NCBI GenBank assembly: GCA_034437735.1
Contig: DAOTTS010000118.1
Coordinates: 7,930 to 71,929, forward strand
Reading direction: 5' to 3'
DNA length: 64,000 bases
DNA from: Anaerolineae bacterium
GTDB taxonomy: Bacteria > Chloroflexota > Anaerolineae > B4-G1 > SLSP01
In this document: piece after piece, positions 1-64,000 of the stretch
Numbering within the stretch: position 1 is the first letter of the stretch
How the letters are laid out: the number at the start of each line of letters is the position of its first letter
Program-made: the position numbers and the translations under genes
The notes under the pieces: model-generated
The model's database searches: none
Seen by the model: the letters and a program-made list of their open reading frames with translations, nothing else
Told to the model about the DNA's origin: nothing

Positions 1-1195
1 GCTCAAAGGGATACCAGGAGACGTAGCCCTTACCGTCCAGCGCCTCATCACTCCAACGGAGCATTTTTAGATCATCTTCGACCGGGTGCTTGCGGTACCA
101 GTCGATAAACTTGTAATCCTCGATACCCGCTTGGCGCTGCGGGCTCCAGATCTCAACGGTCCAGGCAAACGCCCCCATCTGCTCGTAAAGCCAGGTGTCA
201 AATCCCCCGGTGACAATCTGCTTGGGATGATAGCGAAAATCGTGATAGACCGAGATATTCGGATATCCCGTGATCTCCGTGCCCTTCTCCCCGATGGTCT
301 CGTAGGTCCAGAGATCCTCCACAGGGAATGCCTCGTCCTCGCGGTCGTCATACGGGCGCAGTAACACGCCACTGTAGGTATGAAAGGCGACCCCCCCAGT
401 GATGTTTGGGTGCTTGGCGATGAAATGCACCAGCGCACGCACCTCATTCTCGGACGTGGGATACGGGCCGGCTCCCTTTTGCTCAAACTCCTGCCGCCAG
501 TGCTCGGGGAAGTTCCGGTTCAGATCCAGTCGCTCCTTATGGGGCTGGATCTTGAGGGTCACACCATCCCAGGCGTCGTCCTCCAGGGTCCCTTCCGGAA
601 GCATTCGGTAGTAGGTACCGCCATGCTCTGTCGGCTCGCGCCGCACCATAAGCCGGGGATCTTTCTCGCTTAACTTCCAGGCCCCATTAGGATCGGGGAT
701 TCGCATGGCCAGCATCCGCCCATCCCCATCGATATCCCCCCGGATGAGTCCCTCCAGGGGCTCATCGTCATAGGGATAAGGCCGGATGCTCGATCGGATG
801 TACTTAGGCTCATCCGCCAGGGCCAACTCCGCACCATCCGGATTGACTCGGGGTACGATGTAGTAATCTCGCGTGTCGAGAAGGTGAGTGATGGAGGCGT
901 CCTCCCCATACCGGGTAACGAGGTAATCTACAAAATAGAGACAGGCGGTCGACGCCGAAAGCTCGGTTGCGTGGATGTTCCCGTCGATCCAGAATGCCGG
1001 TTTCTCCATGTCGGATCCCGAATTAACATTCGTGAGAGTCAGAAGCCAGATGTCCCGACCTTCAAAACTCTGACCGATACTCTCCACCTGCACGAGTTGA
1101 GGATACGCGTCTGCGTACTGATGGACAATCCGCGTTAAATCCTCGTAACGGTAGAACGTATCAAACGCTACATCGGGCTTTGCTGAATGCGACAT
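1..1195 (-). CDS. M14 family zinc carboxypeptidase (3' end runs off window start)
   Basis: Minus-strand frame from ATG at 1195-1193 (RBS AGGAG 6 nt upstream) is open to position 1. Translation MSHSAKPDVAF...WIDGNIHATE carries the HxxE zinc motif of carboxypeptidase A-like M14 peptidases. It is not in the supplied ORF track because it has no stop inside the window. Confidence 0.65.
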   Translation of the reverse strand, partial: MSHSAKPDVAFDTFYRYEDLTRIVHQYADAYPQLVQVESIGQSFEGRDIWLLTLTNVNSGSDMEKPAFWIDGNIHATELSASTACLYFVDYLVTRYGEDASITHLLDTRDYYIVPRVNPDGAELALADEPKYIRSSIRPYPYDDEPLEGLIRGDIDGDGRMLAMRIPDPNGAWKLSEKDPRLMVRREPTEHGGTYYRMLPEGTLEDDAWDGVTLKIQPHKERLDLNRNFPEHWRQEFEQKGAGPYPTSENEVRALVHFIAKHPNITGGVAFHTYSGVLLRPYDDREDEAFPVEDLWTYETIGEKGTEITGYPNISVYHDFRYHPKQIVTGGFDTWLYEQMGAFAWTVEIWSPQRQAGIEDYKFIDWYRKHPVEDDLKMLRWSDEALDGKGYVSWYPFE

Positions 1196-1247
1196 CGTCA
1201 ATGATCTCCTTTAAGCCATGCGTGAATCTCGTGAAACGAGGTGTTCA

Positions 1248-3410
1248 TTATGCGCGTCTTAACACCCGCTGGATCGCCTGAAGCAGAGCGCCTTCCTGCT
1301 CAAATCCCTGCTCCCCCAGCTCGCTAAGCCCCAGATAGACGGCTAGCCGACAGCGCCGGATCAATCCAAGCACGAGGCGTCCCATCGTATGCTGGCGCAG
1401 CGCGTACTCCTCAGCATCCGTCCAGAGCTGGCCCTCGGACCAGCGCCGGCTCAGGACAACGGGGTGTGTCAAGGGTTGGTAGAGCCGCTCCCACCATCCG
1501 CTCCCCCCCACGTTAAGCCAGAACTGAACCTCCACCGGCTGATTGCTGAGAAGGAACGTATAAGCGGGAGCAAGAAGTACGGCATCCTCATCCCGATCTT
1601 TCCAGGGAGCCAGGTACTGCGCGGCGATCACGCCATCCCGGACCATCGTCAAATACTCCTGGCCTAACGGCCTATCCTCGGGCAGGTCGCGGGATATCCA
1701 CCGGAATTTACGCACCGATTCCACCAACGTCGCCGCGATCCGACCGGCATCCAGGTCGTCGTGAAAGCCAAAACCCGGTTGGGAGAGTACCTCCCCGAAC
1801 AAACGCGCCAGGAAATAGTCCAGGGCGCTGGGCTCGTGCGATACGTACGCCTCCAACCACGTCCTCAGCGTCTCAAACCGCTCCCCCAACGCATAGGTGA
1901 TCCGCTGCTGCATCTCCGGGCCCAACCCTTCAAAAGAGAGCACGCGAGGCTCTTGATCCTGAGGGCGGTAGACGGTCTCGGCCAATAACCGAGCCCGAAT
2001 CAGATCAAGGTCCGCGATCGCGTGCTGAAACGCGTAGGATACGTCATACCGCGAGGGCACAATGTGCCAGTCCGGGTGCCCCAACGCCGCAAACGTCAAC
2101 AAGGTTCGCGTTGCAGGTTCCTCACGCAGCGCTCGTGAAGGACGATGCGAACGAACCGGTATATCTTGATCCTCGAGCTCGTGGGCCAAAGTAAAACGTA
2201 GCGCATCGGTCAGAAAAGGGGCAAGAATCACAATCTGTCCCGGATCGACACCCTGATCGTGAATCAGGTGGTCGACTTGCGTCGCCACCCACGTGAGCAT
2301 CTGCGGGTGATAGCGCTGATTCTCAAAACGCAGCACGGACGTGATATCGATCGAAGCGGCGTCCGCGTCATCGGGCCAGTCGAAGACGTTGTCTTTCATG
2401 TCCAGTTCACCACCCACGGAACGCGGCTTCAGAGAGTTCGCCAGGCTTCCGCCCAGGGCCTTTACCTCCGGCGACATCACAACGGATCGCGTCAAGGTAT
2501 GACTCGCATCGCACAACGTCTCCAACTTGCGCGCGCTCTCAGGATCCGCGCCCAGAAAACTGCGGTAGCCGGCGCCCGCATCGTAGATGATCAACGCAGA
2601 CTGAGCTTCAGACAGCCAATCCGCCAGAATATCATGGGCGACCGGCGTATCTTCCTCCACGTTGTCCACGATCAGATTGGGATAAGTTTCAAGGAGATGA
2701 TCGCGGCATAAAGGCGCTTGCCATAAATGGTTGACAAACATCGACATCTGCAGAGAAAAATCGAGGAGATTGTGCTTCAAGCAGTAGGCGCGGAAGTGTT
2801 GCGCACAGATCTGGGCGTGATCATAGACCCGGGCCTGAGCCTGCTCCCCCACCCAGGCACCTTTCAATCGGGCCGCGATCTCAGAGGGTGCGAAACCGAC
2901 CACGGCCGACTTGTTGAGATTGTCAAGGATCTGACTGTACAGCCGATTCCGCTCAATCCTCACCGACTCAAAGTACCCCCGCTCCTCAATAAGAGGGTTA
3001 GCGACCCGCGCCATATAGTACTGAGCCGTCTCCAGCGTGAGGAAGAGGGGACGCCGATCCGGATCGCCAAAACCCGCATCCTCCGCAACCAGGGGCCAGA
3101 AGAGATCAATCATCCGCCGGGCCAAGCCGGCCAGGGTCGCAATATGAATCGGCGCATCCAGGGACGTGACCAGATGCCGCATCGCGTCACGATAAGGCGA
3201 AGCTAACGTCCGCTGAGGGACGAGAACCATAAGCTCCCGAGGTGAAAGACCGGATTCGATCAATCGGATCATCCGCCCAATACCGGCGGTTGTCTTTCCG
3301 GTGCCGGCCGGCCCCTTGAGAAAAATCCGTTGATCGGGAGGGGCATCAATCAGCGATCGTTGACCGTCCGCCCACTCGATCCCTTCGTGGTCCGTCAGTT
3401 GGTCAAGCAT
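1248..3410 (-). CDS. P-loop SF1 helicase-like ATPase (UvrD/AAA_19-like), 720 aa
   Basis: N-terminal Walker A FLKGPAGTGKTT with a UvrD-like context. The putative motif II reads VDNVEED (DE to DN). No RBS; TACAAT lies 7 nt upstream of the ATG, suggesting a leaderless mRNA. Confidence 0.5.
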   Translation of the reverse strand: MLDQLTDHEGIEWADGQRSLIDAPPDQRIFLKGPAGTGKTTAGIGRMIRLIESGLSPRELMVLVPQRTLASPYRDAMRHLVTSLDAPIHIATLAGLARRMIDLFWPLVAEDAGFGDPDRRPLFLTLETAQYYMARVANPLIEERGYFESVRIERNRLYSQILDNLNKSAVVGFAPSEIAARLKGAWVGEQAQARVYDHAQICAQHFRAYCLKHNLLDFSLQMSMFVNHLWQAPLCRDHLLETYPNLIVDNVEEDTPVAHDILADWLSEAQSALIIYDAGAGYRSFLGADPESARKLETLCDASHTLTRSVVMSPEVKALGGSLANSLKPRSVGGELDMKDNVFDWPDDADAASIDITSVLRFENQRYHPQMLTWVATQVDHLIHDQGVDPGQIVILAPFLTDALRFTLAHELEDQDIPVRSHRPSRALREEPATRTLLTFAALGHPDWHIVPSRYDVSYAFQHAIADLDLIRARLLAETVYRPQDQEPRVLSFEGLGPEMQQRITYALGERFETLRTWLEAYVSHEPSALDYFLARLFGEVLSQPGFGFHDDLDAGRIAATLVESVRKFRWISRDLPEDRPLGQEYLTMVRDGVIAAQYLAPWKDRDEDAVLLAPAYTFLLSNQPVEVQFWLNVGGSGWWERLYQPLTHPVVLSRRWSEGQLWTDAEEYALRQHTMGRLVLGLIRRCRLAVYLGLSELGEQGFEQEGALLQAIQRVLRRA

Positions 3411-3416
3411 AGGCCG

Positions 3417-3422
3417 ATTGTA
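3417..3422 (-). promoter_or_regulatory. -10 element TACAAT positioned for leaderless start of helicase-like gene
   Basis: Minus strand reads TTGTTT-17nt-TACAAT-cggcct-ATG. The ATG lies at the expected +1. Confidence 0.3.
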
Positions 3423-3479
3423 GCAGGATAAATTGAGGAAACAACCACAATCGTCTTAAGCATTCTCGGGCTTTGCCGT

Positions 3480-4289
3480 CTATCTCGAGGTCCGGATGCG
3501 ATCGGGATAATCGGTGGTCACCGCCTCAATGCCCAGCCACCATAACATCCGAGCGGTCCAGGGTCTATTGACGGTCCATACCCAACAGCGATATCCGCGA
3601 CGCCGAGCCCGCCAGATAAGCGTTGGATCCAGAATCGCCGACCGCCAATAGACGTCGACGGCGACTGTGCCGCCGACTCGGGGCCAACGCCCACCCCATA
3701 GGTGCAGTTGACCCAGCCTTACGTCAGGGGCAACTTCATGGAATTGGCGCAGCCACGCCAGGTCAAACGAGATAACGACCACGTCCTCACTTACAGGCGA
3801 AACCTCTTCGCTTAGAAGCACGGCCAGGTCCTCAGCGATACCCGGATAGAGAGCGGGATCCTTGACCTCTACAACCAAGGTGCGTCCCGCCCCCAAGACG
3901 CGATCGATAACGTGACGAAGTGTCGGTACGGGCGTTCCCTCATAGGAGGATGAAAAATGACGACCGGCGTCCAGCTCCTGGATCTGATCCCAAGTCAGAT
4001 CCCTTATCTCTCCTTGTCCTTGCGTGGTGCGCGCCACAGAGGCGTCGTGCATCACGACTAGCGTCCCATCTTGAGTGCGATGGACGTCAACTTCAATCGC
4101 TTGCGCCCCCCGGTCAATACCGGCCTCAATCGCCGGTATGGTATTCTCCGGTGCCAATCCCGCCGCACCCCGGTGACCGACCACGAACGTCCGACGATCC
4201 TTGGCTCTGGAGATCGCAGCCTGAACCAGATGCAGAACAATCCACAAACCCAGTACAACAGCCACAAGCCCACCGATCAATCTGAACAT
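3480..4289 (-). CDS. glycerophosphodiester phosphodiesterase (GDPD family), N-terminal TM anchor
   Basis: VVGHRGAAGLAPENTIPA and EVDVHRTQDGTLVVMHD are canonical GDPD motifs. Hydrophobic N-terminus. RBS AAAGGAG. Confidence 0.8.
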   Translation of the reverse strand: MFRLIGGLVAVVLGLWIVLHLVQAAISRAKDRRTFVVGHRGAAGLAPENTIPAIEAGIDRGAQAIEVDVHRTQDGTLVVMHDASVARTTQGQGEIRDLTWDQIQELDAGRHFSSSYEGTPVPTLRHVIDRVLGAGRTLVVEVKDPALYPGIAEDLAVLLSEEVSPVSEDVVVISFDLAWLRQFHEVAPDVRLGQLHLWGGRWPRVGGTVAVDVYWRSAILDPTLIWRARRRGYRCWVWTVNRPWTARMLWWLGIEAVTTDYPDRIRTSR

Positions 4290-4488
4290 TCACGCAAACT
4301 CCTTTAAGGTAAGCCCGGCAGTCGCCGGCAGCCCGTCATTACGTCAAGAGGTCTCCCCACAGTGTAGTCCCTCATCCCTCGAACGCAAGCCCACAAAGCC
4401 TTGCCATTCTCGCTCCAAGGAGGAGGACAAGTGATTTCCTTTTCCCGCAATCTCCGGCTTCGCCAGGCAAAATCCGAAATGCACAGAC

Positions 4489-4517
4489 TTGACACAATCG
4501 ATGACTAACGATATAAT
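4489..4517 (+). promoter_or_regulatory. consensus sigma70 promoter TTGACA-17-TATAAT for LacI-family gene
   Basis: TTGACA 4489-4494, 17-nt spacer, TATAAT 4512-4517. RBS AAGGAAG precedes the ATG at 4554. Confidence 0.6.
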
Positions 4518-4531
4518 GGTACCGGTACCAT
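4516..4531 (+). promoter_or_regulatory. perfect 16-bp palindrome ATGGTACCGGTACCAT overlapping -10/+1 (candidate LacI-family autoregulatory operator)
   Basis: The sequence is exactly self-complementary. It abuts the -10 hexamer directly upstream of a LacI-family regulator gene. Confidence 0.45.
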
Positions 4532-4553
4532 CAAGACAGAAAAGGAAGCCTCT

Positions 4554-5576
4554 ATGGTCACAATCCGAGATGTTGCTAAGCAAGCAGGCGTCGCACCTAT
4601 TACCGTATCGCGCGTTATCAACCATGCAGACAACGTCAGTGACACAACCCGACAGCGTGTCGAGGCGGCCATCGACGCATTGGGATATGTGCCTAACCGT
4701 CTGGCTTCCAGTTTCCGCTCCAACAAAACCAACACTATCGGCCTTATCCTGACCGACATCACCAACCCGTTTTGGACCACCGTCGCTCGGGGCGTGGAGG
4801 ACGAGGCAGATGAGCACGGCTTTAACGTCATCCTGTGCAATACCGACGAATCAAGAGAGGAGGAAAACAAGTACGTCCGCGTCCTCCTTCAAAAACAGGT
4901 AGATGGGTTTCTGTTAGTACCCAGTTCGAACTCCACGGATCCAATATCGTTGATTCAAAAACAGGGGACCCCACTCGTCGTTATGGATCGTAGAGTCTTC
5001 GGGAAGATCAATTCGGTCCGCTGCGATTCCGTAAAGGGCGCGCGCGCGCTAACTCACCACCTGATCGAGTTGGGACATCGCAGGATCGCCGCGCTCAGCG
5101 GATCGAGGCACGTCTCAACAGCAGTCGATCGCGTGGAGGGTTATAAACGTGCGCTGAAGGACGCGGACCTAGAGATCGATCCCGCGCTGATTCACTATCA
5201 GGCGTTTACGCAGGAGGCAGGCTACGCGATGACCCAGAAGGTGTTTGGGGGACCATCGCCACCCACCGCGATCTTCGCCATCAATAACTTCATTGCCATC
5301 GGCGCCTACAAGGCACTCAAGGATTTGGGACTTCGTGTGCCCGAGGACGTCTCGCTCGTTGCCTTTGATGACCTCCCGACAGCGCTGGTGTTGGAGCCCT
5401 TTCTCACCGTCGCCTCTCAGCCTGCCTATGAGATGGGTAAGCGCGCAACCCAGCTTCTGATCGATCGGATGGCCGCCTCGGAGTCAGAGACATCTCCCCC
5501 TTTAGAACAGGAGGAGATCGTGCTGCCGGTTGAGCTCATGATTCGACGGTCCACGGCGCCCCGCAAACGGGCGTAA
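4554..5576 (+). CDS. LacI family transcriptional regulator
   Basis: N-terminal HTH VTIRDVAKQAGVAPITVSRVINHADNVS. Periplasmic-binding-protein-like sugar-binding core. Confidence 0.9.
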   Translation: MVTIRDVAKQAGVAPITVSRVINHADNVSDTTRQRVEAAIDALGYVPNRLASSFRSNKTNTIGLILTDITNPFWTTVARGVEDEADEHGFNVILCNTDESREEENKYVRVLLQKQVDGFLLVPSSNSTDPISLIQKQGTPLVVMDRRVFGKINSVRCDSVKGARALTHHLIELGHRRIAALSGSRHVSTAVDRVEGYKRALKDADLEIDPALIHYQAFTQEAGYAMTQKVFGGPSPPTAIFAINNFIAIGAYKALKDLGLRVPEDVSLVAFDDLPTALVLEPFLTVASQPAYEMGKRATQLLIDRMAASESETSPPLEQEEIVLPVELMIRRSTAPRKRA

Positions 5577-5671
5577 CACAATCAGAACCGCAATCAACAA
5601 CCGACAGAGAGGAACACAGGGACGATAGAGAGTATTAAAGAGCAGGACTCAGTCTTTTAAGGAGACGGACC

Positions 5672-6739
5672 ATGAATAAAAACGCAACCGCAGCAACGAC
5701 TATCGACAAGGATGATCTGATCGTTATTACCGGAGCCGGAGGCTTTATCGCCGGCGCGTTGACCCGCTACTTCCACGATCAAGGCTTCACCCGAATTCGT
5801 GCGGTGGACAAGAAACCACTTCCCGAATGGTACCAGCGCGTGCCCGGCGTTGAGAGCCTCAGTCTTGATCTGACCGACCCCGATAATTGCCGGCGCGTCA
5901 CCGAGGGTGCCAAAGAGGTCTACAATCTAGCTGCGGATATGGGAGGCATGGGATTCATCGAGAACTTCCGCGTCGAATGTCTGCGCAGCATTCTTATCAA
6001 TACCCACATGATTGAAGCTGCCTACCAGGCGGGCGCTGATCGTTATTTCTTCTCATCCTCAGCATGCGCGTACAACACAGAACTCCAGCAGGATCCCAAC
6101 GTCCGGGCACTCAAAGAGTCGGATGCGTATCCCGCGATGGCCGAGCGGGGATATGGCTGGGAGAAATTGATGTCCGAGATGTTCTGTCAAGAGTATTGGG
6201 CCGAGCGCAATCTCAAGACCTTCATCGCCCGATTCCATAACGTGTACGGTCCCTATGGGACGTGGGACGGGGGTCGCGAGAAAGCACCGGCCGCGCTGAG
6301 CCGCAAGGTCATCGAAGCCGAGGATACCGGCGACCTCAGCATCACAATCTGGGGAGATGGGACACAGACGCGCAGCTTTATGTTTATCGACGACTGCGTC
6401 GAGGGTATCGATATGATTACTCACCGCGAGGACCTGATCGCGAAGCCGATCAACCTGGGTTCGAGTCATCTGATCTCGATCAACGATCTGGTTAGCATAA
6501 TCGAGGACATCGCAGGCGTCGAACTCGAACGAGAGTACGACCTCACCAAACCCCGGGGCGTTGCAGGTCGTAACAGCGACAATACCTTTATCTTGGAGGT
6601 TCTCGGGTGGGAGCCCAATACCCCCCTTCGCGAAGGTATGGACGTCACCTATCACTGGATCAAGCAGCAGTATGAGGACCGCAAAGCCGGGAAGCACACA
6701 CCGGCTGGCACCACCAAGGGTCTACCCGGACACGTCTAG
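5672..6739 (+). CDS. NDP-sugar 3,5-epimerase of the GDP-mannose 3,5-epimerase (GME) type, extended SDR
   Basis: TGAGGFIAG Rossmann motif. FFSSSACAYN conserves the GME catalytic Cys. FHNVYGPYGTWDGGREKAPAALSRK conserves the GME catalytic Lys (REKAPAA) and is near-identical to plant GME blocks. Confidence 0.8.
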   Translation: MNKNATAATTIDKDDLIVITGAGGFIAGALTRYFHDQGFTRIRAVDKKPLPEWYQRVPGVESLSLDLTDPDNCRRVTEGAKEVYNLAADMGGMGFIENFRVECLRSILINTHMIEAAYQAGADRYFFSSSACAYNTELQQDPNVRALKESDAYPAMAERGYGWEKLMSEMFCQEYWAERNLKTFIARFHNVYGPYGTWDGGREKAPAALSRKVIEAEDTGDLSITIWGDGTQTRSFMFIDDCVEGIDMITHREDLIAKPINLGSSHLISINDLVSIIEDIAGVELEREYDLTKPRGVAGRNSDNTFILEVLGWEPNTPLREGMDVTYHWIKQQYEDRKAGKHTPAGTTKGLPGHV

Positions 6740-6754
6740 AAAAGGAGAATCCTG

Positions 6755-7558
6755 ATGACCGCAGGCACTGACCCAGCAAACCCTATCAAGGACGTCATTG
6801 GCGGGTTGCCCTACCGAATGGCTTTTGCAGGGGGATGGATCGATCAGCCCTTCGTCTCCCAGCACAATCCCGACCCTCCGGGCTCTATGGTGGTGGTTGC
6901 GTTGAAACCGACCTTTCGGTTTATGAACCGCTGTGGTATGGGTACGAGCACCCGGCGCATCGCCATTGAGCACTGGGGAGACACGCTTCCGGACCGAGAT
7001 CCGGTGAGTCTGGTCAAAGAGCTGTACGAGACGGAGAATGAGGGAAAAGCCGAACCTTCTGGATCGCAAGACATGGTCGGGATCATCTATCCCGGCGTGA
7101 ATCGCCTGGACTATGACTACAACTATGAAGGCGGCATTTATCCGGTCCACGTCGAATCGAACACCAACCCGGAGGTTGGACAATGGCTGGAACGCGTGAT
7201 CTCGATGGTGCCGATCGATCCAAGGCCCGACGGATACAACCCACTGGGTATTAAGAATCTCGATCCCGACTGGATTCGCCGCCTGGGCACCACCGGCGCC
7301 GATTGCTATGACGCCATCCTTGCCCAGGACCGTCAAGCGTTGGGAGCCGCGATGAATGCCTGTATGGAATGTTGGAAGGCGATTCTGCCCCACACTGTCC
7401 GGCATCCTACCTTACGTGTTGATCTTCTGGAAATCCTGGACTATTATCAGTCCAAGTATGACGGTGCCATGTACTCCGGATGCGGCGGAGGGTACCTCTA
7501 CGTCGTATCGGAGGATGAGGTGCCCGGAGGATTGCGGGTTAAGGTGAAGACAACGTAA
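6755..7558 (+). CDS. small GHMP-kinase-like protein (divergent motifs), putative sugar kinase
   Basis: C-terminal SGCGGGYLYVV resembles GHMP motif 3. NRCGMGTSTRRIA resembles motif 2. Only 267 aa. Lies 15 nt downstream of the epimerase. Confidence 0.4.
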   Translation: MTAGTDPANPIKDVIGGLPYRMAFAGGWIDQPFVSQHNPDPPGSMVVVALKPTFRFMNRCGMGTSTRRIAIEHWGDTLPDRDPVSLVKELYETENEGKAEPSGSQDMVGIIYPGVNRLDYDYNYEGGIYPVHVESNTNPEVGQWLERVISMVPIDPRPDGYNPLGIKNLDPDWIRRLGTTGADCYDAILAQDRQALGAAMNACMECWKAILPHTVRHPTLRVDLLEILDYYQSKYDGAMYSGCGGGYLYVVSEDEVPGGLRVKVKTT

Positions 7559-7583
7559 CCTATCGTAGGAGGATAACTGATCC

Positions 7584-8396
7584 ATGACGCAAGTGGTGCT
7601 AAGTGGTGCCTTTGATGACCTTCGATCGGATGATATCCGGTTCACCGAGGAGGCGTCCAAGCTGGGCGCCGTTCACGTTCTACTGTGGTCGGATAGCGAG
7701 GTGCGGTCTGTGACAGGTGCGCCACCCAAGTTTCCCCAGGAGGAACGGGCGTACCTTCTGGATGGAATTCGCTACGTCGATCAGGTGCACCTTATCAGTA
7801 CGTCCATCACCGAGGGGCTGCCCGAGCCTATCGCGACCAAGGCCGACCTATGGGTAGTAAGGGAAAAAGACGACGCACCCGCCAAAGGGGAATTTTGCCG
7901 GAATCACGAACTCTGCTACCGCGTCATTAGCGACGCAGAGATCCAGGGTTTCCCGATCCGAGAGCCCAATCTTGACACCACCGATCACAAGAAGGTCGTC
8001 GTGACCGGATGTTATGATTGGTTCCACTCCGGTCATCTGCGATTCTTTGAGGAAGCATCTCAGTTTGGGGATCTCTACGTCGTCGTCGGCAATGATGCCA
8101 ACGTGGAGCAACTCAAGGGAGAAGGCCACCCGATGTTCCCCGAGGAAGAGCGCCGGTACATCGTCCAATCGATGCGGTACGTCGAGGGAGCCTATGTCGC
8201 CTCAGGCGACGGCTGGCTCGACGCAGCGCCCGAGATCGCAAAGATTCAACCGGACATCTACCTGGTCAATGAGGATGGGGATAAACCGATCAAGGCGGCG
8301 TTCTGTGAGGAACACGGGCTTGAGTATGTGGTGCTGAAGCGAACGCCGAAAGAGGGACTGCACCGTCGATCCAGCACGAATCTGCGAGGGTTTTAG
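7584..8396 (+). CDS. tandem cytidylyltransferase-like (HIGH-motif) nucleotidyltransferase; N-terminal copy degenerate
   Basis: The second domain (VVVTGCYDWFHSGHLRFFEEA...NDANVEQLKGEGHPMFPEEERRYIV) matches the HldE C-terminal/TagD family with HxGH. The first domain (VVLSGAFDDLRSD...PKFPQEERAYLL) keeps the fold signature but lacks HxGH. Confidence 0.7.
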   Translation: MTQVVLSGAFDDLRSDDIRFTEEASKLGAVHVLLWSDSEVRSVTGAPPKFPQEERAYLLDGIRYVDQVHLISTSITEGLPEPIATKADLWVVREKDDAPAKGEFCRNHELCYRVISDAEIQGFPIREPNLDTTDHKKVVVTGCYDWFHSGHLRFFEEASQFGDLYVVVGNDANVEQLKGEGHPMFPEEERRYIVQSMRYVEGAYVASGDGWLDAAPEIAKIQPDIYLVNEDGDKPIKAAFCEEHGLEYVVLKRTPKEGLHRRSSTNLRGF

Positions 8397-8433
8397 CCGG
8401 CACGAGCAAGAGGCAACGACAACGACTGAAGCA

Positions 8434-8470
8434 CCGGGCGGACCCATAAATCTGGGTCCGCCCGGTTTTT
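8434..8470 (+). terminator. rho-independent terminator after nucleotidyltransferase gene
   Basis: CCGGGCGGACCC-ataaatct-GGGTCCGCCCGG followed by TTTTT. Confidence 0.7.
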
Positions 8471-8516
8471 CGTCTAGGTGCGAGTCGACGTTGGAGAGCT
8501 TGTGCGTCCCCCCTCC

Positions 8517-9299
8517 CTACTTCTTACCCATCCGCGCCAGGGCTTCCAGGCTTCGTTTGGGAACGTCGAAGCCGAGTCCGTCCTCGCCACCCTCCTCGAC
8601 GACGTACCACTCCGGGTGATGCTGAGTTTCAGCCAGTTCGAAGATCGTGTCCCAATCGGCCTTGCCTTCGCCGATCACAGAACCGGGCTCGCCGCCGTAG
8701 TCCTTCAAGTGTATCGACTTCGCGCGGCCCGGGAACTTGCGCAGTATCTTGATGGGATCGCCGTCGCCATTGGCGCAGTTACCGATATCCATCTGCATCA
8801 CCACGTCCTCGGTCGTGTTTGAGAACAGAACCTCCCACGCAGTCTCTTCACCAAAGTACCCGAAGTCGAAGGGATGAGCATGATATCCGGTGAGCATGCC
8901 CAACGGCTTCAGTTTCGCGGCCACGGTATTCAGAATCTCCGCCAGTTCCAGCGTCGTATCGAGTTGGCTCGTGCGCTGCTTATCCGCCGCGATGATCAGG
9001 AACTTGTTGCCCAGGATCTGGTTCATCTCGATGGTCCGCTCCAGGTTATCGCCCAGCAGCGCGCCGGTGGCCAGATGGAAACCGCAACAGACTAAGCCAC
9101 TGTCGTCATACATCTTGCGGATCTCCTGCGGTGTGTGCTCCATCCATTCGAGTGCCTCACCGTTGTACCCCCATGGCTCCGCCGCGACGTAGCCCAGATC
9201 CGCGACCGAATCCAACGTCGCCGCAAGACCCTTCTGAACCTCACCGCGAACGGCGAAAAGCTGCAGCCCGATCGGTATCTTCTTTGCATCCTCTGACAT
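8517..9299 (-). CDS. sugar phosphate isomerase/epimerase (xylose isomerase-like TIM barrel)
   Basis: Start moved to MSEDAKK (ATG at 9299) because AGGAGG lies 8 nt upstream. The TIM-barrel family is marked by CGFHLATGAL...YHAHPFDF.... Confidence 0.8.
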   Translation of the reverse strand: MSEDAKKIPIGLQLFAVRGEVQKGLAATLDSVADLGYVAAEPWGYNGEALEWMEHTPQEIRKMYDDSGLVCCGFHLATGALLGDNLERTIEMNQILGNKFLIIAADKQRTSQLDTTLELAEILNTVAAKLKPLGMLTGYHAHPFDFGYFGEETAWEVLFSNTTEDVVMQMDIGNCANGDGDPIKILRKFPGRAKSIHLKDYGGEPGSVIGEGKADWDTIFELAETQHHPEWYVVEEGGEDGLGFDVPKRSLEALARMGKK

Positions 9300-9402
9300 T
9301 CTATATCCTCCTGTGGATAAATGGTTGACCTTATTGTCATACCGTTTGTCAAAAATGCAACTGATCAATGAGCGCCCTCGACGTCCGCCGGGTCGCGTCC
9401 CC

Positions 9403-10230
9403 TTATTCGTGAATGTTCACCATCGTGCCGACCTCAGCAAAGTGGAAGAGCCACGCCGCCATATCGTTGGGCTGATTGACACAGCCATGACTCATCCGGT
9501 GACCGAAATTTGCGTGCCACGTCACGCCGTGTAATCCGTAACCCTCGTGGAAGTACATCACATACGGCACGTCCTCGATGTAGTAATCCGCCCCTGCCAT
9601 GTCATCGTACCGGAGCTTGATCCAGATCGCATACTGCCCGACCGGCGTGGGCGTCTGGGGAAGCCCGGTCGAGACCAGATACGACTTCACCGGCGTCTTC
9701 CCCACGTAAGCGATCAACCGCTGTTCGGAGAGGTCCACGTCAATCCATCGAAACTCATCATCGATCTTGACCGCCGACGGAATATCCATCCCCATCTCCG
9801 CCGTCGGCTCAGCGGGCGGATCGACGACCACCGTTGGCGGGGTGCTTATCACCTCGGTCGGCGCCGAGGTCGGCACGAGCGTTGGACTCGGCGTCGCCGT
9901 GGGGGGTACCGGCGTGGACGCAGGGGGTGTTGGCGTAGGTGCCAAAGGTGTTGGCGTAGGCGAAGGGGTTGACGTCACCGGGGGTGTCCTGGTCTCAGGA
10001 ACCGTCCCGCTAGGCCCCTTGGTCGCCGGCAGCAGCGGCGTTGCGGTAGGCGATGGAACCAGCGCTTCAGAAGCCTCCGCCGGGCTCGCGTCGAACAGAG
10101 CCATCAGGTTCATCCCGATCGTCAGTGCCAGAGAAAGGACAAAGACGGCGAGCACACCGGTGAATGCAATCATCAGCCAGGAATAAATCTTCTGAATGTG
10201 AATGAGGGCGGGCTCTTCTCGTTTGTGCAT
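9403..10230 (-). CDS. L,D-transpeptidase (YkuD) with TM anchor and Pro/Thr-rich linker
   Basis: C-terminal catalytic motif HRMSHGCVN (His/Cys). Linker PTPTPLAPTPTPPASTP. ATG 10230-10228 preferred over GTG 10233. Confidence 0.85.
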   Translation of the reverse strand: MHKREEPALIHIQKIYSWLMIAFTGVLAVFVLSLALTIGMNLMALFDASPAEASEALVPSPTATPLLPATKGPSGTVPETRTPPVTSTPSPTPTPLAPTPTPPASTPVPPTATPSPTLVPTSAPTEVISTPPTVVVDPPAEPTAEMGMDIPSAVKIDDEFRWIDVDLSEQRLIAYVGKTPVKSYLVSTGLPQTPTPVGQYAIWIKLRYDDMAGADYYIEDVPYVMYFHEGYGLHGVTWHANFGHRMSHGCVNQPNDMAAWLFHFAEVGTMVNIHE

Positions 10231-10269
10231 CACGTATCCTCCAAACGTATCCTCCAGACGTATCCTCCA
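10231..10269. repeat. 3 x 13-bp tandem repeat (minus strand TGGAGGATACGTn), each copy carrying a Shine-Dalgarno, abutting the start codon
   Basis: Plus strand reads cACGTATCCTCCA aACGTATCCTCCA gACGTATCCTCCA. On the minus strand the last GGAGGA lies 6 nt from the ATG of the L,D-transpeptidase. Confidence 0.6.
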
Positions 10270-10471
10270 TTGATCCGTTCAATTGAGACTGTCCAGGATC
10301 GTCAGATATATGTATCAGTGTAACGCCTTGGGCTCTGGACGCGCCGGGCGTTGGATGGAAATGCTCATCCGACGCCCGGAGGATCACCCGCCTGGTCTCC
10401 TGACCAGGAGAGGTCCTCAGGATCCAGATCCAGTCTATAGACGCAACAAGGAGGCAAAAAGTTCCACCCGT

Positions 10472-10505
10472 AGAATGCCAAAGGGCCTGTCCTCGGGACA
10501 GGCCC
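10472..10505 (-). terminator. intrinsic terminator after L-fucose-isomerase-family gene
   Basis: 10-bp perfect stem GGGCCTGTCC/GGACAGGCCC. On the minus strand it is followed by TTTGGCATTCT. Confidence 0.5.
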
Positions 10506-10567
10506 TGGCGAGAAACGGCGTAACGATCAAGAGGCCTTACAGATCCAACGTCATGAACGATGAGGCC

Positions 10568-11995
10568 TCACGTATGACGATAAAGGTCCCAACGGAAATA
10601 GGTCCCGATCGCTTCCTCCAACACGTCGGCGATGTGACTGCGCGTGACGGCGACGTGATGTTCAAATCCACTCCGACATAGCACGTCCATCAAGCCCTGG
10701 AGGTTCGGGATTCTCAACACGGCCACACCGCCTTGGAAAGTGGGGACCGAGTCGTCAGTCATCTCGCCCTCACCCACATACGCCTTGATCGTACCGTTAA
10801 AATCATCCGTTGACGCCCGGAAAAAGGAGATCGGCCCCGGCGCAGCCTGTCCCTTGATCGCGCCAAAACAGCGATCGGCACCCAAAGACTGGCCCAGAAT
10901 ATCCAGGTTTGAGATCTCAATCTCCGCCTGCATAAAGCTCTTGGGGTAGTTGCTGCAGTGCGTATTGATGCACATATCCCGGTCGTCACCGTAGTTGTTG
11001 TTCCAATCCTGGAAGGACGGCGCGTTCCCGGAGGCGAGGTAGAGCGCATACATCGAGACCGCGCCCATTACGTCCACCTCACAGGCGCTGGGAAATCCGC
11101 GATCCCCCATCATCGCCATAGAAACGCACGTCGCGCACCCGTAGTTCTTTTGAATGGAGTCCCAGCACTCAACCGCGCTGGCATCGCACTCATTCTCATC
11201 CATCCACCGGTCGATCACAACCGACAGCTTCGCCTGTTTGAGCACGTTAGCCGCTGGTATCGCCTCGGGAATCGTCCCGTAGTTGCGAAGGGATTCGATC
11301 TTGGCCTTGACGTCCGGATCGTCCGGATCCATCGACTGAGCCGCAAAGATGATCTCCGAGAGATCGACCGGTACCACCGTGATGCCCGAATCTTGCAGCA
11401 GCTTCTCACTGAACCGAACCGTCTGGAAAGCAGCGGGGCGCGCCCCAATCGCGCCAATCCGGGCGCCTTTTAGCCCACCGACCACCCGACAGACGCGTCC
11501 GAAATACTCGAGATCCTTCTCGAAGTCTGGACCGTCAATCGGATAGGTGTGCAGCGAGGTATTAGTGAAAGGAATGCCGTACTGATAGAGGTTGTTACAG
11601 ACGGAAAGCTTGCCACAGAAGGCATCGCGCCGGTTGTTCACCGAGAGCTTACCCAACTCATCATCACACGCTTGGACGAGCACCGGCACGTCCAGGCCGG
11701 ACAGATCCAAAGTCTGAACGACCGCAAGTTCGTCCCCAAAGTTCGGCAGCACGACGATGACGCCGTCAATCTCCTCGGCGCGCTCGCGAAACAGGTTGGC
11801 GCAGAGCTTCGCGTGCTCCCGCGTCTCAATGGCCCCATTCGGAGTTGCGTCCTTGGGTGGGATCACGTAGTCATAACCGTGAGCATCCAGCGTCTCCAAC
11901 AACTTGGCCCGCACCCCGACGGCCAAATCGGAGTTGAAAAACCCCCGGGTTCCAACGATCAATCCAAAACAAAGTGTCTTCTCTGCCATCCTCAT
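10568..11995 (-). CDS. L-fucose/L-arabinose isomerase family protein
   Basis: 475 aa with global similarity to the FucI/AraA family. RBS TAAGGAG. Confidence 0.7.
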   Translation of the reverse strand: MRMAEKTLCFGLIVGTRGFFNSDLAVGVRAKLLETLDAHGYDYVIPPKDATPNGAIETREHAKLCANLFRERAEEIDGVIVVLPNFGDELAVVQTLDLSGLDVPVLVQACDDELGKLSVNNRRDAFCGKLSVCNNLYQYGIPFTNTSLHTYPIDGPDFEKDLEYFGRVCRVVGGLKGARIGAIGARPAAFQTVRFSEKLLQDSGITVVPVDLSEIIFAAQSMDPDDPDVKAKIESLRNYGTIPEAIPAANVLKQAKLSVVIDRWMDENECDASAVECWDSIQKNYGCATCVSMAMMGDRGFPSACEVDVMGAVSMYALYLASGNAPSFQDWNNNYGDDRDMCINTHCSNYPKSFMQAEIEISNLDILGQSLGADRCFGAIKGQAAPGPISFFRASTDDFNGTIKAYVGEGEMTDDSVPTFQGGVAVLRIPNLQGLMDVLCRSGFEHHVAVTRSHIADVLEEAIGTYFRWDLYRHT

Positions 11996-12070
11996 CGTGC
12001 GTCACTCCTTAATATATGATGGGTGATACGTGGTTTTTGACTTGCTGAACTTCTGCATCCAGCCGGTGAC

Positions 12071-12571
12071 CTACGCGTCCAGTAAAGCCTCGATATCGGG
12101 AGCGATCGACGCGGGTTCGACCTTGGAACCATATCGTTCGACGACCTTTCCCTCCCGATCCACCAGGAACTTGGTAAAGTTCCACTTGATCGCCTGCGTC
12201 CCCAGGAAACCGGGCACCGATGACTTGAGGTAGCGATAGAGCGGATGGGTACCCGGCCCATTGACCTCAATCTTGTCAAACATAGGAAAGGTGACACCGT
12301 AGTTCACACTACAGAACTGGCGAATCTCCTCTGCGTCACCCGGCTCCTGGTTCATAAACTGGTTGCAAGGAAACCCTAAAATCGCAAATCCCTGATCCTT
12401 GTAACGCTCGTAGAGATCTTGAAGGCCCTCGTACTGCGGGGTAAACCCACACTTACTCGCTGTATTGACGATGAGGAGCACCTTGCCCTGATAATCCGCA
12501 AGGGATTGCTCCAGCCCCATCAAGTTCCGCGCCGAAAACTCATAGACGTTCTTAGCGACATTCTCAGCCAT
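12071..12571 (-). CDS. gpx: glutathione peroxidase (Cys type)
   Basis: [15 protein letters not shown] and GFPCNQF are canonical GPx motifs. Cys occupies the catalytic position, with no in-frame TGA. Confidence 0.9.
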
Positions 12572-13106
12572 TCGTCTGCTCCTTTCTATTAGGATAGATT
12601 CGATCGGGAGGCACGCGCCGGGCAGGCCGCTCGATTAGCTCAACCATGAACCCGACCAAGGCCTCCGTGTCGAGATACGCATAATGCCCATCACCATCGA
12701 GCCCAAACCTGGCCCCATCCATAATCATCGCAACACCCGCAGCCTCTGCTTGGGCTAAGGCCTCTTCCATATCATCGACCAGGAATCCAAAGTGGTGCAC
12801 GCCATAGCCGTGCGCCTCGATGAAATCCGCGTACACCGTGTCACCCTCCAGCGGTTCGATAAGCTCGATCCGCGTATCTCCCATATGGGAGAGTGCCAGA
12901 CGCATCTTGTAGTCCGCGGGCTGGCCATGATAGGTCATGGACGAGACGAGCGGCTTCCCGTAGGTGTAAATATCCCATGGACCGATGCCGAAACGCGTCC
13001 AATAGGTCGAAACTGCGTCATCCAGATTCTCGACCACGATCGCCACTTGGGCGACCCCCTGTTTAAGGAATGGCAATTCGGGCACGTGAAGATCCCTAAG
13101 TTTCAT
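12564..13106 (-). CDS. VOC (glyoxalase/bleomycin resistance/dioxygenase) family protein
   Basis: Two tandem beta-alpha-beta-beta-beta modules with H/E metal ligands (HHFGFLVDD). RBS AAGGAGG. Confidence 0.7.
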
Positions 13107-13194
13107 TCTGCCTCCTTCTCATCAAACCAACAATCCAACAGCCACAACGACGGAACCTCAAGGGATCCGACGCTGAACCGCACGTCGGAGGAGA

Positions 13195-13404
13195 TCAGCC
13201 GGGAAGAAAGACCGCTTTCAGAACCCGACCCTGCATGGCCAACGCAGCCCCGCGCTCGAAGTCCTCCAGAGAAAAACGATGCGTGATCCACCGGTCCGCA
13301 GGGATGCGACCGGTGTCCATAAGGGCCAGCGCCATCCGCTGGTGGCGTGGGGCGAAGATAGTCGTGCCGATAAGGTGCAAAGCCTGATAGTGGACGAGGT
13401 TCAT
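13195..13404 (-). pseudogene. 3'-terminal remnant (about 70 codons) of a Zn-dependent alcohol/polyol dehydrogenase
   Basis: ...[65 protein letters not shown] aligns at about 50% identity to the C-terminus of the intact ADH at 19490-20554. The upstream 280 codons are absent. A C9 homopolymer sits at 13463-13471. Confidence 0.55.
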
Positions 13405-13533
13405 ACCTCCGACGCCTCCGGCAGGGCCACATCGTCCACACCGAAATCACCGGGCGCGCTCCCCCCCCCTGCCCTCATCGTATCACTCAAATGCGACCTC
13501 CACAAATGCTTCAGCTGCCCGGCACACCGCCGG

Positions 13534-14832
13534 CTACCCCATGGAAAGAACCGAATCCTGCAGATGCCTCAGTCGCGTCACAAATTTTCCCTGATCCGGC
13601 TGGAAGTTATCGTAGGTCAGCGGTTCCCCCTTGGCGATCTCAGCCGTGACCGCCCCTCCCGGCGTGATCCCCAGGGGCACCGCCCGGCACGCGACCGCCT
13701 CTTCATAGGTATAGATCCGACCCAGATAATCAGCCTCTCCAATCTCACCGACGACCTGTCCCGGTTCCAGATCGCGCTTTGCGATGGGAATCACCTCTGA
13801 GACTAACCGGGTGGATGCTACGGTCCGCTCTCCATAGAGCACCGCCTCGGCCATCGCCAATGGGGTCTCGATATTGCACAGGTGATAAGGACGAAGGAGC
13901 GTATAGTAAGGTCCGGATCCCATCGAGACAAATTGCATACCCGCTCGCACCTGGTCATCACGGCTCGTCACAATGGCAAAGACCGCCGGCGCCACATCCC
14001 CCGTCGTAAAATCCACACATCCTCGATGCTCGAAGATCCCGCCATCCTCACTCGGCACGAAGACTCGATTGAGCGCAGGCACCTCAACCTTGATCCCGTG
14101 CATACCCGGAATGTCGGGAACCAGGCCGGTCGCGTTCGAGACGGCAGCCATCTCAACCATCGTCTTGGATCCATCCTTGAAAGCGGAGAGCATCTTCGGG
14201 TTCATCCCTTTCCGCTCCGCTTCCTCCCGGCAGCTCTCCGGTGTAGCACTGTGATCAATTGGATTGTTCTTGCCTTTGCCGAGGCAGACGACCTCAAACC
14301 CCAGAGCGCGGGCTTGATTGTAGATCGTCTTTAGAACGCCGGGTTCATCCCCGGAGGCGACCGTATAGACACAGCCGGCCCGCTGAGCCAGCCGGTGAAG
14401 CATCGGCCCTACCGTCACGTCTGTCTCTACGTTGAGCATAACCACGTGGGTGCCGTGCTCGATACACGTCCAGGCGACCCGGGCTCCAACGTCGGTCAAT
14501 CCCGTAGCCTCAACCACGACGTCGACCGACGGCAGACGCGCCGGCAGCGGGGCATCCTCCGTGATCACGTATTGACCGGATCGCAGGGCATCCTCGGCCT
14601 CACCCACCTGATGGGTCACACAGAGGTCGGCGTCTGCCAGCCCGAGCGATCGCAACACACGGAGCGGTCGTTCGACCTGAATATCCGCGATCACCCGTGT
14701 CTCCAATCCCTCCATTTGATGGGTCACGTGAACCAATCCCGATCCCATCTGTCCACATCCCACCAATCCTGCCAAGACAGGATGACCTTCCGCTTCCCGC
14801 ATGCACAAACGTTCGTAGAGTTCCATCGACAC
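13534..14832 (-). CDS. NAD(P)-binding oxidoreductase with C-terminal SAF domain (COG4091-type 'predicted homoserine dehydrogenase')
   Basis: [11 protein letters not shown] Rossmann motif. Core block [14 protein letters not shown]...[21 protein letters not shown] is shared with its paralog at 18057-19400. Confidence 0.7.
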
Positions 14833-14876
14833 GTCCTTCCAAGAATCCGCCGCTTATCGGGCTCTCGTATCCCCCG

Positions 14877-16430
14877 TCACGGTGACCGCAGCACAGCCAA
14901 TCGTCCAAAATCCTCCCGGAGATCTTCGTAAAGTTGTTTATACAGGTCGAAATACGCCATATAGACAGCGTGACTTTCAGGATCGGGGTCCATCGGCTCC
15001 ACGTACTCGGCCCAGGACTTCGCCACTGAAAAATCGTCAAAGAGACCAGTAGCGACGCCGGCGAGGATCGCATCCCCGAAGGGCGCCCCCTCCCGACGTT
15101 TGGCCAATACAATCGGCACGTCGAACACGTCCGCGATGATCTGCCGCCAAAGACGGCTGACCGCCCCACCTTCATTCAACACCATGGGATAGTTGACCTG
15201 GAGTCCGGCCTCCTGAATCAACCGGAACGAGTCGTACATCGCGTAGGCGACCCCTTCCATCATCGCCCGTACCAGATGCCCCTTGGTATGGTGGAGCGAT
15301 AGCCCAAAGGCGACCCCTCGGGCGTTCGCATCCCAGATAGGGGTGCGCTCTCCCATCAAGAAGGGCAGCATAATCAGCCCCTCCGACCCGGGGGGCACCT
15401 CCGCTGCCTGCAGGGTGAGCAAATCATACGCAGAGATATCCAACGTTCGCTCGACTTCACGCTCATAGGGAGAGAATCCATCGCGCAGGAACCGCAGACA
15501 CTGCCCGCCCGTCATCGTCGTCGGTACCGTGACGTAAGTGTTGGCCGAATCGACCGTATAGGGAAAATTGATCATCAATTGCCCCATCTCGGAGAAGTTG
15601 AAGGCTGAGTCACGATGAACGACGCCGAAATTGCCGACGGAGCCCAGGTTACTCTGAAAATCACCGACTTCGATCGCTCCGGCGCCCACCCAACTCGCGT
15701 TACAATCGACCTGTCCGGCCGCGACCGACGTTCCGGCGGCCAATCCCGTCGCCTCCGCGGCCGCGCCGGTCACCTCCCCAACGATATCCGTGCACCGATG
15801 GACCTCCGGCAAAATATCAGGATCGATGCCGATCTCGCCTAACATGGCCTCGTCAAACTGACGCTCCCGAAGATCGTAGGCCACGCCGAAGAACGCCCCA
15901 CCGGAGTCGTGCACAGTTTCTCGGCCCGTCAGTTTCATCGTCACATATCCATCGATTGTGAGCGCCGTGTGGATGCGGCTGAAGCTGTCGGGGCGATGAC
16001 GTTGCTCCCAAAGCAGATTGACCAAAGCCGGATGATCCTCCAGTCGATAGCCGGAGAGCTGGAAAATGCGCGCCTCACCCACCTCAGCCTTCAACCACGC
16101 GACGACGTCGGTCGCCCGCCGGTCCATCAGGTTGTACGCTCTGTGGATCGGGCTGCCCTCCCCATCGACCATCACCAGCGAGGGCAGCGCGGACGAAACG
16201 GCCACGCCACGGACGTCATCACCCGTCACGCCACCCTCCGATAGAATCTGGGGGATCAAACGACAGGCGGCCTCCCAGTAGAGGGTTGGCTCATGCTCCG
16301 ACCAACCCGGATGCTCGTGAATGAGAGGGTATTCCTCAAAGGCATAGCCCAGCACCTGCCCCTCCCCATCGATCAGACAGGCTTTGGCCCCACCGGTACC
16401 ATAATCAAGCCCCAATAGCAGATGTGCCAT
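14877..16430 (-). CDS. FGGY family carbohydrate kinase
   Basis: Start corrected to [16 protein letters not shown] (ATG 16430, GGAGG RBS); the 137-codon upstream extension in the ORF track has no support. FGGY N- and C-terminal domains are present. Confidence 0.85.
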
Positions 16431-16530
16431 AGCAACCTCCGGAAGACGAGAGAGCCTTACCAACCCAGGAGCCGAGCTCCGTGATAAAACAAGGACATGC
16501 TGCCAAGGTCTTTCAACTGGCTGAGCTTCG

Positions 16531-18048
16531 CTACAACAGTTGGTGTGAGATTTCCCGCACGGCCGGATAGAGCTTCCGGTAGAGCGCAAAACGCTCTGCG
16601 TAGCGCAGAGCCCGTGCCGGATCCGGCTCAAAACGCCGTGCCATTGCCACGGATTTGGCCGCCGCGTCCACAACGCTCGAAAAACGACCGGCTCCTGCAC
16701 CGGCGAGTAGAGCTGCGCCCCATGCCGCAGCTTCGGTGACCTCCGGCACGACGACCGGCACGCCGGTGATATCGGCCTTGAGTTGCAGCCAGAGATCGGA
16801 CTTAGCACCGCCGCCGATCGCTCTGAGCTCCGTGATCTCAACCCCGCCGCGTTTCAACAGATCCAGATTGAGACGCAGTTCGAACGTCAAGCCCTCCAAC
16901 ATCGCCTTGACCAACGTGCTGCGATCCGTGTCGAACGTGAGCCCCAACACCGCCCCCTTGGACGCCGGGTCGAAGGTCGGGGTTCCGCTGCCTGCAAAAT
17001 GCGGCAGCACGAGGAGAGAGGTAGGATCGGAGTTCGTCCCCTCGAGGAGCATATCGTAGGCATCCCTAGACACGCGCGCCGCCTCTGCTTTCACGTCGGG
17101 CGCTAACGTGTCGCGGAACCAGCGCAGAATCAGCCCGCCGCTGTGATTCAGCGTCATCGCGAGATAGAGTCCGGGAAGGGTGTGATGATACACCGAGATA
17201 TTCCCTTCGTACAGGGGATCCGTAAGGTCCGGTGACGATAGCGCCACCTCCACAACCTCCGCTGTACCCGTGGAGACCATCGCGAGGCCGGCCCCGGTTA
17301 GGCCGACCCCCAGGGCTCCGCAGGCCTGATCATGGCCGCCGGTCGCGACGACCGGACGCGACGACAGCCCCAGGGAGACGGCAAGGTCCCGATCCATACG
17401 ACCGATCGCCGTGCCTGAGGCCCTCACCGGCGACAGCCGCCCAGGGTCCAGATCCAAAAATGATAGGATCTCCGCGTCCCAGCAGTGATGATGCAGATCG
17501 TACATCTGGGTTCGCGAGGCCAGGCACCAGCTGACCGCGGCCGAGCCGGTCAGCTTTCGGATGAGAAAATCCTCGTACAACCGGAAAGCATCCGCCGATT
17601 GCCATACATCCAGCTCGTAATCCCGCAGCCAGAGCAGTTTGGGCAGCGTGTTGATCGTGTGAACCGGCATCCCGGTCCGGTCGAAGAGCGCCCGCGCACC
17701 AAAACGCTCCCGCAACTGCTGATTCTGTTCGCCGGTCCGGGTGTCCATCCCCAGGATCGCAGGGCGGATCGCACGCCCGTCTCCATCGACCGGGATGACA
17801 GCCTCCCCCTGTACTGACAAACCTATGGCCTCGACGGGCGCTTCCTCATCCGTTGTAAGCTGCCCCGTAACCTCCGCCAGGGCGTCCCTGGCGAGCGTCC
17901 AGACCCGTTCCGCATCCTGTTCAGCCCATCCTGGGACGGGGATATCAATCGCGTATTCCCGCGCTACGGAGGCGACGATCGCACCTTCCGGGTCGAAGGC
18001 CACGACTTTGCAGCCGGTCGTACCGATGTCCAAACCGATCAGCGTCAT
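16531..18048 (-). CDS. FGGY family carbohydrate kinase (paralog)
   Basis: [29 protein letters not shown]. The start overlaps the end of the upstream dehydrogenase gene. Confidence 0.85.
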
Positions 18049-18056
18049 CGCCCCTC

Positions 18057-19400
18057 CTAACGGAGCCGATCCAGGGCGACGAGAAGCGCGTCGGACGCGA
18101 TCTCACCGGCAAACCAGCGATCCTGCAATCGACGCAGGGAAAGCACGACGGAGGGTTCGCTCACCAAGACGTCATCAAGGGTAATGGGCTGGTCGACCTC
18201 GACCGGTCGGATGACCTTGGCGTTTTTTGCCAACCCGATAGGCAGCAGCCGTTCAGCCTTTGCGACCTCGTACCGATCGATCAGACCGTAGTAGCTGCTC
18301 CCACCGATCCCCTCCAGCGTGTCACCGGGTGCCAACCGCTGCTTGGCAACGGAGATCACTTCGGACGTCAACCGGTCCAAGGGAATCATATTGGAACGCC
18401 CCTCGATCACGAGCAGCGCACAGGTCAGAGGAACCTCAATGCTGCAAAGATGATAAGGTCGGAAGAGCGTATAATAAGGACCGGGGCCCATGTCCCGCAG
18501 GACCATCGCCTCCCGTAGGCGGGGATGATCCGTCCATACGATGAGAAAGACCCCTGGCGCTACTTTGCCCACACCATAATCGACGACGCCGATCTGATTC
18601 AGGATACCGCCATCCTCCTCAAGCCGGAAGACGCGCTCCAGGATCTCCCGATGGGTCACCGGACCATGCATGCCGCGCACGTCCGGCACCAATCCGGTCG
18701 CGTTGGAGACGGCTGCCATCTCAATCATCGTCTTACTGCCGTCGACGAACTCGATCAGCATCGTCGGATTCAACCCGCGCCGTGCCGCCTCCTGAGCCCA
18801 ATCGGGATCCGTGGGTTTGGCGTGGCGGTCCAGGGGATTGTTCTTCCCTTTGCCTGCGGCCACAATCGTGAAACCCAACGCGTCCGCAAAGTCATAGAGC
18901 TCCTTACAGGCGGCCGGCTCATCCCCGGCGGCCAATGCGTACTGGACGTCGTACTGTTCGGCGTACCATCGCAGGATAGGCCCGACGGTGATGTCGGTCT
19001 CGACGTTCATCATCGCGAGCTGCTGACCGTGCCGGGCCGCACGCAGCGCCGCTCGGGAACCGACCTCGGGCACGCCGGTCGCCTCAAGCATCACGTCGAC
19101 GGTCTGCATATCGGTGACAACTCGGAAGTCAGAGGCCGCAACGCGCCGGCCCTCCCGCACCGATGCATCGGCGTCCTCAGGGGTCTCGACGTCAGTCACC
19201 GTCCCCTCCACCCCGCCGATGTCATAGGCTTGCCTTGCCCGCTCCGGATCGATATCGGCGATAGCAACCACCTCGATCCCCTTCATCATCGTCGTCTCCG
19301 CGACGACGTCGGTGCCCATCTGGCCCGCCCCGATCAACCCAATCCGGACCGGATTCCCGGCCCTTTCGCGCGCCGAAAGCATCGCATTGAGTCCAATCAT
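18057..19400 (-). CDS. NAD(P)-binding oxidoreductase with SAF domain (COG4091-type), paralog of 13534-14832
   Basis: IGLIGAGQMGTD. About 60% identity to the paralog over the GKGKNNP...[12 protein letters not shown] core. Confidence 0.7.
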   Translation of the reverse strand: MIGLNAMLSARERAGNPVRIGLIGAGQMGTDVVAETTMMKGIEVVAIADIDPERARQAYDIGGVEGTVTDVETPEDADASVREGRRVAASDFRVVTDMQTVDVMLEATGVPEVGSRAALRAARHGQQLAMMNVETDITVGPILRWYAEQYDVQYALAAGDEPAACKELYDFADALGFTIVAAGKGKNNPLDRHAKPTDPDWAQEAARRGLNPTMLIEFVDGSKTMIEMAAVSNATGLVPDVRGMHGPVTHREILERVFRLEEDGGILNQIGVVDYGVGKVAPGVFLIVWTDHPRLREAMVLRDMGPGPYYTLFRPYHLCSIEVPLTCALLVIEGRSNMIPLDRLTSEVISVAKQRLAPGDTLEGIGGSSYYGLIDRYEVAKAERLLPIGLAKNAKVIRPVEVDQPITLDDVLVSEPSVVLSLRRLQDRWFAGEIASDALLVALDRLR

Positions 19401-19489
19401 GGATCATTCATCTCCTTATCATCACGTCTCTCACGGTGCAGATTCCGTGCTTCGGAAAACGCGCTGAGTCCCCGTACCCTTTACTGAGA

Positions 19490-20554
19490 CTACAAGTCAG
19501 GCTGGACCAGCACCTTGAGTCCGAGGCCGCTGGAGGCCACGTCGAACGCCTGATCGATCTGGTCGAGTGCGAATGTGTGGGTAATCAAGCGCTCAGCCGG
19601 AATGAGACCCCGCTTGAGGGTATCCAGGGCCAGCGCGTGCATCGTTGGATGGTACGAGAAGCCACCGACCACTTCGATCTCACCGTAGTGAATGCGGTTG
19701 CCATCCAGGGTAGTGGTGGGATCGGCCTTGGGCAGCCCACCGAAGAGCACAACCCGTCCGCCTTTGCGGGCAGCCAGCACGGCCTCAGTTTGCGTCTCAG
19801 CGACCGGATTCGCACAGATCACCATCTCCGCCCCCCGTCCTTCCGTAAGAGCCCGGACCCTATCCACAAAATTCTCCCGGGTGGGATCGATGATAGCATC
19901 GGGATGGAAGTCCTTGGCCAATTCGCGACGCGTCTCGCTCCGCTGGGAGACGATCACGCGGGCACCTCGGGCCTTGGCGATCGCGATGTGAATACATCCG
20001 ATAGGTCCGGCTCCAATCACCACCACCGTGTCATCGAGATCAGTACCGGCCTTGGCATGACTCGCGAGGACGGAGCTGGCAGGCTCGGCAAGTGCAGCGT
20101 GCCTGGACGAGAGGCCATCCGGGATTTTATGGACAATCCCGAGTCTGAGCATCTCGTCCGTCAATTGCAGCTTCTCCGCAAACCCACCCGGATAGCCCGG
20201 CGTGATACCCAGAAAATGGAGGGAATCACAGAGGTTAAAGAGCCCCCGGCGGCAGTAGAAGCACGTCCCGCAGTGAATATCCGGCGCGATGGCTAAGCGT
20301 TCACCGACCTCATACCCCTCCACACCTTGTCCGACACCGATAACAGTACCGGCGACTTCGTGTCCGGCGATGATGCCCGGAATACCCGGCAGGCTCCCTT
20401 CGCCTGCCGGTGGCCCTTCGCGCCAACGGCGCACATCCGACCCACAGACGCCACAAACCTCAACGCGCAGCACGAGTCCATCGCGAGGCACCTGAGGATC
20501 CGGCACCTCCCGTACTTCATACGTTCGTTTATCCGTTAATAAAGCCGCTTTCAT
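19490..20554 (-). CDS. Zn-dependent alcohol/polyol dehydrogenase (MDR, sorbitol/threonine DH-like)
   Basis: Start corrected to MKAALL (ATG 20554). CGVCGSD structural-zinc motif and GHE catalytic-zinc motif. Confidence 0.85.
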
Positions 20555-21192
20555 AGTTCCCTTTCTGACGCCTGGTCGCCTTCCGTTTCCTGCGCGATCT
20601 TCCGCCCTACCGCACCCGATGGATGGGTCTCTCCGAACGCCTGTCGCGTATACCCTCGGGCTTCCAGGAGCAACGCACACAGCACGTTCCCCACGGCCGA
20701 CGCGACAAGCGAACTGCCTGTTGCCACCATGCCATAGGGATCGATGCCTTCGATCGCGGGCACCAGCAGCACCGCGTCGCTCATCGCAGCCAGCGGTGAA
20801 TCGAGGCTCTCGGTCTGAGCCACGAGGGTCGCCCCCCGGGACCTGGCGATCTCCACGAACCCATTGACCTCAGCACTGTGCCCCCCCTTTGAGATCGCAT
20901 AGACCAGGTCGCGATCGGTCACCGCCCCGGATCCACCGTGCAGTGCGTCCGCCGCATTGATTGGCAGCGCCGGCGTTCCGGAGCACGAAAGCAAATGGGC
21001 CAACCGCTGAGCGACAGCGTGGGACGTGCCGGCCCCCGTCACCAGGACGTGGCCTTCGCACGCCAGCAGCAGGTTGACGACCCGCAACCATCGAGCATCC
21101 ACACCGGAAGCAAGAGCCTCTATTGCCGCTGCATCCCGGTCAATAACCGCCTGCGCCCGCGAACGGAGCCAGGCCTCTGAGAATTCGGACAT
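20551..21192 (-). CDS. SIS-domain sugar-phosphate isomerase (PHI/KpsF-like)
   Basis: Start at MSEFSEAW (AGGAGG 6 nt upstream). SIS motif [15 protein letters not shown]. The stop overlaps the ADH start (ATGA). Confidence 0.7.
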
Positions 21193-21202
21193 TCCGTACC
21201 TC

Positions 21203-22177
21203 CTACGACCCTTCGGGTTGAGTTTCAGACAACACAGCCTCGGCCGTGTCACGATCGGTCACCAATACGTCCAACAGCCCGCTCTTCAGCGCCGCTTTGA
21301 CGATCTCATGCTTGACCGCTCCCCCACCGACGCCAATCACCGTGGGAATGCACCGGATCGTGTCCAACGATAGGCCGATGATCCTCTGATTGAGCTTATC
21401 CAGAGAGACGGCCTCACCCTGGGCGTCGATGTAACGGAGTGCAATATCCCCAACCGCCCCATGAGCCTCCAATAGCCGTAGGTCATCCGCTGTGAGGATC
21501 GTCCCATCCCTGAGCAGAACGGAGTCCGGCGTGGGTACGCCCAACCCCACGACGGCGATGTCGGCACGGGCAGCGAGCTTGAGTACTTCGGCAACCTGGT
21601 GGTCCTGACGAAGCGCGCGCGCGGCGTCAAGGGTGCTGACGATACCGGGCGCCGGCAGCAAGCGCAGCTTGGCGTTGAGCTTCTGCGCCGCACGGCGGAT
21701 CAGCTCCGTCGAGTGTTCCCATGCGTCCACCGGCCCCAATCCCCCCGAGAGTTGAACCACGCTGACGTCCGGCATCGTGCGGGCTGGCAGCGCCTCGACT
21801 GTCGACCAGAGCGTTCGCCCCCAGGCCATCGCGACGATGCTGGACCGCGTGAGGCGCCGCAGCAGGCATTCAGCCGCCGGGGGCCCTAGATCACGGGCAA
21901 CCAACTCCGGCTGTGCCGGATGATTCACCTCAACAAGCACTGCCTCCTCCAGGCCGTAGGTCGCCTCAAGATCGTGCTCCAGATCGGCAGCACCCCCACT
22001 GGGCGGCACCAGAGAGATATTGACGACGTGAACATCCCTTGCCTGCTGAAGCAACCGTGAGACTTTGGGCCGAGAAAGCCCGAACCGTTCGGCGATCTCC
22101 CGCTGCGTGAGCCCATCCGCATAGTAAGCCTGGGCCACCCTATAGAGAAGACGATGGTGCTGGGGGTCAATCTGCAT
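21203..22177 (-). CDS. SorC/DeoR-family sugar-binding transcriptional regulator
   Basis: N-terminal HTH LTQREIAERFGLSRPKVSRLL followed by a sugar-binding SorC-type domain. Confidence 0.85.
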   Translation of the reverse strand: MQIDPQHHRLLYRVAQAYYADGLTQREIAERFGLSRPKVSRLLQQARDVHVVNISLVPPSGGAADLEHDLEATYGLEEAVLVEVNHPAQPELVARDLGPPAAECLLRRLTRSSIVAMAWGRTLWSTVEALPARTMPDVSVVQLSGGLGPVDAWEHSTELIRRAAQKLNAKLRLLPAPGIVSTLDAARALRQDHQVAEVLKLAARADIAVVGLGVPTPDSVLLRDGTILTADDLRLLEAHGAVGDIALRYIDAQGEAVSLDKLNQRIIGLSLDTIRCIPTVIGVGGGAVKHEIVKAALKSGLLDVLVTDRDTAEAVLSETQPEGS

Positions 22178-22232
22178 AGGTCACCTGAAACGATCATCAT
22201 CCGTACGAGTCAACGAGAAGCTTACCAGCAAA

Positions 22233-22264
22233 TGAACAGATGTTCAGACATGATCATCTGTTCA
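22233..22264. promoter_or_regulatory. 10-bp perfect inverted repeat TGAACAGATG-N12-CATCTGTTCA with nested ATGATCAT palindrome (candidate SorC operator)
   Basis: Located in the divergent intergenic region between the sorC-family gene and the ARH-fusion gene. Confidence 0.4.
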
Positions 22265-22534
22265 TAGAATACCTGGAGTATGGATGAATGTCAAGTCGCG
22301 GACAAAAAAAACGACACGAGCTTATCATGCTCGCTCGGAGGAGATTTACCATCGCCGGCTTCGCCAGATAAAGCCCTGAAGAATACGATCAATTGCTCTC
22401 GTTGCAAGTTTCAAGTACACTAGCATGCACTGCAAGATCAGCGCCGGACGTTATGCCCCCTCCGGAGGGACGACCAAGCGCAAAGGATAGAAAGACGTAC
22501 GGTCTACGGGCATTCGAGAAGGAGAACACAACCA

Positions 22535-24643
22535 ATGACAATCCCAAACGATTACGAATCGCGCATCTATGCGGGCGTGCTAGGCAAGATCATCGGGGTC
22601 TACCTCGGACGGCCTTTCGAGGGCTGGACCTATGAGCGTATTATGGAGGAATTGGGAGAGATCCAGTACTACGTCCACGAACGATTGAACAAGCCCTTGA
22701 TTGTCACTGACGACGATATCTCCGGCACCTTCACCTTCCTGCGCGCCCTGCCGGATCACGGAAATCGCGCCGACATCACACCGGCGGAGATCGGATCGAC
22801 GTGGCTCAATTACATTATTGAGAACAAAACGATCCTCTGGTGGGGCGGGATGGGAAATTCCACCGAACACACCGCATTCCTTCGTCTGCAATCAGGGATC
22901 CCCGCCCCGGAGAGTGGGTCGATGGAGACGAACAGCCGGATCGTGGCGGAGCAGATCGGAGCGCAGATCTTCATCGACGGCTGGGCAATGGTCGCCCCGG
23001 GCGACCCGGAGCTGGCGGCGACCCTGGCGCGGAAAGCCGCTAGCGTCAGCCACGATGGCGAAGCCATCTACGGGGCGCAGGTCCTGGCTGCGATGGAATC
23101 CCTGGCCTTCGTGGAGAACGATCTCAACCGCCTGTTGGATACGGCCGTGACCTTCATCCCTGATGACGCCATCATCTATCGCATGATCGCCGAACTGCGT
23201 GCCCTTCACGAGCAGGAACCTGATTGGCGAAAAGCCCTGAAATGGCTGGCAACTCACTACGGGTACGATACCTACGGCGGTAACGTCCATATCGTACCCA
23301 ACCACGGCCTGATGATCCTCAGCCTTCTCTATGGGGACGACGACTTCCAGAGGACAATGATGATCGTCAATACCGGGGGATGGGATACGGACTGCAACTC
23401 CGGGAACGTCGGATGTCTGATGGGCATCAAAAATGGTCTACCCGGACTGGAAACCGGCCCCGACTATCGAGGCCCGGTAGCGGATCGTCTCTACCTGCCG
23501 ACGGCGGATGGTGGACGGGCGATTACGGACGCGCTGATCGAGACCTATCACATCGTCAACAGCGGGCGGGCCCTCGCCGGGCTCGAGCCTGTCGCGCCCA
23601 AGAACGGAGCACGCTACCACTTCAATATGCCGGGGGCCGTTCAGGGCTTCCTGCCGGACACCGCCATCGAAGCGAAAGGCACCCTGAAGCTTGAGAACGT
23701 CCCTGGACATAGCAAGACCGGGGCGCGTAGCCTCGCTTTCCAATATCAGGACATCGCCCCGGGTCGCGTGGCCCGGGCGGGCACAGCGACGTTCCTGACC
23801 GAGGAAGCTGCCAGCATGCCGGGCTATGGACTCATCTGTTCCCCCACCCTCTATGCCGGACAGACGGTCCGCGCCAGGGTGGAAGCTGACGCCGATAACC
23901 AAGAGCCGGTCACCTGCGGACTCTATCTCGTCACCTATGGACCGGATGACGAGCGGTCCCACCGCCAAGGCCCCTGGGTTGAGATGGAGCCGGGGGAAAC
24001 GCGCGTCTTCGAATGGACAATCGGTCCCACCTATGGCGATCCGATTGCCGAAGTCGGCATAGAGATCCATGCGGAGACCAGAGCCAGCGGCACCCTCTAC
24101 CTCGATACCCTGACCTGGGAGGGGGAACCTGACGCCGACCTGACCCCACCCAGTCACAACGGCACGATGGGGCAGCGCGCGTGGGTGGAGGATATGGACC
24201 ACGTCTGGGCTCGGGGGGGATCCCTTCGCGTGATCCAGGACGAGGGTACCGGGTTGCTCATCCAGGGAACCCGCCGGTGGCAGGACTACACGGTCCGCGC
24301 CAAGCTCTCGCCGCACATGATAGCGTCGGGCGGCATCGCGGCCCGGGTCCAGGGACTGAACCGCTACTATGCCCTACTGCTGGATCGCGATCATCGCGTA
24401 TGCCTCGTGAAATCCAGGGGGACCTGCACCGTCCTCGCGGAGACGGACTTCCCGTGGAACGTCGACGAGGAGTACGAACTCCAGTTATCCGTGCAGGGCG
24501 CCCGATTGCTCGCAAAAGTCGATGGCGAGACACTCTTCGACCTCAAGGATCGCCAAGCCCCCCTGACGGGAGGAGGGATCGCCCTTGTGTGCGAAGAGGG
24601 CCGAATGGACGTCATGAACATAAGCGTTCGTCCGAATGCATAG
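22535..24643 (+). CDS. fusion protein: ADP-ribosylglycohydrolase-fold domain + central beta-rich region + C-terminal DUF1080-like ConA/LamG jelly-roll domain
   Basis: ARH-fold motifs VTDDDISGTF and GGWDTDCNSGNVGCLMG. The first metal-binding motif reads GVYLGRPFEG (GDALG-like with Asp to Val). The C-terminus (WVED...RRWQDYTVRAKL...GGIAARVQGLNRYYALLLD) resembles DUF1080. RBS GAAGGAG. Confidence 0.7.
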   Translation: MTIPNDYESRIYAGVLGKIIGVYLGRPFEGWTYERIMEELGEIQYYVHERLNKPLIVTDDDISGTFTFLRALPDHGNRADITPAEIGSTWLNYIIENKTILWWGGMGNSTEHTAFLRLQSGIPAPESGSMETNSRIVAEQIGAQIFIDGWAMVAPGDPELAATLARKAASVSHDGEAIYGAQVLAAMESLAFVENDLNRLLDTAVTFIPDDAIIYRMIAELRALHEQEPDWRKALKWLATHYGYDTYGGNVHIVPNHGLMILSLLYGDDDFQRTMMIVNTGGWDTDCNSGNVGCLMGIKNGLPGLETGPDYRGPVADRLYLPTADGGRAITDALIETYHIVNSGRALAGLEPVAPKNGARYHFNMPGAVQGFLPDTAIEAKGTLKLENVPGHSKTGARSLAFQYQDIAPGRVARAGTATFLTEEAASMPGYGLICSPTLYAGQTVRARVEADADNQEPVTCGLYLVTYGPDDERSHRQGPWVEMEPGETRVFEWTIGPTYGDPIAEVGIEIHAETRASGTLYLDTLTWEGEPDADLTPPSHNGTMGQRAWVEDMDHVWARGGSLRVIQDEGTGLLIQGTRRWQDYTVRAKLSPHMIASGGIAARVQGLNRYYALLLDRDHRVCLVKSRGTCTVLAETDFPWNVDEEYELQLSVQGARLLAKVDGETLFDLKDRQAPLTGGGIALVCEEGRMDVMNISVRPNA

Positions 24644-24675
24644 GCAGGAAGACCATAGTGACAGAAGGAGCTCAT

Positions 24676-25713
24676 ATGGAAACGATGCTAGCAGCCGTAG
24701 TTGAAGAACCAGGAGCGCTCGGCGTCCGAGAGGTACCTATCGCTGAGATCGGACCGTACGAGGCAAAATGCCGACTGCTCTATGGAGCGACCTGTACCGG
24801 GACCGACCAGCATATCATAGCGGGCCGCTTTCCATGGCCGATCACATATCCTACGATTTTGGGCCACGAAAGCGTCGGAGAGATCATCGAGGTGGGATCC
24901 AAAGTGCGAAACTATCAAATCGGCGACTTGATCTCCCGGGTGGGAGCTCGCCCGCCGGAAGACAGCGACCTCAACGTCAACTGGGGCGGCTTCGCCGAAT
25001 ACGGCATCGCTGTGGACCATCAAGCGATGGCAGAGGATGGCGAGTCCCGATCCCGGTGGGCCCCCTATCGAGTTCACCAGGTCATCCCTCCCGAGATCGA
25101 TCCCAGGGCTGCCACGATGATCATTACGTGGAGGGAAACGCTCAGCACCACGATGCGCCTGGGAATCCAAGCCGGGGATCGCATCCTGGTCGTCGGTTCC
25201 GGCGGCAATGGGCTCGCTTTTGTGGCTCACGCCGCGTACGCCCAGGCCAGCCCGATTGTGATAATCGGGAACGTCAGACGCGAGTCACACGCGATGAGGG
25301 CCGGCGCGACGGGATACGTCGATTACAAAGCTGCCAACGTCGAGGAACAACTCACGGCGCTCAGCCCCGGCGGATTCGATTACGTGATCGATGCAGTAGG
25401 GAAATCGCAGACGGCCGATCAGGTACTCCCCCACCTCAACCCCGGCGGCACGCTCGCGATCTACGGCATTGATGATTATGACGCCACCATCCTCCATCCG
25501 AACCGCGCCCCCGGCACGTTTACCGTCTACAAGGGCGGATACGATGAAGCAGAAGCTCACGAGGAAGTCATCCAACGGATGCTGGGGGGAGCGCTCGACG
25601 CGTCCATCTGGCTGGACTTAGATCACGTCTTTCACCTTCAAACCCTTGGGCAAGCGATTGAAGCGGTGCGTGATCGACAGATGGTCAAAGCCTTGGTCAA
25701 ACTCAACGCCTGA
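24676..25713 (+). CDS. Zn-dependent alcohol dehydrogenase (MDR superfamily)
   Basis: Start at METMLAAV (RBS GAAGGAG). GHESVGEI zinc motif. The long N-terminal extension in the ORF track overlaps the preceding gene and is rejected. Confidence 0.8.
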   Translation: METMLAAVVEEPGALGVREVPIAEIGPYEAKCRLLYGATCTGTDQHIIAGRFPWPITYPTILGHESVGEIIEVGSKVRNYQIGDLISRVGARPPEDSDLNVNWGGFAEYGIAVDHQAMAEDGESRSRWAPYRVHQVIPPEIDPRAATMIITWRETLSTTMRLGIQAGDRILVVGSGGNGLAFVAHAAYAQASPIVIIGNVRRESHAMRAGATGYVDYKAANVEEQLTALSPGGFDYVIDAVGKSQTADQVLPHLNPGGTLAIYGIDDYDATILHPNRAPGTFTVYKGGYDEAEAHEEVIQRMLGGALDASIWLDLDHVFHLQTLGQAIEAVRDRQMVKALVKLNA

Positions 25714-25752
25714 GAATGGACAAATGGATAGCACCAAGCGGATGGGCAAAGT

Positions 25753-25781
25753 TTGACATTTCGATCAAGGTGTGTTAGAGT
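25753..25781 (+). promoter_or_regulatory. strong sigma70 promoter TTGACA-17-TAGAGT with extended -10 TG
   Basis: TTGACA 25753-25758. TGtTAGAGT 25773-25781. No CDS follows within 350 nt on this strand. Confidence 0.6.
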
Positions 25782-25787
25782 TTCAGA

Positions 25788-25975
25788 AATTGTGAAGGAA
25801 CGACCAAACGAAGTGCGCATAGGGATTGGGATGATCAAGATCGAGGTTAGCCGACAGCCTAAGAATAAGCCTCAGCCGCGCCTTTTCCGAGGGCGGGACG
25901 GTTGATGCTGTCTAGCTAACTAAGCTTATTTAGGAGACCAGCCAGCCTACCCGCAAAGTAGGCTGGCTTTTCTTT
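25788..25975 (+). ncRNA. candidate small transcript (about 190 nt) bounded by promoter and intrinsic terminator; may be an sRNA or encode a 24-aa peptide (25831-25905)
   Basis: Promoter at 25753-25781 and terminator at 25941-25975. Long-range pairing TTAGCCGACAGC/GCTGTCTAGCTAA. Small ORF MIKIEVSRQPKNKPQPRLFRGRDG has AGGGA 5 nt upstream. Confidence 0.4.
25941..25975 (+). terminator. rho-independent terminator
   Basis: GCCAGCCTAC-ccgcaaa-GTAGGCTGGC followed by TTTTCTTT. Confidence 0.7.
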
Positions 25976-26148
25976 ATGGTTGACCATTCATATCACAGGC
26001 CATCACGATCGAATGTAACGTAGGGGGAAAATTGCCATCCGGAGGGTATCACCGTTGCTGACGGTGAATACGATTCGATGGCAAGACATGAGAAGATCGT
26101 GAATGGAAGGGTTATTCAGGCAGTCCAAGCAAGGTGAGGAAGGAGAGG

Positions 26149-27357
26149 ATGATGTCTACGAACACCCATACCGACTCAATCACAGCGAACACGATAAGAT
26201 CAGAAAAGAAACACACCCAGCGCTCGAAATCTCGGGTGCAATCTGGACTTGCAGGGGTCGTGGTGGCAGAGAGCGACATCGCCAAGGTCGATGGGGAGCG
26301 GGGGACGCTCAGTTATCGCGGGTATGATATTGGGGATCTCGCGTGCCATTCGACGTTTGAGGAAGTGGTTTACCTGCTCTGGTACGGAGAGCTCCCCACT
26401 CAAGACGCGCTCGACAACTTCGCGGCGAAACTCGCCTCGGAGCGGGAGATCGACGAGACCACGTGGCAGGTCCTGACGATGCTACCCAGCGACGTGGAAC
26501 CTATGGATGCGCTGCGCACCGCGGTATCCACCCTCGCGTGTGCCGACCCGGCCAACGAAAACGGCAAGGTGAGCCACGAGGAGAACCTAAGAAAAGCAAT
26601 GAAACTCGTCGCCAAGTTCCCTACCGTCGTCGCCAGCTACTACCGGCACCTTCAGGGGGAACCCCGCATCCATCCCGATCCTTCGCTAAGTCATGCGGCC
26701 AACTTCCTCTACATGCTCTCGGGCACCCGCCCGGACGAGACCCAAGCCAAGGCGATGGACCTGGCGATGCTTCTCATGGCCGAACATGGATTCAACGCCT
26801 CCACGTTCTCGGCACGCGTCACCGCCTCGACACTCTCGGATATGTACGCAGCGATTACCACCGCGATCGGAACCCTGAAGGGTCCGCTTCACGGCGGCGC
26901 AAATCGACGAGCGATGGAGATGATGCTTGAGATCGGAGAGATCGAGCGTGTAGAGCCCTACATCAAGGAGGCCTTGGCCGCCAAGAAGCGTATTATGGGC
27001 TTCGGGCATCGCGTGTATAAGAAAGCCCCGGATCCGCGTTCGGCGTATCTGAGGGGGCGTCTCTACGAGCTGTGTGCAGATCTCCAGGATTTCCACTTCT
27101 ACAACCTGGCCACTGCCATCGCGGAAACCGTTGAGGCTCAGAAGGGTCTCTATCCCAACGTTGACTTCTATGCCGCGCCGATGCTCTATCTGGTCGGAAT
27201 TCCCCTGGAGCTCTTTGTCACGATCTTTGCGATCAGTCGCATCCCCGGCTGGACGACGCACGTGATGGATCAATATGGGAACAACCGCTTGCTGCGGCCT
27301 CTGAGTGAATATGTAGGTCCAGAAGACTGTGCCTACGTTCCCATTGACCAACGCTAA
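26149..27357 (+). CDS. gltA: citrate synthase
   Basis: GFGHRVYK and HGGAN citrate-synthase signatures. RBS GGAAGGAGAGG. ATG 26149 or 26152. Confidence 0.9.
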   Translation: MMSTNTHTDSITANTIRSEKKHTQRSKSRVQSGLAGVVVAESDIAKVDGERGTLSYRGYDIGDLACHSTFEEVVYLLWYGELPTQDALDNFAAKLASEREIDETTWQVLTMLPSDVEPMDALRTAVSTLACADPANENGKVSHEENLRKAMKLVAKFPTVVASYYRHLQGEPRIHPDPSLSHAANFLYMLSGTRPDETQAKAMDLAMLLMAEHGFNASTFSARVTASTLSDMYAAITTAIGTLKGPLHGGANRRAMEMMLEIGEIERVEPYIKEALAAKKRIMGFGHRVYKKAPDPRSAYLRGRLYELCADLQDFHFYNLATAIAETVEAQKGLYPNVDFYAAPMLYLVGIPLELFVTIFAISRIPGWTTHVMDQYGNNRLLRPLSEYVGPEDCAYVPIDQR

Positions 27358-27414
27358 TACGCGTGAACCGTGTACCAGGCCAACCTATCGATCAGGAACG
27401 GAGGAGCTTTCATC

Positions 27415-29355
27415 ATGGGACAGACCTTAACAGAGAAGATTATCGCAGACCATCGGGTCCAAGGCACGATGGCCCCTGGCGATGAGATAGCAATCACCAT
27501 CGACCACACGCTGACACAGGATGCGACCGGTACGATGGCATGGCTTGAGTTTGAGGCGATGCAGATACCGCGCGTTCAGACCGAGCGCTCGGTCAGTTAC
27601 GTCGATCACAATATGCTTCAGGCTGACTTCCGCAACGCCGACGACCACCGCTATCTCCAGACCGCCGCAGCGCGCTACGGCGCATACTTTTCGCGGCCCG
27701 GCAACGGCATCTGCCACCAGGTGCAGTTGGAGCGATTCAGCGTGCCGGGCAAGACGCTCCTGGGGTCGGACAGCCACACGCCAAACTCCGGGGGGCTTGG
27801 GGCCCTGGCGATCGGTTCCGGCGGACTGGACGTCGCCGTCGCGATGGCCGGGGGGCCTTTCTCTATGACGATGCCCGAGGTGCTCGGCGTCAGGCTCACC
27901 GGGACATTAAGCGATTGGGTCACGGCCAAGGACGTCATCCTGGAGATGTTGCGTCGACTTACCGTCAAGGGCGGGGTTGGCAAAGTCTTGGAGTACTTCG
28001 GACCCGGCGTCGCGACCTTATCCGTCGATGAGCGAGCCACGATCTGCAACATGGGTGCGGAGCTCGGTGCCACAACCTCTATCTTCCCCAGCGACGAGAG
28101 AACCCAGGCCTACCTGCACGCGCAGGGCCGCGCAGAGGCCTGGAAGCCGCTGGCGGCCGACGATGATGCCGAGTACGCCGAGGTTATAGACCTCGATTTA
28201 AGCGCGGTCGAACCGCTCATCGCCACGCCCTCAATGCCGGACAACGTCGTGCCGCTTGAGGAGGTCGCCGGCCAACCGGTCGCACAAGTCTGCATCGGAT
28301 CCTGTGTCAACTCCTCCTATGAGGATCTGGTCAAAGTGGGAGAGATACTCAAGGGCCGGCAGGTCCATCCCGAGGTCAGCTTGACCATTACCCCCGGCAG
28401 CAAGCAGGTCTATACGATGATCGCGGAGAATGGCATCCTGGCCGAGATGATCCGGGCCGGGGCCCGGATCCTCGAATCGGCGTGCGGACCGTGCCTGGGG
28501 ATGGGTCAGGCCCCGGCCACCAGCGTCGCCACACTCCGCTCGTTCAACCGCAACTTCAAGGGGCGCAGCGGCACCGCTGACGATCAATCGTACCTCGCCA
28601 GCCCGGAGACCTGTGCAGCCTCTGCCCTGAGCGGGGTGATTACCGATCCGAGGACCTTGGGCGCGCGGATCCAGGTGATCTCCCCCCTTCATTACGTGAC
28701 GGAGGACACGATGATCATCGCCCCCCCAGCCGTGGAGGAGGCGGAAACGATCCGGGTGATCCGGGGACCCAACATCAAGCCAGTCCCCATCGCGGATCCG
28801 CTCCCCGACGCACTGGACGTGCGTGTGCTCCTCAAGGTCGGAGACAACATCACCACCGATCACATTATGCCCGCCGGCGCAAAGATACTTCCGCTGCGGT
28901 CCAACATCCCCGCCATCGCGGAGTACGTCTTCGCCCGCGTCGACCCGGACTTCGTCGCGCGTGCGAAAGCTTGCGAAAGCGGCGCATTGATCGGCGGAGC
29001 CAACTACGGTCAGGGATCGAGCCGCGAACACGCAGCCCTCGCGCCTATGTACTTGGGCGTCAAAGCCGTGGTCGCCAAGTCCTATTCCCGTATCCACCAC
29101 GCTAACCTGGTCAATATGGGCATGTTGCCCCTGGAATTCATAGAGGAGGATGATTACGAGCGCATCGAACAGGGCGACGTCCTGGAGATCACGGGCGTCA
29201 AACAGGCCCTGGCAAAAGGAAGCAGCCTCAAGGTCCGCAACAAGTCCCGGGACATCACCTACGAGATGCAGATTCAACTCACGGACCGCCAGCGGCGGAT
29301 TCTGAAAGCCGGCGGATTGCTCAACTACTACCGCACCGAGGAGGCCGGCGTATGA
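27415..29355 (+). CDS. acn: aconitate hydratase (646-aa aconitase-family protein with fused swivel domain)
   Basis: Aconitase-family Fe-S ligands CGPCLGMGQ and [14 protein letters not shown]-terminal swivel domain [13 protein letters not shown]. Position between gltA and icd. Start MGQTLTEK with RBS GGAGGAG. Confidence 0.75.
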
Positions 29356-30371
29356 CCCACACCATGACGTTGATCCCGGGGGATGGCATAGGTCCGGAGG
29401 TCACGGGCGCTGCCCGCCGGGTTCTGGAAGCGACCGGGTTGTCCTTGGCATGGGATGTCCAGCACGCGGGTGCATCCGTAATGGATACGGAGGGAACCCC
29501 ACTGCCCAAACGGGTTCTCGAATCGGTTCGAACTCACGGCGTTGCGCTCAAAGGCCCAATCACCACGCCCGTGGGATCGGGATTCCGCAGCGTGAACGTC
29601 GCTATCCGCCGCGCACTGGACCTATACGCAAATCTCCGGCCAACCAAGAGCATCCCTGGACTCCCGCACACGCGGGAGAATGTGGATCTCGTGGTCGTTC
29701 GTGAGAACACGGAGGGCCTTTACGTCGGTATCGAACATGAAGTCATCGCGGGTGAAGCCTCGGAGGCCGTGCGCATCATCACGCGGCGGGGATCCGAGCG
29801 CATTGTGCGCTTCGCCTTCGAATATGCCCGGGCGAACGGACGGCAAAAGGTCACCGCCGTCCATAAGGGCAATATTCTCAAGGTCACAGACGGCCTCTTT
29901 CTCGACGCTGCAAAGCAGGTGGCGGAGGACTATGCCGATATCACCTTTGAGACCCGGATCGTCGACGCGATGTGTATGCAGTTGGTGATGCAACCGGAGG
30001 CGTACGACGTCCTGGTGATGCCCAATCTCTACGGCGACATCGTCAGTGACCTGTGCTCGGGGTTGGTCGGTGGGCTGGGCGTCACGCCGGGTGCCAACCT
30101 GGGCCGCGACCTGGCAGTCTTTGAGCCTGTGCACGGCTCCGCACCGGATATCGCAGGCCTGGATCAAGCGAATCCTTGCGCTGCCATTCTGACAGGCGCG
30201 CTGATGCTTCGCCACCTGGGCGAAGTCGAGACAGCGGCCCGCATCGAGTCGGCCGTCAACGAGGTGCTGAGTGAAGGGCAAGTCATCACCGCTGATCTTA
30301 AGCTTACCGAGGACACCCGAGAGGTGGTCGGCACGCAGGCGATGGCCGACGCCGTCATCGCCAAGCTCTGA
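29352..30371 (+). CDS. icd: isocitrate dehydrogenase (NAD-type, isopropylmalate DH family)
   Basis: Family blocks [17 protein letters not shown] and NLYGDIVSD. The start overlaps the aconitase stop (ATGA). Confidence 0.8.
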
Positions 30372-30396
30372 CCTTTCAGTCCTGAGTGAGTGTTGG

Positions 30397-30439
30397 AGGG
30401 ATCCTCTGGGAAACACTACTTCCCAGAGGATCCCTTTTT
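30397..30439 (+). terminator. rho-independent terminator after icd
   Basis: GAGGGATCCTCTGGG-loop-CCCAGAGGATCCC followed by TTTTT. Confidence 0.75.
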
Positions 30440-30444
30440 GACGT

Positions 30445-30473
30445 TTGGGTCTACACAAAGGTTACGGTACAAT
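30445..30473 (+). promoter_or_regulatory. candidate promoter TTGGGT-17-TACAAT for guaB
   Basis: Hexamers with 17-nt spacing, about 95 nt upstream of the guaB ATG. Confidence 0.3.
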
Positions 30474-30566
30474 ACCGGCAACGAGCAATCAGCCGACCTC
30501 CACGCATCGACCTGCCAACGGAACGTGTCCAATCAATCACTATGATCTCGACAGAGGGGGAATCAG

Positions 30567-32042
30567 ATGAACGATGAGATTTTTGCCGGTATTGAAGCCC
30601 TGACTTTCGATGATGTCCTCATCGTACCGGGGTATACAGAAGTACTGCCCAACGAGACGGACGTCAGCACCGACTTGACCGCCAAGATCAAACTGTCCAT
30701 CCCCATTATCTCCGCGGCGATGGACACGGTCACCGAAGCACCGATGGGCATTGCGCTGGCTCGTGAGGGCGGGCTGGGCATCATTCACCGCAATATGTCC
30801 CCGACCGACCAAGCGGCCGAGGTTGCCAAAGTCAAGCGATCCCAATCGGGGATGATCGTCGACCCTATCACCCTGCCGCCCACCGCCACGCTTCAGGATG
30901 CCGAGGACATTATGTCGACCTATCACATCAGCGGCGTGCCCATCGTCGACGAGAACAACTACCTGGTCGGAATCCTCACAAATCGCGACTTCCGGTTTGT
31001 CGACCCGGAGGACTATCACCGCTCCGTCACCAAGTTTATGACCAGCGAGGATATCATCTCGGCGCCGGTCGATATCTCCATCGAGGAGGCCAAGCGCTTG
31101 CTCCACAAGCACCGCATCGAGAAGCTGACCCTCGTCGATGAAAACAACATCCTCAAGGGCTTGATCACCGTTAAGGACATCCAAAAGGCGCGGGATTTCC
31201 CCAACGCGACGGCGGATAGTCAGGGCCGGCTGGTGACCGGAGCTGCAGTTGGGGTCGGTGCGGACTTAGAGCACCGTATCGAGCTGCTGACAGATGCCGA
31301 CGTCGACATTGTGGTCATCGACACCGCCCACGGGCACTCGGCCGGCGTCCTGACAGCCGTGCGCCGTATCCGGAAGCTGGCGCCGGATCTCCCGATTATC
31401 GCAGGGAACGTCGTCACAAAGAAAGGGACGGAGGCCCTGATCGAAGCAGGAGCGAACGTGATCAAGGTCGGGGTTGGCGCGGGCTCGATCTGTACGACGC
31501 GCATTGTGTCCGGTGCAGGGATGCCTCAGCTCACCGCCATCCACAACTGCGTCGCCGCCGCCAAACCTTACGACGTCCCCGTCATCGCCGACGGCGGTAT
31601 CAAGTACAGCGGCGATATCGTCAAAGCGATCGCGGCCGGCGCCCATCTGGTGATGCTCGGCAGTATGCTCGCGGGACTCGACGAGGCACCGGGCGACGTC
31701 GTCTACTACGACGGACGGCGTTTTAAGGAGTACCGAGGGATGGGAAGCGTGGCAGCGATGCGGGGATACGGAAGAGACCGCTACGGGTCGGGACAGGACA
31801 AGAGTGGCAAGCTGGTCCCCGAGGGCGTTGAGGGCCGCGTCCCCTATAAGGGAACGGTTCATGACTATATCTACCAGCTCATTGGCGGGTTGCGCTCAGG
31901 ATTGGGCTACGCGGGGGCAGCCAATCTGGCGGAGCTCCGCGAGAAAGCGCAGTTCACCCGCATCACCCAGGCCGGCCTGATCGAGAGCCATCCCCACGAC
32001 GTCATCATCACCAAGGAGCCCCCGAATTATCAGGTGGGCTGA
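30567..32042 (+). CDS. guaB: IMP dehydrogenase
   Basis: N-terminal [15 protein letters not shown]. Tandem CBS domains. Catalytic-loop region [15 protein letters not shown]. Confidence 0.9.
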
Positions 32043-32051
32043 ACAATCAAT

Positions 32052-32085
32052 GACCGGGGGGAGCGTTGATACGCTCCCCCCGGTC
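32052..32085. terminator. GC-rich 14-bp perfect hairpin between convergent guaB and phosphatase genes (possible bidirectional terminator, weak U-tract)
   Basis: GACCGGGGGGAGCG-ttgata-CGCTCCCCCCGGTC. Confidence 0.45.
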
Positions 32086-32100
32086 GCTATCCCCCCACCC

Positions 32101-33117
32101 TTAGCCCAGCAAATCCCGTTTCCGCAGTGCTGCTACCAACGCGGACGCTACCTCTTCACGGATAGCCGCGTTCGCGTAGCCCACCCACGCAACGTCCGGT
32201 CCAACCGCAAGAGGGGTGTGAAGCGGTGATCCATCCGGCGCGCAGACGACGACGCCCAAGGCCTCCGCGATTAACGCCGTACAAATATCATACGGATGAC
32301 AACAGAGGCCCAGGGCCAAGCCTTTCTCTGCCAACAGCGGTTCCATCAAAGGTCGGAGGTCGGCGACGAAACGGTCGTGACCGGCCATCAGCTCGTAGAG
32401 CTGTCCCCCCGTCGAGATATACTGATCCTCAAAGGTGTGGGCCTTCCCAGGCCGGATCGGACCCAATACAGAGGCGATGATCTCCTCGTCGATGGCAGCC
32501 AAAGGCTCCCGAACCCCTGGAAAAAAGCGTGCGACCGAGGCAAAGCCGTGCGCAATCGTCGAGGCACCGGACGGCATAAGGTTCAAAGGTTGGTCCTCGC
32601 CCGTCAGGCGGTTCGTCCGGATAGCCTGCACCGGCTCATCCCGCACCACCCATATCTGGTCGGTCAGGTGCTGTTTGATCAGGGGGATCTCGGTCTGAAC
32701 CGCGAGGACGATGTCCTGAAGATCGGTCTCGGGTCCGAGGTTCGGAGCGACACCGGTCAGAATCCACGCGCTCCGCTTTTGATACATAAGGCCGCGTGTG
32801 CCGTCGATGGGATCGACGATGATCCGCCAAACAGCCTCCGATTCCGGAACGCCGTCCGGAAGGACGCGTCGCCCGCCGTTGGGCAATCCCTCGGCGATCA
32901 GTAAGACAGGAGCGTGCGGCACGATGTCGCGTTCGAAAAGAGCGACCAAGCGGTCCTCACTGACCCGGTCCACCGCATAGATCGTATCTCCGACCGTATC
33001 GTGATCCACGTGGGACAGATCCTCCACGGCACGGCTCTCACACGCTGCCACGACGGCATCGCGAATCTCACGATGGATGGACAGTATCGGGTCGATAAGC
33101 GCGTGGATATCCACCAT
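32101..33117 (-). CDS. inositol monophosphatase/FBPase-family phosphatase
   Basis: Start corrected to MVDIHAL (AGGAGG 5 nt upstream). [13 protein letters not shown] metal-binding motif. Confidence 0.75.
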
Positions 33118-33149
33118 AACACCTCCTGAAATATGGCCGTTCAGCTTTC

Positions 33150-33178
33150 TTGACACAACACCCGCAGATACTATCATA
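33150..33178 (+). promoter_or_regulatory. candidate promoter TTGACA-16/17-TATCAT upstream of kdgK-eda
   Basis: Hexamers lie in the divergent intergenic region. The adjacent small inverted repeat GATTGcaaggtCAATC could be an operator. Confidence 0.35.
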
Positions 33179-33302
33179 TGATTGTGGGATTGCAAGGTCA
33201 ATCGAGCGGCATAGTGTGCAGTACAAACCACTCAATATCCTCAAGCCTTGACCCGCTTTGAGCATTTGTTCCTGTTGTCCATCAACTGACAAGGAGTCAA
33301 CT

Positions 33303-34334
33303 ATGAAAAAGATTGTAACCTTTGGCGAAATTATGTTGCGTTTAAAGCCGCCCGGCTTCCTGCGTTTCACCCAGGCGCGCAGCTTTGACGTTATCTACGG
33401 CGGAGGCGAGGCCAACGTGGCCGTCTCCGTGGCAAACTATGGGCTCCCGGTCGACTACGTCACCCGGCTGCCGCAAAACGACATCGGCGACGCATGTCTC
33501 AACTATATCCGCCAGTTCGGCGTGGGCACCGACCATATCGTTCGCGGCGGCGACCGGCTGGGTATCTACTTCCTTGAGGGTGGCGCCGTGCAGCGCGGCA
33601 GCAAGGTCATTTACGATCGGGCGGGGTCGGCGCTGGCGACCATCGAGCCGGGCATGGTCGATTGGGAAGCCGCTTTCGAGGACGCCGGTTGGTTCCACTG
33701 GACCGGCATCACCCCGGCCATCTCCGAGGGGGCAGCCGCGACGTGCTTGGAAGCCGTCAAAGTGGCGAAGGACATGGGATTGACCGTCTCGTGCGACCTC
33801 AACTACCGGAGCAAGCTCTGGAAGTGGGGCAAGACCCCGGGTGAGGTTATGCCCGATCTGGTGAGCTACACTGACGTCGCGATCGGCAATGAGGAGGACG
33901 CGGCCAAGGTCTTCGGTATCCATGCCCCTGAGGTCGACGTGACCAAGGGCAACGTCGAGGCGGATGCCTACACCTACGTCTGCGAGAAGCTCAAGGAGCG
34001 GTTCCCGAACTTGCAGACCATCGCCATCACCCTCCGAGGTTCGCTCTCCGCGAGCCACAACACCTGGAGCGCCGTGCTTTGGGATGAAGGGAACTTCTAT
34101 GAAGCGCCCACCTACGACATTATGCCCATCGTCGACCGTGTCGGTGGCGGCGACAGCTTCATGGGTGGGCTCATCTACGGTCTGCTCACCTACGAGGACA
34201 AACAGGCGGCGCTCAACTTCGCCGTTGCGGCCTCCTGCCTCAAACACACCGTGGTCGGTGACTTCAACATGGTGAGTGTCGAGGAGGTTGAGAAGCTGTT
34301 GGGCGGCGATGCGTCAGGTCGCGTAAGCCGCTAA
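33303..34334 (+). CDS. kdgK: 2-dehydro-3-deoxygluconokinase (PfkB family)
   Basis: FGEIMLRL N-terminus typical of KdgK. DRVGGGDSFMGG anion-hole motif. Start MKKIV with RBS AAGGAG. Confidence 0.8.
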   Translation: MKKIVTFGEIMLRLKPPGFLRFTQARSFDVIYGGGEANVAVSVANYGLPVDYVTRLPQNDIGDACLNYIRQFGVGTDHIVRGGDRLGIYFLEGGAVQRGSKVIYDRAGSALATIEPGMVDWEAAFEDAGWFHWTGITPAISEGAAATCLEAVKVAKDMGLTVSCDLNYRSKLWKWGKTPGEVMPDLVSYTDVAIGNEEDAAKVFGIHAPEVDVTKGNVEADAYTYVCEKLKERFPNLQTIAITLRGSLSASHNTWSAVLWDEGNFYEAPTYDIMPIVDRVGGGDSFMGGLIYGLLTYEDKQAALNFAVAASCLKHTVVGDFNMVSVEEVEKLLGGDASGRVSR

Positions 34335-34365
34335 GTAGATGCGAGAAAGTATCTTAAAAGTGCTC

Positions 34366-34410
34366 GTAGCCCCCGTCCCCGGGGGCGGAGGCCAAGGAAC
34401 TTTTTCGGAG
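34366..34410 (+). repeat. dispersed intergenic repeat, copy 1 of 3 (GCCCCCGTCCCCGGGGGCG...GGAACTTTTTCGG)
   Basis: Shares the CCCGT(C/A)CCC...CGGGGGCG core and the GGAAC(T/G)T(G/T)TT tail with the copies at 35287-35337 and 48816-48890. Confidence 0.5.
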
Positions 34411-34525
34411 TTACTTAGCTAGCAAAGACTCGTCTGGATTCGCGTTCAGCCCTTAATGACACCGTACGTTTATGGCCGGTCTGTACCGCAGGCCGAGGAC
34501 CGGCCTCAAGATAAAGGAGAGCAAG

Positions 34526-35203
34526 ATGGCTCGATTTGACCGTTTGACCGTCTACAACACAATGATCGATCTGGGTTTGGTCCCCCTTTTCTACAATGGA
34601 GACGTCGAGACCGCCAAGAAGATCGTACAGGCCCTCGCCGATGGCGGCGCTCGCGTGGTTGAGTTCACCAACCGCGGGGATCAGGCGATGGAGGTCTTCA
34701 AGGAACTGGTGCCGTATTTCGCGGAGGCTGCGCCGGAGGTCATCCTCGGCGTGGGATCCGTGGCGGATATGCCCACGGCCGGCATCGCGATTGCCTACGG
34801 GGCGAACTTCGTCGTCGGCCCGATGCTCAACCCCGAGGTAGCCAAGGTGTGTAACCGTCGCAAGATCGGCTACATGCCCGGATGCGGCACCGCCAGTGAG
34901 ATCTCAGCAGCCGAGGAACTAGGCGTCGAGATCGTGAAGGTCTTCCCGGGTACCCAGGTGGGCGGCCCCGGATTCATCAAGGCCATTACCAGCCCCATGC
35001 CCTGGACCAAGATCATGCCCACCGGTGGCGTCCGCGCGACCGAGGAGAACATCAAGGGCTGGATCGGGGCCGGTGCCGTCTGCGTAGGGATGGGAAGCAA
35101 GATGGTTCGCAAGGACTGGGTAGCCGCCGGCGAGTTCGAGAAGATCTCGGAGAACGCCGTGCAGGTTCTCCAGTGGATTCAAGAAGCACGCGCCGAAGCC
35201 TAG
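34526..35203 (+). CDS. eda: KDPG/KHG aldolase
   Basis: Class I aldolase Eda family with Lys-containing motif GVEIVKVFPG. Start MARFD with RBS AAGGAG. Confidence 0.85.
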   Translation: MARFDRLTVYNTMIDLGLVPLFYNGDVETAKKIVQALADGGARVVEFTNRGDQAMEVFKELVPYFAEAAPEVILGVGSVADMPTAGIAIAYGANFVVGPMLNPEVAKVCNRRKIGYMPGCGTASEISAAEELGVEIVKVFPGTQVGGPGFIKAITSPMPWTKIMPTGGVRATEENIKGWIGAGAVCVGMGSKMVRKDWVAAGEFEKISENAVQVLQWIQEARAEA

Positions 35204-35222
35204 AAGCGTCCCAGGCATTCAG

Positions 35223-35251
35223 CCGGAGCGCAGCATAGACCTGCGCTCCGG
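35223..35251 (+). terminator. hairpin CCGGAGCGCAG-cataga-CTGCGCTCCGG after eda (weak U-tract)
   Basis: 11-bp perfect stem directly downstream of the eda stop. Confidence 0.35.
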
Positions 35252-35286
35252 TGCTGCTTAGGGTTCGCAAGACTATAACGTCCCGA

Positions 35287-35337
35287 CCATAGCGCTTCAA
35301 GCCACCGTCCCCGGGGGCGTCGGCTCGGGAACGTGTT
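35287..35337 (+). repeat. dispersed intergenic repeat, copy 2 of 3
   Basis: CCATAGCGCTTCAAGCCACCGTCCCCGGGGGCGTCGGCTCGGGAACGTGTT. 27 of 30 3'-terminal nt are identical to copy 3. Confidence 0.5.
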
Positions 35338-35370
35338 ATGTCACGCGTCTTAGAAAGAAAAGAGCTGACT

Positions 35371-36444
35371 ATGGAAACGATGACCACCTATGAGAGAATG
35401 AGCCGGATGTACGATCATCGGGAAGCCGACCGTATTCCCATCACCGATAGTCCCTGGAATGCAACCATTGAGCGCTGGCACCGGGAGGGTATGCCCGAGG
35501 ACGTAAGCTACCGGGACTACTTCGATCTGGATAAGATTTCCCACGTCCACGTGGATAACAGCCCCCAATATCCGGCGGAGGTCATCGAGGAGACGGAAGA
35601 CTACGTCATCAACACGACCGCCTGGGGAGCAACCCTCAAGAACTGGAAACACATCGCCTCGACGCCGGAATTTCTCGACTTCCGCATCAAGGATCGGGAG
35701 ACCTGGGAGCGCGCGAAAGCCCGCATGACCCCATCGGACGATCGCATCCCTTGGGATACGCTCAAGGCCAACTACAAAACCTGGCGCGAGGAGGGACATT
35801 GGATCGAGGCCGGGTTATGGTTCGGATTCGACGTCACGCACTCCTGGACGGTCGGGACGGAGCGGCTGCTCATCGCCCTGATGGATGATCCCGAGTGGTG
35901 CCGGGACATGTTCAACCACTTCCTCGACGTCGACCTCGCGCTGCTGGATCGCGTATGGGATGCCGGGTACACCTTCGACGCCGTCCGTTGGCCTGATGAT
36001 ATGGGCTATAAGTACAGTCAGTTTTTCTCGCTGAAGACCTATCGCGAGTTGCTCAAACCGGTGCACAAGCGCGCCGTTGATTGGGCCCACCGCAAAGGCA
36101 TCAGAGCGCATCTCCATTCATGTGGGGATGTCAACCCTTTCATCCCCGAACTCCTCGAGATCGGACTCGATGGGCTGAATCCCCTGGAAGTCAAAGCCGG
36201 GATGGATCCCGTCCAGATCAAGCGGACGTACGGAGATCAGCTGCTGCTTCACGGCGGCATCAATGCTGTGCTATGGGACGACCGTCCCCGCATCGAGGCT
36301 GAGATGGCACGGGTAATCCCCATCGTGAAGGAGAAGGGCGGGTATATCTTCTCCTCGGATCACTCCGTCCCCTCCAGTGTCAGCCTGGAGGACTTCCGGC
36401 GCATCATCCAACGCGCCAAAGCGCTCGGTTCCTACTCGGGATAG
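35371..36444 (+). CDS. uroporphyrinogen decarboxylase (URO-D) family protein of unknown substrate
   Basis: URO-D/MtaA-like fold motifs over the full length. Found here in a carbohydrate gene context. Confidence 0.7.
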   Translation: METMTTYERMSRMYDHREADRIPITDSPWNATIERWHREGMPEDVSYRDYFDLDKISHVHVDNSPQYPAEVIEETEDYVINTTAWGATLKNWKHIASTPEFLDFRIKDRETWERAKARMTPSDDRIPWDTLKANYKTWREEGHWIEAGLWFGFDVTHSWTVGTERLLIALMDDPEWCRDMFNHFLDVDLALLDRVWDAGYTFDAVRWPDDMGYKYSQFFSLKTYRELLKPVHKRAVDWAHRKGIRAHLHSCGDVNPFIPELLEIGLDGLNPLEVKAGMDPVQIKRTYGDQLLLHGGINAVLWDDRPRIEAEMARVIPIVKEKGGYIFSSDHSVPSSVSLEDFRRIIQRAKALGSYSG

Positions 36445-36452
36445 ACTGGGTC

Positions 36453-37193
36453 CTACTCTCGAAGGGCTTCAGCAGCAATCGCAGCGCCGATGATCCCGGC
36501 CTCGTTACGGAGTTGAGCCGGAACGATCTCCGCGCGGACCAACAGGTATTTGCCGAATTTCTTCATCTTCTTACTCGCGCCGCCCCCAAGGATGATCAGA
36601 TCGGGCCAGAAGAGATCCTCGATGCGGCTCACGTAGCGGTCGAATCGCCGTGCCCATTCTTTCCAACTCAGATTATCCCGCTTGCGCGCTGCGTCGGACG
36701 CCTGCCACTCCGCGTCCTGGCAGTCCATCTCAATGTGACCGAGCTCGGTGTTCGGCACCAGAACGCCATCGGTGAAGAGCGCTGTGCCCAGTCCCGTGCC
36801 GATTGTGATGATCATCACCAGACCATCACGCCCCCGCCCGGCACCAAATCGCATCTCCGCAATGCCGGCGACGTCCGCGTCGTTGAGCACCCGGACAGGG
36901 CACCCCGTGGTTGAGGCGAACAGGGCCGCGATGTCGGTGTCGATCCACTCGTCCGAGACGTTGGCGGCGGTTCGAGCTACACCGTGCTGAATCACGGCGG
37001 GAAATCCGCATCCAATGGGTCCATGCCAATCAAAATTCTCCGCAATCTGCCTCACCACGTCCGCGACGTCCTCGGGCCTCGCGCCTTCAGGGGTAGGAAT
37101 GCGATACCGGTCGGTCAACATCTGACCGGCTTTGGTATCGACGGGGGCTCCTTTGATGCCAGACCCACCGATGTCAACACCCAGAATTCTCAT
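36453..37193 (-). CDS. ppgK: ROK-family polyphosphate/ATP glucokinase
   Basis: Start corrected to [16 protein letters not shown] (GGAAAGGAAGG RBS). PpgK-like ROK motifs. Confidence 0.75.
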
Positions 37194-37271
37194 TCTTGAC
37201 CTTCCTTTCCAACTACCTATCCTTGACAGATCAATCCTCAAGTCGTGTGCTTGGGGACATCACCGCATCAC

Positions 37272-38783
37272 TCAAATACGATCGCCCGACTGGATCTTCC
37301 CCACGATCTCCGCTGCCCGGTGGCGGATCGCCTGTAAGTCAGCCGGATCCTTGCGCTTGAGCATCGAAAGCATCAACCCCATCCGGGAGTTATCCTCAAG
37401 CTGAGCCTGATTGCGCGCCATGAAATCCCAGTAGAGCGCGTTGAACGGACAAGCCCCTTCCCCCACAGCCTGCCGGCGATCGTACTCACAGTGCCGGCAG
37501 TGATCGCTCATCTTGTTGATATAATTCGCTGAGGCCGCATAGGGCTTCGTGGCGATGATACCGCCGTCCGCAAAAAGTGCCAACCCCAGAACGTTAGGCG
37601 TCACGACCCATTCGTAGGCGTCGACGTAGACCGACAGATACCACCGGTTCACCGCCTGGGGATTCACCCCCAAGAGAAGCGCCAGGTTCCCCGTAATCAT
37701 CAGTCGCTGTATGTGGTGGTTGATCCCGGTGGCCCGCACGGTCTGCACAGCTTCCGCCACACAGCGCATTGATGTTTCACCCGTCCAATAGAAATCCGGT
37801 AATGGCAAATCCGCGTCGAAGAAATTGGATTGCAGATACGCCGGCATAAAGTGATGATAGACGCAGTAGACAAATTCGCGCCACCCGATGACCTGACGGA
37901 TAAACCCCTCCACCGAGTTTAACCGGGCCTGACCTGCGTCATACCGCGCCTCGACCTTCTCGCATACCTCAAGGGGATCCAGGAGGCCGATGTTGAGAAG
38001 AGGGGAGATCAGCGAATGACACAGGGATCGCGAGCGCTCCACCATCGCATCCTCATAGGGACCGAAGCAATCCAGTCGATGGTCAAGAAAATCCTCAAAG
38101 AACGCTTTGGCGTCCGCGTGCGTGACGGGCCACGTAAAGGGTCGCAGCTCGCCGAAGAGTCCAGACCGCTCCGCAACGGTTGACAGCACCGAGGACGTCA
38201 CCGCATCGGGTTCAAGGTGTGGTACCGTTGGAAAGACCATGTCCTTGGAAGGGCGCTGTCGATTCTGCTTGTCATAGTTCCACTGACCGCCGGCCGGCTC
38301 GCCGTTGTCCATCAATAAGCTCAAACGTCGCCGGATGTCCCGGTAAAAGGCCTCCAACCGGATACGCTTTCGATCCTCAACCCATGACACGAACGCTTGC
38401 CTATCGCTCACAAACATCGTATTCGGAACCACACGGACGTCCACACCCAGCGTCCGCGCGGTCGCCGCCAGACGACGGGCACGCCCATACTCGGCTGTCT
38501 CCATCAGAATCAAGCGGTCTGGACGGTAGCGTTCGAGATGGCGACGAAGCGCCTGGCGGGTCGATGAGGCTTGCTCTTGATAATCGACCTCGTAGCCTTG
38601 CTTTCTCAAGGCATCGGCGAAATGCCGCATCGCCGACCACACCAAGGCCAGTTTCTGCCGGTGCCATGAGAGTTTGCCGGCCCGCTCTAGAGACTCCACC
38701 ATCAACACGGTCTCTGGGGACATAGCGAGACCCGGATGGGAGAAAATCAGCTGATCACCCAAAACCCAGACAGATATCTTCAC
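37272..38783 (-). CDS. cryptochrome/photolyase family protein of the FeS-BCP ((6-4) photolyase PhrB/CryB-like) type
   Basis: C-terminal cysteine cluster DHCRHCEYD...GEGACPFN matches the 4Fe-4S-binding motif of FeS-BCPs. GTG start with GGAG RBS. Confidence 0.7.
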   Translation of the reverse strand: MKISVWVLGDQLIFSHPGLAMSPETVLMVESLERAGKLSWHRQKLALVWSAMRHFADALRKQGYEVDYQEQASSTRQALRRHLERYRPDRLILMETAEYGRARRLAATARTLGVDVRVVPNTMFVSDRQAFVSWVEDRKRIRLEAFYRDIRRRLSLLMDNGEPAGGQWNYDKQNRQRPSKDMVFPTVPHLEPDAVTSSVLSTVAERSGLFGELRPFTWPVTHADAKAFFEDFLDHRLDCFGPYEDAMVERSRSLCHSLISPLLNIGLLDPLEVCEKVEARYDAGQARLNSVEGFIRQVIGWREFVYCVYHHFMPAYLQSNFFDADLPLPDFYWTGETSMRCVAEAVQTVRATGINHHIQRLMITGNLALLLGVNPQAVNRWYLSVYVDAYEWVVTPNVLGLALFADGGIIATKPYAASANYINKMSDHCRHCEYDRRQAVGEGACPFNALYWDFMARNQAQLEDNSRMGLMLSMLKRKDPADLQAIRHRAAEIVGKIQSGDRI

Positions 38784-38992
38784 AACCCTACTCCAGGAGA
38801 AAAGTATGGGTGTATTGTACTCGTACCCTGTCCCCCAAGCAAATCAAAAACACAGCACGGCGTGATCACGCTCGCTCCAAGGAGATTTGCAATCCCCGGC
38901 TTCGCCATTCTTCCGCCTGCGATTAGCGCTGGCCCATAGGTTGGAAATAGTGAGAGCTGAGGTAAAATATCATTCCCGTGAGGAGGTAACCT

Positions 38993-40624
38993 ATGGCAAC
39001 CAAGTACATTTTTATCACGGGAGGTGTGGTCAGCTCCCTCGGGAAGGGCATCACAGCCGCGTCGCTGGGACGTCTGCTGAAAGCGCGCGGGCTGCGGGTC
39101 TCCATCCAGAAACTTGACCCCTACATCAACGTGGATCCCGGAACAATGGCCCCCTACCAACACGGAGAGGTCTTCGTCACGGAAGACGGGGCCGAGACCG
39201 ATCTCGATCTGGGACACTACGAACGGTATATCGACGAGAACCTGGGTCAACTGAATAATGTGACGACCGGGCAGGTCTACAGCGAGGTCATCAGCCGCGA
39301 GCGACGTGGAGATTTCCTCGGCGGCACGATTCAGGTCGTTCCCCATATCACCAATGAGATCAAACGGCGTATCGTCCGGGCTGCGCAGAAGCTCGAAGCA
39401 AACGTCGCAATCATCGAGATCGGCGGGACGGTCGGTGATATCGAAGGGCAACCCTTTATCGAAGCCATCCGACAGATGCGGAACGATATCGGCAGAAAAA
39501 GCGTGCTTTACATCCACGTGACGCTCCTTCCGTATCTCAGCGCCAGCGGCGAGCTCAAGACCAAACCGACGCAACACAGTGTGAGGGAACTTCGTGGCAT
39601 GGGAATCCAGCCCGACATCATCGCGCTGCGCTCGGATTATCCCATTGATGACGAGATCCGCGATAAGGTCGCCTTGTTCTGCGATGTTGAGCGTCAAGCG
39701 GTCGTTCCTTTACTGACGGTGGATACCATCTATGAAGTCCCGTTGATGCTTGAGAAGGAGGGCATCGGCGATCTGGTGGTCAAGAAACTCAAACTCCGCA
39801 AGAAGGTCCATGCCCCGCATCTGGAGGACTGGGAGCAGGCGATTCAAAAGCTGAAATCCAAACAGCCGTTCGTCCGCATCGCATTGGTTGGCAAATATGT
39901 CGAGCTGCACGACGCGTATATGAGCGTGCGAGAGGCGTTGATTCACGCGGGCCTGGAACACGACCACGAGGTTGAGATCGATTGGGTCCACAGCGAGGAC
40001 CTGGAACAAGGGCGATGTATCGATAGGCTGATGGCAGCCGATGGTATTGTGGTACCCGGCGGGTTCGGATACCGGGGGATTGAGGGTAAGATCGTCGCAG
40101 CAAGGACTGCGCGGGAGCATCACATCCCTTACCTGGGGCTCTGTCTCGGGATGCAGGTCATGTGCATCGAACTCGCTCGGCACACGCTGCAAACGGACAC
40201 GCCGAACAGCACCGAGTTTGACCCCAAGACGAACCACCCGATTATTGCCCTGATGCCCGATCAGCATGGGCTCGCCGATATGGGGGGCACGATGCGGCTG
40301 GGCAGCTATCCGTGCGTACTGACCCCTGACACGAAGGCTCAGACCGCTTACGACAAGAAACAGGTCTCGGAGCGTCATCGTCACCGCTTCGAATTCAACA
40401 ACGCGTATCGAAAAACCCTGGCAGAAGCGGGCTTGATCTTCAGCGGCCTGTCACCCGACGGGCGGCTGGTGGAGATCACCGAGATGCGCGATCATCCCTG
40501 GATGGTCGGCAGCCAATTCCATCCGGAGTTCAAGTCGCGGATGCAGCGGCCCCACCCGCTCTTCAAGGACTTTGTCGGGGCAGCCATTCGACAGAAACAA
40601 AATCGCAAAACCGAGGGTACGTAA
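38993..40624 (+). CDS. pyrG: CTP synthase
   Basis: [16 protein letters not shown]. Glutamine amidotransferase GLCLGMQ. RBS GAGGAGG. Confidence 0.95.
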
Positions 40625-40702
40625 TGGGCTTCATCCACGGCTTCAAGGCATACCGTCTCCAAGACGACAGCTAGCTATTCCAGTTTAGCGACGACAATCA
40701 AC

Positions 40703-40750
40703 CAAACATATCCAACAAACATATCCAACAAACATATCACCCAAACATAG
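40703..40750 (+). repeat. 3.7 x 13-bp tandem direct repeat CAAACATATCCAA in GH43 5' region
   Basis: The repeat ends 10 nt before the GH43 start. Confidence 0.6.
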
Positions 40751-40760
40751 AAGGGATCTG

Positions 40761-42380
40761 GTGACAATGGAAATACAAACGACGACCGGCTCGTGGGGCG
40801 ATCAGGGCCACGGTACGTACCGCAACCCGATCCTGAACGCCGACTATCCTGACGTCGACGTGGAGCAGTTTGGCGACACCTACTACATGATCTCATCTAA
40901 GCAGCATATGGCGCCGGGGATGGTGATCCTTCAATCCAAAGACATGGTCAACTGGCAGACCATCGACCACGTCTGGGATCGTCTATCCTGGGACCCGAAA
41001 TATGACTGGGATCAGATGGATGGTTACGGATATGGGGTTTGGGCCGGCGACCTAGCGTATCACGAGGGCCGGTGGTATTGCTACCAGATCGATCATACGA
41101 ACGGATTGTATATGAGCAGCGCCGAGGAGATTCGGGGACCTTGGACGGAGCCCCATCGGATGCTCGAGACGACGGGTTGGACGGATCCAGCCGTCGCCTG
41201 GGACGACCAGGCGCAGCAAGCCTACCTGGTGTGTAACGAGGGCACGGACGCGGAACAAGACGGTAACGGTATTCGGCTCTTCAAAATGAGCTGGGACGGT
41301 CGTGAACTGCTGGACGAGGGCGACGTCATCTATCGCGGCGAGGGAGCGGAGGCAGCAAAAATCTACCGTATCGACGGCCAATGGTACGTTTTTCTCGCTC
41401 AGTGGTTTCGCCCCGATCCAAATCCCCCGGATCATCCCTATGCCGACCCCGACGACCGCAAGCAGATCGTGCTCCGGTCCACCACAGACAGCATCTATGG
41501 TCCCTATGAGATGAAAATTGTGTATCAGCGCGGCAACGGCGTAATCCGGAGCTGCAGCCAGGGCGCGCTGATGCAGGCACCGGATGGATCATGGTGGTAT
41601 ACGCATCAGTTGATCCAGAACGGCCCAGCCCCCTTCCAGGGGCGTCCCCAGATGCTCCAACCGGTGAAATGGATCGATGGGTGGCCCATCATTGGCGAGG
41701 ATAGCAACGACGACGGTATAGGCGAACCGGTACTGGACCACGTTAAGCCCATTGCCGGCCACACAGTCACCGCTCCGCCGACGGACGATGAGTTCGATAC
41801 ACCCGAACTGGGGCCGCAATGGGAGTGGAACCATAATCCGCGAGACAGCCATTGGTCGCTGACTGAACGCCCCGGCTGGCTGCGACTGAAAGCCTCGGTC
41901 CCCGCCGACGGGGGAGGATTTTGGAAGGCCTGCAACACCCTGAGTCAGCGCGTGATGGGCACAACACTCGGTGTGGCTGTGGCGAATTTTGACCTATCCG
42001 GGATGCAGCCCGGACAGCGCGCAGGCTTCGTGAGATTCGGAGGCGTCTATCATCTAATCGGCGTTTATATGGACGAAAGCGGCACCCGGCAGCTTTTCTT
42101 CGACGACGATGGCAAGCTCATATCCGGACCGGTTTTCCGCAACGACCAGCTTTGGATATACACGCGCAATGAGGGAAATAGGGCGCACTTCACGTATAGT
42201 CATGATGGAGAACACTTCGAACGTTTTGGGCCAATCTTCAAGATCGCCTTTGGCAAATGGACCGGGGATCGTTTAGGATTCTTCTGCTGGAACGAGCAGG
42301 AGGCCGCCGGACACGTGGACGTCGGTTTCTTCCGGTACGAATATGACGGCCCCAAGAGAGCCTCAGGGGAACCCGCGTGA
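40761..42380 (+). CDS. glycoside hydrolase family 43 (beta-xylosidase/alpha-L-arabinofuranosidase-like) with C-terminal beta-sandwich domain
   Basis: GH43 five-bladed propeller signatures NPILNADYPDVDV and GVWAGDLAYHEG. Start at GTG 40761 or ATG 40767. Confidence 0.85.
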   Translation: MTMEIQTTTGSWGDQGHGTYRNPILNADYPDVDVEQFGDTYYMISSKQHMAPGMVILQSKDMVNWQTIDHVWDRLSWDPKYDWDQMDGYGYGVWAGDLAYHEGRWYCYQIDHTNGLYMSSAEEIRGPWTEPHRMLETTGWTDPAVAWDDQAQQAYLVCNEGTDAEQDGNGIRLFKMSWDGRELLDEGDVIYRGEGAEAAKIYRIDGQWYVFLAQWFRPDPNPPDHPYADPDDRKQIVLRSTTDSIYGPYEMKIVYQRGNGVIRSCSQGALMQAPDGSWWYTHQLIQNGPAPFQGRPQMLQPVKWIDGWPIIGEDSNDDGIGEPVLDHVKPIAGHTVTAPPTDDEFDTPELGPQWEWNHNPRDSHWSLTERPGWLRLKASVPADGGGFWKACNTLSQRVMGTTLGVAVANFDLSGMQPGQRAGFVRFGGVYHLIGVYMDESGTRQLFFDDDGKLISGPVFRNDQLWIYTRNEGNRAHFTYSHDGEHFERFGPIFKIAFGKWTGDRLGFFCWNEQEAAGHVDVGFFRYEYDGPKRASGEPA

Positions 42381-42387
42381 AGCAACA

Positions 42388-42420
42388 GGGGATGGTTGAC
42401 CCCGATCGTCAACCATCCCC
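42388..42420. terminator. 13-bp perfect hairpin between convergent GH43 and DUF2156 genes (bidirectional terminator candidate)
   Basis: GGGGATGGTTGAC-cccgatc-GTCAACCATCCCC. Confidence 0.55.
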
Positions 42421-42431
42421 ATCTAGCAGCA

Positions 42432-43346
42432 TCAATGGTCTGCCAGCGTGACCGTGTACTTCTTGACCAGATGATCGGGGTGATAGGATTCCTTGGCGCG
42501 GCGCAGGCCGGAGATGCCAAGATCCTGCTCGCGGTTGATAAAGGCGACGGTGTCCATCCAGCGTTCCGCCGAATAGGAATGAGTCATCGCAGGATAGATA
42601 TTCCGATAGTCCGGGTTTGCCTTCTCGATGTGAACGACCGCCGTATCCTCATTGAGTTTCTCCCCTAGAGCAAAAGCCCGGACTGTATCATCGATCAGCA
42701 GCGCACCGCCGGAGATCTCCAGCTCGTGAAAGTGGTTCAACGCATCCTCAATGCCGGAGAACTCGTGGCTCAGGCTGATATCATCCTCACACTGACGCTG
42801 TTCGCACCAGACTTCGGCCAATCGCAGACACTGATCGAGTAAGGAATCCGTGATCGGTTCGTAGCGATACTCGTAATAATAGTCGAACTGCGTCACCTGA
42901 TTGCGCTTCCGACGATAGTGATCGCCTTCCAACGTGCCCAAGTCTTCACTGCGATAAACGTAATCGAAATGATCGCGCGTGGGCTCGCACACAAATCGAT
43001 CGGAGTCAGAAAGCTCATCGACCAACCGCTGATCCGCTCGGCGGATCTCGGGCTTCTCAACCCCCTTCTCATCTCGCAGCCAAACCAGCAGGCGCTCCGT
43101 GAGTTCCACGCGGGGGTTTGAGCTTACAGGCGTAAACGCGAAACACTCGTCATCCCTCTCAGCCAAGAACACCAAACAATCATCGGCGACCGTCCACTGC
43201 AGATTATAATAGGCGCGCCATATATAGAAATTCGCGAAGGTTAACTCCGAAACCTCAGGTTGATAGGCCCAGAGACGTGGATGAATCTCATCCCGGTCCT
43301 CAAACTCAAAGGGTTTAAAGGCTGAAAAAGCAGGCTTTGCATTCAC
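42432..43346 (-). CDS. DUF2156 (MprF C-terminal, aminoacyl-tRNA-dependent transferase-like) domain protein
   Basis: Start proposed at GTG 43346 (GAGAGGAG RBS). This avoids overlap with the upstream gene. FANFYIWRAYYNL...  region resembles the LPG_synthase_C family. Confidence 0.45.
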   Translation of the reverse strand: MNAKPAFSAFKPFEFEDRDEIHPRLWAYQPEVSELTFANFYIWRAYYNLQWTVADDCLVFLAERDDECFAFTPVSSNPRVELTERLLVWLRDEKGVEKPEIRRADQRLVDELSDSDRFVCEPTRDHFDYVYRSEDLGTLEGDHYRRKRNQVTQFDYYYEYRYEPITDSLLDQCLRLAEVWCEQRQCEDDISLSHEFSGIEDALNHFHELEISGGALLIDDTVRAFALGEKLNEDTAVVHIEKANPDYRNIYPAMTHSYSAERWMDTVAFINREQDLGISGLRRAKESYHPDHLVKKYTVTLADH

Positions 43347-43377
43347 TTGACGCTCCTCTCGATGACAAGGACTCTGT

Positions 43378-44052
43378 TTATGATGTCTGATGCTGAACGT
43401 TATCATCTTCTTGCAACCAAGTCAGCAGTTCGTAAAAATCGGAGATGACAAGGCTTGCAGCGGGCTGCAATCGACCGAGGATCTCTGACCTATCCTCACG
43501 TCCTGCGAAAAAACACGAGAGCACGCCGGCCCGGTGCGCAGCAAGGACGTCGATCTCTCGATCCCCGATCGCGAGACAGGTTCTCAGATTAAGAGAGTAC
43601 CGGTCAACCATCGCGTGTATGGATGCGGGATCCGGCTTTCGTGGGTACGGATCTTCCTCCGTGATCCAGTCCGTAAAGAGCGGTCGCATCGCATAGTAAT
43701 CCAGAAGCGGCCTTAGGTTCCCCCAGTCCCGATGGGTGACGATGAAATTGTAGCCCCCTGTCTCGTGGATATACTGACACACGGGCAAGACGCCGGGAAA
43801 CGGTGGTTGTTTCTCCGGCGGCATCGCCCTATAGGCGTCACGGAAGTCGCGCTCCAACGCATCCGCATCAAGGTCAAACGTATCGGCCAGTTTGCGAAGG
43901 GCCGAAGAGGTCGTCTGCCGAAAGAGGCCCATAAGCCGTGGCCCCTCGACGTCGACCCCGCGAGTATTCAACACGGACTGACACGCCGCAACCACGGCGG
44001 GATAGGTGTCAAAAAGGGTACCACCGGCATCCCAAATCAGCGCACGGATCAC
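43378..44052 (-). CDS. HAD-superfamily hydrolase (subfamily IA)
   Basis: LIWDAGGTLFDT motif I with catalytic Asp. Motif IV AIGDREIDVLAA. Confidence 0.8.
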   Translation of the reverse strand: MIRALIWDAGGTLFDTYPAVVAACQSVLNTRGVDVEGPRLMGLFRQTTSSALRKLADTFDLDADALERDFRDAYRAMPPEKQPPFPGVLPVCQYIHETGGYNFIVTHRDWGNLRPLLDYYAMRPLFTDWITEEDPYPRKPDPASIHAMVDRYSLNLRTCLAIGDREIDVLAAHRAGVLSCFFAGREDRSEILGRLQPAASLVISDFYELLTWLQEDDNVQHQTS

Positions 44053-44122
44053 AGAAACCCGACTCCCAACGCCCGCACGCGCTCAAGCGTCACGCGTGAT
44101 CATCCCCGGCCCCACGCACGAT

Positions 44123-47100
44123 CTAGAAACCCTCCAACTGACTGAGGTCCGCGATACCGGAAGCCAATCCCGCGACGCGCTGCAGCAATGCCAGCCGCGC
44201 TTCACGCACGTTCGGGTCCTCGGCCATCACCAGCACCTCATCGAAAAACCGCTGGATCGGATCGACCAAGGTCTGGAACGTCGTCAGGAAAGCATCCACG
44301 TCGGCGTTCGAATGCATGTGAGCCTCGGCCGCTTCCAGCGCTTCGTAGAGATCGACAGAGGCCGTCTCCTCCAGAACCGAGGCATCCAGTTCGTAGGCCG
44401 GTTGATCGCGCGTGATTCGGACACAGCGCGCATAGTTATCCAGAAGTAGGGACCAATCCTCACGCTCGACCCAATCACTGAGCTGCTCGGCTGCGCGTTG
44501 TGCCTTGATCGGATTATCGCCCTGGGCTGCAAGTGCAGCCTCCACGACGTCATAGGCCAGACCAGCGTCGCGTAACGCACTTCGCAGTCGAGCGATCGTG
44601 AATTCGAGCACCGATGCCTGAATCTCCGCATCTACGACCACGTCCAGGGCGTGACCAGCCCGCTCAAAGAGTTCGGACAGAGAGAGCGAGGTGTTCGTCC
44701 CCAGGAGAATCTGCACGATACCGGAAGCAGCGCGGCGCAACCCGTACGGGTCCGCCGATCCGGTCGGTTCCATGCCCACGGCGAATAGGCCGACGAGGCT
44801 GTCGGCGCGGTCCGCCAACCCTAGGGCAATCCCTGGGTCGCTTTCCGGAAGGTCGTCACCGGCCGAACGGGGCAGATAGTGCTCGTAGATAGCATCGGCA
44901 ACCGCAGCACTCTCTCCTGACCGGCGTGCATATTCCCGTCCCATCACACCCTGCAAACTCGTCATCTCGACCACCATCTTCGTGGCCAGATCGGCCTTGG
45001 CCAGATGTGCCGCCCGTTCCAGAGCGTCTAGCGCCAGGGTGTCAAGGCCTAATCGCCGTCCTATCCAGGGAGCCAACGCCTCGAGGCGCTCGGTCTTCTC
45101 CAACATCGACCCGAGGTCGGCCTGGAACGTGAGTTTTGCCAGATCCTCTCGGAAGCTCTCCAGATGGCGCCGGCAGTCTTGATTATAAAAGAATTCTGCG
45201 TCCGCGTAACGGGCCCGGATCACGTCCTCGTTCCCCTGTCGGACGATATCCAGATGCTCGCGGCCACCGTTTCGAATCGTCACGAAGTACGACAGAATCC
45301 GCCCCCGGCGATCCAACACCGGGAAATACCGCTGATGCTTCTTCATCACCGCAATGAGTACGTCCTGGGGCAAGGTCAGGTACCGCTTTTCAAAGGAACC
45401 GCGTATAGCGGTCGGAACCTCGACGAGATTCGTCACCTCGGTCAGCAGTGCATCGTCATCCGGCAGCACGCCCTCAACCTCAGCCGCGACTTCTTGGGCC
45501 TGGCGCAGGATTTCGTTGCGGCGCTCCTGGGGATCAACTAGGACCCCATAGGAGGACAGCGTCGACACGTAATCCCTGGCAGAGGCCAGAGCGACCTCCG
45601 GGGATCCAACCGGGCGCGGCCCTCGGGTGACGCGCCCGCTCCGCACCCCCGCGTACTCGAGGGGAATCACCCGTTCATCCAGAAGACAGACCAACCAGCG
45701 GATGGGCCGGCTGAAAGCAACCTGCGTGGCGTTCCACCGCATCGAACGCGGTACGTGGAGGTCCGCGATCCAATCGACCGATGCCTCTTGCAGAACCTCG
45801 GAGGCGGGGCGTCCCTCGACCTTCTGCTCCATGACGACATACTTCCCGCCGTCCATCTCCACTACCCTCAGGTCTTCGACAGATCCACCCCGCGATCGTG
45901 CGAACCCCTCGGCTGCCCGGGTGGGTTCCCCATCGTCGTCATAAGCCACCTGAGCCGGCGGCCCTTTCACTACCCGTTCCTCATCGGACTGGCGGGAGGC
46001 CAGATTCTCCACAAAGATAACGAGACGACGCGGCGTCCCCCAGACGTGAACGTCCTCATAATCCAATCGCAGCGTATTCAGGGCCTCTGGGACGCGCCGG
46101 CGAAGTTGAGCCAGCAGATGGGAAAGATGACCTGCCGGAAGCTCCTCGGTTCCAATCTCAAAGAGGAAGGGGACCCGGCCTTCCGGCTGCGGTCCTAGGG
46201 ACCGCTCCTCCCGTTCGCGGAGCGGAAGATGCATCAGGCGCCCATCGACGACAGGAGCTTCGGTCAGACCCGGACGATCTAGCCACGGGTTCTCCGCGTT
46301 CTCACGTTGGGCGAGATAGGCATCCGCGACGCGGCGGGTGAGGTCCCGCATCCGCTTGAAGAAGGCCGCTCTCTCCTTGACCCCGACCGTTCCCCGGGAG
46401 TCCAGAAGGTTGAAGGTGTGCGAACAGCGCAGAATATAGTCGAGCGCCGGCACCACCAACCCGTGCTCCATAGCCATCAGTGCTTCCTGCTCGAACAGTT
46501 CGTACATATGTTGAAGCCGCTCGACGCCCGCAAGCTCAAACTCGTACCGGCAGTAATCCACCTCTTGATCCCGCAGGATCTCACCGTAGGTGTGTGTGTC
46601 ATCCCAGAGGATATCCCACACGGACCTTTTGCGCTGAAGGTACATCACGATGCGTTCGAGACCATAGGTGATCTCCACGGAGGGAACGTCCAATGGGATG
46701 CCGCCCGCCTGCTGGAAATACGTATACTGGGTGATCTCCTGACCATCGAGCCAGACCTCCCAACCCAGCCCCCAGGCGCCGATCACCGGGCTCTCCCAGT
46801 TATCCTCGACAAAACGGATGTCGTGCTCCTCACGGCGGATTCCTAACGCGGCCAGGCTCTCCAGATATCGCTCCTGAGGATCGCCGGGGTCCGGCTTGAG
46901 GATAACCTGGAATTGGGTATGCATCTGCATGCGATTGGGATTCTCGGCGTATCGCCCATCATCCGGGCGATAGGAAGGTTCCACATAGCCCACGTTCCAC
47001 GGCTCAGGGCCCAGAACCCGTAAGACCGTCGCGGGGTTCATCGTGCCGGCGCCCAGCTTCTCACTGTATGGCTGCCATATAAGCGCCCCTTGATCCGACC

Positions 47101-47152
47101 AATAACGCTGCAAACGCAATATAGCCTCTTGAAACGTCAGCATACTCAGCAT
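44123..47152 (-). CDS. glyQS: glycine--tRNA ligase, fused alpha-beta subunits (GlyQ-GlyS)
   Basis: N-terminal 290 aa match GlyQ ([12 protein letters not shown]...). The remainder matches GlyS with anticodon-binding domain. Single 1009-aa ORF. Confidence 0.9.
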
Positions 47153-47255
47153 ACACCTTTACCTTTCAAAGCTAAGTTAACTCAAAAACCATAAGACCTA
47201 GATCATCAAACAATCTGAAAACTCACGACGCTAAGGGTTGGCTGTCAAATAACTT

Positions 47256-47320
47256 CCGCAAAATCAAGCTGAAAGCGGTGTCAAAAGCACCCCAGGCGTC
47301 AAAGTTATTGAGCTTTCAGC
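47256..47320 (-). terminator. terminator-like structure overlapping the GNAT gene 3' end (9-bp outer stem with internal hairpin, then UUGAUUUU)
   Basis: Minus strand reads GGCTGAAAGC ... GCTTTCAGC followed by TTGATTTT. Atypically large loop. Confidence 0.3.
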
Positions 47321-47904
47321 CCTAAGGGATCCACCCAGGTGTCACGAAGTGCGGAAAAGACGAGCGTGTCCTCGCGACTCCCATCATCTAAACGACGTTG
47401 AGCCCGGAGGGTACCCTCCAAGATCATCCCGGCCTTCTCGGCTGTCCTGCGGCTGGCCAGATTCTGTGCGCTGCATCGCCAGCTCAGCCGCTCCCACGGC
47501 CAGGCCGAGAATCCCCAATCGAGAATCGTACAGAGCACCTGAGTCCCAAGACCTTGACCGGCATAGAAAGCGTGAATCCACATGCCGATCTCCGCCGAGC
47601 GGTTGTCAAGCGGCCCCTCACGCAGATGGAATCCCGAACCGCCCAAACACCGCGACCGGTCCGAATCGAAAATGGCCAGGACGAACTCCTGGTTGGTCAG
47701 GTAACGGGCGCGAAAGAAGCGGGCGGTCCTTTCCGCCTCACCAACCGCCGTATGCGGCTTCGCCCAGGGCATCCAGGGCGCCAGGTGTTCGTAGGACGCG
47801 TCGAGCGCCTCGGCGAGACGTTCACCGTCTCCAGGCAGATAGCTCCGCACGATGTAGTCATCCGTTTTCACCATCTCGGGTGGCACAAAACGATCGAAGT
47901 TCAT
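47305..47904 (-). CDS. GNAT family N-acetyltransferase (RimJ/RimL-like)
   Basis: Start corrected to MNFDRF (AAGAGGAAAA RBS). Acetyl-CoA binding motif QGLGTQVL. Confidence 0.8.
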   Translation of the reverse strand: MNFDRFVPPEMVKTDDYIVRSYLPGDGERLAEALDASYEHLAPWMPWAKPHTAVGEAERTARFFRARYLTNQEFVLAIFDSDRSRCLGGSGFHLREGPLDNRSAEIGMWIHAFYAGQGLGTQVLCTILDWGFSAWPWERLSWRCSAQNLASRRTAEKAGMILEGTLRAQRRLDDGSREDTLVFSALRDTWVDPLGLKAQ

Positions 47905-47948
47905 AGCTTTTCCTCTTGGACGTATCGATAACAAGCCAAACCTAAAGG

Positions 47949-48773
47949 TCAATGGAGATGACGAAGGTTACGTCGAGATCCGCTTTTCGTGTCAAGCAAC
48001 TGCAGAGAGGAGGGGCGCCTTTCCAAATGATAAGAAATATAGTGCTCCATCACCTGTGAGAGCTCGGTCCTCGTCGCATCGTTAAGACCATAACTTAGGA
48101 CGTCCGCATAATCACGCCGCTGCAAGACCTGCAGCCAAGAAAGCGCGCTGGGTGAGAGCGAACGCACTCCCACCGCCTCTCGATGATTCATCATACACTC
48201 AGCACACAGAGCCCCACCCCGACCGGGATCAAGCCCATAGGGCCGCCGGTCCGAAGGTCGCGGCTTCAGCAACGTCATACAGATCTCGCCGTCCCGCTCG
48301 CCGACACAGTGATCCCACTCGGGTCGGAAACCTGCCAGGTTCAGGAGGCGCTGCTCGTACCATCGGACCAGCAGCTCGGGCTTCTCCACGACCTCAAGGT
48401 CATCAAGCGCACGGTCGAAAACCTGATAAAGCTGCGGATTGCTCTCGTGCTCAAAGAATCGTACGATGAGTTCTGATAGGTAGCGCGCATAGGTCGCACG
48501 CTCGAAATCCTCCCGCAGACCCGCCCTGAGCACAATCGCCTCAGCCTGACTGACGATATCCCAATAGTTCTCCACCCGGGCTACAAGGAGTCGAGCGCGA
48601 GTGAAAAGCTCAAGGTGGCCGGATTTGCGGGACGTGGGCTTTCTCACGCCCTTCGCCAATAGATCGAGCCGTCCCTCAGGCGTCAGGGTGATCAGGACCC
48701 GATCAGCCTCACCGTAGTCCCGTCGACCCAGAATAATGCATTCCGTCTGATAAAGCCTACCCCTCGGTGGCAT
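47949..48773 (-). CDS. recO: DNA repair protein RecO
   Basis: N-terminal OB fold. C-terminal zinc motif CxxC...CAEC. Confidence 0.8.
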   Translation of the reverse strand: MPPRGRLYQTECIILGRRDYGEADRVLITLTPEGRLDLLAKGVRKPTSRKSGHLELFTRARLLVARVENYWDIVSQAEAIVLRAGLREDFERATYARYLSELIVRFFEHESNPQLYQVFDRALDDLEVVEKPELLVRWYEQRLLNLAGFRPEWDHCVGERDGEICMTLLKPRPSDRRPYGLDPGRGGALCAECMMNHREAVGVRSLSPSALSWLQVLQRRDYADVLSYGLNDATRTELSQVMEHYISYHLERRPSSLQLLDTKSGSRRNLRHLH

Positions 48774-48815
48774 ATCCCATTCCCTGACAATCGCTTACCA
48801 AATATGACTTCCCGT

Positions 48816-48890
48816 CCATAACGCTTCCAGCCCCCGTACCCTCCGGGCAGGCTTCGCACTCCTCGGGGGCGTCGGTGCGGGAACTTGTTC
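48816..48890 (+). repeat. dispersed intergenic repeat, copy 3 of 3 (with 21-nt internal insertion)
   Basis: CCATAACGCTTCCAGCCCCCGTACC-[ctccgggcaggcttcgcactc]-CTCGGGGGCGTCGGTGCGGGAACTTGTT. Confidence 0.5.
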
Positions 48891-48936
48891 TTTTACAGAC
48901 CCTAAGCGCCTCCGTAATCCAAACGCCCGTGCATCG

Positions 48937-49488
48937 TTATGGATCAACGGCGATTGCCGCGTCATTCACAACCTGTCCCCGTTCCTTTAGAGGACGTCGG
49001 GCGGCCTTGCTTAGTACCTCGCCCAGCGGCTCAATCTCAACCGGGTTTCCCCACGCACTGAGCTTCAGCAAGCCCTGCGCCTGCGTTGAAGCCCAGAGTC
49101 GGGCCATCGTGTAAGTTGCCCGCTCCGTTTTTTCAAAATCCTGCGTCTCGTACACAAAACCATCCAACTCCTGAAAAGGCAAGGCCACGATCGTGCGTCG
49201 CCCCAGCCCCAACCAGACATACGTCAGGCTCAACTCGCCACCATCCGGCAACCGCTCCAGATATCCCTCTTCGTGCAGTGGGGTCGTGGCTGCAATAGCC
49301 ACGCCGACAACGAGCGTGAACCCTCCGACAATACCGAGCAGGATCCAGCGTGCCGGATGGGTCGAGAGCAGCATAAACACAGACAACACAGACAAACCCA
49401 CCAACAAACTCAGCTCGATCCAGATCACCGGCCATCGAACCACCCATTCAACGTGATTATGAGTTTCGTCTGTGATTTCCAACCTCAT
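48937..49488 (-). CDS. hypothetical membrane protein (two TM helices)
   Basis: ORF with AGAGGTGAGGG RBS. Two hydrophobic helices. No recognisable family. Confidence 0.5.
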   Translation of the reverse strand: MRLEITDETHNHVEWVVRWPVIWIELSLLVGLSVLSVFMLLSTHPARWILLGIVGGFTLVVGVAIAATTPLHEEGYLERLPDGGELSLTYVWLGLGRRTIVALPFQELDGFVYETQDFEKTERATYTMARLWASTQAQGLLKLSAWGNPVEIEPLGEVLSKAARRPLKERGQVVNDAAIAVDP

Positions 49489-49588
49489 GAACCCTCACCT
49501 CTGTTCGCCCTATCGAGTGAAAACTCAAGTTGATAGTATACCGTACCTCGATCTTTCAGCAATCGCGCGGAATGACACTCAACATAGC

Positions 49589-49616
49589 TTGTAACAAAGA
49601 TGCCTACGACTATAAT
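49589..49616 (+). promoter_or_regulatory. promoter TTGTAA-16-TATAAT placing +1 at the ATG (leaderless mRNA)
   Basis: TATAAT 49611-49616, then agggct, then ATG at 49623. Confidence 0.45.
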
Positions 49617-49622
49617 AGGGCT

Positions 49623-50084
49623 ATGACAGGACAGGACATGGCGCACGCACGCAGCTTCAAATGGGGATGTTCTCTGAGCGTTCTGGTCATCGTCGCCATC
49701 ATCATCATTGGAGGCGCATGGTTTTTCATGACCAGACCCCCGGTGGAGCCTGCCGGCCCGCGCCCTACAGCGGTCTTCCGGACGGCGACCCCCACGTTGA
49801 CACCAACGCCCTTGCCCACCCCAACCCCACCTTCGGTTCCATCGGGAGAGCTGGGGCGCGGGGTTCGTACCCAGGTCACCGGCACCGGAAGTGCCGGGCT
49901 GAGCTTGCGGGAAAATCCCGGCACCGGCACAGAGCGCATCGACGTAGCATCAGATGGCGAAATCTTTCTCGTCGTCGCCGGCCCTGAAGAGGCGGACGGA
50001 TATACGTGGTGGCTCCTTCGCGACGAAAACGATCCCCAGCGCGAGGGTTGGGCCGCGGCAACCTACCTCACGCCGATTGAATGA
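49623..50084 (+). CDS. membrane-anchored SH3b-like domain protein
   Basis: Start chosen at 49623 (leaderless). TM helix, TPTPLPTPTPP linker, then C-terminal SH3-like fold (GTGSAGLSLRENPG...GYTWWLLRD). Confidence 0.5.
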   Translation: MTGQDMAHARSFKWGCSLSVLVIVAIIIIGGAWFFMTRPPVEPAGPRPTAVFRTATPTLTPTPLPTPTPPSVPSGELGRGVRTQVTGTGSAGLSLRENPGTGTERIDVASDGEIFLVVAGPEEADGYTWWLLRDENDPQREGWAAATYLTPIE

Positions 50085-52232
<2,148 letters not shown>

Positions 52233-52397
52233 CCGAAGTGTGGGTTTCGTTCAATTGTTACCTGGGCATAATCTGCTATCCTGTTGCTATAGATACAACC
52301 AGCCGATCGCAGCGAATTCATAGTAGGAACCGACGTATCGGTGCCATTTGCAATCTTCACACAGACAACTTTACATAGACAGTGAAGGAGGGTTAGT

Positions 52398-52928
52398 ATG
52401 AGCCTCTTAGGCGACCAGTCAATGGGTTCACCTGTGCAGGAACATCCGGCGCACATAGCGAACGATCTGCAATGGATTAGCGGCAACCTTGAGACGTTAG
52501 GAAATCCCAATAACTACATCAATCAGGAAGATCAGGATATCCTGAGGGTCAATAGCGCTGAAATTGCCCCTTGGACGTTCACGGGATTGCCAGCCAGCCA
52601 GGCGCCCAAGGTTATGATCCGGCGATCAAACATCCAATTCGTGATCTTTCACGGCGAGGAGGCCCTAGAGCAGTTCAGAGAAGCACCACGTACCGCATCC
52701 TTGATCCTCAACTTATCCTTGGTCATCGTCAGAGGTCAGGCGCCTCTGATGAGCGAGGCGAAGGAGGATAACTTCCTCGATTTCTGGAAAGGGGATTTCA
52801 TCCCCATCTCGGATGCGAGTCTTTATTACCTGGCCGAAGCGCCTGTCGATATTCCCACCACGACAGAGCTCCTATACCTGAACGCGAACCAGATCCAGAG
52901 CTACGTGCAGACGTACGTGCAGACGTAA
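52398..52928 (+). CDS. hypothetical protein (lower-GC ORF, no recognisable family)
   Basis: Strong RBS GAAGGAGGG. About 52% GC against about 61% for flanking genes. Ends with tandemly duplicated TACGTGCAGACG (YVQTYVQT). Confidence 0.5.
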   Translation: MSLLGDQSMGSPVQEHPAHIANDLQWISGNLETLGNPNNYINQEDQDILRVNSAEIAPWTFTGLPASQAPKVMIRRSNIQFVIFHGEEALEQFREAPRTASLILNLSLVIVRGQAPLMSEAKEDNFLDFWKGDFIPISDASLYYLAEAPVDIPTTTELLYLNANQIQSYVQTYVQT

Positions 52929-53028
52929 TAGCTCTCACCGATTCAAGGACGATAGACCACAGCAAGGATTGTCAGCACGACCGTGATGATGGGCCAGAAG
53001 TAGATCAAGCGATCAAGGAGACATAAAG

Positions 53029-53898
53029 ATGGCTGAAGAGATTAAAATCGGTATCATCGGGGGTTCGGGTCTTTACAAGATGCAGGGCGTTGAGTTGGTA
53101 CGGGAGGTCTCGGTGGATACCCCCTTTGGCCCCCCCAGCGACGCCATTCTGGTCACCAAGATCGAAGGTATACCGGTGGCTTTTCTCTCGCGCCACGGTC
53201 GCGGCCACGTGCACGCCCCAACAGAAGTACCCTACCGCGCCAACATCTATGCGCTCAAGAAGATAGGCGTCAGCACGATTATTAGCGTATCTGCGTGCGG
53301 ATCACTCAGAGAGCATCTCAAGCCCGGTCACTTCGTGATACCCGATCAAGTCTTTGACTTCACAAACCAGAGAGCACGATCGTTCTTCGGCGACGGATGG
53401 GTGGCGCATATCTCTGTGGCGGATCCCTATTGCGCGACCCTCTCCTCGGAGGTCGCGGACGCCGTCGAGGAAGCGGGCGGCACGACCCATCGTGGCGGGC
53501 AGTTTATCACGATTGAGGGACCTCGATTTAGCACCAAGAGCGAAAGCCGCGTCTTCCGATCCTGGGGTATGGACATCATCGGCATGACAGCCAGCCCGGA
53601 GGTCTTCCTGGCCCGTGAAGCCGGCATCTGCTATGCGACCATTGCCCACATCACGGATTATGACGTCTGGCACGAAGCGGAGGATCCGGTCACGGTCGAG
53701 ATGGTAGTCCGGCAGCTACAGACGAACGTGAAGATCGCCCAGCAAGCAATTCGGGCTCTCGTGCCCGACCTTAATTTGCTGAACCTCGAGGCGTGCGAGT
53801 GCCGGAATGCGTTAAAGGACGCTTCGATCACGGATCCTGATAAGATCCCCGAAGAAACACAAAAGAAACTGGAGCTTCTGGCGCGGGGACAGGGATAG
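53029..53898 (+). CDS. mtnP: S-methyl-5'-thioadenosine phosphorylase (PNP/MTAP family)
   Basis: IGIIGGSGLY, MTASPE and hexameric MTAP-type motifs. Confidence 0.85.
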   Translation: MAEEIKIGIIGGSGLYKMQGVELVREVSVDTPFGPPSDAILVTKIEGIPVAFLSRHGRGHVHAPTEVPYRANIYALKKIGVSTIISVSACGSLREHLKPGHFVIPDQVFDFTNQRARSFFGDGWVAHISVADPYCATLSSEVADAVEEAGGTTHRGGQFITIEGPRFSTKSESRVFRSWGMDIIGMTASPEVFLAREAGICYATIAHITDYDVWHEAEDPVTVEMVVRQLQTNVKIAQQAIRALVPDLNLLNLEACECRNALKDASITDPDKIPEETQKKLELLARGQG

Positions 53899-54008
53899 CA
53901 ATTGTATGGCCTCAGTGAGCGCTTTACGCCTATATGAACGACGCTCATCCCATATACGCAAGGTGCCCACCCCTCTTGTGGATTTTGTTCGGTAACTGAC
54001 TGCGACCT

Positions 54009-56675
54009 ATGAGTACCCAACCTATTCGTCGACTTCGGCTTGTGTTGACCCAAGAAACGGCGGGCACCCTGATGATGGTTCTCGCCGCGCTCTTTGTGGT
54101 CAGCGGCGCCGTGACCCTTTACGTTGCCCCCTTCCCAACCAATCTCACCTTGGGCCACCTCATCGCCATGGTGAGCAGCTGGGGGATCGCGTGGGGTGGC
54201 AGCTATGCGATCCTGCGTTGGCAGTCACGGCGAGTTGACCCATTGATCCTGCCTATCGCCGCGTTCCTGACCGGTTGGGGACTTCTGCTGCAAGCCCGGT
54301 TGGCCCCCCCTTTTATGTTACGCCAGATCATCTGGCTGATACTGGGATGTACAGCGATGACCCTCCTGACGTTGACGAGGAAGCTATCCAGGTTCCTCCG
54401 CCGGTATCGCTATACGTTGCTGACAGCCGGAATTCTTCTGCTGGCAACGACGCTTGTCTTTGGCGTCAATCCATCCGGCTTCGGACAGCGACTCTGGTTG
54501 GGCCTCCGAGGTATCTACGTCCAACCGTCAGAGATCCTGAAGCTCCTCCTGGTTGTCTATCTGGCCGCTTACCTTTCGGAGAGACGGGATCTCATTCAGG
54601 CGGAGAGCGAGGGACAATCCCTCTGGCTGATCGTCCTCGGACCTATGCTGGCGATGGTGGGGTTGGCGCTGCTGCTGGTAGGATGGCAGCAGGATCTAGG
54701 GGCAGCCCTGCTATTTTATCTCACCTTCGCGACGATGATACAGTTGGCGTGGGGAAAGCCGGTCTATACACTCCTGAGCCTCCTGCTCTTCATCCCTGTG
54801 GTCGTGGCGGGGTATATCCTGTCGGCCCGGGTCGCCCACCGTATTAGCATCTGGCTCAACCCCTGGACGCCGGAACAGGCAGATCGAGCCTTTCAAATCC
54901 TGCAATCACTCTTTGCACTCGGGGCCGGCGGGCTCTTCGGCCAGGGGCTTGGGCAGGGGGTGCCCACGCTCATCCCGGCGGTTCACACCGATTTTGTCTT
55001 CTCCGCCCTCGTCGAGGAATTCGGATTGGTAGGAGGAATTGGCCTCATACTCGGTTTCGCAGCGTTAGCCCAGAGAGGGATCCGCCTCGCCCGTCGTTCA
55101 TCATCCACCTTCGAATCGTTATTGGCCGGTGGCTTAACAGCCCTCCTCTGCATTCAGAGCTGGGTCATTATCGGCGGCAACATCAAACTTATCCCAATCA
55201 CTGGCGTTACCTTGCCCTTTCTCAGTTACGGCGGATCATCCCTGTTGACGACGCTTATCGTGACCGGTATTCTGCTTAACCTTTCAGCCCCCCACCCGCC
55301 GCCCCTTAAACTGAGCCTTTCCCCCCAGACCAAGAATCCGCCTTCTCGCACGGTCGGACACCTCGGTCAGGGTTTGTTGGTGATGATGCTCAGCCTGGCT
55401 TTGATGAACGGCCTGTGGTCGGTAGGCCGTGCGAACTGGCTGAACAACTATCCCAGTAATCCCAGACCCATCCTTCAGGAAGCACGCATCCAACGGGGCG
55501 ACATCCTTGATCGAAACGGAACCGTCCTCGCGGGCATATACATGGGCCCGGCGGGTTACATCGAACGGACATATCCTGTCCCCGAGGCGGCCCCGGTGAT
55601 CGGATACACGAGCATAGAATACGGAACTGAGGGCGTTGAAGCCATCTGCGACCTCCGGCTGCGCGGGGATACTGACCGCACGGAATGGGAGCGAGCGGTC
55701 GATCGCATTCTCCACCGGGATCCCAGCGGGCAGAGCGTCCGTCTCACCGTGGATGCCGATCTCCAGGCTTTAGCTCAGGAACGCCTGCGCGGACTCGAGG
55801 GAGCTGCCGTCCTGATCGATGCCCGGACCGGTGAAATCCTGGCGTTAGCGTCCTCCCCGACGTACAATCCAGGCGCTGTAGCTGAGGATTGGGAGTCGCT
55901 CCGCAGCGCAGAGGACGCCCCCCTGCTCAATCGAGCGACACAGGGACTCACGCAGCCTGGTCTGATCCTCGCGCCGGCCATACTGGCGGAGGCCTGGGAT
56001 CAAGGGTATGCCGAGACACCCCCGGGGCCGATCAACGCGACGATCGCAGTCAATGGCGATGAGGTCGGATGTGTCAGCCGGCCCGCGACGACGAGCTGGC
56101 GGAGCGCCCTCACCTCCCAATGTCCGGCACCGTTCGCGCAGGTCGGCGCGGAGTTGGGGCAAGAGCGCATAACCGGCGCATTTGGGACCTGGGAGCTGTT
56201 GGATCCACCACAATTCGCGCTGCCCACGGTAGCGAGCGAGTACGAACCGACCTCGGCCGATGGGGCGACCGAGGCCATCGGCCAAGGCAACCTACTCATC
56301 ACGCCGCTTCAAGCGGTCCGGATCGCTGCAATCCTAGCCAATGAGGGCAAGATGCCGGCCCTTCAACTGATCAAAGAGCCATCAGATGGTTGCCGGCTCG
56401 GACAATCCTCCGGCGATCGACGGGTCATCACGCCCGATCGGGCGGAACAATTGCTGCGTCTCCTTCCCGAACACGGTCAAAGCGTCGGGCTTTCAGAATA
56501 TGCATTGGCCGGATCCAATCGGGTGCAAAATTGGTTTCTGGGCTTGAATTCGGAACGTGTTCCCCGTTATGCCGTTGCCGTCCTGGTCAGCCGGACGAGA
56601 CGCAGTGATGAAGCGAAAGAGATCGGTCAAATACTGCTTCAACAGGTCGTTGGGCTGCCCGAGACGAATTCGTAA
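54009..56675 (+). CDS. SEDS (FtsW/RodA) glycosyltransferase fused to a class-B PBP-like periplasmic domain with degenerate active site
   Basis: The N-terminal 430 aa hold about 10 TM helices with SEDS motifs. The C-terminal domain matches the bPBP dimerisation and transpeptidase fold (GEILALASSPTYNPG), but PGSTFK is replaced by PGLILA (no Ser, no Lys) and no KTG triad is found. Confidence 0.7.
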   Translation: MSTQPIRRLRLVLTQETAGTLMMVLAALFVVSGAVTLYVAPFPTNLTLGHLIAMVSSWGIAWGGSYAILRWQSRRVDPLILPIAAFLTGWGLLLQARLAPPFMLRQIIWLILGCTAMTLLTLTRKLSRFLRRYRYTLLTAGILLLATTLVFGVNPSGFGQRLWLGLRGIYVQPSEILKLLLVVYLAAYLSERRDLIQAESEGQSLWLIVLGPMLAMVGLALLLVGWQQDLGAALLFYLTFATMIQLAWGKPVYTLLSLLLFIPVVVAGYILSARVAHRISIWLNPWTPEQADRAFQILQSLFALGAGGLFGQGLGQGVPTLIPAVHTDFVFSALVEEFGLVGGIGLILGFAALAQRGIRLARRSSSTFESLLAGGLTALLCIQSWVIIGGNIKLIPITGVTLPFLSYGGSSLLTTLIVTGILLNLSAPHPPPLKLSLSPQTKNPPSRTVGHLGQGLLVMMLSLALMNGLWSVGRANWLNNYPSNPRPILQEARIQRGDILDRNGTVLAGIYMGPAGYIERTYPVPEAAPVIGYTSIEYGTEGVEAICDLRLRGDTDRTEWERAVDRILHRDPSGQSVRLTVDADLQALAQERLRGLEGAAVLIDARTGEILALASSPTYNPGAVAEDWESLRSAEDAPLLNRATQGLTQPGLILAPAILAEAWDQGYAETPPGPINATIAVNGDEVGCVSRPATTSWRSALTSQCPAPFAQVGAELGQERITGAFGTWELLDPPQFALPTVASEYEPTSADGATEAIGQGNLLITPLQAVRIAAILANEGKMPALQLIKEPSDGCRLGQSSGDRRVITPDRAEQLLRLLPEHGQSVGLSEYALAGSNRVQNWFLGLNSERVPRYAVAVLVSRTRRSDEAKEIGQILLQQVVGLPETNS

Positions 56676-56872
56676 CCTTCCCTTAACGGTTTCAGACGGT
56701 CATTTTCTAACCATAGGCCCATTTTGGTTTGACAAACTTGGCAGTTTGATTATGATTAGAGTATAAGATATACGCCTATTCAAGAAACAACCAGGGCGAT
56801 CGATTGAGTCGATAACACGTTAGGGACATTCCAAATAGTGCTGGGATCCTTATACCCCCCGAGGAGCTCGAG

Positions 56873-57574
56873 ATGACCGAAACGATTCTTCTGATTGAGG
56901 ACGACGAGGCACTGGCGCAACTGGTTCAGTTGCTGCTGGAGCGCGCCGGATATGAGGTGGTTGCAACGAATAACGGTGAGCAAGGCCTGGAAGTGGCCCG
57001 CAACGAACCACCGAGTCTAGTTCTGTTGGACATCTTGATGCCGGATATGGATGGCTGGCACGTATACGAAGCGCTTCGGCGTCTGACCGATGCACCGATA
57101 CTCTTCCTGACGGCCCTGGGAGACGAGCACAACATCACCTATGGCCTGGGGTTAGGCGCGGATGACTACATCGTGAAGCCTTTTGGCTACAAGGAGCTGG
57201 TCACCCGCGTGAAGGCCGCCCTCGCCCGAGCACGGCGTACGCGCGGAGAGCAGATGACCTTCGAGACCGGAAATATGCAGGTTAACCTGGATACCCACGA
57301 CGTCAAGATTGAGGACCGGACCGTCAGCTTGACACCCACCGAGTTTGATCTGCTATCCGCCCTGATCCAGGATGCCGGTCGCACCGTAAGCCATGATACC
57401 CTGCTCCGCCGAGTCTGGGGGCCCGAGTATTCCAATCGACGCGATTACCTGAAGCTTTACATCTGGTATCTGCGTCAAAAGATTGAGTCGGATCCCAAAA
57501 ACCCAACCCGCATCCTCAGTGAGCGCGGACAAGGATATCGCTTAGTGGTGGAGCCTCAAGAGGCGCAAGCATGA
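56873..57574 (+). CDS. OmpR/PhoB-family response regulator
   Basis: Receiver domain with DD, D (LLDILMPDMDG) and K. Winged-helix output domain. No histidine kinase gene adjacent. Confidence 0.9.
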   Translation: MTETILLIEDDEALAQLVQLLLERAGYEVVATNNGEQGLEVARNEPPSLVLLDILMPDMDGWHVYEALRRLTDAPILFLTALGDEHNITYGLGLGADDYIVKPFGYKELVTRVKAALARARRTRGEQMTFETGNMQVNLDTHDVKIEDRTVSLTPTEFDLLSALIQDAGRTVSHDTLLRRVWGPEYSNRRDYLKLYIWYLRQKIESDPKNPTRILSERGQGYRLVVEPQEAQA

Positions 57575-57673
57575 GATAGCCAGACATTCGTCTCTCCCTA
57601 CCCGGATTTTTCAAGGACCCGTTGAACAGCGCTTATAGACCGCTTTGAGCGCGAACCATATGGAGGCTGAATC

Positions 57674-60175
57674 GTGCTGGCGTTTGAACTCCTCCAGCGC
57701 AACCGTGGATGGAGCTTTGATTTTCTCTCCGCTCTTATCGGGGCGCTCTTTGCCTGGCTACTCGCCGCGTTACTCTACGCCTATCGAAAGAAGATCAAGC
57801 AGGCTTTTGAGAAGCTATGGGCGCCTATTGCCGCCTGGCGGCGGCGCGTCCGAGCCAGCCAGGAAGAAAAATACCTCCGAGCCCTTAAACCGAGGCTTTC
57901 ATCGCTTCTCTTCCTCGAGCCATCCGACCCGAACCTCCTGTTCTGTCCCCCCGCTTTTGAGGCGGTGCCTGCCCTCCCCGCAACCATCCAACAGAGCCGG
58001 GATATCCCTCAGACAATTGAGGTTCCGTACCGAAATCTATTTCTGGGTCATAATCGCGTCGTAGTGACCGGACCCCAGGACTCGGGGCGGACGATGACGA
58101 TGGCTGTGACGGCATGGCAAGCCTATGGGCCCTCAGAGAATGATCAACAGGAAAACCTTGGCCGGTTGCCGATATGGATCGACTTGGCTCGGCTGGATCA
58201 GCTCGAACGGGATCCGGAGGCCGATCCAGCCGAGCAGATTGCGCAGTTGGCCATCCTCTTTATGCCTCAGTTGTTAACCAAGTGGATCGTCCGGCACCTG
58301 ACAGATGAGCCGTGCCTCATTCTTCTTGATAACTGGTCTGCGCTCTCGGAGGAGGATCAACAACAGGTCGCAGCATGGATTGAGACCGCGGCGGAAAGCT
58401 TCGAGGATCCCTTCTGGCTGGTTGCCGCAGACGAAACAGGATATGGCGCCCTGACCAAGATTGGATTTGTTACCTCGAGAATCCAGCCGCAACCTGATGA
58501 TTTGTGGCTGAGGAAGGTGATCGACGGATGGACGGAGATTTACGCTGAGAACCTAAAGACAGACATACAGACAGACATACAGACAGACACACAGACAGAT
58601 ACCGAAGAAGCGTCAATATCGGGCCCGGAAACCCCAGAGCTTTTTGACACCTTGCACGAGGCCCTGGAAAATCGAGCCCCCCTCTGGGAGTTTCATCTGC
58701 GGACGGCACTCTTTCTCCGAACCCAGACCATAACCGAACATCCCAAAGATACCATCGAGCAGTGGATTGAGGAAGAAATCCCCCTGCCTACCCTGGGAGA
58801 TGAAGAGGAAGACCGCATATCAGAGGAGCTCGCCCGGCAGTTAGCCCGCGAAGTTCTGCTTGAGTTTGCACGGAGACAGCGACTGGAGCAAGAGACGCTT
58901 GACACGCGTGGGATGCGGGAACTCGTCGAATCCTATCTCCCAGATGAGGAGGAACGGCACGCCAAGCTCGAATCCACCGTACAGCGGCTCCTCGTTGATG
59001 CGACCTTCTTGAAACGACGGTCGGATAGAACGTGGGCGTTCAGTCATCCAATATGGACCGATTACTTCACCGCCTGCCACCTTCTTGACACCGAGGATGG
59101 ATATGACGTCGTTCTCGACCATCTTTTCGATCCCACGTGGTCGAGAATTGTGAGCTTCTTCGCGACACAAGCGGATGCCTTGGACCTCGTCAGAGAGTTG
59201 TTGAGCCCGAGACGGAGGGAGCCTAAAGTGCCTCGCCTTCTTAGGGCGACGTCTTGGGCAGTCGACACGCCAACCGAAACCCCATGGCGGCGAACTCTGA
59301 TGAAAGCCTTGGCCCAAAGTTTTATGAACAAAGCGTCGGACTTGGCGGATCGTTTGATCGTAGGGCGCGCCCTGGTCCAAGTCGTGGGGCGAAGTGCCCG
59401 CGCTTTTTTTCTGAAGATGCTGCAACAGCCATCCCTCGACGTTCGCATTGCGGCCATTCGCGGGCTCGGATGGTGTGGCAATCCTCAGGATATGCGGATC
59501 TTGGGAGCTGCCCTCCGAGATGAGAACCAGGATCTACGAAGTGCTGCCGTGCGGTCGCTCCGGGATATGGGGACACCTGGAGCAACCACGTTCCTCGGCG
59601 AGAGCCTCGATCAAGTCGATGAGGCCTTGATGCTCGTGATCGCCGACGCCCTGGCGGAGTTACCGGAAGGACCGCAGGCCCTCATCGATGCAGCCGACCA
59701 TCCCGACCTTCTCGTTCGGCGTGCGGTCGCACAGGGACTTGGGAATATTGATCAGGAGTGGGCCGAGAAAAAGCTGGTTGAGATGATAAAGCAGGATCCT
59801 GAGTGGCTGGTTCGATCGGCCGCGGAATCAGCACTCGAGGCAAAAGAGGATCAGAAAGCCCAGCAGGCCACGATCCCAGCCCCTCCCAAGATCGATGAAA
59901 TCGAATGGTTGATGACGTGGGCGGCAGAACAGGGGATGGGCCTCGGCGTGGGTGAAGCTGCCATCGACACGTTGGTCTTGGCCGCGCAAGAGGGGCGGGA
60001 TGACGTCAAGGTACTTAGCGCATTGACCCTTGCCAGGATCGGTGACGAATCCCACATTGCCATCCTGGAAGCAATGCTTGAGGGAAGCGCTGCCTCCGTT
60101 CAAGTTGTCGCGACGCAGGGATTACAGGAGCTTCGGCGGCGATATCCTCATCGAGCTTTAGAAGCGGAAGAGTGA
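57674..60175 (+). CDS. membrane-anchored P-loop NTPase-like / HEAT-repeat (PBS lyase-type) protein
   Basis: N-terminal TM helix. Walker-A-like GPQDSGRT (Lys to Arg) and Walker-B-like LILLDNW. Several C-terminal HEAT repeats (DVRIAAIRGLGW, DLRSAAVRSLRDMG, LLVRRAVAQGLGN). GTG start with GGAGG RBS. Confidence 0.6.
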   Translation: MLAFELLQRNRGWSFDFLSALIGALFAWLLAALLYAYRKKIKQAFEKLWAPIAAWRRRVRASQEEKYLRALKPRLSSLLFLEPSDPNLLFCPPAFEAVPALPATIQQSRDIPQTIEVPYRNLFLGHNRVVVTGPQDSGRTMTMAVTAWQAYGPSENDQQENLGRLPIWIDLARLDQLERDPEADPAEQIAQLAILFMPQLLTKWIVRHLTDEPCLILLDNWSALSEEDQQQVAAWIETAAESFEDPFWLVAADETGYGALTKIGFVTSRIQPQPDDLWLRKVIDGWTEIYAENLKTDIQTDIQTDTQTDTEEASISGPETPELFDTLHEALENRAPLWEFHLRTALFLRTQTITEHPKDTIEQWIEEEIPLPTLGDEEEDRISEELARQLAREVLLEFARRQRLEQETLDTRGMRELVESYLPDEEERHAKLESTVQRLLVDATFLKRRSDRTWAFSHPIWTDYFTACHLLDTEDGYDVVLDHLFDPTWSRIVSFFATQADALDLVRELLSPRRREPKVPRLLRATSWAVDTPTETPWRRTLMKALAQSFMNKASDLADRLIVGRALVQVVGRSARAFFLKMLQQPSLDVRIAAIRGLGWCGNPQDMRILGAALRDENQDLRSAAVRSLRDMGTPGATTFLGESLDQVDEALMLVIADALAELPEGPQALIDAADHPDLLVRRAVAQGLGNIDQEWAEKKLVEMIKQDPEWLVRSAAESALEAKEDQKAQQATIPAPPKIDEIEWLMTWAAEQGMGLGVGEAAIDTLVLAAQEGRDDVKVLSALTLARIGDESHIAILEAMLEGSAASVQVVATQGLQELRRRYPHRALEAEE
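58557..58603 (+). repeat. in-frame 12-bp tandem repeat AGACAGACATAC x about 4 (encodes TDIQTDIQTDTQTDT)
   Basis: Direct tandem copies with single-base variants inside the HEAT-repeat protein gene. Confidence 0.7.
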
Positions 60176-60181
60176 CAGAGG

Positions 60182-60979
60182 CTAAGACTCAGGCTGCCAG
60201 GCGACCTCGCGTCCATCACCCAGCAGAAGCTCTCGCGTGAGGGCAAGGTATGCCATCGCGCCGCTGGAACGGGGCGCATAGAGAACCCCCGGTTCACCAT
60301 AACTCGGCGCCTCGCTCAACCTGACGCTACGCGGAATGACCGTGTCGAACACGTGATCCGTATAGTGTCCCTTAACCTCTTGAATCACCTCCTTGGATAG
60401 GGTCGTCCGGGCGTCGGACATCGTCAGCACCAGACCACGAAGGGAGAGGCTTGGGTTGAGCCCACGCTTGACCAGCTGGATCGTGCGCATAAGCTGCGAC
60501 AAGCCTTCGAGAGCGAGATATTCACACTGCACGGGCACCACCACGGCGTGGGCTGCGACCAGGGCGTTGACGGTCAATATCCCCAAACTGGGAGGAGAGT
60601 CGATCAGGACGTATGCGTACGCCTCTAGGAGTGCCGACAACGTCTGTCGCAAGCGCTGAACCCGTTGAACGGGCAAGAGCTGATTGAGCTCCACAGCGAC
60701 CCCGGCCACCGAAGGCGTACTGGGGAGGAGGTCGAGGCGATCCCAGTCCGTGGAAAGGACGGCATCCTGAGCAGCAAGCTCTTCCAAAAGCACCTCGTAG
60801 ATCGAGGTCTCCAACGTCCGCGCATCAAATCCCAAGCTCGTAGTCGCGTTACTCTGCGGATCGACGTCGATCACCAAAACGTTGTATCCCCAATCAGCCA
60901 TGACGGCTCCGACATTGACCACCGTCGTCGTCTTGCCGACACCACCCTTCTGATTCGCAAACGCGTAACAAGTAGTCAA
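60182..60979 (-). CDS. parA: ParA/Soj-family ATPase
   Basis: Deviant Walker A KGGVGKTT. TTG start. No parB gene adjacent. Confidence 0.8.
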   Translation of the reverse strand: MTTCYAFANQKGGVGKTTTVVNVGAVMADWGYNVLVIDVDPQSNATTSLGFDARTLETSIYEVLLEELAAQDAVLSTDWDRLDLLPSTPSVAGVAVELNQLLPVQRVQRLRQTLSALLEAYAYVLIDSPPSLGILTVNALVAAHAVVVPVQCEYLALEGLSQLMRTIQLVKRGLNPSLSLRGLVLTMSDARTTLSKEVIQEVKGHYTDHVFDTVIPRSVRLSEAPSYGEPGVLYAPRSSGAMAYLALTRELLLGDGREVAWQPES

Positions 60980-61031
60980 CGCTCAATCCCTCACATCGAA
61001 GTTGGAGAACAACGAACCTTAATCAATCGTA

Positions 61032-61826
61032 TCACGACCAGGTCTCCGCGCAAATCCGAATCTCGTCAGATCGCGGCATCGAGGCTAACCCTCGACGGGA
61101 CACCGAGTGCGCAGCGACACACGAGGCAAACCGAACTGCAACGTCAGGCGCATGCCCCGCTGCGACCTGGGTGAAAAAGCAGGTGGCGAAGATATCCCCG
61201 GCACCGGTGGGATCCACCTCCTGGACCGTAGGCGCCGAAAAATTTGAGGATCGTCCAGACTCAAAGAGAACACCGCCGAGCCATCCCTGGGTCACGACCA
61301 GTAATTCGGTCTGTTGAGCGTAGGTATCGATCAACGACCAGTTATGTCCCACGTCCTCCAGGCTCAACACAACAGCCGAGGCACGAGCGAGCCAGTTACC
61401 TGCACCTTTCCATTCCCGGGGATGAATCCGCCCGGATGCATCTCGGACGCGCAACCATCCCTGAGGCGTGACACCCAGAAAGGTATTGGGGCCAAAAGCT
61501 CCCTGCAAATCTGGGAGACACTCGTGCAAAATAGGGCCGATATGGGCGATCGTTGGTTCGCGCCAAGCATGAGGTAAATGCGCAGCCGTTATAGGCTCCG
61601 CAAATGCGTAGGCGACCTGCGTCCGGTTCCCATCCCAGTATTGGTTTTCAAACGTCGTAGTTGAGTCGGCGGGGATGCGAACGACGTCGACGCGATCGCG
61701 CAAAACGGACAAATCGCATGAGGCCGACGCACTCGTCAGGATCCCCGTATCGTGTCCCAAAGCCGACGCCGTGACCGCCGCATAAGAGACCGTCCCCCCC
61801 AACACGGGAGCCTCAGCATGGGGCAA
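61032..61826 (-). CDS. PfkB-family carbohydrate kinase; N-terminus lacks a canonical start codon (possible CTG start at 61874 or truncation)
   Basis: DPTGAGD motif. The conserved N-terminal block DYLVVGHITHDLL lies upstream of the first TTG in the same frame. There is no ATG or GTG between the TAG at 61890 and that TTG. Confidence 0.65.
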   Translation of the reverse strand: MPHAEAPVLGGTVSYAAVTASALGHDTGILTSASASCDLSVLRDRVDVVRIPADSTTTFENQYWDGNRTQVAYAFAEPITAAHLPHAWREPTIAHIGPILHECLPDLQGAFGPNTFLGVTPQGWLRVRDASGRIHPREWKGAGNWLARASAVVLSLEDVGHNWSLIDTYAQQTELLVVTQGWLGGVLFESGRSSNFSAPTVQEVDPTGAGDIFATCFFTQVAAGHAPDVAVRFASCVAAHSVSRRGLASMPRSDEIRICAETWS

Positions 61827-61889
61827 CAGGTCGTGTGTAATGTGACCAACGACGAGATAATCGACCGTCCTCAGCGCGCGTCGTCCCCT

Positions 61890-62831
61890 CTAGCTGGAGG
61901 AGTCCGCACCCTGCGGAATAATCGTAACCGATCGGCTGCGTCCCCGTCCTACACTCTCGGTCGTGACGCGATCATCCCGGCGCAGCGTGATATGAACGAT
62001 CCGGCGCTCGTGGGCGGGCATCGACCGCATGCGGACGGTCTTCCCAGTCTCAATCGCCTTTTTCGCTTGCCGTTTAGCCAAGTCCTCCAGGCTCCGCCGC
62101 CGGCGTTTGCGGTAGGCATCCGCATCGACGACGAGGTTATACTCACCGTCCAATCGATGGTAAGTCAATGCCCGGAAGAGATACTGAAGGGAATGAAGGG
62201 TTCGGGATCGCGATCCAACCAGAGCGCTCGCGTCTTTGCCGTCAATGGCCACCCACAGCGTTGGACGGTCCTCCTGTAACCATTCAAGGTTAACGTCGAC
62301 GTCCAAATCCTGCAGGAGACCCGCCGCCACATCTCGAACGACCGCTTCCAACTCAGACCGTTTAACACCGCCGACGACCTCAGGCATAGAAGGCTCTTGC
62401 TCCGGTTGGGCTGCCTTGTCGGGCTTCCTGGTATCGTCCGGCGTAGGTTGGCTAGGCTTAGGGGGCTCCGGCTTCTGTGAAACCTGAGGCTTCTGCTTAC
62501 CCTCTACCGGCTCGCTGGAGACGCGCGGCTGCTCATCCGCCTCAATCTGCACATCGGGGGCATGGTCTGACGGCCCTGAGTCAGGTTCTAGTTCTGCAAT
62601 ATCTTGAGGCGGTTCAGAGGGTGCTGACTCCCTGGATTGACGTTCCTCTTCGGTTAAACGCCTAACCCGCACTCGCGCCTCCCGGGCACCCAATCCCAGG
62701 AATCCACGACTCCCTTCATCCAGAACCTCAATATCCACTTCATCACGAAGAGCCGTGAGTTTGATCAAACCCAAACTAACGGCTTCATCAACAGAAGGAG
62801 CTGAGACGACAACAGAATCCTCGGAACTCAT
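61890..62831 (-). CDS. khpB: Jag/KhpB RNA-binding protein (Jag_N, KH, R3H) with low-complexity acidic/Pro linker
   Basis: N-terminal Jag_N (VSAPSVDEAVSLGL). C-terminal KH and R3H (HERRIVHITL). RBS GAGGAGG. Confidence 0.8.
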   Translation of the reverse strand: MSSEDSVVVSAPSVDEAVSLGLIKLTALRDEVDIEVLDEGSRGFLGLGAREARVRVRRLTEEERQSRESAPSEPPQDIAELEPDSGPSDHAPDVQIEADEQPRVSSEPVEGKQKPQVSQKPEPPKPSQPTPDDTRKPDKAAQPEQEPSMPEVVGGVKRSELEAVVRDVAAGLLQDLDVDVNLEWLQEDRPTLWVAIDGKDASALVGSRSRTLHSLQYLFRALTYHRLDGEYNLVVDADAYRKRRRRSLEDLAKRQAKKAIETGKTVRMRSMPAHERRIVHITLRRDDRVTTESVGRGRSRSVTIIPQGADSSS

Positions 62832-62945
62832 CAGTCAAATCCTCCTCAATAAAATCAATGGTACCAATGCTAGGCAGCTCAGATGTTAAAATAACGCTGT
62901 CTAGTACTTGCGGTTTATCAACGTCTCGCCAATAACTCAAACGCA

Positions 62946-63698
62946 CTAGGTGGCGCGGGTTCGGGCCAATTCCTTGTCGGTCGAGGTGGCATCGGAATGC
63001 TCATAGTGCCGGCGGAATAGGAAATACTGAAGAATACCGACCAAGTTCGAGATCAGGAAGTAGACGGCTAAGCCGGAAGCGTAGGTTGCAGCGAAAAAGC
63101 CCGTCATTAACGGCATCATAATCTGCATCTGCTTGCTCATCGCAGCCGATTGCGCATCGGTCGCCGGCGGGGTGAGTAGTTTCTGATAGTACCAGGCGCT
63201 AATAACGACGAGGACCGGCAGAATGTAGTAGGGATCCGGCAGTGCCAGATCCAGCCAAAGAAATTGGCTCTTGAGTGGAATGAGTTGACTGATACCCGGG
63301 ATCCAGCGATAGATATCATCGGGCAGCGCAAGAAGCTGCAACGGTGTCGAAGCCAACGTACGGATAATAGCCTGATAGAGGCCGATCATAAGCGGTAGCT
63401 GAATGACGAGCGTCAGACAACCACCGACCGGCTGCACACCAGCCTCCTGATAGAGCTTCATCTGCGCCTGAGCGAGCTTCTCACGATCATCCTTGTATTT
63501 CTTCTGAAGCTCTTCCAACTTCGGTCGCAACGCCTGCTGCTTGCGAGCGCTCTTCTGCTGATTGAGTTGGAGCGGTGTCAGCGCGAGCCGCAGAAGCAGC
63601 GTCACCATCGCGACAGCGACAATCGTTTCGTTGCCCAGATAACGGTAGAGCAACAAGAGAAGATTAATAATGGGTCGTATAATGAGTGTATCCCACAC
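62946..63698 (-). CDS. yidC: membrane protein insertase YidC (short form)
   Basis: Five TM helices. 60 kDa inner-membrane insertase motifs. GTG start with AGGGGGA RBS. Confidence 0.85.
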   Translation of the reverse strand: MWDTLIIRPIINLLLLLYRYLGNETIVAVAMVTLLLRLALTPLQLNQQKSARKQQALRPKLEELQKKYKDDREKLAQAQMKLYQEAGVQPVGGCLTLVIQLPLMIGLYQAIIRTLASTPLQLLALPDDIYRWIPGISQLIPLKSQFLWLDLALPDPYYILPVLVVISAWYYQKLLTPPATDAQSAAMSKQMQIMMPLMTGFFAATYASGLAVYFLISNLVGILQYFLFRRHYEHSDATSTDKELARTRAT

Positions 63699-63764
63699 AG
63701 TTTATCCCCCTACTGCGTTAAAAGTCGGTTACGGTCACCACAAAATTGAAACCAGTTATCATCG

Positions 63765-64000
63765 TCATTTAGCGACCGGATACTGCCAGACCAGACTGCC
63801 GTTATCCGTATCGAATGCCCGGACTCGGGTCTCAATCAGAATCGGCATCGTATATAGACGGGTGCCGGCGGAAACAAGATTGCCCGGTAACCGTCCGGGG
63901 GTCTCCATCGCCGTCCCCCAGCTTACCTCACTGCCCGTTGAGACGTCCAGAGCGTGAACCTGCCCCTTCTCAAAACCGGCGACAAAGAGCATCGTCCCAT
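63765..64000 (-). CDS. PQQ-like beta-propeller repeat protein (3' end; 5' end beyond window)
   Basis: DTDNGSLVWQYPV and LDVSTGSEVSW are PQQ/BamB-type repeats. The frame stays open to the window edge. Confidence 0.4.
   Translation of the reverse strand, partial: GTMLFVAGFEKGQVHALDVSTGSEVSWGTAMETPGRLPGNLVSAGTRLYTMPILIETRVRAFDTDNGSLVWQYPVAK

Follow-up and report, generated by a model that had tools for sequence, protein, structure and literature searches.

The window analyzed here (the whole 64,000-nucleotide stretch of DNA) carries on its minus strand a run of sugar-catabolism genes in which several enzyme families occur twice and in mirror order, raising the questions of how this arrangement arose and which substrate it serves. 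The run begins with a SorC/DeoR-type sugar-binding transcriptional regulator (21203-22177; PF04198 Sugar-bind, 205.6 bits; HTH at the N-terminus) that is 83% identical to its ortholog in the related genome L005. It is followed by module A, which comprises a SIS-domain sugar-phosphate isomerase of 213 amino acids that lacks CBS domains (20551-21192; PF01380, 60.4 bits), a 354 amino acid Zn-dependent alcohol/polyol dehydrogenase with ADH_N and ADH_zinc_N domains (ADH_A; 19490-20554), a DXR-II-like NAD(P) oxidoreductase of COG4091 (DRL_A; 18057-19400; PF21135, 209.6 bits), and a 505 amino acid carbohydrate kinase with FGGY_N and FGGY_C domains (FGGY_A; 16531-18048). Module B comprises a second kinase with the same two domains (FGGY_B; 14877-16430; 517 amino acids), a second DXR-II-like oxidoreductase of COG4091 (DRL_B; 13534-14832; PF21135, 209 bits), an ADH pseudogene (ADH_B; 13195-13508), and a glyoxalase/VOC-family protein that is a possible epimerase or isomerase (12564-13106; PF13669, 75.6 bits). 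The SIS and ADH_A genes share 4 nt at the SIS stop and ADH_A start. The SIS protein, whose orthologs in L001 and L005 also have 213 amino acids, scores 100.7 bits on the KpsF/GutQ model TIGR00393, under its cut-off of 203.7, and ADH_A falls under all NCBIfam equivalog cut-offs.

Further downstream, a glutathione peroxidase (12071-12571, minus strand; PF00255, 146.6 bits) is a lineage-specific passenger within the operon, found between the modules and the next gene in no loci other than those of the closest relatives (L001, L004, L005, L010, and L096). This next gene (10568-11995, minus strand) encodes a 475 amino acid protein with an L-fucose isomerase C-terminal domain (PF02952, 87.4 bits), a probable aldose-ketose isomerase working on the free sugar; its match to sulfoquinovose isomerase is weak (79.8 bits, cut-off 700). 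The FucI-like gene accompanies both modules and is found in most related loci of both sets. On the plus strand, divergent from the SorC gene, lies an ORF for a 702 amino acid ADP-ribosylglycohydrolase-family protein (22535-24643; PF03747, 179.6 bits), which has the same position in L001, L003, L004, and L005 and whose membership in the system is uncertain.

A first-pass annotation had reported these families in this minus-strand order, as a single operon-like unit under SorC, and both points held: the genes share one strand and are separated by short gaps, a single promoter-like site precedes the SorC gene, and a scan of the intergenic regions found no terminator-like site between the operon genes. 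The spacing suggests that the genes are co-transcribed. The candidate sigma-70-like promoter (TTGACA-17-TATTCT; 22266-22294, minus strand) is a consensus match and counts as weak evidence, since shuffled sequence is expected to contain just as many such sites as the region does.

Comparison with 160 related loci (80 from GTDB genomes and 80 from metagenome contigs) showed that the internal order of each module is constant, being (SorC)-SIS-ADH-DRL-FGGY in module A and (SorC)-FGGY-DRL-ADH-glyoxalase-like in module B, where the glyoxalase-like gene is the conserved last gene and follows ADH_B in most module-B loci. The placement of the modules relative to each other varies, with B then A, divergent, or single arrangements. 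Module B keeps its order in at least six phyla, DRL_B constitutes its own orthologous group across at least six phyla, and DRL_A has orthologs at 70-96% identity in Chloroflexota MAGs. A neighbor-joining tree, built without bootstrap support and without DLO1/DLO2 reference sequences, sets clade B apart from clade A and the Brucella DXR-II clade. We conclude that the locus is a single SorC-controlled operon that arose in an Anaerolineae-type (Chloroflexota) lineage by end-to-end fusion of two old, independently conserved catabolic modules. The mirror order noted previously is real, but it is to be expected once modules that each keep a fixed gene order are linked head to tail, A to B.

The same fused operon occurs in L005, where ADH_B is intact at 355 amino acids. 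The window is collinear with L005 at 77-80% nucleotide identity, and the DNA alignment is interrupted only inside ADH_B, from the middle of which about 0.8 kb has been lost. What is left are a 5' fragment of about 22 codons (about 13441-13508) and a C-terminal fragment (a 69 amino acid ORF, 13195-13404) with 82% identity to residues 283-350 of L005 ADH_B. The decay of one ADH was correctly recognized, although the remnant is not purely the 3' part of the gene. A 115 amino acid ORF at 13103-13450 was also considered as the remnant and rejected, as it has no similarity. Every gene, the ADH_B fragment included, has a dN/dS of 0.04-0.12 against L005, indicating that the deletion is recent; FGGY_B, for example, is 86% identical to its L005 ortholog (dN/dS 0.05). 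Module B is undergoing piecemeal loss in this clade: FGGY_B is reduced to its first ~110 nt in L001 and L002 and absent from L009, L004 has no module B, and ADH_B was not called in L010 or L017. The 82% identity of the remnant to L005 ADH_B, set beside the 40% between ADH_A and ADH_B, also counts against a local duplication.

Both DRL proteins exceed the PF21135 threshold and can be aligned from end to end with the structures of Brucella DRL (DRL_A with 3UPL at 386.6 bits and 44% identity; DRL_B with 3UPY at 342 bits, and 39% identity to Brucella DRL). The view that COG4091 enzymes have no firmly established substrate proved incomplete, since it passes over the DRL/DXR-II branch, whose role as a DXP reductoisomerase is established and supported by crystal structures (PDB 3UPL/3UPY; PMC3847144). 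Fold and domain order are shared with Brucella abortus DRL/DXR-II, and DRL_A retains K191, K193, T229, H250, G121, R320, and Y322. DRL_B retains these residues too, among them the fosmidomycin- and substrate-anchoring K191, K193, and T229, but is altered at the dimer-interface residues 174 and 178 (E174 to T, F178 to Q). In contrast to the Brucella enzyme, the window DRLs fall in clades separate from the Brucella/Rhizobium group and are encoded in kinase/ADH/isomerase sugar operons instead of MEP-pathway contexts, and their DXP reductoisomerase activity is putative. The two FGGY kinases are XylB-like (344 and 306 bits), FGGY_A scoring 344.5 bits on the XylB model TIGR01312, below its cut-off of 380.25.

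Among related loci of at least 5 kb, 23 of 136 contain GH140 genes, and 19 of the 28 GH140 genes are no more than 207 bp away from a core gene. A profile built from 18 of the encoded proteins matched PDB 8T9W, annotated as "Apiosidase," with 384 bits and 3KZS/5MSY with 295 bits. GH140 is the sole glycoside hydrolase family among the annotated recurrent neighbor clusters, and its linkage, which recurs for both modules, points to a branched sugar as the substrate. Both modules also recur beside CUT2 sugar ABC transporters, whose genes flank around half of the module-A loci as counted by eye in the locus listing; in this window, neither a GH140 gene nor a transporter adjoins the operon. In some module-B loci and in loci of the DXR-II clade proper, GH140 is replaced by an E1/E2/E3 acetoin-dehydrogenase-like complex, which speaks for a 1-deoxy or methyl-branched substrate (methylerythritol, deoxyxylulose) more than for apiose. 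The DRL gene of Listeria and Ligilactobacillus stands at the head of a glucitol-type PTS operon, where a polyol-phosphate dehydrogenase would be expected.

Gene context suggests a phosphorylated branched-chain sugar or polyol, probably derived from D-apiose, as the operon substrate, and the sugar or polyol pathway of oxidation, phosphorylation, and isomerization proposed initially is the reasonable reading. The modules would catabolize the sugar freed by GH140 apiosidases, most likely the branched pentose D-apiose, imported in related loci via the CUT2 ABC transporter. The FucI-like enzyme would isomerize the free aldose and/or the Zn-ADH would reduce it to the polyol, before phosphorylation by an FGGY kinase. 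The DRL could oxidize the branched polyol phosphate and rearrange its carbon skeleton, in a reversal of the DXP reductoisomerase reaction, to yield a linear pentulose phosphate that the SIS or glyoxalase-like enzyme would adapt for the pentose phosphate pathway, and the two modules may serve two isomers or two related substrates. Stereochemistry and the phosphorylated hydroxyl are not fixed by the gene set, which fits several chemically different routes. Since both modules are built on DXR-II relatives and lie recurrently beside apiosidase genes, an undescribed breakdown route for this branched plant sugar may exist. We give a probability of about one half to the whole reading of module fusion, ADH_B deletion, and catabolism of a GH140-released sugar, most likely D-apiose.

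The rival scenario, following the first-pass annotation, is a local duplication of an ADH-DH-kinase unit, after which the copies were rearranged internally and one ADH decayed, with two specificities toward linear polyols or ketoses as the outcome. Four enzyme families do occur twice on one strand, with one ADH a pseudogene, and all of them share ancient common ancestry, yet the pairs are only 44% (DRL_A and DRL_B, 355.6 bits; ~60% had been estimated), 28% (FGGY_A and FGGY_B, 163.5 bits), and 40% (the ADHs) identical, and the ADH remnant matches the C-terminus of ADH_A at 33% over 67 amino acids (tblastn E = 2e-7) instead of the ~50% claimed. Nor are the supposed paralogs always closest to each other: when compared with characterized proteins of other phyla, DRL_A scores higher with Brucella DXR-II than with DRL_B, and FGGY_A higher with the structures of LsrK and XylB (186-195 bits) than with FGGY_B, in agreement with the tree. 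Each module has a separate orthologous group with a fixed gene order, and that of module B extends across phyla; the arrangement has an intact version in L005. A recent or local duplication is already contradicted, and we consider this scenario highly improbable. Pairs no closer to each other than to homologs elsewhere in the genome had been named in advance as evidence against it, and in spirit this is the pattern obtained here with proteins of other phyla.

Regarding the substrate, the DRLs could be DXR-II enzymes of isoprenoid biosynthesis, converting DXP to MEP, and merely lie amid sugar genes: both retain the DXR-II-diagnostic residues, the tree without bootstrap places clade A as the sister of the Brucella/Rhizobium DXR-II clade, and a Chloroflexus aurantiacus homolog complemented dxr-deficient E. 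coli (PMC3847144). However, there are two copies, each next to a kinase of the FGGY family and a Zn-ADH, with a SorC sugar regulator in control, DRLs of related loci adjoin ABC transporters and GH140 genes, and close relatives lose module B freely, as would not be expected of an essential biosynthetic gene, making this role quite improbable. Salvage or catabolism of 2-C-methyl-D-erythritol or 1-deoxy-D-xylulose, in which the kinase would produce MEP or DXP, the DRL interconvert them, and elsewhere E1/E2/E3 cleave DXP to acetyl-CoA and glyceraldehyde 3-phosphate, is possible but doubtful. It would employ the sole proven chemistry of the DRL family (MEP to DXP), and E1/E2/E3 genes directly adjoin DRL in replicons of Rhizobium, Sinorhizobium, and Priestia as well as in about eight metagenomic/MAG loci, DXP being a structural analog of acetoin; but E1/E2/E3 genes are absent from the window and from its close relatives, GH140 linkage is the commoner one in clades A and B, and the Zn-ADHs, FucI-like isomerase, and SIS or VOC proteins would be left without a role. 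An ordinary pathway for linear pentitols, tetritols, or pentuloses, with the DRLs as plain polyol-phosphate dehydrogenases without skeletal rearrangement, agrees with the XylB-like kinases and with the Listeria/Ligilactobacillus operon, in which DRL takes the place normally held by a simple sorbitol-6-phosphate dehydrogenase. This is nonetheless unlikely, given the retained DXR-II catalytic and anchoring residues and the branched sugar indicated by GH140, and it leaves the consistent use of this unusual fold unexplained.

The proposed apiose route has partial counterparts among known systems. The D-apiose degradation I cluster (ApsI, AplK, AptA/AptB) of Pectobacterium and E. coli ST131 (Carter et al. 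2018 as cited in PMC13001218) receives its substrate from apiosidases, and the E. coli cluster combines a SorC regulator, an FGGY kinase, and a CUT2 transporter (PMC13001218), which are found here or beside related loci. The DRLs, Zn-ADHs, and SIS/VOC proteins of the present modules are, however, not among the apiose-pathway enzymes named in PMC13001218 and PMC12994016. The window also has no split transketolase, and both its kinases are only ~25% identical to the known apulose kinase AplK. The apiose-pathway enzymes described by Carter and colleagues reportedly include no DRL, Zn-ADH, SIS, or VOC proteins.

The erythritol (ery) operons of Brucella and Rhizobium similarly join a SorC-family regulator, an FGGY polyol kinase, a polyol-phosphate dehydrogenase, and sugar-phosphate isomerases leading to the pentose phosphate pathway, but their dehydrogenase EryB is of the FAD glycerol-3-phosphate-dehydrogenase type, their substrate is linear, and they are not known to include a DRL enzyme. 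The glucitol (gut) PTS operons of Listeria and Ligilactobacillus differ in using a PTS for uptake and phosphorylation where an FGGY kinase is found here, in having no Zn-ADH or FucI-like genes, and in the DRLs being only 37-39% identical. They nevertheless place a DRL-family gene after a SorC-type regulator and couple it to delivery of a phosphorylated polyol, following the same logic of phosphorylation and subsequent oxidation with DRL.

Our analysis of the minus-strand ORFs, together with Pfam and NCBIfam scans, confirmed the gene list of the first-pass annotation. The first ORF of the operon encodes a SorC-type regulator (21203-22177) with an N-terminal HTH (matches at residues 3-50) and a PF04198 sugar-binding domain (205.6 bits), which scores under the DeoR and LsrR equivalog cut-offs. 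It is followed on the same strand by a SIS-domain protein (20551-21192) of the same length as its orthologues, a Zn-ADH (ADH_A; 19490-20554), a PF21135 "DRL_cat" (COG4091) oxidoreductase (DRL_A; 18057-19400), two kinases, each with FGGY_N and FGGY_C Pfam domains (FGGY_A, 16531-18048; FGGY_B, 14877-16430), and a second PF21135 protein (DRL_B; 13534-14832). Downstream of DRL_B, this strand encodes a glyoxalase/VOC protein (Glx; 12564-13106), a glutathione peroxidase (GPx; 12071-12571) whose gene shares 8 nt with the glyoxalase-like gene, and a 475 amino acid protein with an L-fucose isomerase C domain (FucI-like; 10568-11995). Neighboring genes are separated by short gaps or overlap, SorC is preceded by a single promoter-like site, and a promoter/terminator scan found no intergenic terminator-like site, with overall site counts at or below shuffle expectation. 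Together, these sequence features give weak but consistent support for a single transcription unit. The GPx gene within this sugar operon was seen only in close relatives of the window and looks like a lineage-specific passenger.

The locus had been described as a mirror-ordered pair of paralogous dehydrogenase/FGGY-kinase modules, an observation that is real but came with overstated identities. The two COG4091 proteins, reported as ~60% identical, share 44% identity, and the ADH remnant, reported as ~50% identical to the C-terminus of the intact ADH, matches it at 33% over 67 residues; FGGY_A and FGGY_B are 28% identical. The true remnant is a 69 amino acid ORF (13195-13404; E = 2e-7 against the intact ADH within the window). 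A 115 amino acid ORF (13103-13450) was rejected as the remnant, as it has no ADH similarity and the real one lies in another frame. The resulting pseudogene (ADH_B) retains ~22 codons at its 5' end together with the final 69 codons, having lost ~0.8 kb in between. Its 5' fragment contains a run of eight G at ~13465-13472 (minus strand), where the intact orthologue encodes VVVN; this run could reflect slippage or an assembly artefact.

To place these genes in context, we surveyed the neighborhoods of 160 related loci (handles beginning with L), 80 from GTDB found by searching with DRL_B and 80 from metagenomes found by searching with DRL_A, annotated by BLAST against the proteins of the window with a greedy ORF caller, so that an uncalled gene is not necessarily absent. 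DRL_A and DRL_B belong to separate large orthologue sets (65-96% identity), here termed clade A and clade B, whose named members are mostly MAGs of Anaerolineae and other Chloroflexota. Module B, with the order (SorC)-FGGY_B-DRL_B-ADH_B-Glx(-FucI), recurs in at least six phyla (Chloroflexota, Bacteroidota, Spirochaetota, Planctomycetota, Verrucomicrobiota, KSB1, and Bacillota, the latter with a SIS protein in place of Glx). Module A, with the order (SorC)-SIS-ADH_A-DRL_A-(FucI)-FGGY_A, recurs as a fixed order of its own. The two modules are often neighbors in varying arrangements, including B then A (L043, L064, L065, and L077) and divergent modules with two SorC genes (L145); the A-then-B fusion under one SorC was found, among the surveyed loci, only in the clade of the window (L005, L009, L010, and L017). 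Because each module keeps its own order across loci, the mirror order results from placing two fixed arrangements end to end.

The same survey bears on how the two modules came together. The paralogue pairs are not each other's closest relatives: DRL_A scores 386.6 bits against the Brucella DRL and 355.6 bits against DRL_B, for FGGY_A the structures of LsrK and XylB give 186-195 bits and FGGY_B gives 163.5 bits, and the 3' fragment of ADH_B is 82% identical to residues 283-350 of the L005 ADH_B, compared with 40% identity between ADH_A and ADH_B. In a neighbor-joining tree of 89 DRL proteins, built without bootstrap support and without DLO1/DLO2 reference sequences, clade A is sister to the Brucella/Rhizobium/Mesorhizobium DXR-II group, and clade B falls outside both, apart from the group that these form with the Priestia-type clade. 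Identities, scores, tree, and synteny together rule out a recent tandem or segmental duplication, and the "paralogous modules" are ancient. The local duplication followed by internal rearrangement proposed in the first-pass annotation is therefore replaced by the fusion of two modules and a recent internal deletion in ADH_B, an ordinary history of module fusion and the decay of a single gene.

The related locus L005 (GCA_054920915.1) has the order SorC-SIS-ADH_A-DRL_A-FGGY_A-FGGY_B-DRL_B-ADH_B-Glx-GPx-FucI-like, with an intact ADH_B of 355 amino acids. It is collinear with the window across the whole operon (77-80% nucleotide identity), and the sole break lies inside ADH_B. Every gene, with FGGY_B, DRL_B, and what is left of ADH_B included, has a dN/dS of 0.04-0.12 relative to L005; the ADH_B deletion is therefore recent, and the remainder of module B still looks functional. 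In L001 and L002, the closest DRL_A relatives, only the first ~110 nt of FGGY_B are left and 3.8 kb are gone as far as GPx; an 80 amino acid ORF with the FGGY_B N-terminus at 90% identity (L001 10223-10465; L002 6415-6657) is the scar of the deletion that took the rest of module B. Module B is missing from L004, FGGY_B is missing from L007/L009, and no ADH_B was called in L010 and L017, where it may still be present. Module B has been repeatedly eroded among close relatives, and the ADH_B deletion of the window falls within that pattern.

The two DRL proteins score 209.6 (DRL_A) and 209.0 bits (DRL_B) on PF21135 (Pfam gathering cut-off of 27) and align end to end with the Brucella abortus DRL/DXR-II structures 3UPL and 3UPY; against the crystallised Brucella DRL, the matches cover residues 1-429 for DRL_A and 8-430 for DRL_B, the latter with 342.1 bits, which establishes the fold. 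In DXR-II, K191, K193, and T229 anchor fosmidomycin or substrate, and G121, H250, R320, and Y322 are conserved (PMC3847144). All seven residues are kept in both DRL_A and DRL_B. DRL_B departs at E174 (T), F178 (Q), P118, K133, and P346, of which 174 and 178 are interface residues, and DRL_A departs at V351 (T). The earlier statement that COG4091 enzymes have no established substrate was incomplete, since one branch is a proven DXP reductoisomerase. NCBIfam names no specific family for DRL_A or DRL_B, and we found no support for D-apionate oxidoisomerase (ApnO) as a DRL homologue. Our literature search, which was incomplete in coverage, found no paper tying the DRL/COG4091 family to a catabolic pathway.

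On the XylB equivalog TIGR01312 (cut-off 380.25), FGGY_A scores 344.5 and FGGY_B 306.0 bits, both below the cut-off, and with best PDB matches of only 190-195 bits neither kinase is close to a characterised structure. Orthology to known enzymes was rejected on these scores, the weak PDB matches, and ~25% identity to the apiose-pathway kinase AplK. The SIS protein (213 amino acids) has a SIS domain only and scores 100.7 bits on KpsF/GutQ TIGR00393, for which arabinose-5-phosphate isomerases are defined by a SIS domain with tandem CBS domains and at least 203.7 bits. The FucI-like protein scores 79.8 bits on sulfoquinovose isomerase (cut-off 700), had no match in a PDB sequence search, and is a distant relative of free-sugar aldose-ketose isomerases. 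A xylose-isomerase-like TIM-barrel (AP_endonuc_2) gene (8517-9368, minus strand) lies two genes downstream of the FucI-like gene. This gene is syntenic in L001, its family recurs beside module B in 12 other loci, and its product could be an epimerase or isomerase of the pathway.

Clues to the substrate came from unlabelled neighbor proteins, which were clustered and then Pfam-annotated. Recurrent neighbors include a CUT2 sugar ABC transporter, xylose-isomerase-like TIM barrels, mutarotase-like DUF4432, DUF6786, an E1/E2/E3 2-oxoacid/acetoin-dehydrogenase-like complex, and one glycoside hydrolase family, GH140. All GH140 neighbors tested (18/18) matched PF13204, and their profile scored 384 bits on PDB 8T9W ("Apiosidase") and 295 bits on 3KZS/5MSY. 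Among the 136 loci of at least 5 kb, 23 carry GH140 genes, and both module sets are represented; 19 of the 28 GH140 genes are no more than 207 bp away from a core gene, and some sit within module B (L060, L069, and L082). In E. coli ST131, an apiose cluster with experimental support (D-apiose pathway I) comprises a SorC regulator, the FGGY kinase AplK, and a CUT2 transporter (PMC13001218); the first two are common to the modules and CUT2 to the related loci, but AplK of E. coli SE15 is only 24-27% identical to FGGY_A/FGGY_B-type proteins. No ORF similar to the split transketolase AptA/AptB of the known pathway was found among the called ORFs of the window. Among the related loci, homologues were found only in two Leptolinea-type MAGs (L028, ~11957-13762; L034, 18661-20501), a few kb from module B and with 43-45% (N-terminal subunit) and 33-38% (C-terminal subunit) identity to E. 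coli AptA/AptB, suggesting that known and putative apiose pathways may coexist there. The initial guess of a polyol or ketose pathway was reasonable, and the substrate is probably a phosphorylated branched-chain sugar or polyol, derived from apiose and processed by the DXR-II-like enzymes.

Elsewhere in the DRL family, in Rhizobium sp. N324 plasmid pRspN324e (L089, 7665-16280) and S. meliloti Rm41 pRM41A (L172, 6382-15191), a Brucella-type DRL gene is the first of a DRL-E1alpha-E1beta-E2-E3 operon, after its own SorC-type regulator gene, with an ABC transporter and a sugar kinase divergently transcribed across from it. On a Priestia plasmid (L090), E1/E2/E3 genes are followed by the DRL and then an FGGY kinase. 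Since DXR-II genes in all three loci adjoin an E1alpha/E1beta/E2/E3 acetoin-/pyruvate-dehydrogenase-like complex, a sugar kinase, and a transporter of the ABC or MFS type, a catabolic role is suggested even for the "biosynthetic" DXR-II clade, e.g., from MEP through DXP to acetyl-CoA and glyceraldehyde 3-phosphate. In Listeria monocytogenes (L173, 6778-11590) and Ligilactobacillus salivarius (L174, 8004-12800), the DRL heads a glucitol/sorbitol-type PTS operon (GutM, IIC, IIB, and IIA), a position usually held by a polyol-phosphate dehydrogenase. In the cultured-organism contexts examined, the DRL always follows a step delivering a phosphorylated sugar or polyol.

Taking these data into account, it is possible, with a probability that we put at roughly 0.3, that the clade A and B DRLs are the central enzymes of a fifth D-apiose pathway, as yet undescribed, running from apiose through apiitol and its phosphate to a linear pentulose phosphate. 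The free sugar would be acted on by the FucI-like isomerase and/or the Zn-ADH, then phosphorylated by an FGGY kinase, then oxidised and rearranged by the DRL, with the SIS or VOC protein completing the conversion. On chemical reasoning, apiitol phosphate is the hydroxymethyl analogue of methylerythritol phosphate (MEP); a reversed DXR reaction on it could oxidise a primary alcohol beside the tertiary carbon, and an alpha-ketol (retro-aldol/aldol) rearrangement could then linearise the product to a pentulose phosphate. For at least some of the DRL family, a methylerythritol/deoxyxylulose route is a serious competitor, as loci with E1/E2/E3 genes are better explained by a methyl-branched or 1-deoxy substrate than by apiose. 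Modules A and B themselves are tightly linked to GH140 apiosidases.

If the apiose pathway is correct, the COG4091/DRL family would be catabolic in origin, its ancestral activity being that of a polyol-phosphate dehydrogenase with an additional isomerase function, and the DXR-II that serves biosynthesis in organisms such as Brucella and Listeria would be a co-opted offshoot. Modules A and B form a conserved operon pair around uncharacterised DXR-II relatives, widespread in metagenomes and MAGs. Apiose is a branched plant sugar, a component of rhamnogalacturonan-II and apiogalacturonan. Should the proposed chemistry hold, the pair would represent a new route for this sugar, with a bearing on plant cell-wall breakdown in sediments, anaerobic digesters, and guts; it would also provide a physiological role for the large "homoserine-dehydrogenase-like/SAF domain" family and an origin for the alternative DXP reductoisomerase of Brucella, which has been discussed as a drug target.

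Finally, several other genes of the window lie outside the operon. Divergent from and upstream of SorC, a plus-strand ORF (22535-24643) encodes a 702 amino acid ADP-ribosylglycohydrolase-family (ARH-like) protein, of which only the first ~300 residues match PF03747; it is kept in the closest relatives L001, L003, L004, and L005. It is followed by a third Zn-ADH gene (~24650-25713, plus strand), syntenic with L001 30-1082. A GFO_IDH_MocA gene, which the window lacks, lies beside the ARH gene in L001, L003, and L004, directly between ARH and SorC in the first two. Also on the plus strand, and unrelated to the operon, are consecutive citrate synthase, aconitase, and isocitrate dehydrogenase genes (26134-30371) and a PfkB kinase gene adjoining a KDPG/KHG aldolase gene (33258-35203).

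Follow-up and report, generated by a model that had tools for sequence, protein, structure and literature searches.

ARH-family proteins are nearly always annotated as erasers of ADP-ribosylation. The metal sites of ARH1, ARH3 and DraG grip the cis-2'',3''-diol of ribose and cut at the distal ribose of ADP-ribose, while crystallin J1 and ADPRHL1 are inactive proteins of the same fold. Genes of this family recur with ribokinases in the ribose-utilisation (rus) loci of Bacteroidetes (bioRxiv 10.1101/574913), and an ADP-sugar effector has been connected with the yegTUV set of E. coli, in which a transporter, an ARH and a PfkB kinase are encoded (PMC10819704). Here we analyse an ARH-family fusion gene in a stretch of 64,000 nucleotides from an Anaerolineae bacterium (contig DAOTTS010000118.1; hereafter the window), together with its homologues in other genomes. 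The fusion family has in common with yegTUV and rus the logic of an importer, an ARH-family hydrolase, a ribokinase-type kinase and a local repressor, but the transporter is of the MFS type in yegTUV and SusC/D in rus, whereas in the fusion family it is a CUT1 ABC importer. Going by their descriptions, the ARHs of yegTUV and rus are also set apart as plain ADP-ribosylglycohydrolases with no extra domains, and, unlike both systems, the window copy has neither the importer nor the kinase beside it.

We found that the 702-aa reading frame reported by the initial annotation is present and complete, with an AGGAG ribosome-binding site 10 nt upstream of its start, and that the motifs quoted from it all occur in the translation: GVYLGRPFEG at aa 21-30, TDDDISGTF at aa 58-66, GGWDTDCNSGNVGCLMG at aa 281-297, and WQDYTV, GGIAARVQG and YYALLLD at aa 582-617. 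The same protein is found unchanged on six metagenome contigs, one of them from a microbial-mat sample, and its homologues are full-length, with identities of 62-92%. No NCBIfam model matches the 702-aa protein, and we detect no signal peptide in it, since the ARH profile match begins at residue 14 and the helix at residues 7-28 belongs to the fold. In a first AlphaFold2 pass with 27 close homologues the ARH domain was modelled poorly (pLDDT 70.7), and upon adding 25 representatives of 37-52% identity it was well modelled, the final model being compact and three-domained (pLDDT 94.8, pTM 0.94), in which the N-domain is all-alpha and beta-sandwiches occupy roughly aa 355-535 and 545-702. The beta-rich region expected after the N-domain resolves into two sandwiches, and the proposed fusion of an ARH-fold catalytic domain with a carbohydrate-type jelly-roll is supported.

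Table 1. Features of the fusion gene and its surroundings, in window coordinates
Feature	Position	Strand	Basis or remarks
SorC-family regulator, divergent	21203..22177	-	nearest DeoR(Bacillus)/LsrR, under both cutoffs
Near-perfect palindrome, 34 bp, in the divergent promoter region	22232..22265	.	arms of 15 nt, 93% complementary, 4 nt apart
Three-domain ARH-family protein, complete 702-aa ORF	22535..24643	+	listed and translated; ATG start
N-terminal ARH (ADP-ribosylglycohydrolase) fold domain, aa 1-348	22535..23578	+	PF03747 and Foldseek
Conserved linker (PKxGARFHFxLPGxVQGF) and middle beta-sandwich, aa 349-539	23579..24151	+	AlphaFold2 strands
C-terminal ConA-like / CBM66-like jelly-roll, aa 540-702	24152..24640	+	Foldseek and profile
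Zn-dependent alcohol dehydrogenase family gene	24676..25713	+	Pfam ADH_N / ADH_zinc_N
Terminator-like hairpin with T-run, end of the two-gene unit	25940..25968	+	consensus scan only

The N-terminal domain is a clear member of the ARH fold, as had been proposed from its motifs. The Pfam ADP_ribosyl_GH profile (PF03747) matches aa 14-305 over HMM positions 2-284 of 287 (E=1.4e-52; 179.6 bits against a cutoff of 26.2), and Foldseek places the domain with the solved all-alpha ARHs, human and Latimeria ARH3 among them, with TMt values of 0.73 for ARH3, 0.77 for both DraG and MJ1187, and 0.78 for the T. thermophilus structure 2cwc. Sequence relations to these structures are distant: a PDB search with the window protein returned nothing useful, and a profile of the ARH domain detected only MJ1187, weakly (E=4e-4). 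Upon mapping the active-site motifs by alignment through MJ1187 and ARH3, we observed that the candidate active-site residues E29, T58 D59 D60 D61 and H173 D174 E176 are conserved, as are H252 N256 H257 and D284 T285 D286 C287 N288. Across 45 sequences with overall identity down to 37%, E29, T58, D59, D60, D284 and D286 are invariant or near-invariant; in ARH3 we take the catalytic glutamate and the ligands of the binuclear metal site to be E41, T76 D77 D78 and D314 D316 T317. The fusion therefore has the catalytic glutamate and the TDD and DxD(T/S) metal-ligand motifs in common with the solved ARHs and departs from their site at two positions only, the Asp of GDALG, which is Val22 in GVYLG, and the Thr/Ser after DxD (T317 of ARH3), which is the invariant C287. 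It further differs from them in its additional invariant His/Asn/Cys clusters and in some 350 extra residues that form the two beta-sandwiches. Cys287, Cys294 and the His cluster, all invariant, may indicate Zn, Fe or Mn as the metal. Mean column identity is 80% in the ARH domain, compared to 38-54% in the beta-sandwich domains. The catalytic glutamate and the acidic ligands are under strong purifying selection, and the metal site is, judging from the aligned residues, not degenerate. The initial annotation had read the altered GDALG motif as an argument against a classical ADP-ribosyl hydrolase and for a hydrolase directed at glycosides or small molecules; the Asp to Val replacement is real, but the metal-ligand residues are retained, and since the GDALG Asp is presumably not a metal ligand, its replacement is by itself no argument against ribosyl chemistry.

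Next, we examined the beta-sandwich domains. The strands of the middle sandwich run from E384 to E529 with pLDDT above 90, and none of 20 members gave a Pfam or PDB sequence match in this region, while Foldseek pairs the two sandwiches with tandem CBM22 modules and tandem galectins. Structurally, the last domain is closest to CBM66 of B. subtilis SacC (4b1m; TMt 0.81-0.83, rmsd 2.0 A over 157 columns) and to the C-terminal sandwiches of GH32 endo-levanases, and the lectin domain of GALC (GH59) and the DUF1080-type structure 4jqt (BT3469) are also among the Foldseek matches. The family profile of this domain matches the levanase CBM66 over about 76 residues (E=1.3e-4), with the differences that the module here is joined to an ARH in place of a GH32 enzyme and is predicted to be cytoplasmic rather than secreted. 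The proposed DUF1080-like C-terminus stood as to its fold, a ConA-like jelly-roll common to DUF1080 (PF06439) and the GH59 lectin domain (PF21708), but not as to family, CBM66 and the GH59 lectin being nearer. HMM matches to both Pfam families are weak. The full window protein has no DUF1080 match, its isolated C-terminal domain reaches 17.3-17.5 bits against a cutoff of 26.8, and among 32 members searched individually the GH59_C model was found in 9 and 3keto-disac_hyd in 6 (E<=0.01, best 2.8e-4); some homologues pass the GH59_C cutoff (27.4 bits), whereas the window copy is under it. No Asp, Glu or His is invariant in this domain, whose conserved positions are Gly, Trp, Tyr and Arg. Since it lacks an invariant acidic residue, a role in binding or structure is more likely for it than 3-keto-glycoside hydrolase activity.

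The architecture occurs in at least 596 species genomes, mostly of Chloroflexota, with hosts in Poribacteria and Armatimonadota as well, and the ARH-fusion family comprises thousands of protein clusters whose members carry in databases only the name "ADP-ribosylglycohydrolase family protein". Literature searches on ARH with Anaerolineae, CBM/ConA-like, ribokinase, ribofuranosidase and YegU found the architecture nowhere characterised. The expectation of an uncharacterised enzyme therefore holds, and the counter-possibility of a widespread, already characterised family was correct on spread but not on characterisation.

We then compared the surroundings of 80 homologous loci, a phylogenetically non-independent sample that is mostly from Chloroflexota. 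The recurrent operon order is LacI, SBP, two ABC permeases, in some cases a second ARH, the fusion and a PfkB kinase, and the conserved partners of the family are an ABC sugar importer, LacI and PfkB/ribokinase. Same-strand ABC permease genes lie within 1.6 kb in 24 of the 63 loci with enough upstream DNA, and an ABC component or a PfkB kinase lies within 10 kb in 36 of 76, so that about half of the loci have neither. The link is kept in four distant members (L087, L088, L089 and L092) whose C-terminal halves are 30-37% identical, and another distant member, L094, has an IU-nucleoside hydrolase in its operon. The idea that every adjacent PfkB protein is a ribokinase was rejected, as they form two classes of which only one is true ribokinase. 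At L008, L030, L033 and L061 the kinase passes the ribokinase equivalog cutoff (333-373 bits against 299.65), the L008 fusion protein being 67% identical to that of the window, and ribokinase-like neighbours also occur at two deep-branching members. By contrast, the 80-locus sample has 12 PfkB neighbours, of which 8, belonging without exception to one clade, fall outside the canonical ribokinases: identity is 25-30%, the Lys of GGKGANQA has been lost and the proteins are as near to ketohexokinases as to ribokinases, so the product in that clade may not be ribose. Annotated recurrent clusters comprise ABC permeases, SBP, LacI, PfkB, Gfo, SDR, Zn-ADH and second ARH genes. A classical second ARH adjoins the fusion in at least 7 loci, Zn-ADH, Gfo/Idh/MocA or SDR genes are neighbours in 7-8 loci each (Gfo/Idh/MocA in 8 of 77, directly upstream in L004 and absent from the window's unit), and some members have GH127, GH65, GH35/42, GH116 or GH172 genes in their vicinity.

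The window copy has left the typical importer/kinase operon, with neither an ABC importer nor a ribokinase nearby, and stands opposite a SorC-regulated pentulose-kinase/isomerase operon. The initial annotation was right in placing a SorC regulator divergently to the fusion gene and a Zn-ADH gene 32 nt past its stop codon, and the fusion and Zn-ADH genes are probably co-transcribed. The 34-bp palindrome between the divergent genes overlaps promoter-like hexamers and is a candidate operator with a putative regulatory role. The sugar catabolic island described earlier (SorC, SIS, Zn-ADH, DRL, FGGY) does exist in the window, yet it is not conserved as a partner: its genes adjoin homologues in just 0-5 of the 80 other loci, which indicates lineage-local synteny, with a Zn-ADH homologue at 2 of 80 and the SorC regulator absent beside the homologues in 80 other genomes. 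The SorC/SIS/DRL/FGGY island was accordingly rejected as a functional partner, its genes being missing from nearly all other loci. The nearby polyol/pentulose genes also prompt the speculation that a ribosyl-polyol, such as ribosyl-ribitol, could be a substrate.

With an importer usually, and a ribose-type kinase often, beside its homologues, the fusion most likely releases ribose or a five-ring sugar like it. We tentatively propose, with confidence a little short of even, that it acts in the cytoplasm as a metal-dependent furanosidase on an imported glycoside, ribose being the most likely product. The domains, the fold, the conserved residues, the size of the family and its operon counts are observations; that the protein is catalytic and cytoplasmic, that ribose is its product and that the sandwiches have the role given below is inferred. 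In the proposed mechanism a furanose would be held by its cis-diol in the binuclear-metal site (E29; T58/D59/D60; D284/D286/C287) and cut at the anomeric bond, in the manner of ARH1, ARH3 and DraG. The substrate would be a non-nucleotide glycoside, to which the genomic context points, and most likely a ribofuranoside, which in the typical operon would enter through the LacI-controlled CUT1-type importer, and the freed sugar would then be phosphorylated by the adjacent PfkB kinase, a true ribokinase in several lineages. In the model the two beta-sandwiches are tightly packed and may shape or extend an aglycone- or glycan-binding site. CBM66 binds the terminal furanose (fructose) of levan, which by analogy may count in favour of a furanosidase, and the ARH genes found with ribokinases in the rus loci offer a precedent. 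The earlier suggestion of an enzyme that processes a glycoside or ribosyl conjugate is favoured, as to the ribosyl conjugate, by the comparative context.

That the sugar released is another one, from a furanose glycoside (e.g. of fructose or arabinose) or a polyol conjugate, with the ribokinase link secondary, appears rather unlikely to us, although the largest set of adjacent kinases is the divergent PfkB group with its equal nearness to ketohexokinase, the C-terminal domain resembles fructan-binding CBM66 and levanase modules, and assorted glycoside hydrolase, Zn-ADH, Gfo/Idh/MocA and SDR genes are found near some members. Against this, fructofuranose lacks a cis-diol of the kind that ARH sites grip, true ribokinases are adjacent in at least 4 separate arrangements as well as the ribokinase-like kinases of the two deep-branching members, and the L094 operon has its IU-nucleoside hydrolase. 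A true ADP-ribosyl hydrolase, acting on protein, nucleic acid, a small molecule, O-acetyl-ADP-ribose or PAR, with the sandwiches serving in target recognition, would agree with the strong PF03747 match, the intact catalytic and metal set, the adjoining classical ARH genes and the link of yegTUV to an ADP-sugar effector (PMC10819704). We consider it improbable, as the family context is sugar import and a kinase rather than ADP-ribosyl signalling, the fused modules are of carbohydrate type, and the domain is far in sequence from the solved ARHs. Moreover, unlike DraG/DraT, Tri1 and ARH1/ARH3-type systems, no ADP-ribosyltransferase was found among the recurrent neighbour clusters annotated or inspected, and PADLOC gave no defence match, which leaves a defence role unsupported.

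The two other readings place catalysis outside the ARH domain or deny it altogether. If the DUF1080-like domain were the catalytic unit, a 3-keto-glycoside hydrolase or hydratase following a Gfo/Idh/MocA 3-dehydrogenase with the ARH domain as accessory, then the sub-threshold 3keto-disac_hyd matches, the structural match to 4jqt and the Gfo gene upstream in L004 would be accounted for; this we hold to be very improbable, given the low score of the window copy, the better fit of GH59_C and CBM66, the dense invariant polar residues of the ARH domain against none of the acidic or His type in the C-terminal one, and 3-dehydrogenase neighbours that are a minority and no consistent partner. Least credible is a non-catalytic lectin or structural pseudoenzyme of the crystallin J1 / ADPRHL1 type, for which the existence of inactive ARH-fold proteins and the change of the first motif to GVYLG would speak, since the catalytic glutamate and all acidic ligands are kept, conservation is concentrated in the ARH domain and the gene is found in catabolic operons.

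Returning to the furanosidase reading, it is possible, though we hold this with more doubt than the reading itself, that the family represents a new mechanistic class, an ARH-fold binuclear-metal ribofuranosidase combined with a CBM66-like module and an undescribed beta-sandwich, in an unrecognised pathway (CUT1 importer, ARH-fusion, ribokinase-type kinase) by which Chloroflexota, Poribacteria, Armatimonadota and others would obtain ribose from a ribose-containing glycoside of their environment. The cultured hosts Anaerolinea thermolimosa IMO-1 and Ktedonosporobacter rubrisoli make the idea directly testable. Overall, a large clade has kept the ARH catalytic centre while being wired into sugar-import/kinase operons, with carbohydrate-binding-type domains attached. 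If its members are ribofuranosidases, a systematic mis-annotation would be corrected, the carbohydrate-active enzymes would gain a new fold and mechanism, and transporter/ARH/PfkB sets that have long gone without an explanation, E. coli yegTUV among them, would acquire a concrete hypothesis. The family would then also offer a handle on which ribose-containing glycans or conjugates undergo turnover in mats, sludge, soil and sponge symbionts.

We found that the fusion protein is a member of the ADP-ribosylglycohydrolase (ARH) superfamily by HMM, fold and catalytic residues, with Pfam ADP_ribosyl_GH (PF03747) matching aa 14-305 (E=1.4e-52); no NCBIfam model was found for it. The AlphaFold2 model, for which a 45-sequence alignment served as input, is compact and has three domains (pLDDT 94.8, pTM 0.94; Table). 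For the middle domain, searches of Pfam and PDB with 20 members gave no sequence relative. The last domain is CBM66-like: the B. subtilis levanase CBM66 is its closest structure (TMt 0.81-0.83, rmsd 2.0 A), with the lectin domain of galactocerebrosidase second, and its profile also found CBM66 by sequence (E=1.3e-4). Member by member, the jelly-roll matched GH59_C in 9 of 32 cases and 3keto-disac_hyd (DUF1080) in 6 of 32, with the window copy scoring 17.5 bits against DUF1080, under the cutoff of 26.8. As CBM66 is closest and this score is sub-threshold, the "DUF1080-like" C-terminus of the initial annotation is correct as to fold or clan, whereas membership of the family is not demonstrable.

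Upon alignment via MJ1187, and to ARH3 via the classical ARH neighbour present at some loci, GVYLGRPFEG lines up with GDxxGxxxE and so retains the catalytic Glu (E29), TDDD lines up with the T-D-D ligands, and GWDTDC with D-x-D-(T/S), the Thr/Ser position being occupied by an invariant Cys287. Across 45 sequences, with overall identity down to 37%, these positions are invariant or >90% conserved, as are the family-specific S109-H112, E139/Q140/D148, H173/D174/E176, H252/N256/H257, N288 and C294. Judged from these columns, the metal/catalytic site is not degenerate; the Asp to Val change in the first motif, from which the initial annotation argued against a classical ADP-ribosyl hydrolase, is real, but the argument is weaker than stated, since E29 and the ligands are retained. 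Mean column identity is 80% in the ARH domain, 54% in the middle domain and 38% in the C-terminal domain, whose family alignment columns contain no invariant acidic residue or His, and we therefore infer that catalysis probably resides in the ARH domain.

Of the 7689 related protein clusters returned by a word-indexed search, the top 120 are all ~700 aa, covered over the full length, 62-92% identical, and named either "ADP-ribosylglycohydrolase (family protein)" or "hypothetical". With one genome scanned per species, a full-length relative occurs in at least 596 species; among the matches listed, hosts are mostly Chloroflexota (Anaerolineae, Caldilineaceae, Chloroflexia, Ktedonobacteria), together with Poribacteria, Armatimonadota, Bacillota MAGs, Trueperaceae and Nitrospirales, and some hosts are in culture, among them Anaerolinea thermolimosa IMO-1 and Ktedonosporobacter rubrisoli. 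When only the C-terminal half was used as query, an exhaustive HMMER search gave 1477 representatives (222 at E<1e-30). Most of these are fragments or proteins of ~700 aa, and a few are giants with 6-13 tandem copies of related jelly-roll domains (P0125, 3465 aa; P0165, 3027 aa; P0262, 2351 aa).

In the window, every motif quoted in the initial annotation was recovered from the translated ORF, as were the divergent SorC-type regulator and the Zn-ADH starting 32 nt past the fusion stop codon. An AGGAG site lies 10 nt 5' of the fusion start, and because a hairpin follows the Zn-ADH, the two genes look like a single transcription unit. The identical protein, with the same neighbours, is found on six metagenome contigs, one sample being a microbial mat. 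The 357-nt SorC-fusion intergenic region contains a palindrome that may serve as the operator of the SorC regulator; promoter-like hexamers on both strands overlap it.

Features of the fusion protein (aa), the window (nt) and two other loci (nt)
Feature	Position	Strand	Description
Domain 1	aa 1-348		all-alpha; TMt 0.73-0.78 to MJ1187, ARH3, DraG, T. thermophilus 2cwc
Domain 2	aa 349-539		conserved linker PKxGARFHFxLPGxVQGF, then beta-sandwich
Domain 3	aa 540-702		ConA-like jelly-roll
SorC-regulated operon	13534-21192	-	two DRL_cat oxidoreductases and two xylulokinase-like FGGY kinases as tandem pairs; Zn-ADH; CBS-less KpsF/GutQ-like SIS isomerase
SorC-type regulator	21203-22177	-	divergent from fusion gene
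Palindrome	22232-22265		34 bp, near-perfect; ATGAACAGATGTTCA / TGATCATCTGTTCAT; 15-nt arms, 4-nt spacing
Fusion ORF	22535-24643	+	ATG start, 702 aa
Terminator-like hairpin	25940-25968		3' of Zn-ADH; consensus scan
Directly 3' block	26134-32042		citrate synthase, aconitase, isocitrate dehydrogenase, IMP dehydrogenase
Block in L004 (68%-identical relative, 1.1-Mb contig)	12498-18223		syntenic with the 3' block
Fusion locus in L094 (GCA_001724575.1)	8001-15694		fusion gene, then amino-acid/opine-type ABC system (SBP_bac_3) in place of CUT1 importer, and IU-nucleoside hydrolase

The SorC-regulated operon looks like an unassigned pentulose or polyol phosphate pathway. Its parts, including the regulator (nearest DeoR/LsrR), all score under curated cutoffs, and its DRL_cat oxidoreductases (432 and 447 aa) have no NCBIfam model. 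A "sugar catabolic island" is present in the window, but not as conserved context: the FGGY kinases, DRL-type oxidoreductases, SIS isomerase, SorC and both Zn-ADHs lie beside homologues in 0-5 of 80 loci and are kept in close relatives only, which indicates local synteny, as does the block shared with L004.

When neighbouring ORFs in other genomes were clustered de novo and annotated by Pfam and NCBIfam, the recurrent partners were CUT1-type ABC permeases (35 loci), solute-binding proteins (SBP; 28), LacI regulators (21), PfkB kinases (12), Gfo/Idh/MocA (8), SDR (8), Zn-ADH (7) and a second, classical ARH (7), typically strung on one strand as LacI, SBP, permease, permease, (second ARH), fusion, PfkB. 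Among the 63 loci whose upstream DNA spans 2.5 kb or more, 24 have same-strand permeases within 1.6 kb; in 36 of 76 loci, PfkB or an ABC component lies no more than 10 kb away. The link persists in deep-branching members, 30-37% identical in the C-terminal half: permease, fusion, ribokinase-like kinase (L087); permease, fusion, EamA, PfkB (L088); LacI, fusion, SBP, permease, permease (L089); SBP, permease, permease, fusion (L092); and fusion, ABC system, IU-nucleoside hydrolase (L094), a different route still linked to ribose release. The window has no such CUT1-type importer or PfkB-type kinase by its fusion gene. Close relatives of its fusion protein do have this context: a 67%-identical one (L008) has a ribokinase directly 5', and a 63%-identical one (L016) a complete importer. 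Tandem duplicate fusion genes occur in L030, L033, L037 and L067, and a classical 381-aa ARH with intact GDAIGAPAEG lies directly 5' of the fusion in at least 7 loci (e.g. L028, L040, L042, L058, L073, L076); together these suggest that two ARH-type hydrolases may act stepwise.

Four PfkB neighbours exceed the ribokinase equivalog cutoff of 299.65 bits (L008, 373; L030, 333.5; L033, 344.6; L061, 340) and keep GSxNxD, GGKGANQA and NExE. The partial L087 kinase is ribokinase-like with all three motifs, and that of L088, under the cutoff, with two (NExE kept, GGKGGNQA variant). The other eight, directly 3' of the fusion and tightly coupled to it in one Anaerolineae/Phototrophicaceae clade (L058, L059, L063, L073, L076, L077, L078, L082), form a distinct subfamily, 25-30% identical to ribokinase, and have YGEIDLD for GSxNxD and VGGAAAN for GGKGANQA, losing its Lys; among solved structures, ribokinases and ketohexokinases come nearest, with weak, about equal scores. 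Ribokinases and ketohexokinases both act on furanose sugars. Most safely put, the product would be a sugar of furanose type, and ribose in several lineages.

In ARH1, ARH3 and DraG, the distal ribose is held through its 2'',3''-cis-diol by two metals, and C1'' cleavage is aided by a conserved Glu. The fusion family keeps this apparatus, with similarity elsewhere no longer recognisable and two beta-sandwiches gained, and its genes lie between those for an oligosaccharide-type importer and a sugar kinase. On these grounds, and as no signal peptide was found, we tentatively propose that the protein is a cytoplasmic ribofuranosidase whose substrate is an imported glycoside or conjugate containing ribose. 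Hydrolysis of another furanoside or polyol glycoside, compatible with the divergent kinases, is less probable given the ribokinases of several lineages, and a genuine ADP-ribosyl hydrolase, which the retained site would allow, is unlikely beside importers and sugar kinases. A DUF1080-type 3-keto-glycoside route, which the jelly-roll fold might suggest, is very improbable with catalysis placed in the ARH domain, and a pseudoenzyme, which the altered GVYLG motif might suggest, is scarcely credible given the conserved ligands. For the proposed ribofuranosidase, it is speculation that in the window the co-transcribed Zn-ADH, and likewise the divergent SorC-regulated operon, handles the aglycone or pentose.

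We know of no ARH-fold enzymes among the CAZy glycoside hydrolase families. Gene sets of similar importer/ARH/PfkB logic, so far unexplained, are E. coli yegTUV, of unknown functions as of 2024 (PMC10819704), and Bacteroidetes ribose-utilisation loci containing ARH genes (bioRxiv 10.1101/574913); in neither case do the descriptions mention extra domains for the ARH genes. No paper on the fusion architecture was found; the architecture is widespread, but not already characterised. Overall, the fusion is a real, widespread and uncharacterised variant of the ARH superfamily, for which the functional prediction is testable and fairly specific.

What the first reader, a model, noticed from the sequence alone, without database searches (positions are those of the whole stretch)
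25753..25975. Orphan promoter-to-terminator unit (about 190 nt) between an alcohol dehydrogenase gene and gltA: candidate sRNA or 24-codon small ORF
- A near-consensus extended -10 promoter (TTGACA-17-TGtTAGAGT) starts a transcript on the plus strand.
- It ends at a canonical intrinsic terminator (10-bp GC stem plus TTTTCTTT) about 160 nt before the gltA RBS.
- No annotated ORF of at least 60 aa occupies it.
- The interval contains a long-range helix (TTAGCCGACAGC/GCTGTCTAGCTAA) enclosing further pairings.
- It also contains a possible 24-codon ORF (ATG 25831, AGGGA 5 nt upstream; MIKIEVSRQPKNKPQPRLFRGRDG).
- Size and architecture are compatible with a housekeeping sRNA (6S-like length) or a small basic peptide gene. 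I cannot classify it from sequence alone.
Basis: seen in the sequence. Interest (0 to 1): 0.65.

Follow-up and report, generated by a model that had tools for sequence, protein, structure and literature searches.

The report
Leader-peptide attenuator of citrate synthase operon
The promoter-to-terminator unit is most likely not a free-standing small RNA but a switch in front of the citrate synthase–aconitase–isocitrate dehydrogenase operon, in which translation of a short proline- and glutamine-rich peptide probably decides whether transcription stops or continues.

Summary
A near-consensus promoter (25753-25781), a 24-codon ORF (25831-25905), a long-range helix and a strong intrinsic terminator (25940-25975) are all present. 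Nothing matches Rfam.

The unit is not orphan. In 15 related Anaerolineae (Chloroflexota) assemblies it always sits directly upstream of gltA-acn-icd, whatever gene lies upstream. No promoter-like site lies between the terminator and gltA in any of the 13 lineages where that spacer could be scanned.

The ATG is invariant, exactly 7 codons before an invariant CGA-CAG-CCU (Arg-Gln-Pro), across diverged sequence without indels. The frame is open in every lineage. In distant relatives the homologous stop switches among TGA, TAA and TAG.

A conserved segment, GGUUGAUGCUGU, can pair with the ORF (P1/P2) or with the terminator's 5' arm (CAGCCAGCC). This gives the classic 1:2 / 2:3 / 3:4 attenuator layout.

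Best reading (about 0.6): a ribosome-mediated transcription attenuator. I infer that it senses supply of glutamate-family amino acids made from 2-oxoglutarate, the operon's product. That would be a new member of a known kind.

Weak points: a poor Shine-Dalgarno sequence, Gln/Pro codons that coincide with the pairing motif, no clear antiterminator in one clade, and no experimental data.

The parts
25753..25781 (+). Sigma-70-type promoter: -35 TTGACA (25753-58), 17-nt spacer ending TGt (extended -10), -10 TAGAGT (25776-81)
   Evidence: 10/12 match, TG present. The same 29-nt architecture, TTGAC-N-TGnTA(G/A)A(G/A)T, is conserved in all 15 related lineages.
25788..25830 (+). 5' UTR of the leader. 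The TSS near 25788 is inferred from -10 spacing, not mapped.
   Evidence: Sequence and length vary among relatives, 30-51 nt with indels. The Shine-Dalgarno match is only weak: AGGGA, -4.6 kcal/mol.
25831..25905 (+). Leader ORF, 24 codons plus TGA: MIKIEVSRQPKNKPQPRLFRGRDG
   Evidence: The ATG is invariant and lies exactly 21 nt before the invariant CGACAGCC in 13/13 core sequences, although nt 4-21 have diverged without indels. Frame 0 has 0 stops, against 13 and 29 in the other two frames. The stop switches among TGA, TAA and TAG at the homologous GGN-stop site in distant relatives.
25845..25858 (+). Region 1a: 5' strand of helix P1 (GGUUAGCCGACAGC), covering codons 5-10 including Arg-Gln-Pro
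   Evidence: MFE folds. Consensus fold and pair counts: 90.5% of cells paired and 3 pairs with compensatory changes.
25872..25905 (+). Helix P2. The 5' strand UCAGCCG... spans codons 14-19 (Pro-Gln-Pro-Arg...), there is a variable apical hairpin, and the 3' strand ends in CGGUUGA.
   Evidence: P2a cells are 86% paired. The apical part is not alignable across lineages (54.9% paired).
25895..25913 (+). Region 2: GGGACGGUUGAUGCUGUCU, the shared strand. It pairs either with region 1 (P1 inner plus P2a) or with the terminator 5' arm. It contains the stop codon.
   Evidence: UUGAUGCUGU is nearly invariant at nucleotide level although it is read in different frames. The antiterminator pairing is 92.6% paired across 13 sequences, with 2 covarying pairs. 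The duplex is -20.3 kcal/mol, matched by 6/500 shuffles.
25907..25921 (+). 3' strand of helix P1 (GCUGUCUAGCUAACU). It carries stop codons in all three frames.
25935..25952 (+). Region 3: AGACCAGCCAGCCUACCC, the partner of region 2 in the antiterminator. It overlaps the terminator 5' arm.
   Evidence: Ribosome-masked folds of the transcript truncated before the 3' arm. Pair counts.
25940..25975 (+). Intrinsic terminator (regions 3:4): 11-bp stem AGCCAGCCUAC/GUAGGCUGGCU, loop CCGCAAA, then UUUCUUU
   Evidence: -20.4 kcal/mol. The stem sequence is invariant across lineages with 54-100% gltA identity, apart from one compensatory G-C to A-U change.
25976..26151 (+). Structured spacer and gltA 5' UTR, with the strong SD AAGGAGAGG at 26140-48. 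It contains no promoter-like site.
   Evidence: A conserved nested stem (26000-26010 with 26095-26106; 26029-26042 with 26074-26089) is seen in the four close relatives.
26152..27357 (+). Citrate synthase (gltA/citZ type II), the first regulated gene
   Evidence: Pfam PF00285 at 7e-130 and TIGR01800. A 401-aa product identical to a database protein confirms the start.
27415..29355 (+). Aconitate hydratase (646-aa type)
   Evidence: The start is inferred from the 646-aa homologues and the SD.
29352..30371 (+). Isocitrate dehydrogenase. Its start overlaps the acn stop, so the two are co-transcribed.

Best explanation
The unit is the 5' leader of the gltA-acn-icd operon and works as a ribosome-mediated, leader-peptide transcription attenuator.

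Proposed sequence of events:
1. Transcription starts about 7 nt after the conserved promoter (inferred).
2. A 24-codon ORF is translated while RNA polymerase transcribes the leader (inferred).
3. The ORF's Arg-Gln-Pro (codons 8-10) and Lys-Pro-Gln-Pro (codons 13-16) lie on the 5' strands of helices P1 and P2 (region 1). These strands pair with the conserved segment GGGACGGUUGAUGCUGUCU around the stop codon (region 2).
4. If no ribosome is present, or the ribosome runs smoothly to the stop codon and covers region 2, the downstream arms CAGCCAGCCUAC / GUAGGCUGGCU (regions 3:4) fold into the terminator. Transcription then ends at about 25975, releasing a roughly 187-nt RNA.
5. If the ribosome stalls on the Gln/Pro/Arg codons, region 1 is masked and region 2 stays free. 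Region 2 pairs with region 3 as that region emerges, in a 15-bp antiterminator of about -20 kcal/mol.
6. The terminator cannot form, and polymerase continues into citrate synthase, aconitase and isocitrate dehydrogenase.

The signal (inferred). These three enzymes make 2-oxoglutarate, the precursor of glutamate and hence of Gln, Pro and Arg. I therefore infer that the signal is a shortage of charged tRNA for these glutamate-family amino acids.

Shown here: the anatomy, its conservation, linkage to gltA, the coding signature of the ORF, and both mutually exclusive pairings. Inferred: that the ORF is translated, that stalling drives read-through, and which amino acids are sensed.
For: Cis-linkage to gltA
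- The unit lies directly upstream of gltA-acn-icd in all 15 lineages recovered. The upstream neighbour varies: a Zn-ADH gene, a 116-aa DsrE-like ORF, or a 765-aa protein gene.
- Full-length covariance-model hits above 95 bits occur only next to gltA. There is a single copy in the 64-kb window.
- No sigma-70-like site occurs in any of the 13 terminator-to-gltA spacers that could be scanned (57-181 nt), while the upstream promoter scores 9-11/12 in all lineages.

Coding signature of the ORF
- The ATG is invariant and sits 21 nt before CGA-CAG-CCU, across variable sequence with no indels.
- Stops per frame are 0, 13 and 29 in frames 0, +1 and +2.
- The internal indel is 3 nt.
- The homologous GGN-stop is TGA, TAA or TAG in different relatives.
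- Lineages with a +1 shift still terminate within 12 nt, always 20-36 nt before the terminator stem.

Alternative structures
- In the terminating state (P1, P2, terminator), 87.8% of cells pair, against at most 47% in slid controls, with 4 covarying pairs.
- In the antiterminator, 92.6% pair, against at most 53%, with 2 covarying pairs.
- In L220 and L221, a G-to-A change in region 3 is matched by C-to-U in the terminator 3' arm. The same change turns a U-G into a U-A with region 2.
- When the nascent transcript is folded with a ribosome masked at codons 8-16, region 2 switches from region 1 to region 3 in window, L093, L219, L162, L169, L186, L220 and L221. With no ribosome, or a ribosome at the stop codon, region 3 is left free.
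- Energies in the window are -32.8 (1:2), -19.8 (2:3) and -20.4 (3:4) kcal/mol.

Peptide composition
- Pro is 17.2% against 5.1% in window proteins, Gln 11.3% against 2.8%, and Arg 11.0% against 6.0%.
- The conserved CGA and CCU are minor codons, 10% and 14% of their families.

Other
- The invariance of the terminator stem is unusual for a plain terminator. It is expected if each arm must match a second partner.
- Three distant lineages carry two such units in tandem before gltA.
Against: - The ORF has only a weak or absent Shine-Dalgarno match: -1.1 to -6.6 kcal/mol. The window background mean is -2.9, and gltA, acn and icd score -9.4 to -11.6.
- The Gln/Pro codons are not tandem runs, and they coincide with the CAGCC/AAGCC pairing motif. 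Their enrichment could therefore be a by-product of RNA constraints.
- Open-frame probability in shuffles is 0.13-0.58 per lineage, so openness alone is only moderate evidence.
- The 2:3 duplex is no better than shuffles in L162, L169 and L186. It is weak (-8 kcal/mol) in the L088/L086 clade, where I found no convincing antiterminator.
- Most paired columns never vary, so covariation support is thin.
- All sequences are from uncultured metagenome assemblies. There is no transcript, ribosome or physiological evidence.
- Terminator/antiterminator logic fits a ligand- or protein-controlled switch equally well.
Confidence: 0.6

Rival explanations
1. The unit is a translation-independent cis-regulatory leader. 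The P1/P2 domain would be an aptamer for a metabolite (for example 2-oxoglutarate, glutamate, glutamine or citrate), or a binding site for an RNA-binding protein that recognises the repeated (C/A)AGCC motifs. Binding would stabilise P1/P2, free the terminator arms and stop transcription. Without the ligand, region 2 would pair with region 3 and transcription would read through. The ORF would be incidental.
For: - The same 1:2 / 2:3 / 3:4 architecture and gltA linkage apply.
- The Shine-Dalgarno match is weak.
- UUGAUGCUGU is conserved at nucleotide level while being read in different frames.
- There are five or six (C/A)AGCC repeats.
- The conserved peptide residues coincide with paired nucleotides.
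Against: - The ATG is invariant at a fixed 21-nt distance across diverged sequence. Only one frame is open, the indel is 3 nt, and the stop codons interchange.
- The junction between P1 and P2 (CUAAGAAUAAGCCU, against CUAGCAAGCCG, CUAUCCAGCCU and CUGGCAAGCUG in relatives) and the P2 apex both vary in sequence and length. No conserved unpaired pocket remains, which is unlike known aptamers.
- No Rfam riboswitch matches, even at E<=10.
Confidence: 0.2
2. The unit is a free-standing gene: either a trans-acting or housekeeping small RNA of about 187 nt or a small basic protein. It would merely neighbour gltA, which would be expressed from its own unrecognised promoter.
For: - It has its own strong promoter and strong terminator.
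- The core sequence is highly conserved.
- Terminated attenuator RNAs and their peptides can act in trans in other bacteria: rnTrpL and peTrpL in Sinorhizobium (PMC7968998, PMC7298713, abstracts seen).
Against: - Linkage to gltA is strict and independent of the upstream gene.
- No promoter-like site occurs in any of the 13 scanned spacers, some only 57-63 nt long.
- No 6S or other Rfam match.
- Peptide differences between close pairs (L169 and L186, L093 and L219) are mostly non-synonymous, and the C-terminus changes frame. This argues against a protein under purifying selection.
- Tandem duplication in front of the same gene is typical of cis-regulators.
Confidence: 0.1
3. The ribosome-dependent attenuator responds to general translation speed or to proline-specific elongation capacity (for example EF-P activity), not to glutamate-family amino-acid supply.
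For: - Pro is the most enriched residue at 17.2%.
- Pro-Pro motifs occur in L095, L162, L220, L221 and L001-1.
- From my own knowledge: the Salmonella mgtL and mgtP leader ORFs use proline codons in this way.
Against: - Pro-Pro is absent from the window peptide and from most lineages.
- Gln is enriched about fourfold alongside Pro.
- The regulated enzymes specifically supply the Glu/Gln/Pro/Arg precursor. This link rests on established pathway knowledge.
Confidence: 0.1

Closest known systems
Classical leader-peptide attenuators of amino-acid biosynthetic operons (E. coli trpL; his, leu, thr, ilv and pheA leaders; Rfam Trp_leader, His_leader, Leu_leader, Thr_leader)
   Same: - A promoter-proximal short ORF, with an intrinsic terminator before the first structural gene.
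- Four segments with 1:2, 2:3 and 3:4 pairings of comparable energies. Here they are -32.8, -19.8 and -20.4 kcal/mol.
- The stop codon is placed so that a terminating ribosome covers region 2.
- The peptide is poorly conserved apart from particular codons.
   Different: - No sequence or Rfam similarity.
- Found in Chloroflexota (Anaerolineae) rather than Proteobacteria, Actinobacteria or Firmicutes.
- It controls central-metabolism genes (citrate synthase, aconitase, IDH), not a dedicated amino-acid pathway.
- The candidate sensor codons (Gln, Pro, Arg) are interspersed rather than in a tandem run, and they double as the pairing motif CAGCC.
- The Shine-Dalgarno match is weak.
- The stop codon lies inside region 2, and some lineages carry tandem units.
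Proline-codon leader ORFs mgtL (mgtA) and mgtP (mgtCBR) of Salmonella (recalled from my own knowledge, not checked here)
   Same: A short leader ORF whose proline codons couple ribosome progress to a choice between alternative stem-loops. That choice decides whether transcription continues into the downstream genes.
   Different: - Different phylum and different target genes (Mg2+ transport and virulence).
- No sequence relation.
- The mgtA leader acts through Rho-dependent termination and also senses Mg2+, whereas here there is a canonical intrinsic terminator.
- Here Gln is enriched together with Pro.
Regulation of the Bacillus subtilis citZ-icd-mdh and citB genes by CcpC/CcpA, and by aconitase binding to the citZ leader RNA (recalled from my own knowledge)
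   Same: It has the same physiological target: the citrate-to-2-oxoglutarate branch, tuned to glutamate-family supply, with an RNA-level component in the citZ leader.
   Different: The Bacillus mechanism uses DNA-binding repressors and an IRP-like aconitase. Here the aconitase is the 646-aa non-IRP type, and the leader carries an ORF plus a terminator/antiterminator pair.
Attenuator-derived sRNA rnTrpL and leader peptide peTrpL of Sinorhizobium meliloti (PMC7968998, PMC7298713)
   Same: In that system it has a second life in trans.
   Different: No evidence here for any trans function, and no sequence similarity.

Membership tests
Ribosome-mediated (leader-peptide) transcription attenuator | Short ORF with a start codon in the 5' leader, conserved as an ORF | tested here: met
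   The ATG is invariant and sits 21 nt before CGACAGCC. Stops per frame are 0, 13 and 29. The stop interchanges among TGA, TAA and TAG.
Ribosome-mediated (leader-peptide) transcription attenuator | Functional ribosome-binding site for the leader ORF | tested here: inconclusive
   Anti-SD duplex energies are -1.1 to -6.6 kcal/mol. The background mean is -2.9, and the downstream genes score -9.4 to -11.6.
Ribosome-mediated (leader-peptide) transcription attenuator | Intrinsic terminator between the leader ORF and the first structural gene, with no separate promoter for that gene | tested here: met
   Terminator. No promoter-like site in 13 spacers.
Ribosome-mediated (leader-peptide) transcription attenuator | Mutually exclusive 1:2 / 2:3 / 3:4 pairings, with region 1 inside the ORF | tested here: met
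   Met in the core group of 13 sequences. Not evident in the L088/L086 clade.
Ribosome-mediated (leader-peptide) transcription attenuator | Cluster of codons for the amino acid(s) whose supply the operon controls | tested here: inconclusive
   Pro is enriched 3.4-fold, Gln 4.1-fold and Arg 1.8-fold, and Arg-Gln-Pro is invariant. But the codons are interspersed and coincide with the CAGCC pairing motif.
Ribosome-mediated (leader-peptide) transcription attenuator | Read-through depends on translation and on charged-tRNA level | not testable with these tools
   This needs reporter assays, in vitro coupled assays or ribosome profiling.
Riboswitch | Conserved ligand-binding core with invariant unpaired nucleotides; match to a described family | tested here: not met
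   No Rfam hit. The junction and the P2 apex vary in sequence and length. An undescribed aptamer cannot be excluded.
6S RNA | A rod of about 180-200 nt with a large central bubble; match to the Rfam 6S models | tested here: not met
   No 6S hit at E<=10. The fold is a branched domain plus a terminator.
Independent trans-acting sRNA gene | Own promoter and terminator, with the neighbouring gene expressed independently | tested here: not met
   The promoter and terminator are present. But linkage to gltA is strict and no gltA promoter is found.
Small protein gene under purifying selection | Peptide sequence conserved beyond the nucleotide-level constraints | tested here: not met
   Changes between close pairs are mostly non-synonymous. 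The C-terminal frame shifts in L169, L186 and L221.

The most novel reading that the evidence does not exclude
The ORF and the RNA together form a metabolite sensor rather than a tRNA-charging sensor. One form would be an arrest peptide of the TnaC or SpeFL type: the conserved Arg-Gln-Pro...Lys-Pro-Gln-Pro...Arg-x-Gly-stop nascent chain would stall the ribosome when it binds a nitrogen- or carbon-status metabolite such as glutamine or 2-oxoglutarate. The other form would be an undescribed riboswitch in which the P1/P2 domain binds such a metabolite. Either would give direct RNA- or ribosome-level sensing of TCA-cycle or nitrogen status.
Probability: 0.12. Interest if true: 0.85.

Novelty: new member of a known kind. 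Interest (0 to 1): 0.58.

Why it matters
Leader-peptide attenuation is textbook for dedicated amino-acid operons. Three full-text searches here found no example governing entry into the TCA cycle, none in Chloroflexota, and none built on Gln/Pro codons. Rfam also has no matching family.

If the reading is right:
- In these mostly uncultured Anaerolineae, the citrate synthase–aconitase–IDH branch is regulated like a glutamate-family biosynthetic pathway. Carbon flux to 2-oxoglutarate would be coupled directly to the translational demand for Gln, Pro and Arg.
- It gives a compact natural switch of about 190 nt, and a covariance-model seed for annotating an intergenic element that gene callers miss.
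- It offers a testable case of how attenuators evolve: tandem duplication, frame drift at the 3' end, and co-constraint of all four pairing segments.

Tried and rejected
- Rfam at gathering thresholds on the whole window, and at E<=10 on 25650-26200, gave only chance hits. This rules out 6S RNA, known leaders, T-box and known riboswitches.
- BLASTN and nhmmer of the intergenic region against 80 GTDB gltA loci (45-58% protein identity) found nothing. The genome scan therefore only established the phylum. Close relatives had to be reached through the protein database and contig look-ups.
- The metagenome pattern scan for the terminator stem returned mostly unrelated hairpins. Only 6 of the 120 matched stretches were true units.
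- An antiterminator made by the ORF motif CAGCCUA pairing with the terminator 3' arm (1:4) was considered and rejected. A stalled ribosome would mask it, and the local terminator would out-compete it.
- A second promoter in the spacer (TTGACC at 25981) was checked. It has no usable -10 and is not conserved.
- Significance of the single-sequence fold is weak (z = -1.8).
- Openness of the frame alone is only moderate evidence.
- Three full-text literature searches found no description of such an element.
Full report
**1. Observation**

- The consensus scan finds one plus-strand sigma-70-like promoter in 24500-27500: TTGACA-17-TAGAGT preceded by TG, at 25753-25781, scoring 10/12.
- It also finds one plus-strand terminator-like site: an 11-bp stem with 7 G-C pairs at 25940-25968, followed by TTTCTTT.
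- The 24-codon ORF runs from ATG 25831 to TGA 25903-05. The long-range helix (25845-58 with 25907-21) appears in the minimum-free-energy fold.
- Rfam gives no hit at gathering thresholds in the whole window. At E<=10 around the element it gives only three chance hits.
- The single-sequence fold is not remarkable (z = -1.8). The case therefore rests on comparison with relatives.

**2. Context and relatives**

The genes downstream are citrate synthase, a 646-aa aconitase and isocitrate dehydrogenase, tightly packed on the same strand. Upstream lie an ADP-ribosylglycohydrolase gene and the ADH gene.

The best species-representative genomes are Chloroflexota/Anaerolineae MAGs with only 56-58% citrate synthase identity. 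Plain sequence searches of their intergenic regions found nothing.

The protein database holds closer citrate synthases at 60-91% identity. Their contigs, plus one metagenome pattern scan, gave 15 lineages with a homologous unit: window, L081-L085, L197, L093/L094, L219, L095, L162, L169, L186, L220, L221, L088, L086.
- In every case the unit lies immediately upstream of gltA-acn(-icd).
- The gene further upstream differs: ADH, a 116-aa DsrE-like ORF, or a 765-aa protein gene.
- A covariance model built from 12 units finds one copy in the 64-kb window.
- It finds full-length hits only next to gltA among 186 further loci.
- It finds weaker hits upstream of gltA in the distant MAGs L001-L004.
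- None of the 13 terminator-to-gltA spacers that could be scanned (57-181 nt) contains a promoter-like site. The promoter upstream of the unit scores 9-11/12 in all lineages.

The unit is therefore the leader of the gltA operon, not an orphan.

**3. The ORF looks translated**

- In the 13 core sequences the ATG is invariant. It lies exactly 21 nt before an invariant CGA-CAG-CCU (Arg-Gln-Pro). The intervening 18 nt have diverged almost completely, without indels.
- Across 12 lineages the ORF frame has no stop codon. The other two frames have 13 and 29.
- The one internal length difference is 3 nt.
- In distant relatives the homologous GGN-stop is TGA (window, L001 unit 2), TAA (L004) or TAG (L001 unit 1, L003).
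- Three lineages carry a +1 shift near the 3' end. They still terminate within 12 nt.
- Every ORF ends 20-36 nt before the terminator stem. In the window, all three frames meet a stop inside the P1 3' strand.

Caveats:
- Openness alone is only moderately improbable, 0.13-0.58 per lineage in shuffles.
- The Shine-Dalgarno match is weak: -1.1 to -6.6 kcal/mol, against -9.4 to -11.6 for gltA, acn and icd.
- Outside the segments constrained at RNA level the peptide drifts freely. It is unlikely to be a functional protein.

**4. Alternative RNA structures**

Three segments are nearly invariant:
- (G)ACAGCC and (A/C)AGCC motifs within the ORF (region 1);
- GGUUGAUGCUGU around the stop codon (region 2);
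- the terminator arms CAGCCAGCCUAC and GUAGGCUGGCU (regions 3 and 4).

Region 2 pairs with region 1 to form P1-inner and P2a. It can instead pair with region 3: GCUG with CAGC and GGUUG with CAGCC, extended at both ends to 15 bp in the window.

Pair counts on 13 sequences:

| State | Cells paired | Slid controls | Pairs with compensatory change |
|---|---|---|---|
| Terminating (P1, P2, terminator) | 87.8% | at most 47% | 4 |
| Antiterminator | 92.6% | at most 53% | 2 |

In L220 and L221, a G-to-A change in region 3 is compensated by C-to-U in region 4. The same change converts a U-G pair with region 2 into U-A.

I folded the nascent transcript truncated before region 4:
- With no ribosome, P1 and P2 form and region 3 stays free.
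- With a ribosome footprint at codons 8-16, region 2 pairs with region 3 in eight lineages.
- With the ribosome at the stop codon, region 2 is masked.

Window energies are -32.8 (1:2), -19.8 (2:3) and -20.4 (3:4) kcal/mol.

The need for each arm to fit two partners explains why the terminator stem is invariant across lineages whose citrate synthases are only 54-64% identical to the window's.

Weak points:
- The 2:3 duplex beats shuffles clearly in window, L219, L221, L220 and L095. It does not in L162, L169 or L186.
- It is weak in L088 and L086, where I could not identify an antiterminator.
- Most paired columns never vary.

**5. Mechanism and signal**

The anatomy matches a classical ribosome-mediated attenuator.
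- Translation through to the stop, or no translation at all, gives termination at about 25975.
- Stalling on region 1 gives antitermination and operon expression.

The candidate sensor codons are those on region 1: Arg-Gln-Pro (codons 8-10) and Lys-Pro-Gln-Pro (codons 13-16).
- Across 17 leader peptides, Pro is 17.2% (5.1% in window proteins), Gln 11.3% (2.8%) and Arg 11.0% (6.0%).
- The conserved CGA and CCU are minor codons in this genome.
- Citrate synthase, aconitase and IDH make 2-oxoglutarate, the skeleton of glutamate and hence of Gln, Pro and Arg (established pathway knowledge).

I therefore infer that the leader raises flux to 2-oxoglutarate when glutamate-family aminoacyl-tRNAs run low. 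This last step is the least secure. The Gln-Pro codons (CAG CCN) are also the pairing motif, so their enrichment may be structural.

**6. Rivals**

- A riboswitch or protein-binding leader shares the terminator/antiterminator logic and would explain the weak SD. It does not explain the start and stop codon behaviour. It also lacks a conserved unpaired core, because the junction and P2 apex vary.
- A free-standing sRNA or small-protein gene is contradicted by the strict gltA linkage, the absence of a gltA promoter, the drift of the peptide, and tandem duplication of the unit before gltA in L001-L003.
- A general translation-speed or proline/EF-P sensor remains possible.

**7. Comparison and novelty**

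The element works like the trp, his, leu, thr and related leaders but shares no sequence or Rfam similarity with them.

It differs from them in several ways:
- phylum;
- regulated genes, which belong to central metabolism;
- interspersed Gln/Pro/Arg codons that double as the pairing motif;
- a stop codon inside region 2;
- tandem copies in some lineages.

Three full-text searches found no description of a leader peptide or attenuator for citrate synthase or in Chloroflexota. One survey found in those searches (PMC2965389) said that until then leader-peptide systems had been shown only in Proteobacteria and Actinobacteria, and itself reported one in Firmicutes.

I class it as a new member of a known kind.

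**8. Verdict**

| Claim | Confidence |
|---|---|
| Cis-regulatory attenuator of gltA-acn-icd | about 0.85 |
| Ribosome-mediated | about 0.6 |
| Senses Gln/Pro/Arg supply | about 0.35 |

Interest: 0.58.

Noticed in passing
window 25976-26139: The spacer between the attenuator terminator and the gltA ribosome-binding site folds into a nested stem-loop. The stems are 26000-26010 with 26095-26106 (CCAUCACGAUC/GAUCGUGAAUGG) and 26029-26042 with 26074-26089 (UUGCCAUC/GAUGGCAA). It is conserved with compensatory changes in the four close relatives. Its function is unknown; it may be a 5' stabiliser or a second regulatory domain.
   Followed up: partly
L001:499-865, L002:409-714, L003:2600-2920: Distant Anaerolineae MAGs carry two tandem sORF-plus-terminator units between a single promoter and gltA. 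An example pair of peptides is MMNIRRNNAPQQPQNPPQGGAG and MNFNRVYPYPSNQQNPQPNLRKEGG in L001. Tandem attenuators suggest a sharper or two-input response.
   Followed up: partly
L081:2221-2571, L084:2214-2564, L095:1365-1715: A 116-aa ORF with a weak DsrE match sits between the upstream gene and the leader unit in several relatives. It is absent from the window, which shows that the leader travels with gltA rather than with the upstream gene.
   Followed up: no
window 25903-25921: All three reading frames meet a stop codon within the P1 3' strand: UGA, UAG and UAA in UUGAUGCUGUCUAGCUAAC. A frameshifted ribosome therefore cannot run into the terminator.
   Followed up: partly
L088:177-337, L086:2483-2652: A divergent clade keeps the promoter, a longer Gln/Pro/Asn-rich ORF (32-33 codons) and the identical terminator stem. 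Homologous nucleotides near the 3' end of the ORF are read in different frames in the two members, and no convincing antiterminator was found.
   Followed up: partly
window 25753-25905: The mechanical ORF list shows a 50-aa TTG-initiated ORF in the same frame as the 24-codon ORF. Its start is the -35 hexamer itself, upstream of the predicted transcription start, so it is an artefact of ORF listing.
   Followed up: yes
window 30567-32042: IMP dehydrogenase (guaB) follows icd after a 195-nt gap on the same strand. Whether it belongs to the same transcript was not examined.
   Followed up: no

Follow-up and report, generated by a model that had tools for sequence, protein, structure and literature searches.

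An 888-codon open reading frame in a 64,000-nucleotide stretch of an Anaerolineae bacterium genome (the window) joins a SEDS-family membrane domain to a module resembling penicillin-binding proteins of class B (bPBPs), and it raises the question of what such a module does when the residues expected for transpeptidation are missing. In current models, SEDS-bPBP pairs are coupled two-activity machines that carry out polymerization together with cross-linking. The gene described here probably encodes a SEDS polymerase covalently joined, via an extra transmembrane (TM) helix, to its cognate PbpA-type PBP, which has turned into a pseudoenzyme (Table 1).

Table 1. Features of the fusion gene and its upstream neighbor, in window coordinates
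Feature	Position	Strand	Basis
MTAP-like phosphorylase gene, upstream; synteny anchor, with no functional link claimed	53029..53898	+	PF01048
Whole gene: SEDS-pseudo-PbpA fusion, 888 aa, ATG start	54009..56675	+	ORF list, Pfam domains, AF2 model
SEDS (FtsW/RodA/SpoVE) glycosyltransferase domain, ~aa 15-427, polytopic membrane	54051..55289	+	PF01098, phmmer, AF2 helices
H326-T327-D328, putative SEDS catalytic Asp motif, extracellular loop 4, intact	54984..54992	+	Structure alignments
Pro-rich cytoplasmic linker, aa 428-445, PHPPPLKLSLSPQTKNPP	55290..55343	+	Lower-confidence AF2 stretch
Extra transmembrane helix, aa 446-479, bPBP-module membrane anchor	55344..55445	+	AF2 helix; hydrophobic segments 448-473
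PbpA-type dimerization / pedestal-equivalent domain, aa 484-590	55458..55778	+	PF21922, E 2.6e-11
Pseudo-transpeptidase domain, aa 598-882; has the penicillin-binding fold but lacks the catalytic residues	55800..56654	+	PF00905, Foldseek, AF2
P650-G-L-I-L-A655, degenerate SxxK (Ser to Leu652, Lys to Ala655)	55956..55973	+	Alignment to 4mnr, 4jbf, 3lo7
S703-Q-C-P706, degenerate SxN (Ser to Gln704, Asn to Pro706)	56115..56126	+	Alignment to M. tuberculosis PbpA SCN
G827-L-S-E-Y-A832, degenerate KTG, strand beta3 (Lys to Leu828)	56487..56504	+	Column comparison; AF2 strand 825-835

Architecture of the fusion protein

The original prediction described one frame encoding both a SEDS membrane domain and a bPBP-like dimerization and transpeptidase fold. 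The single frame was borne out: it is continuous here, in about 50 species-representative genomes and in 120 of the 120 closest database homologs, all of which also share the motif loss described below. A second possible start at 54042, 11 codons downstream of the ATG at 54009, would give a protein of 877 aa, and the database copy (P0001; 877 aa, 100% identical to the window protein) is called from this downstream start. The AF2 model of the fusion protein has a mean pLDDT of 85.2.

The membrane part matches the Pfam family PF01098 (FTSW_RODA_SPOVE) over residues 102-427 (E 3.8e-72; 243.7 bits, cut-off 26.4) and, by phmmer, the solved structures of FtsW (8p1u) and RodA (6pl5 and 8tj3) with E-values of 1e-28 to 1e-33. 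Its H326-T-D328 aligns to the HTD of Pseudomonas aeruginosa FtsW and Thermus thermophilus RodA, and E175/K178 and the SYGGSS motif of ECL5 (S406-Y-G-G-S-S) are also intact. Among 121 fused homologs, H-[TS]-D-F, QPSExLK, QxDLG and SYGGSS are near-invariant. In Escherichia coli FtsW, which carries H295-T296-D297, the D297A variant is non-functional; D297, Y379 and G380 are functionally required there and match conserved residues of the SEDS module studied here (PMC8765783). Judged from these intact signature residues, the polymerase module is apparently active. Since the scores fall below the NCBIfam orthologue cut-offs for both FtsW (TIGR02614, 258.4 versus 337.5 bits) and RodA (TIGR02210, 207.1 versus 336.7 bits), we name the protein as a SEDS family member only.

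The predicted membrane and PBP layout stood as far as the fused fold is concerned, with the helices now assigned as the SEDS set plus an extra anchor helix (446-479). What was once the SEDS C-terminus is connected to the former PBP N-terminus by the linker PHPPPLKLSLSPQTKNPP, a stretch that the AF2 model shows as unstructured and with lower confidence (means of 54-67 for 10-residue blocks over residues 431-450). The dimerization domain was also recovered, but it is of the PbpA type (PBP_dimer_2, PF21922; residues 496-577, E 2.6e-11, 44 bits against a cut-off of 27), and the classical pedestal PF03717 scores under threshold. It is followed by a Transpeptidase match (PF00905; residues 598-864, E 1.2e-22, 81 bits against a cut-off of 22.1), giving the TM anchor, PF21922 and PF00905 that make up a PbpA-subtype class B PBP. 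The pseudo-transpeptidase is modeled with pLDDT mainly above 90, and Foldseek aligns it to Mycobacterium tuberculosis PbpA with target-normalized TM scores of 0.76-0.79.

Loss of the transpeptidase motifs

It had been proposed from the sequence that PGLILA replaces PGSTFK, with both the nucleophilic Ser and the Lys gone. Residue-level alignment to solved PbpA-class structures (4mnr, 4jbf and 3lo7) agrees, with PGLILA (650-655) falling opposite PGSTFK/PGSSFK and placing L652 and A655 at the two catalytic positions. In 66/66 intact relatives these columns hold Ser and Lys; the motif-less (dead) clade instead has A/T/G and Q/E/A there, and no residue is conserved at its nucleophile column (A 28%, T 18%, G 17%). 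The KTG motif, likewise expected to be missing, proved to be so: in an alignment of 294 sequences including the 66 intact relatives, the intact G-K-T-G-T-A falls opposite G827-L-S-E-Y-A832, setting L828-S-E830 against K-T-G. An alternative candidate for the KTG position, L833-A-G835, was replaced by L828-S-E830 once the alignment with intact relatives was made. The SxN motif has also been lost (Q704-C-P706), with Cys705 as a leftover of the PbpA-type S-C-N motif, and x-C-P is found in 92% of the dead clade compared with S-C-N in intact relatives. At the KTG-Lys position, most of the motif-less family has His. The subclade of the query carries L/M..A at SxxK and L-S-E at KTG, and most other members are polar at these sites (A/T/S..Q/E and H-x-G).

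This assignment would have been overturned by an intact SxxK at another site in the domain, but by string search residues 470-888 of the fusion contain no SxxK, TxxK, SxN or K[ST]G, and only three of these 419 residues are Lys. Stray SxxK strings occur in 12 of the 121 homologs, at non-conserved positions. We infer that the PBP module cannot form an acyl-enzyme, and with this step lost it would neither cross-link peptidoglycan nor bind beta-lactams. The synthase is thus predicted to be intrinsically insensitive to beta-lactams.

That the module still performs transpeptidation, or some other acyl transfer or hydrolysis, via non-canonical residues is very unlikely. The fold is fully kept and confidently modeled, and some members have Ser/Thr at the nucleophile site and His at the KTG-Lys site, but the query offers only Leu and Ala at the nucleophile and general-base sites, Q-C-P for SxN and L-S-E for KTG. 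The scarcity of Lys, the lack of an alternative motif in the 419 residues and the unconserved nucleophile column across the clade all argue against such chemistry. For most members, the polar residues kept at the motif sites make non-canonical activity formally possible.

Distribution and origin of the motif-less module

All 80 scanned hits from species-representative Chloroflexota genomes carry the motif-less module, as do about 140 of the top 150 cluster representatives by similarity (50%-identity clusters), and at E <1e-30 the family extends to more than 400 such representatives. In a neighbor-joining (NJ) tree, 226 of the 228 motif-less sequences lie on one side of a single split and the 66 intact relatives all lie on the other. 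The root of the tree is inferred to be unfused, whereas 77 of the 85 leaves in the query subclade are fused; P0185, P0190 and P0260, the closest fused relatives that keep their motifs, lie outside the dead clade. As read from this tree, the catalytic loss is a single event, early in a large Chloroflexota lineage (class Anaerolineae), with fusion coming later.

In about 50 loci the pseudo-PbpA is fused to SEDS; in about 20 it is encoded directly downstream of a stand-alone SEDS gene, and two cases are unclear. In the unfused relatives, the SEDS stop and the PBP start are either separated by 1 nt or share a 4-nt overlap, an arrangement from which a fusion would have arisen easily. One seemingly stand-alone pseudo-PbpA (P0121) sits at a contig end and is possibly a truncated fusion; others are genuinely unfused, each a gene of its own that follows a SEDS gene. 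We also considered paralogy for the two pseudo-PbpA loci of the metagenome-assembled genome (MAG) N6_304 (L059 and L061), but a mixed bin is equally likely given that both share identical MTAP-SEDS-PBP synteny.

Gene order around the fusion holds down to 57% identity. An MTAP homolog adjoins 43 of the 80 pseudo-PbpA loci and is likewise adjacent in the intact-PbpA loci L086 and L091; MTAP-SEDS-PbpA order is seen for the intact proteins P0299 and P0292. Judged by this shared gene order, other Anaerolineae carry the orthologous locus as an active, unfused pair. Neither the window nor the sequence flanking the related loci yielded a second PBP or SEDS gene.

The fusion itself had been taken as the unusual feature, a point that we do not uphold: SEDS-PbpA fusions are already catalogued, for example a 931-aa protein of the Coriobacteriia member Senegalimassilia faecalis, and have been read as bifunctional synthases (PMC12516126); in addition, within the family studied here fusion followed the motif loss, and numerous members remain unfused. 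Our literature search for natural pseudo-bPBPs and for Chloroflexota PBP active sites returned no report of catalytic loss.

Selection on the motif-less domain

Estimates of dN/dS were 0.11-0.33 for the pseudo-transpeptidase, 0.07-0.28 for SEDS and 0.085-0.24 for the dimerization domain. When conservation in the dead clade is expressed as a ratio to that in intact relatives, the TM anchor (0.97) and the pedestal (0.91) are nearly unchanged, compared with 0.59-0.68 for the cleft-forming parts. By these measures the dead domain is kept by purifying selection, with the TM anchor and pedestal constrained and the old active site relaxed. The best-conserved parts of the dead module are those where a bPBP is expected to contact SEDS through its TM helix and pedestal, as in RodA-PBP2 and FtsW-FtsI.

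Readings that would strip the feature of biological meaning, with the PBP part in decay or the fusion produced by an assembly error or a frameshift, are extremely unlikely. The transpeptidase domain is indeed less conserved than SEDS (mean pairwise identity of 51% versus 67%), and some seeming stand-alone entries are contig-end truncations, as for P0121. However, the same uninterrupted frame in more than 120 homologs from independent assemblies and in about 50 species-representative genomes rules out an assembly join or frameshift, and the dN/dS values, far below 1, together with the conserved synteny rule out a decaying pseudogene; the confident AF2 model points the same way.

Because the cleft regions are relaxed yet clearly under purifying selection, the pseudo-transpeptidase domain is probably more than an inert spacer, and it may bind a ligand. 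One form of this idea, that the domain is a repurposed ligand sensor, for example of stem peptides or Lipid II, that gates SEDS or signals to neighboring regulatory proteins, seems unlikely to us. It would account for the continued selection on the cleft-forming regions and for the new family-wide conservation at the old motif sites (Y-Q-P-G, x-C-P and G-H-x-G), and an OmpR-type response regulator and an 800-aa HEAT-repeat membrane protein are conserved directly downstream in the query subclade. These neighbors are kept in close relatives only, however, with a response-regulator homolog at 4 of the 80 related loci and the HEAT-repeat protein at none (0/80). Moreover, different members of the clade carry very different residues at the motif positions, unlike what a defined binding site would show, and the query subclade is hydrophobic there.

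Proposed function and source of cross-links

The best reading of these comparisons is that the protein contains a natural pseudo-bPBP kept as an activator or scaffold of SEDS, with cross-linking supplied in trans. The idea of a PBP part acting as activator or scaffold only was already in the original prediction, and it fits the nearly universal pairing with SEDS, the purifying selection and the constraint on the TM anchor and pedestal. In the proposed mechanism, the SEDS polymerase would need a bPBP partner, through TM helix and pedestal contacts, to be active and correctly placed, and we infer that the dead module was retained for this reason; fusion would fix the SEDS:PBP stoichiometry at 1:1. 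RodA has been described as activated by PBP2 (PMC6207328), and catalytically dead Bacillus subtilis PBP2b and Clostridioides difficile SpoVD still support their SEDS partners, with other PBPs compensating (PMC12713402). Conservation of the inactive partner across Anaerolineae-class Chloroflexota suggests that it is kept for support or regulation of the polymerase and not for cross-linking.

Cross-links in the strands from this machine would be made in trans by another enzyme, whether an active PbpA-type bPBP encoded as an orphan, a class A PBP or an L,D-transpeptidase. L,D-transpeptidases require tetrapeptide donors and are mostly auxiliary. An L,D-transpeptidase encoded elsewhere in the window had been suggested as the substitute. 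The gene itself is real (9403-10233, minus strand): its product has a YkuD domain (E 1.6e-22), a hydrophobic segment at the N-terminus and the active-site signature SHGC. Its link to the fusion is unsupported, as it lies 44 kb away amid unrelated sugar-metabolism genes and no homolog occurs within 10 kb of any related locus (0/80). Anaerolineales MAGs contain intact PbpA-type bPBPs encoded as orphans, as well as a class A PBP, and these candidates are at least as plausible. It is improbable that the L,D-transpeptidase of the window specifically cross-links the strands of the synthase to give a 3-3 cross-linked wall. Among the loci compared, we found no assembly or contig shared by a dead fusion and an active bPBP.

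A more far-reaching version of the activator reading is conceivable, though we hold it only tentatively. Here, a whole lineage of Anaerolineae would have carried a pseudoenzyme bPBP since early in the class, the machine would keep polymerization permanently decoupled from cross-linking, cross-links would come only in trans (or from L,D-transpeptidases), and the constrained fold would have taken on a new non-catalytic role, for example stem-peptide sensing that gates the polymerase.

Comparison with known SEDS-bPBP systems

The fusions of Coriobacteriia (Eggerthella lenta 4mnr; Atopobium parvulum 4jbf, 4n1x and 4ra7) have the same order of SEDS, TM helix, PF21922 and transpeptidase, and are the best PDB sequence matches to the PBP module (E 1e-25 to 1e-29; target-normalized TM 0.75-0.79). 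They hold PGSTFK/PGSSFK and, according to their PDB titles, were crystallized with penicillins and cephalosporins, whereas the window clade has lost all motifs. 'Bifunctional' SEDS-bPBP synthases combine two competent modules in a single polypeptide; the polypeptide is single here as well, but the transpeptidase motifs are absent. The family also warns that domain-based annotation under the labels 'bifunctional synthase', 'penicillin-binding protein 2' or 'FtsI family' over-calls transpeptidases in Chloroflexota.

In RodA-PBP2 and FtsW-FtsI (6pl5, 8tj3 and 8p1u), SEDS aligns over its full length with HTD and SYGGSS conserved. Those systems consist of two proteins, in contrast to the one polypeptide of the window with its PbpA-type pedestal (not PF03717) and non-catalytic partner. 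For B. subtilis PBP2b* with PBP3 and C. difficile SpoVD S311A with PBP3, it is the bPBP protein and not its transpeptidase activity that SEDS needs (PMC12713402). Whereas these are laboratory point mutants, the loss in the window lineage is natural, ancient and lineage-wide and affects all motifs. The family thus represents a natural, ancient and widespread version of the inactive-bPBP experiment, in which transpeptidase chemistry was discarded while the partner stayed beside SEDS and was eventually fused to it, and it offers a conservation map of the bPBP surfaces that are important to SEDS independently of catalysis. Pedestal-only bPBP-like proteins without a transpeptidase domain (2572 reported, Chloroflexota included; PMC12516126) likewise cannot cross-link and may act only via their SEDS-interacting part, but they dropped the domain, and the window clade keeps the whole transpeptidase fold under purifying selection.

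Mycobacterium tuberculosis PbpA (3lo7 and 3un7) belongs to the same bPBP subtype and is the best fold match, and the Cys of its S-C-N motif persists here as C705. It is separate from RodA, active and, from the PDB titles, forms acyl-enzymes with beta-lactams, unlike the fused and non-catalytic PBP of the window. Its gene belongs to an FhaA-FhaB-PstP-RodA-PbpA-PknA/B operon, whereas the window lacks adjoining kinase, phosphatase and FHA genes. An operon of this type, with an intact PbpA, is present on one Chloroflexota-like contig (L101).

A SEDS polymerase fused to a PBP module without catalytic motifs

The fusion is encoded by a single unbroken ORF (see table) in which a SEDS polymerase is joined to a PbpA-type class B PBP (bPBP) module; the classical pedestal domain PF03717 stayed below threshold in the Pfam search. 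Compared with solved structures, the N-terminal half resembles FtsW (8p1u) and RodA (6pl5, 8tj3), and the top matches of the C-terminal half are of the PbpA class (4mnr, 4jbf, 4ra7, and M. tuberculosis PbpA 3lo7/3un7). An AlphaFold2 model built with 65 homologs as input has a mean pLDDT of 85.2, with values over 90 for most of the PBP module, and its PBP part reaches target-normalised TM scores of 0.76-0.79 against M. tuberculosis PbpA. The extra long helix after the linker is the customary N-terminal membrane anchor of a bPBP.

All three catalytic motifs are replaced. Residue-level alignment to structures places P650-G-L-I-L-A655 at the SxxK site, against PGSTFK/PGSSFK, and S703-Q-C-P706 at the SxN site, against S-C-N of M. 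tuberculosis PbpA, while an alignment including 66 intact relatives (those keeping SxxK, SxN and KTG) gives G827-L-S-E-Y-A832 against G-K-T-G-T-A. A string search of residues 470-888, which hold three lysines only, returned no SxxK, TxxK, SxN or K[ST]G. This bears out the original prediction of a fusion with a motif-less PBP domain; an intact SxxK elsewhere in the domain, which would have refuted it, is absent. The SEDS part retains H326-T-D328, Q172-P-S-E-x-L-K178, Q-x-D229-L-G and S406-Y-G-G-S-S, among them the counterparts of D297, Y379 and G380 in E. coli FtsW, residues whose substitution abolishes function (PMC8765783). Judged by these residues, the SEDS part is apparently competent and the PBP module would form no acyl-enzyme by the canonical mechanism.

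Four cysteines of the extracytoplasmic PBP module show little or no variation in the fused subclade, with disulfides among them possible. C705, also kept in intact relatives, occupies the middle position of the ancestral S-C-N; C547 is restricted to the fused subclade, with F, Y or L elsewhere.

Features of the window and of the fusion protein, with supporting details
Feature	Window position (strand)	Fusion residues	Details
YkuD L,D-transpeptidase (LDT)	9403-10233 (-)		Pfam E 1.6e-22
DRL-type oxidoreductase	13534-14832 (-)		PF21135
DRL-type oxidoreductase, paralog	18057-19400 (-)		PF21135
Glycyl-tRNA synthetase, alpha + beta fused	44123-47152 (-)		1009 aa
Conserved hypothetical protein	52398-52928 (+)		in-frame repeat YVQTYVQT at C-terminus
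MTAP-like phosphorylase	53029-53898 (+)		upstream of fusion
SEDS-PbpA-type fusion	54009-56675 (+)		888 aa
FTSW_RODA_SPOVE		102-427	Pfam E 3.8e-72
Pro-rich linker		428-445	between SEDS domain and PBP module
Extra long helix		446-479	after linker, before PBP module
PBP_dimer_2, PbpA-type dimerisation domain		496-577	Pfam E 2.6e-11
Transpeptidase		598-864	Pfam E 1.2e-22
Cysteine	55647-55649	C547	
Cysteine	56070-56072	C688	
Cysteine	56121-56123	C705	
Cysteine	56391-56393	C795	
OmpR-type response regulator	56873-57574 (+)		downstream of fusion
HEAT-repeat protein	57674-60175 (+)		short in-frame internal peptide repeat TDIQTDIQTDTQTDT
ParA-like ATPase, PfkB-like protein, Jag/R3H, YidC	60182-63698 (-)		also in relatives L001, L103

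The motif-less form is widespread and paired with SEDS

A search of 5.8 billion database proteins gave 1258 hits, the best 120 of which are 51-100% identical to the query and without exception three-domain fusions lacking the SxxK Lys and the KTG Lys and reading x-C-P at SxN; those with a named source are Anaerolineae or Chloroflexota. This recurrence shows that the fused, motif-less architecture is not an artefact. When the PBP module alone was run in an exhaustive HMMER search against 1.84 billion cluster representatives (413 hits below 1e-30), about 140 of the best 150 were motif-less, comprising 30 fused proteins, about 90 of 400-519 aa and 8 of intermediate length; only six of these 150 kept SxxK, SxN and KTG intact, three of them fused. 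Scanning GTDB at one genome per species with a PBP-module alignment as query yielded 247 relatives, and the best 80 are all motif-less (80/80) and all from Chloroflexota MAGs, assigned to Anaerolineae, Anaerolineales, Thermoflexia/Thermoflexales and Ardenticatenia/Ardenticatenaceae.

Pairing of the dead module with SEDS is obligate. At about 50 of the 80 loci the PBP module and a SEDS domain share one reading frame; at about 20 the module has its own gene, directly preceded by one for a SEDS, and at individual loci the two are separated by 1 nt or share 4 nt. The remainder are cut by contig ends, and 2 of the 80 show no upstream SEDS within the little sequence present. One stand-alone-looking protein at a contig end (P0121) may be a truncated fusion. 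The MAG N6_304 (DAOUES01) carries two distinct MTAP-SEDS-pseudo-PbpA loci in the same gene order (L059, L061), which would result from a recent duplication or from two populations having been binned as one.

Catalytic loss, fusion and orthology to active loci

A neighbour-joining tree built from 294 PBP modules (228 motif-less, 66 intact) has one split with 226 of the motif-less sequences on one side and every intact one on the other; the remaining two motif-less sequences, P0226 and P0266, keep SCN and have only the Lys substitution. Since parsimony gives 'unfused' as the root state of the dead clade and the query sits in a large, mostly fused subclade (77/85, other fusions being scattered), catalytic loss came first and fusion later. 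The parsimony minimum is 24 fusion-state changes, a figure inflated by truncated entries.

The intact PbpAs P0299 and P0292, from Anaerolineae MAGs GCA_034431435.1 and GCA_039810265.1, stand in the gene order MTAP-SEDS-PbpA, which is also found in the window, at the unfused dead loci L064 and L066 and at 43/80 loci. Their SEDS proteins are 44% identical to the query SEDS, comparable to the values for SEDS proteins paired with unfused dead PbpAs. By gene order and identity together, the query locus is an ortholog of a conventional active one. In a further relative, contig L101 holds a classical FhaA-FhaB-PP2C-SEDS-PbpA-PASTA kinase operon with intact PbpA, followed by fused GlyQS; in the window, a fused glycyl-tRNA synthetase gene lies 7 kb upstream of the fusion gene. 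In one relative (L102), a Ser/Thr protein kinase and an FHA + Trans_reg_C protein (15470-17217), 3-4 kb downstream of a dead fusion, may be a remnant of the FHA/kinase context seen with the intact PbpA of L101.

Selection on the dead module

The dead domain is maintained, with purifying selection centred on its membrane-proximal parts. Across 14 pairs of closely related fused genes, dN/dS (Nei-Gojobori) was 0.11-0.33 in the pseudo-TP domain, 0.07-0.28 in SEDS and 0.085-0.24 in the pedestal. As a fraction of its value in the intact clade, the mean pairwise identity of the dead clade falls from 0.97 in the TM anchor and 0.91 in the pedestal to 0.82 at the start of the TP domain and 0.59-0.68 in catalytic-cleft regions, and residues conserved in both clades cluster in three places: the TM/juxtamembrane segment, the pedestal and the stretch where the TP domain begins. 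At the catalytic positions, where 100% of intact relatives have S, K, S, N, K, T and G, the dead clade has variable residues.

A proposed scaffold role and cross-linking in trans

A SEDS polymerase relies on its bPBP partner in order to be active. In B. subtilis (PBP2b) and C. difficile (SpoVD), bPBPs engineered to be catalytically dead continue to sustain the partner SEDS, with another PBP supplying or compensating cross-linking (PMC12713402). Because of this dependence and these experiments, the module is best read as a natural pseudo-bPBP, kept as activator or scaffold of its own SEDS, with cross-linking provided in trans by another enzyme. The scaffold or activator role offered by the original prediction is thus plausible given the SEDS pairing and selection; the prediction's emphasis on the fusion is not supported, the architecture being already published.

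Candidate trans cross-linkers come from related MAGs. P0379 and P0396 are orphan intact PbpA-type genes with no adjacent SEDS, and P0379-like proteins are annotated in Ardenticatenales/Ardenticatenaceae, the same group that bears dead SEDS-PbpA pairs (L066, L067). A class A PBP lies 8 kb from P0396 in an Anaerolineales MAG (L093 1-1605, JACKAZ010000009.1; 1119 aa, Transgly + Transpeptidase + Big_7), which shows that the group owns other potential cross-linking enzymes. Among the relatives' loci compared, no assembly prefix was shared by a dead fusion and an active bPBP. It had also been proposed that the LDT of the window could cross-link the strands made by the fusion synthase. A YkuD protein is indeed present; it carries the SHGC active-site signature and has a hydrophobic segment at its N-terminus and a long linker rich in Pro and Thr, but it is encoded 44 kb from the fusion gene amid sugar-metabolism genes, and none of the 80 related loci (0/80) has an LDT homolog within 10 kb, leaving this partner an unsupported possibility.

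As to precedent, 117 InterPro proteins that combine a bPBP TPase with a SEDS domain were reported in 2025 (PMC12516126), and a 931-aa Senegalimassilia (Coriobacteriales) protein has exactly the query's SEDS/PBPA_dimer/TPase composition; such proteins were read as putative bifunctional synthases, in a text that nowhere mentions SxxK or active sites (PMC12516126). Based on PDB titles ('D,D-transpeptidase domain of peptidoglycan glycosyltransferase' for Eggerthella lenta 4mnr; 'putative peptidoglycan glycosyltransferase', in complex with several beta-lactams, for Atopobium parvulum) and on their PGSTFK/PGSSFK motifs, these best-matching PDB entries most likely represent the transpeptidase part of active fusions, whereas the query has PGLILA there. 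We found no published natural catalytically dead PbpA clade and no published active-site loss in Chloroflexota PBPs, which, with incomplete literature coverage, is absence of evidence only. The motif-less family is a natural, lineage-wide counterpart to the dead-bPBP laboratory experiments and corrects domain-based annotation; its interest for peptidoglycan specialists is moderate to high, tempered by that laboratory precedent.

Genomic surroundings

The response regulator and HEAT-repeat protein (800-830 aa, with an N-terminal hydrophobic segment) directly follow the fusion gene in the window and also in L001, L002 and L103, and are kept down to 55-57% fusion identity; in the wider family, a response regulator homolog occurs at 4/80 loci and the HEAT protein at 0/80. 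No cognate histidine kinase adjoins the response regulator, and a regulatory link of either protein to the synthase is possible. Beyond them lies the ParA-to-YidC gene group, followed in relatives by YidD, RNase P protein and ribosomal protein L34. Because a ParA-YidC-YidD-RNase P-L34 type gene set is typical of replication-origin regions, the fusion gene is probably origin-proximal. Elsewhere in the window, an FGGY sugar kinase gene sits between the two DRL-type oxidoreductase genes, with genes for a fucose-isomerase-like protein and a sugar-binding regulator nearby; together they probably form a sugar or polyol catabolic cluster.
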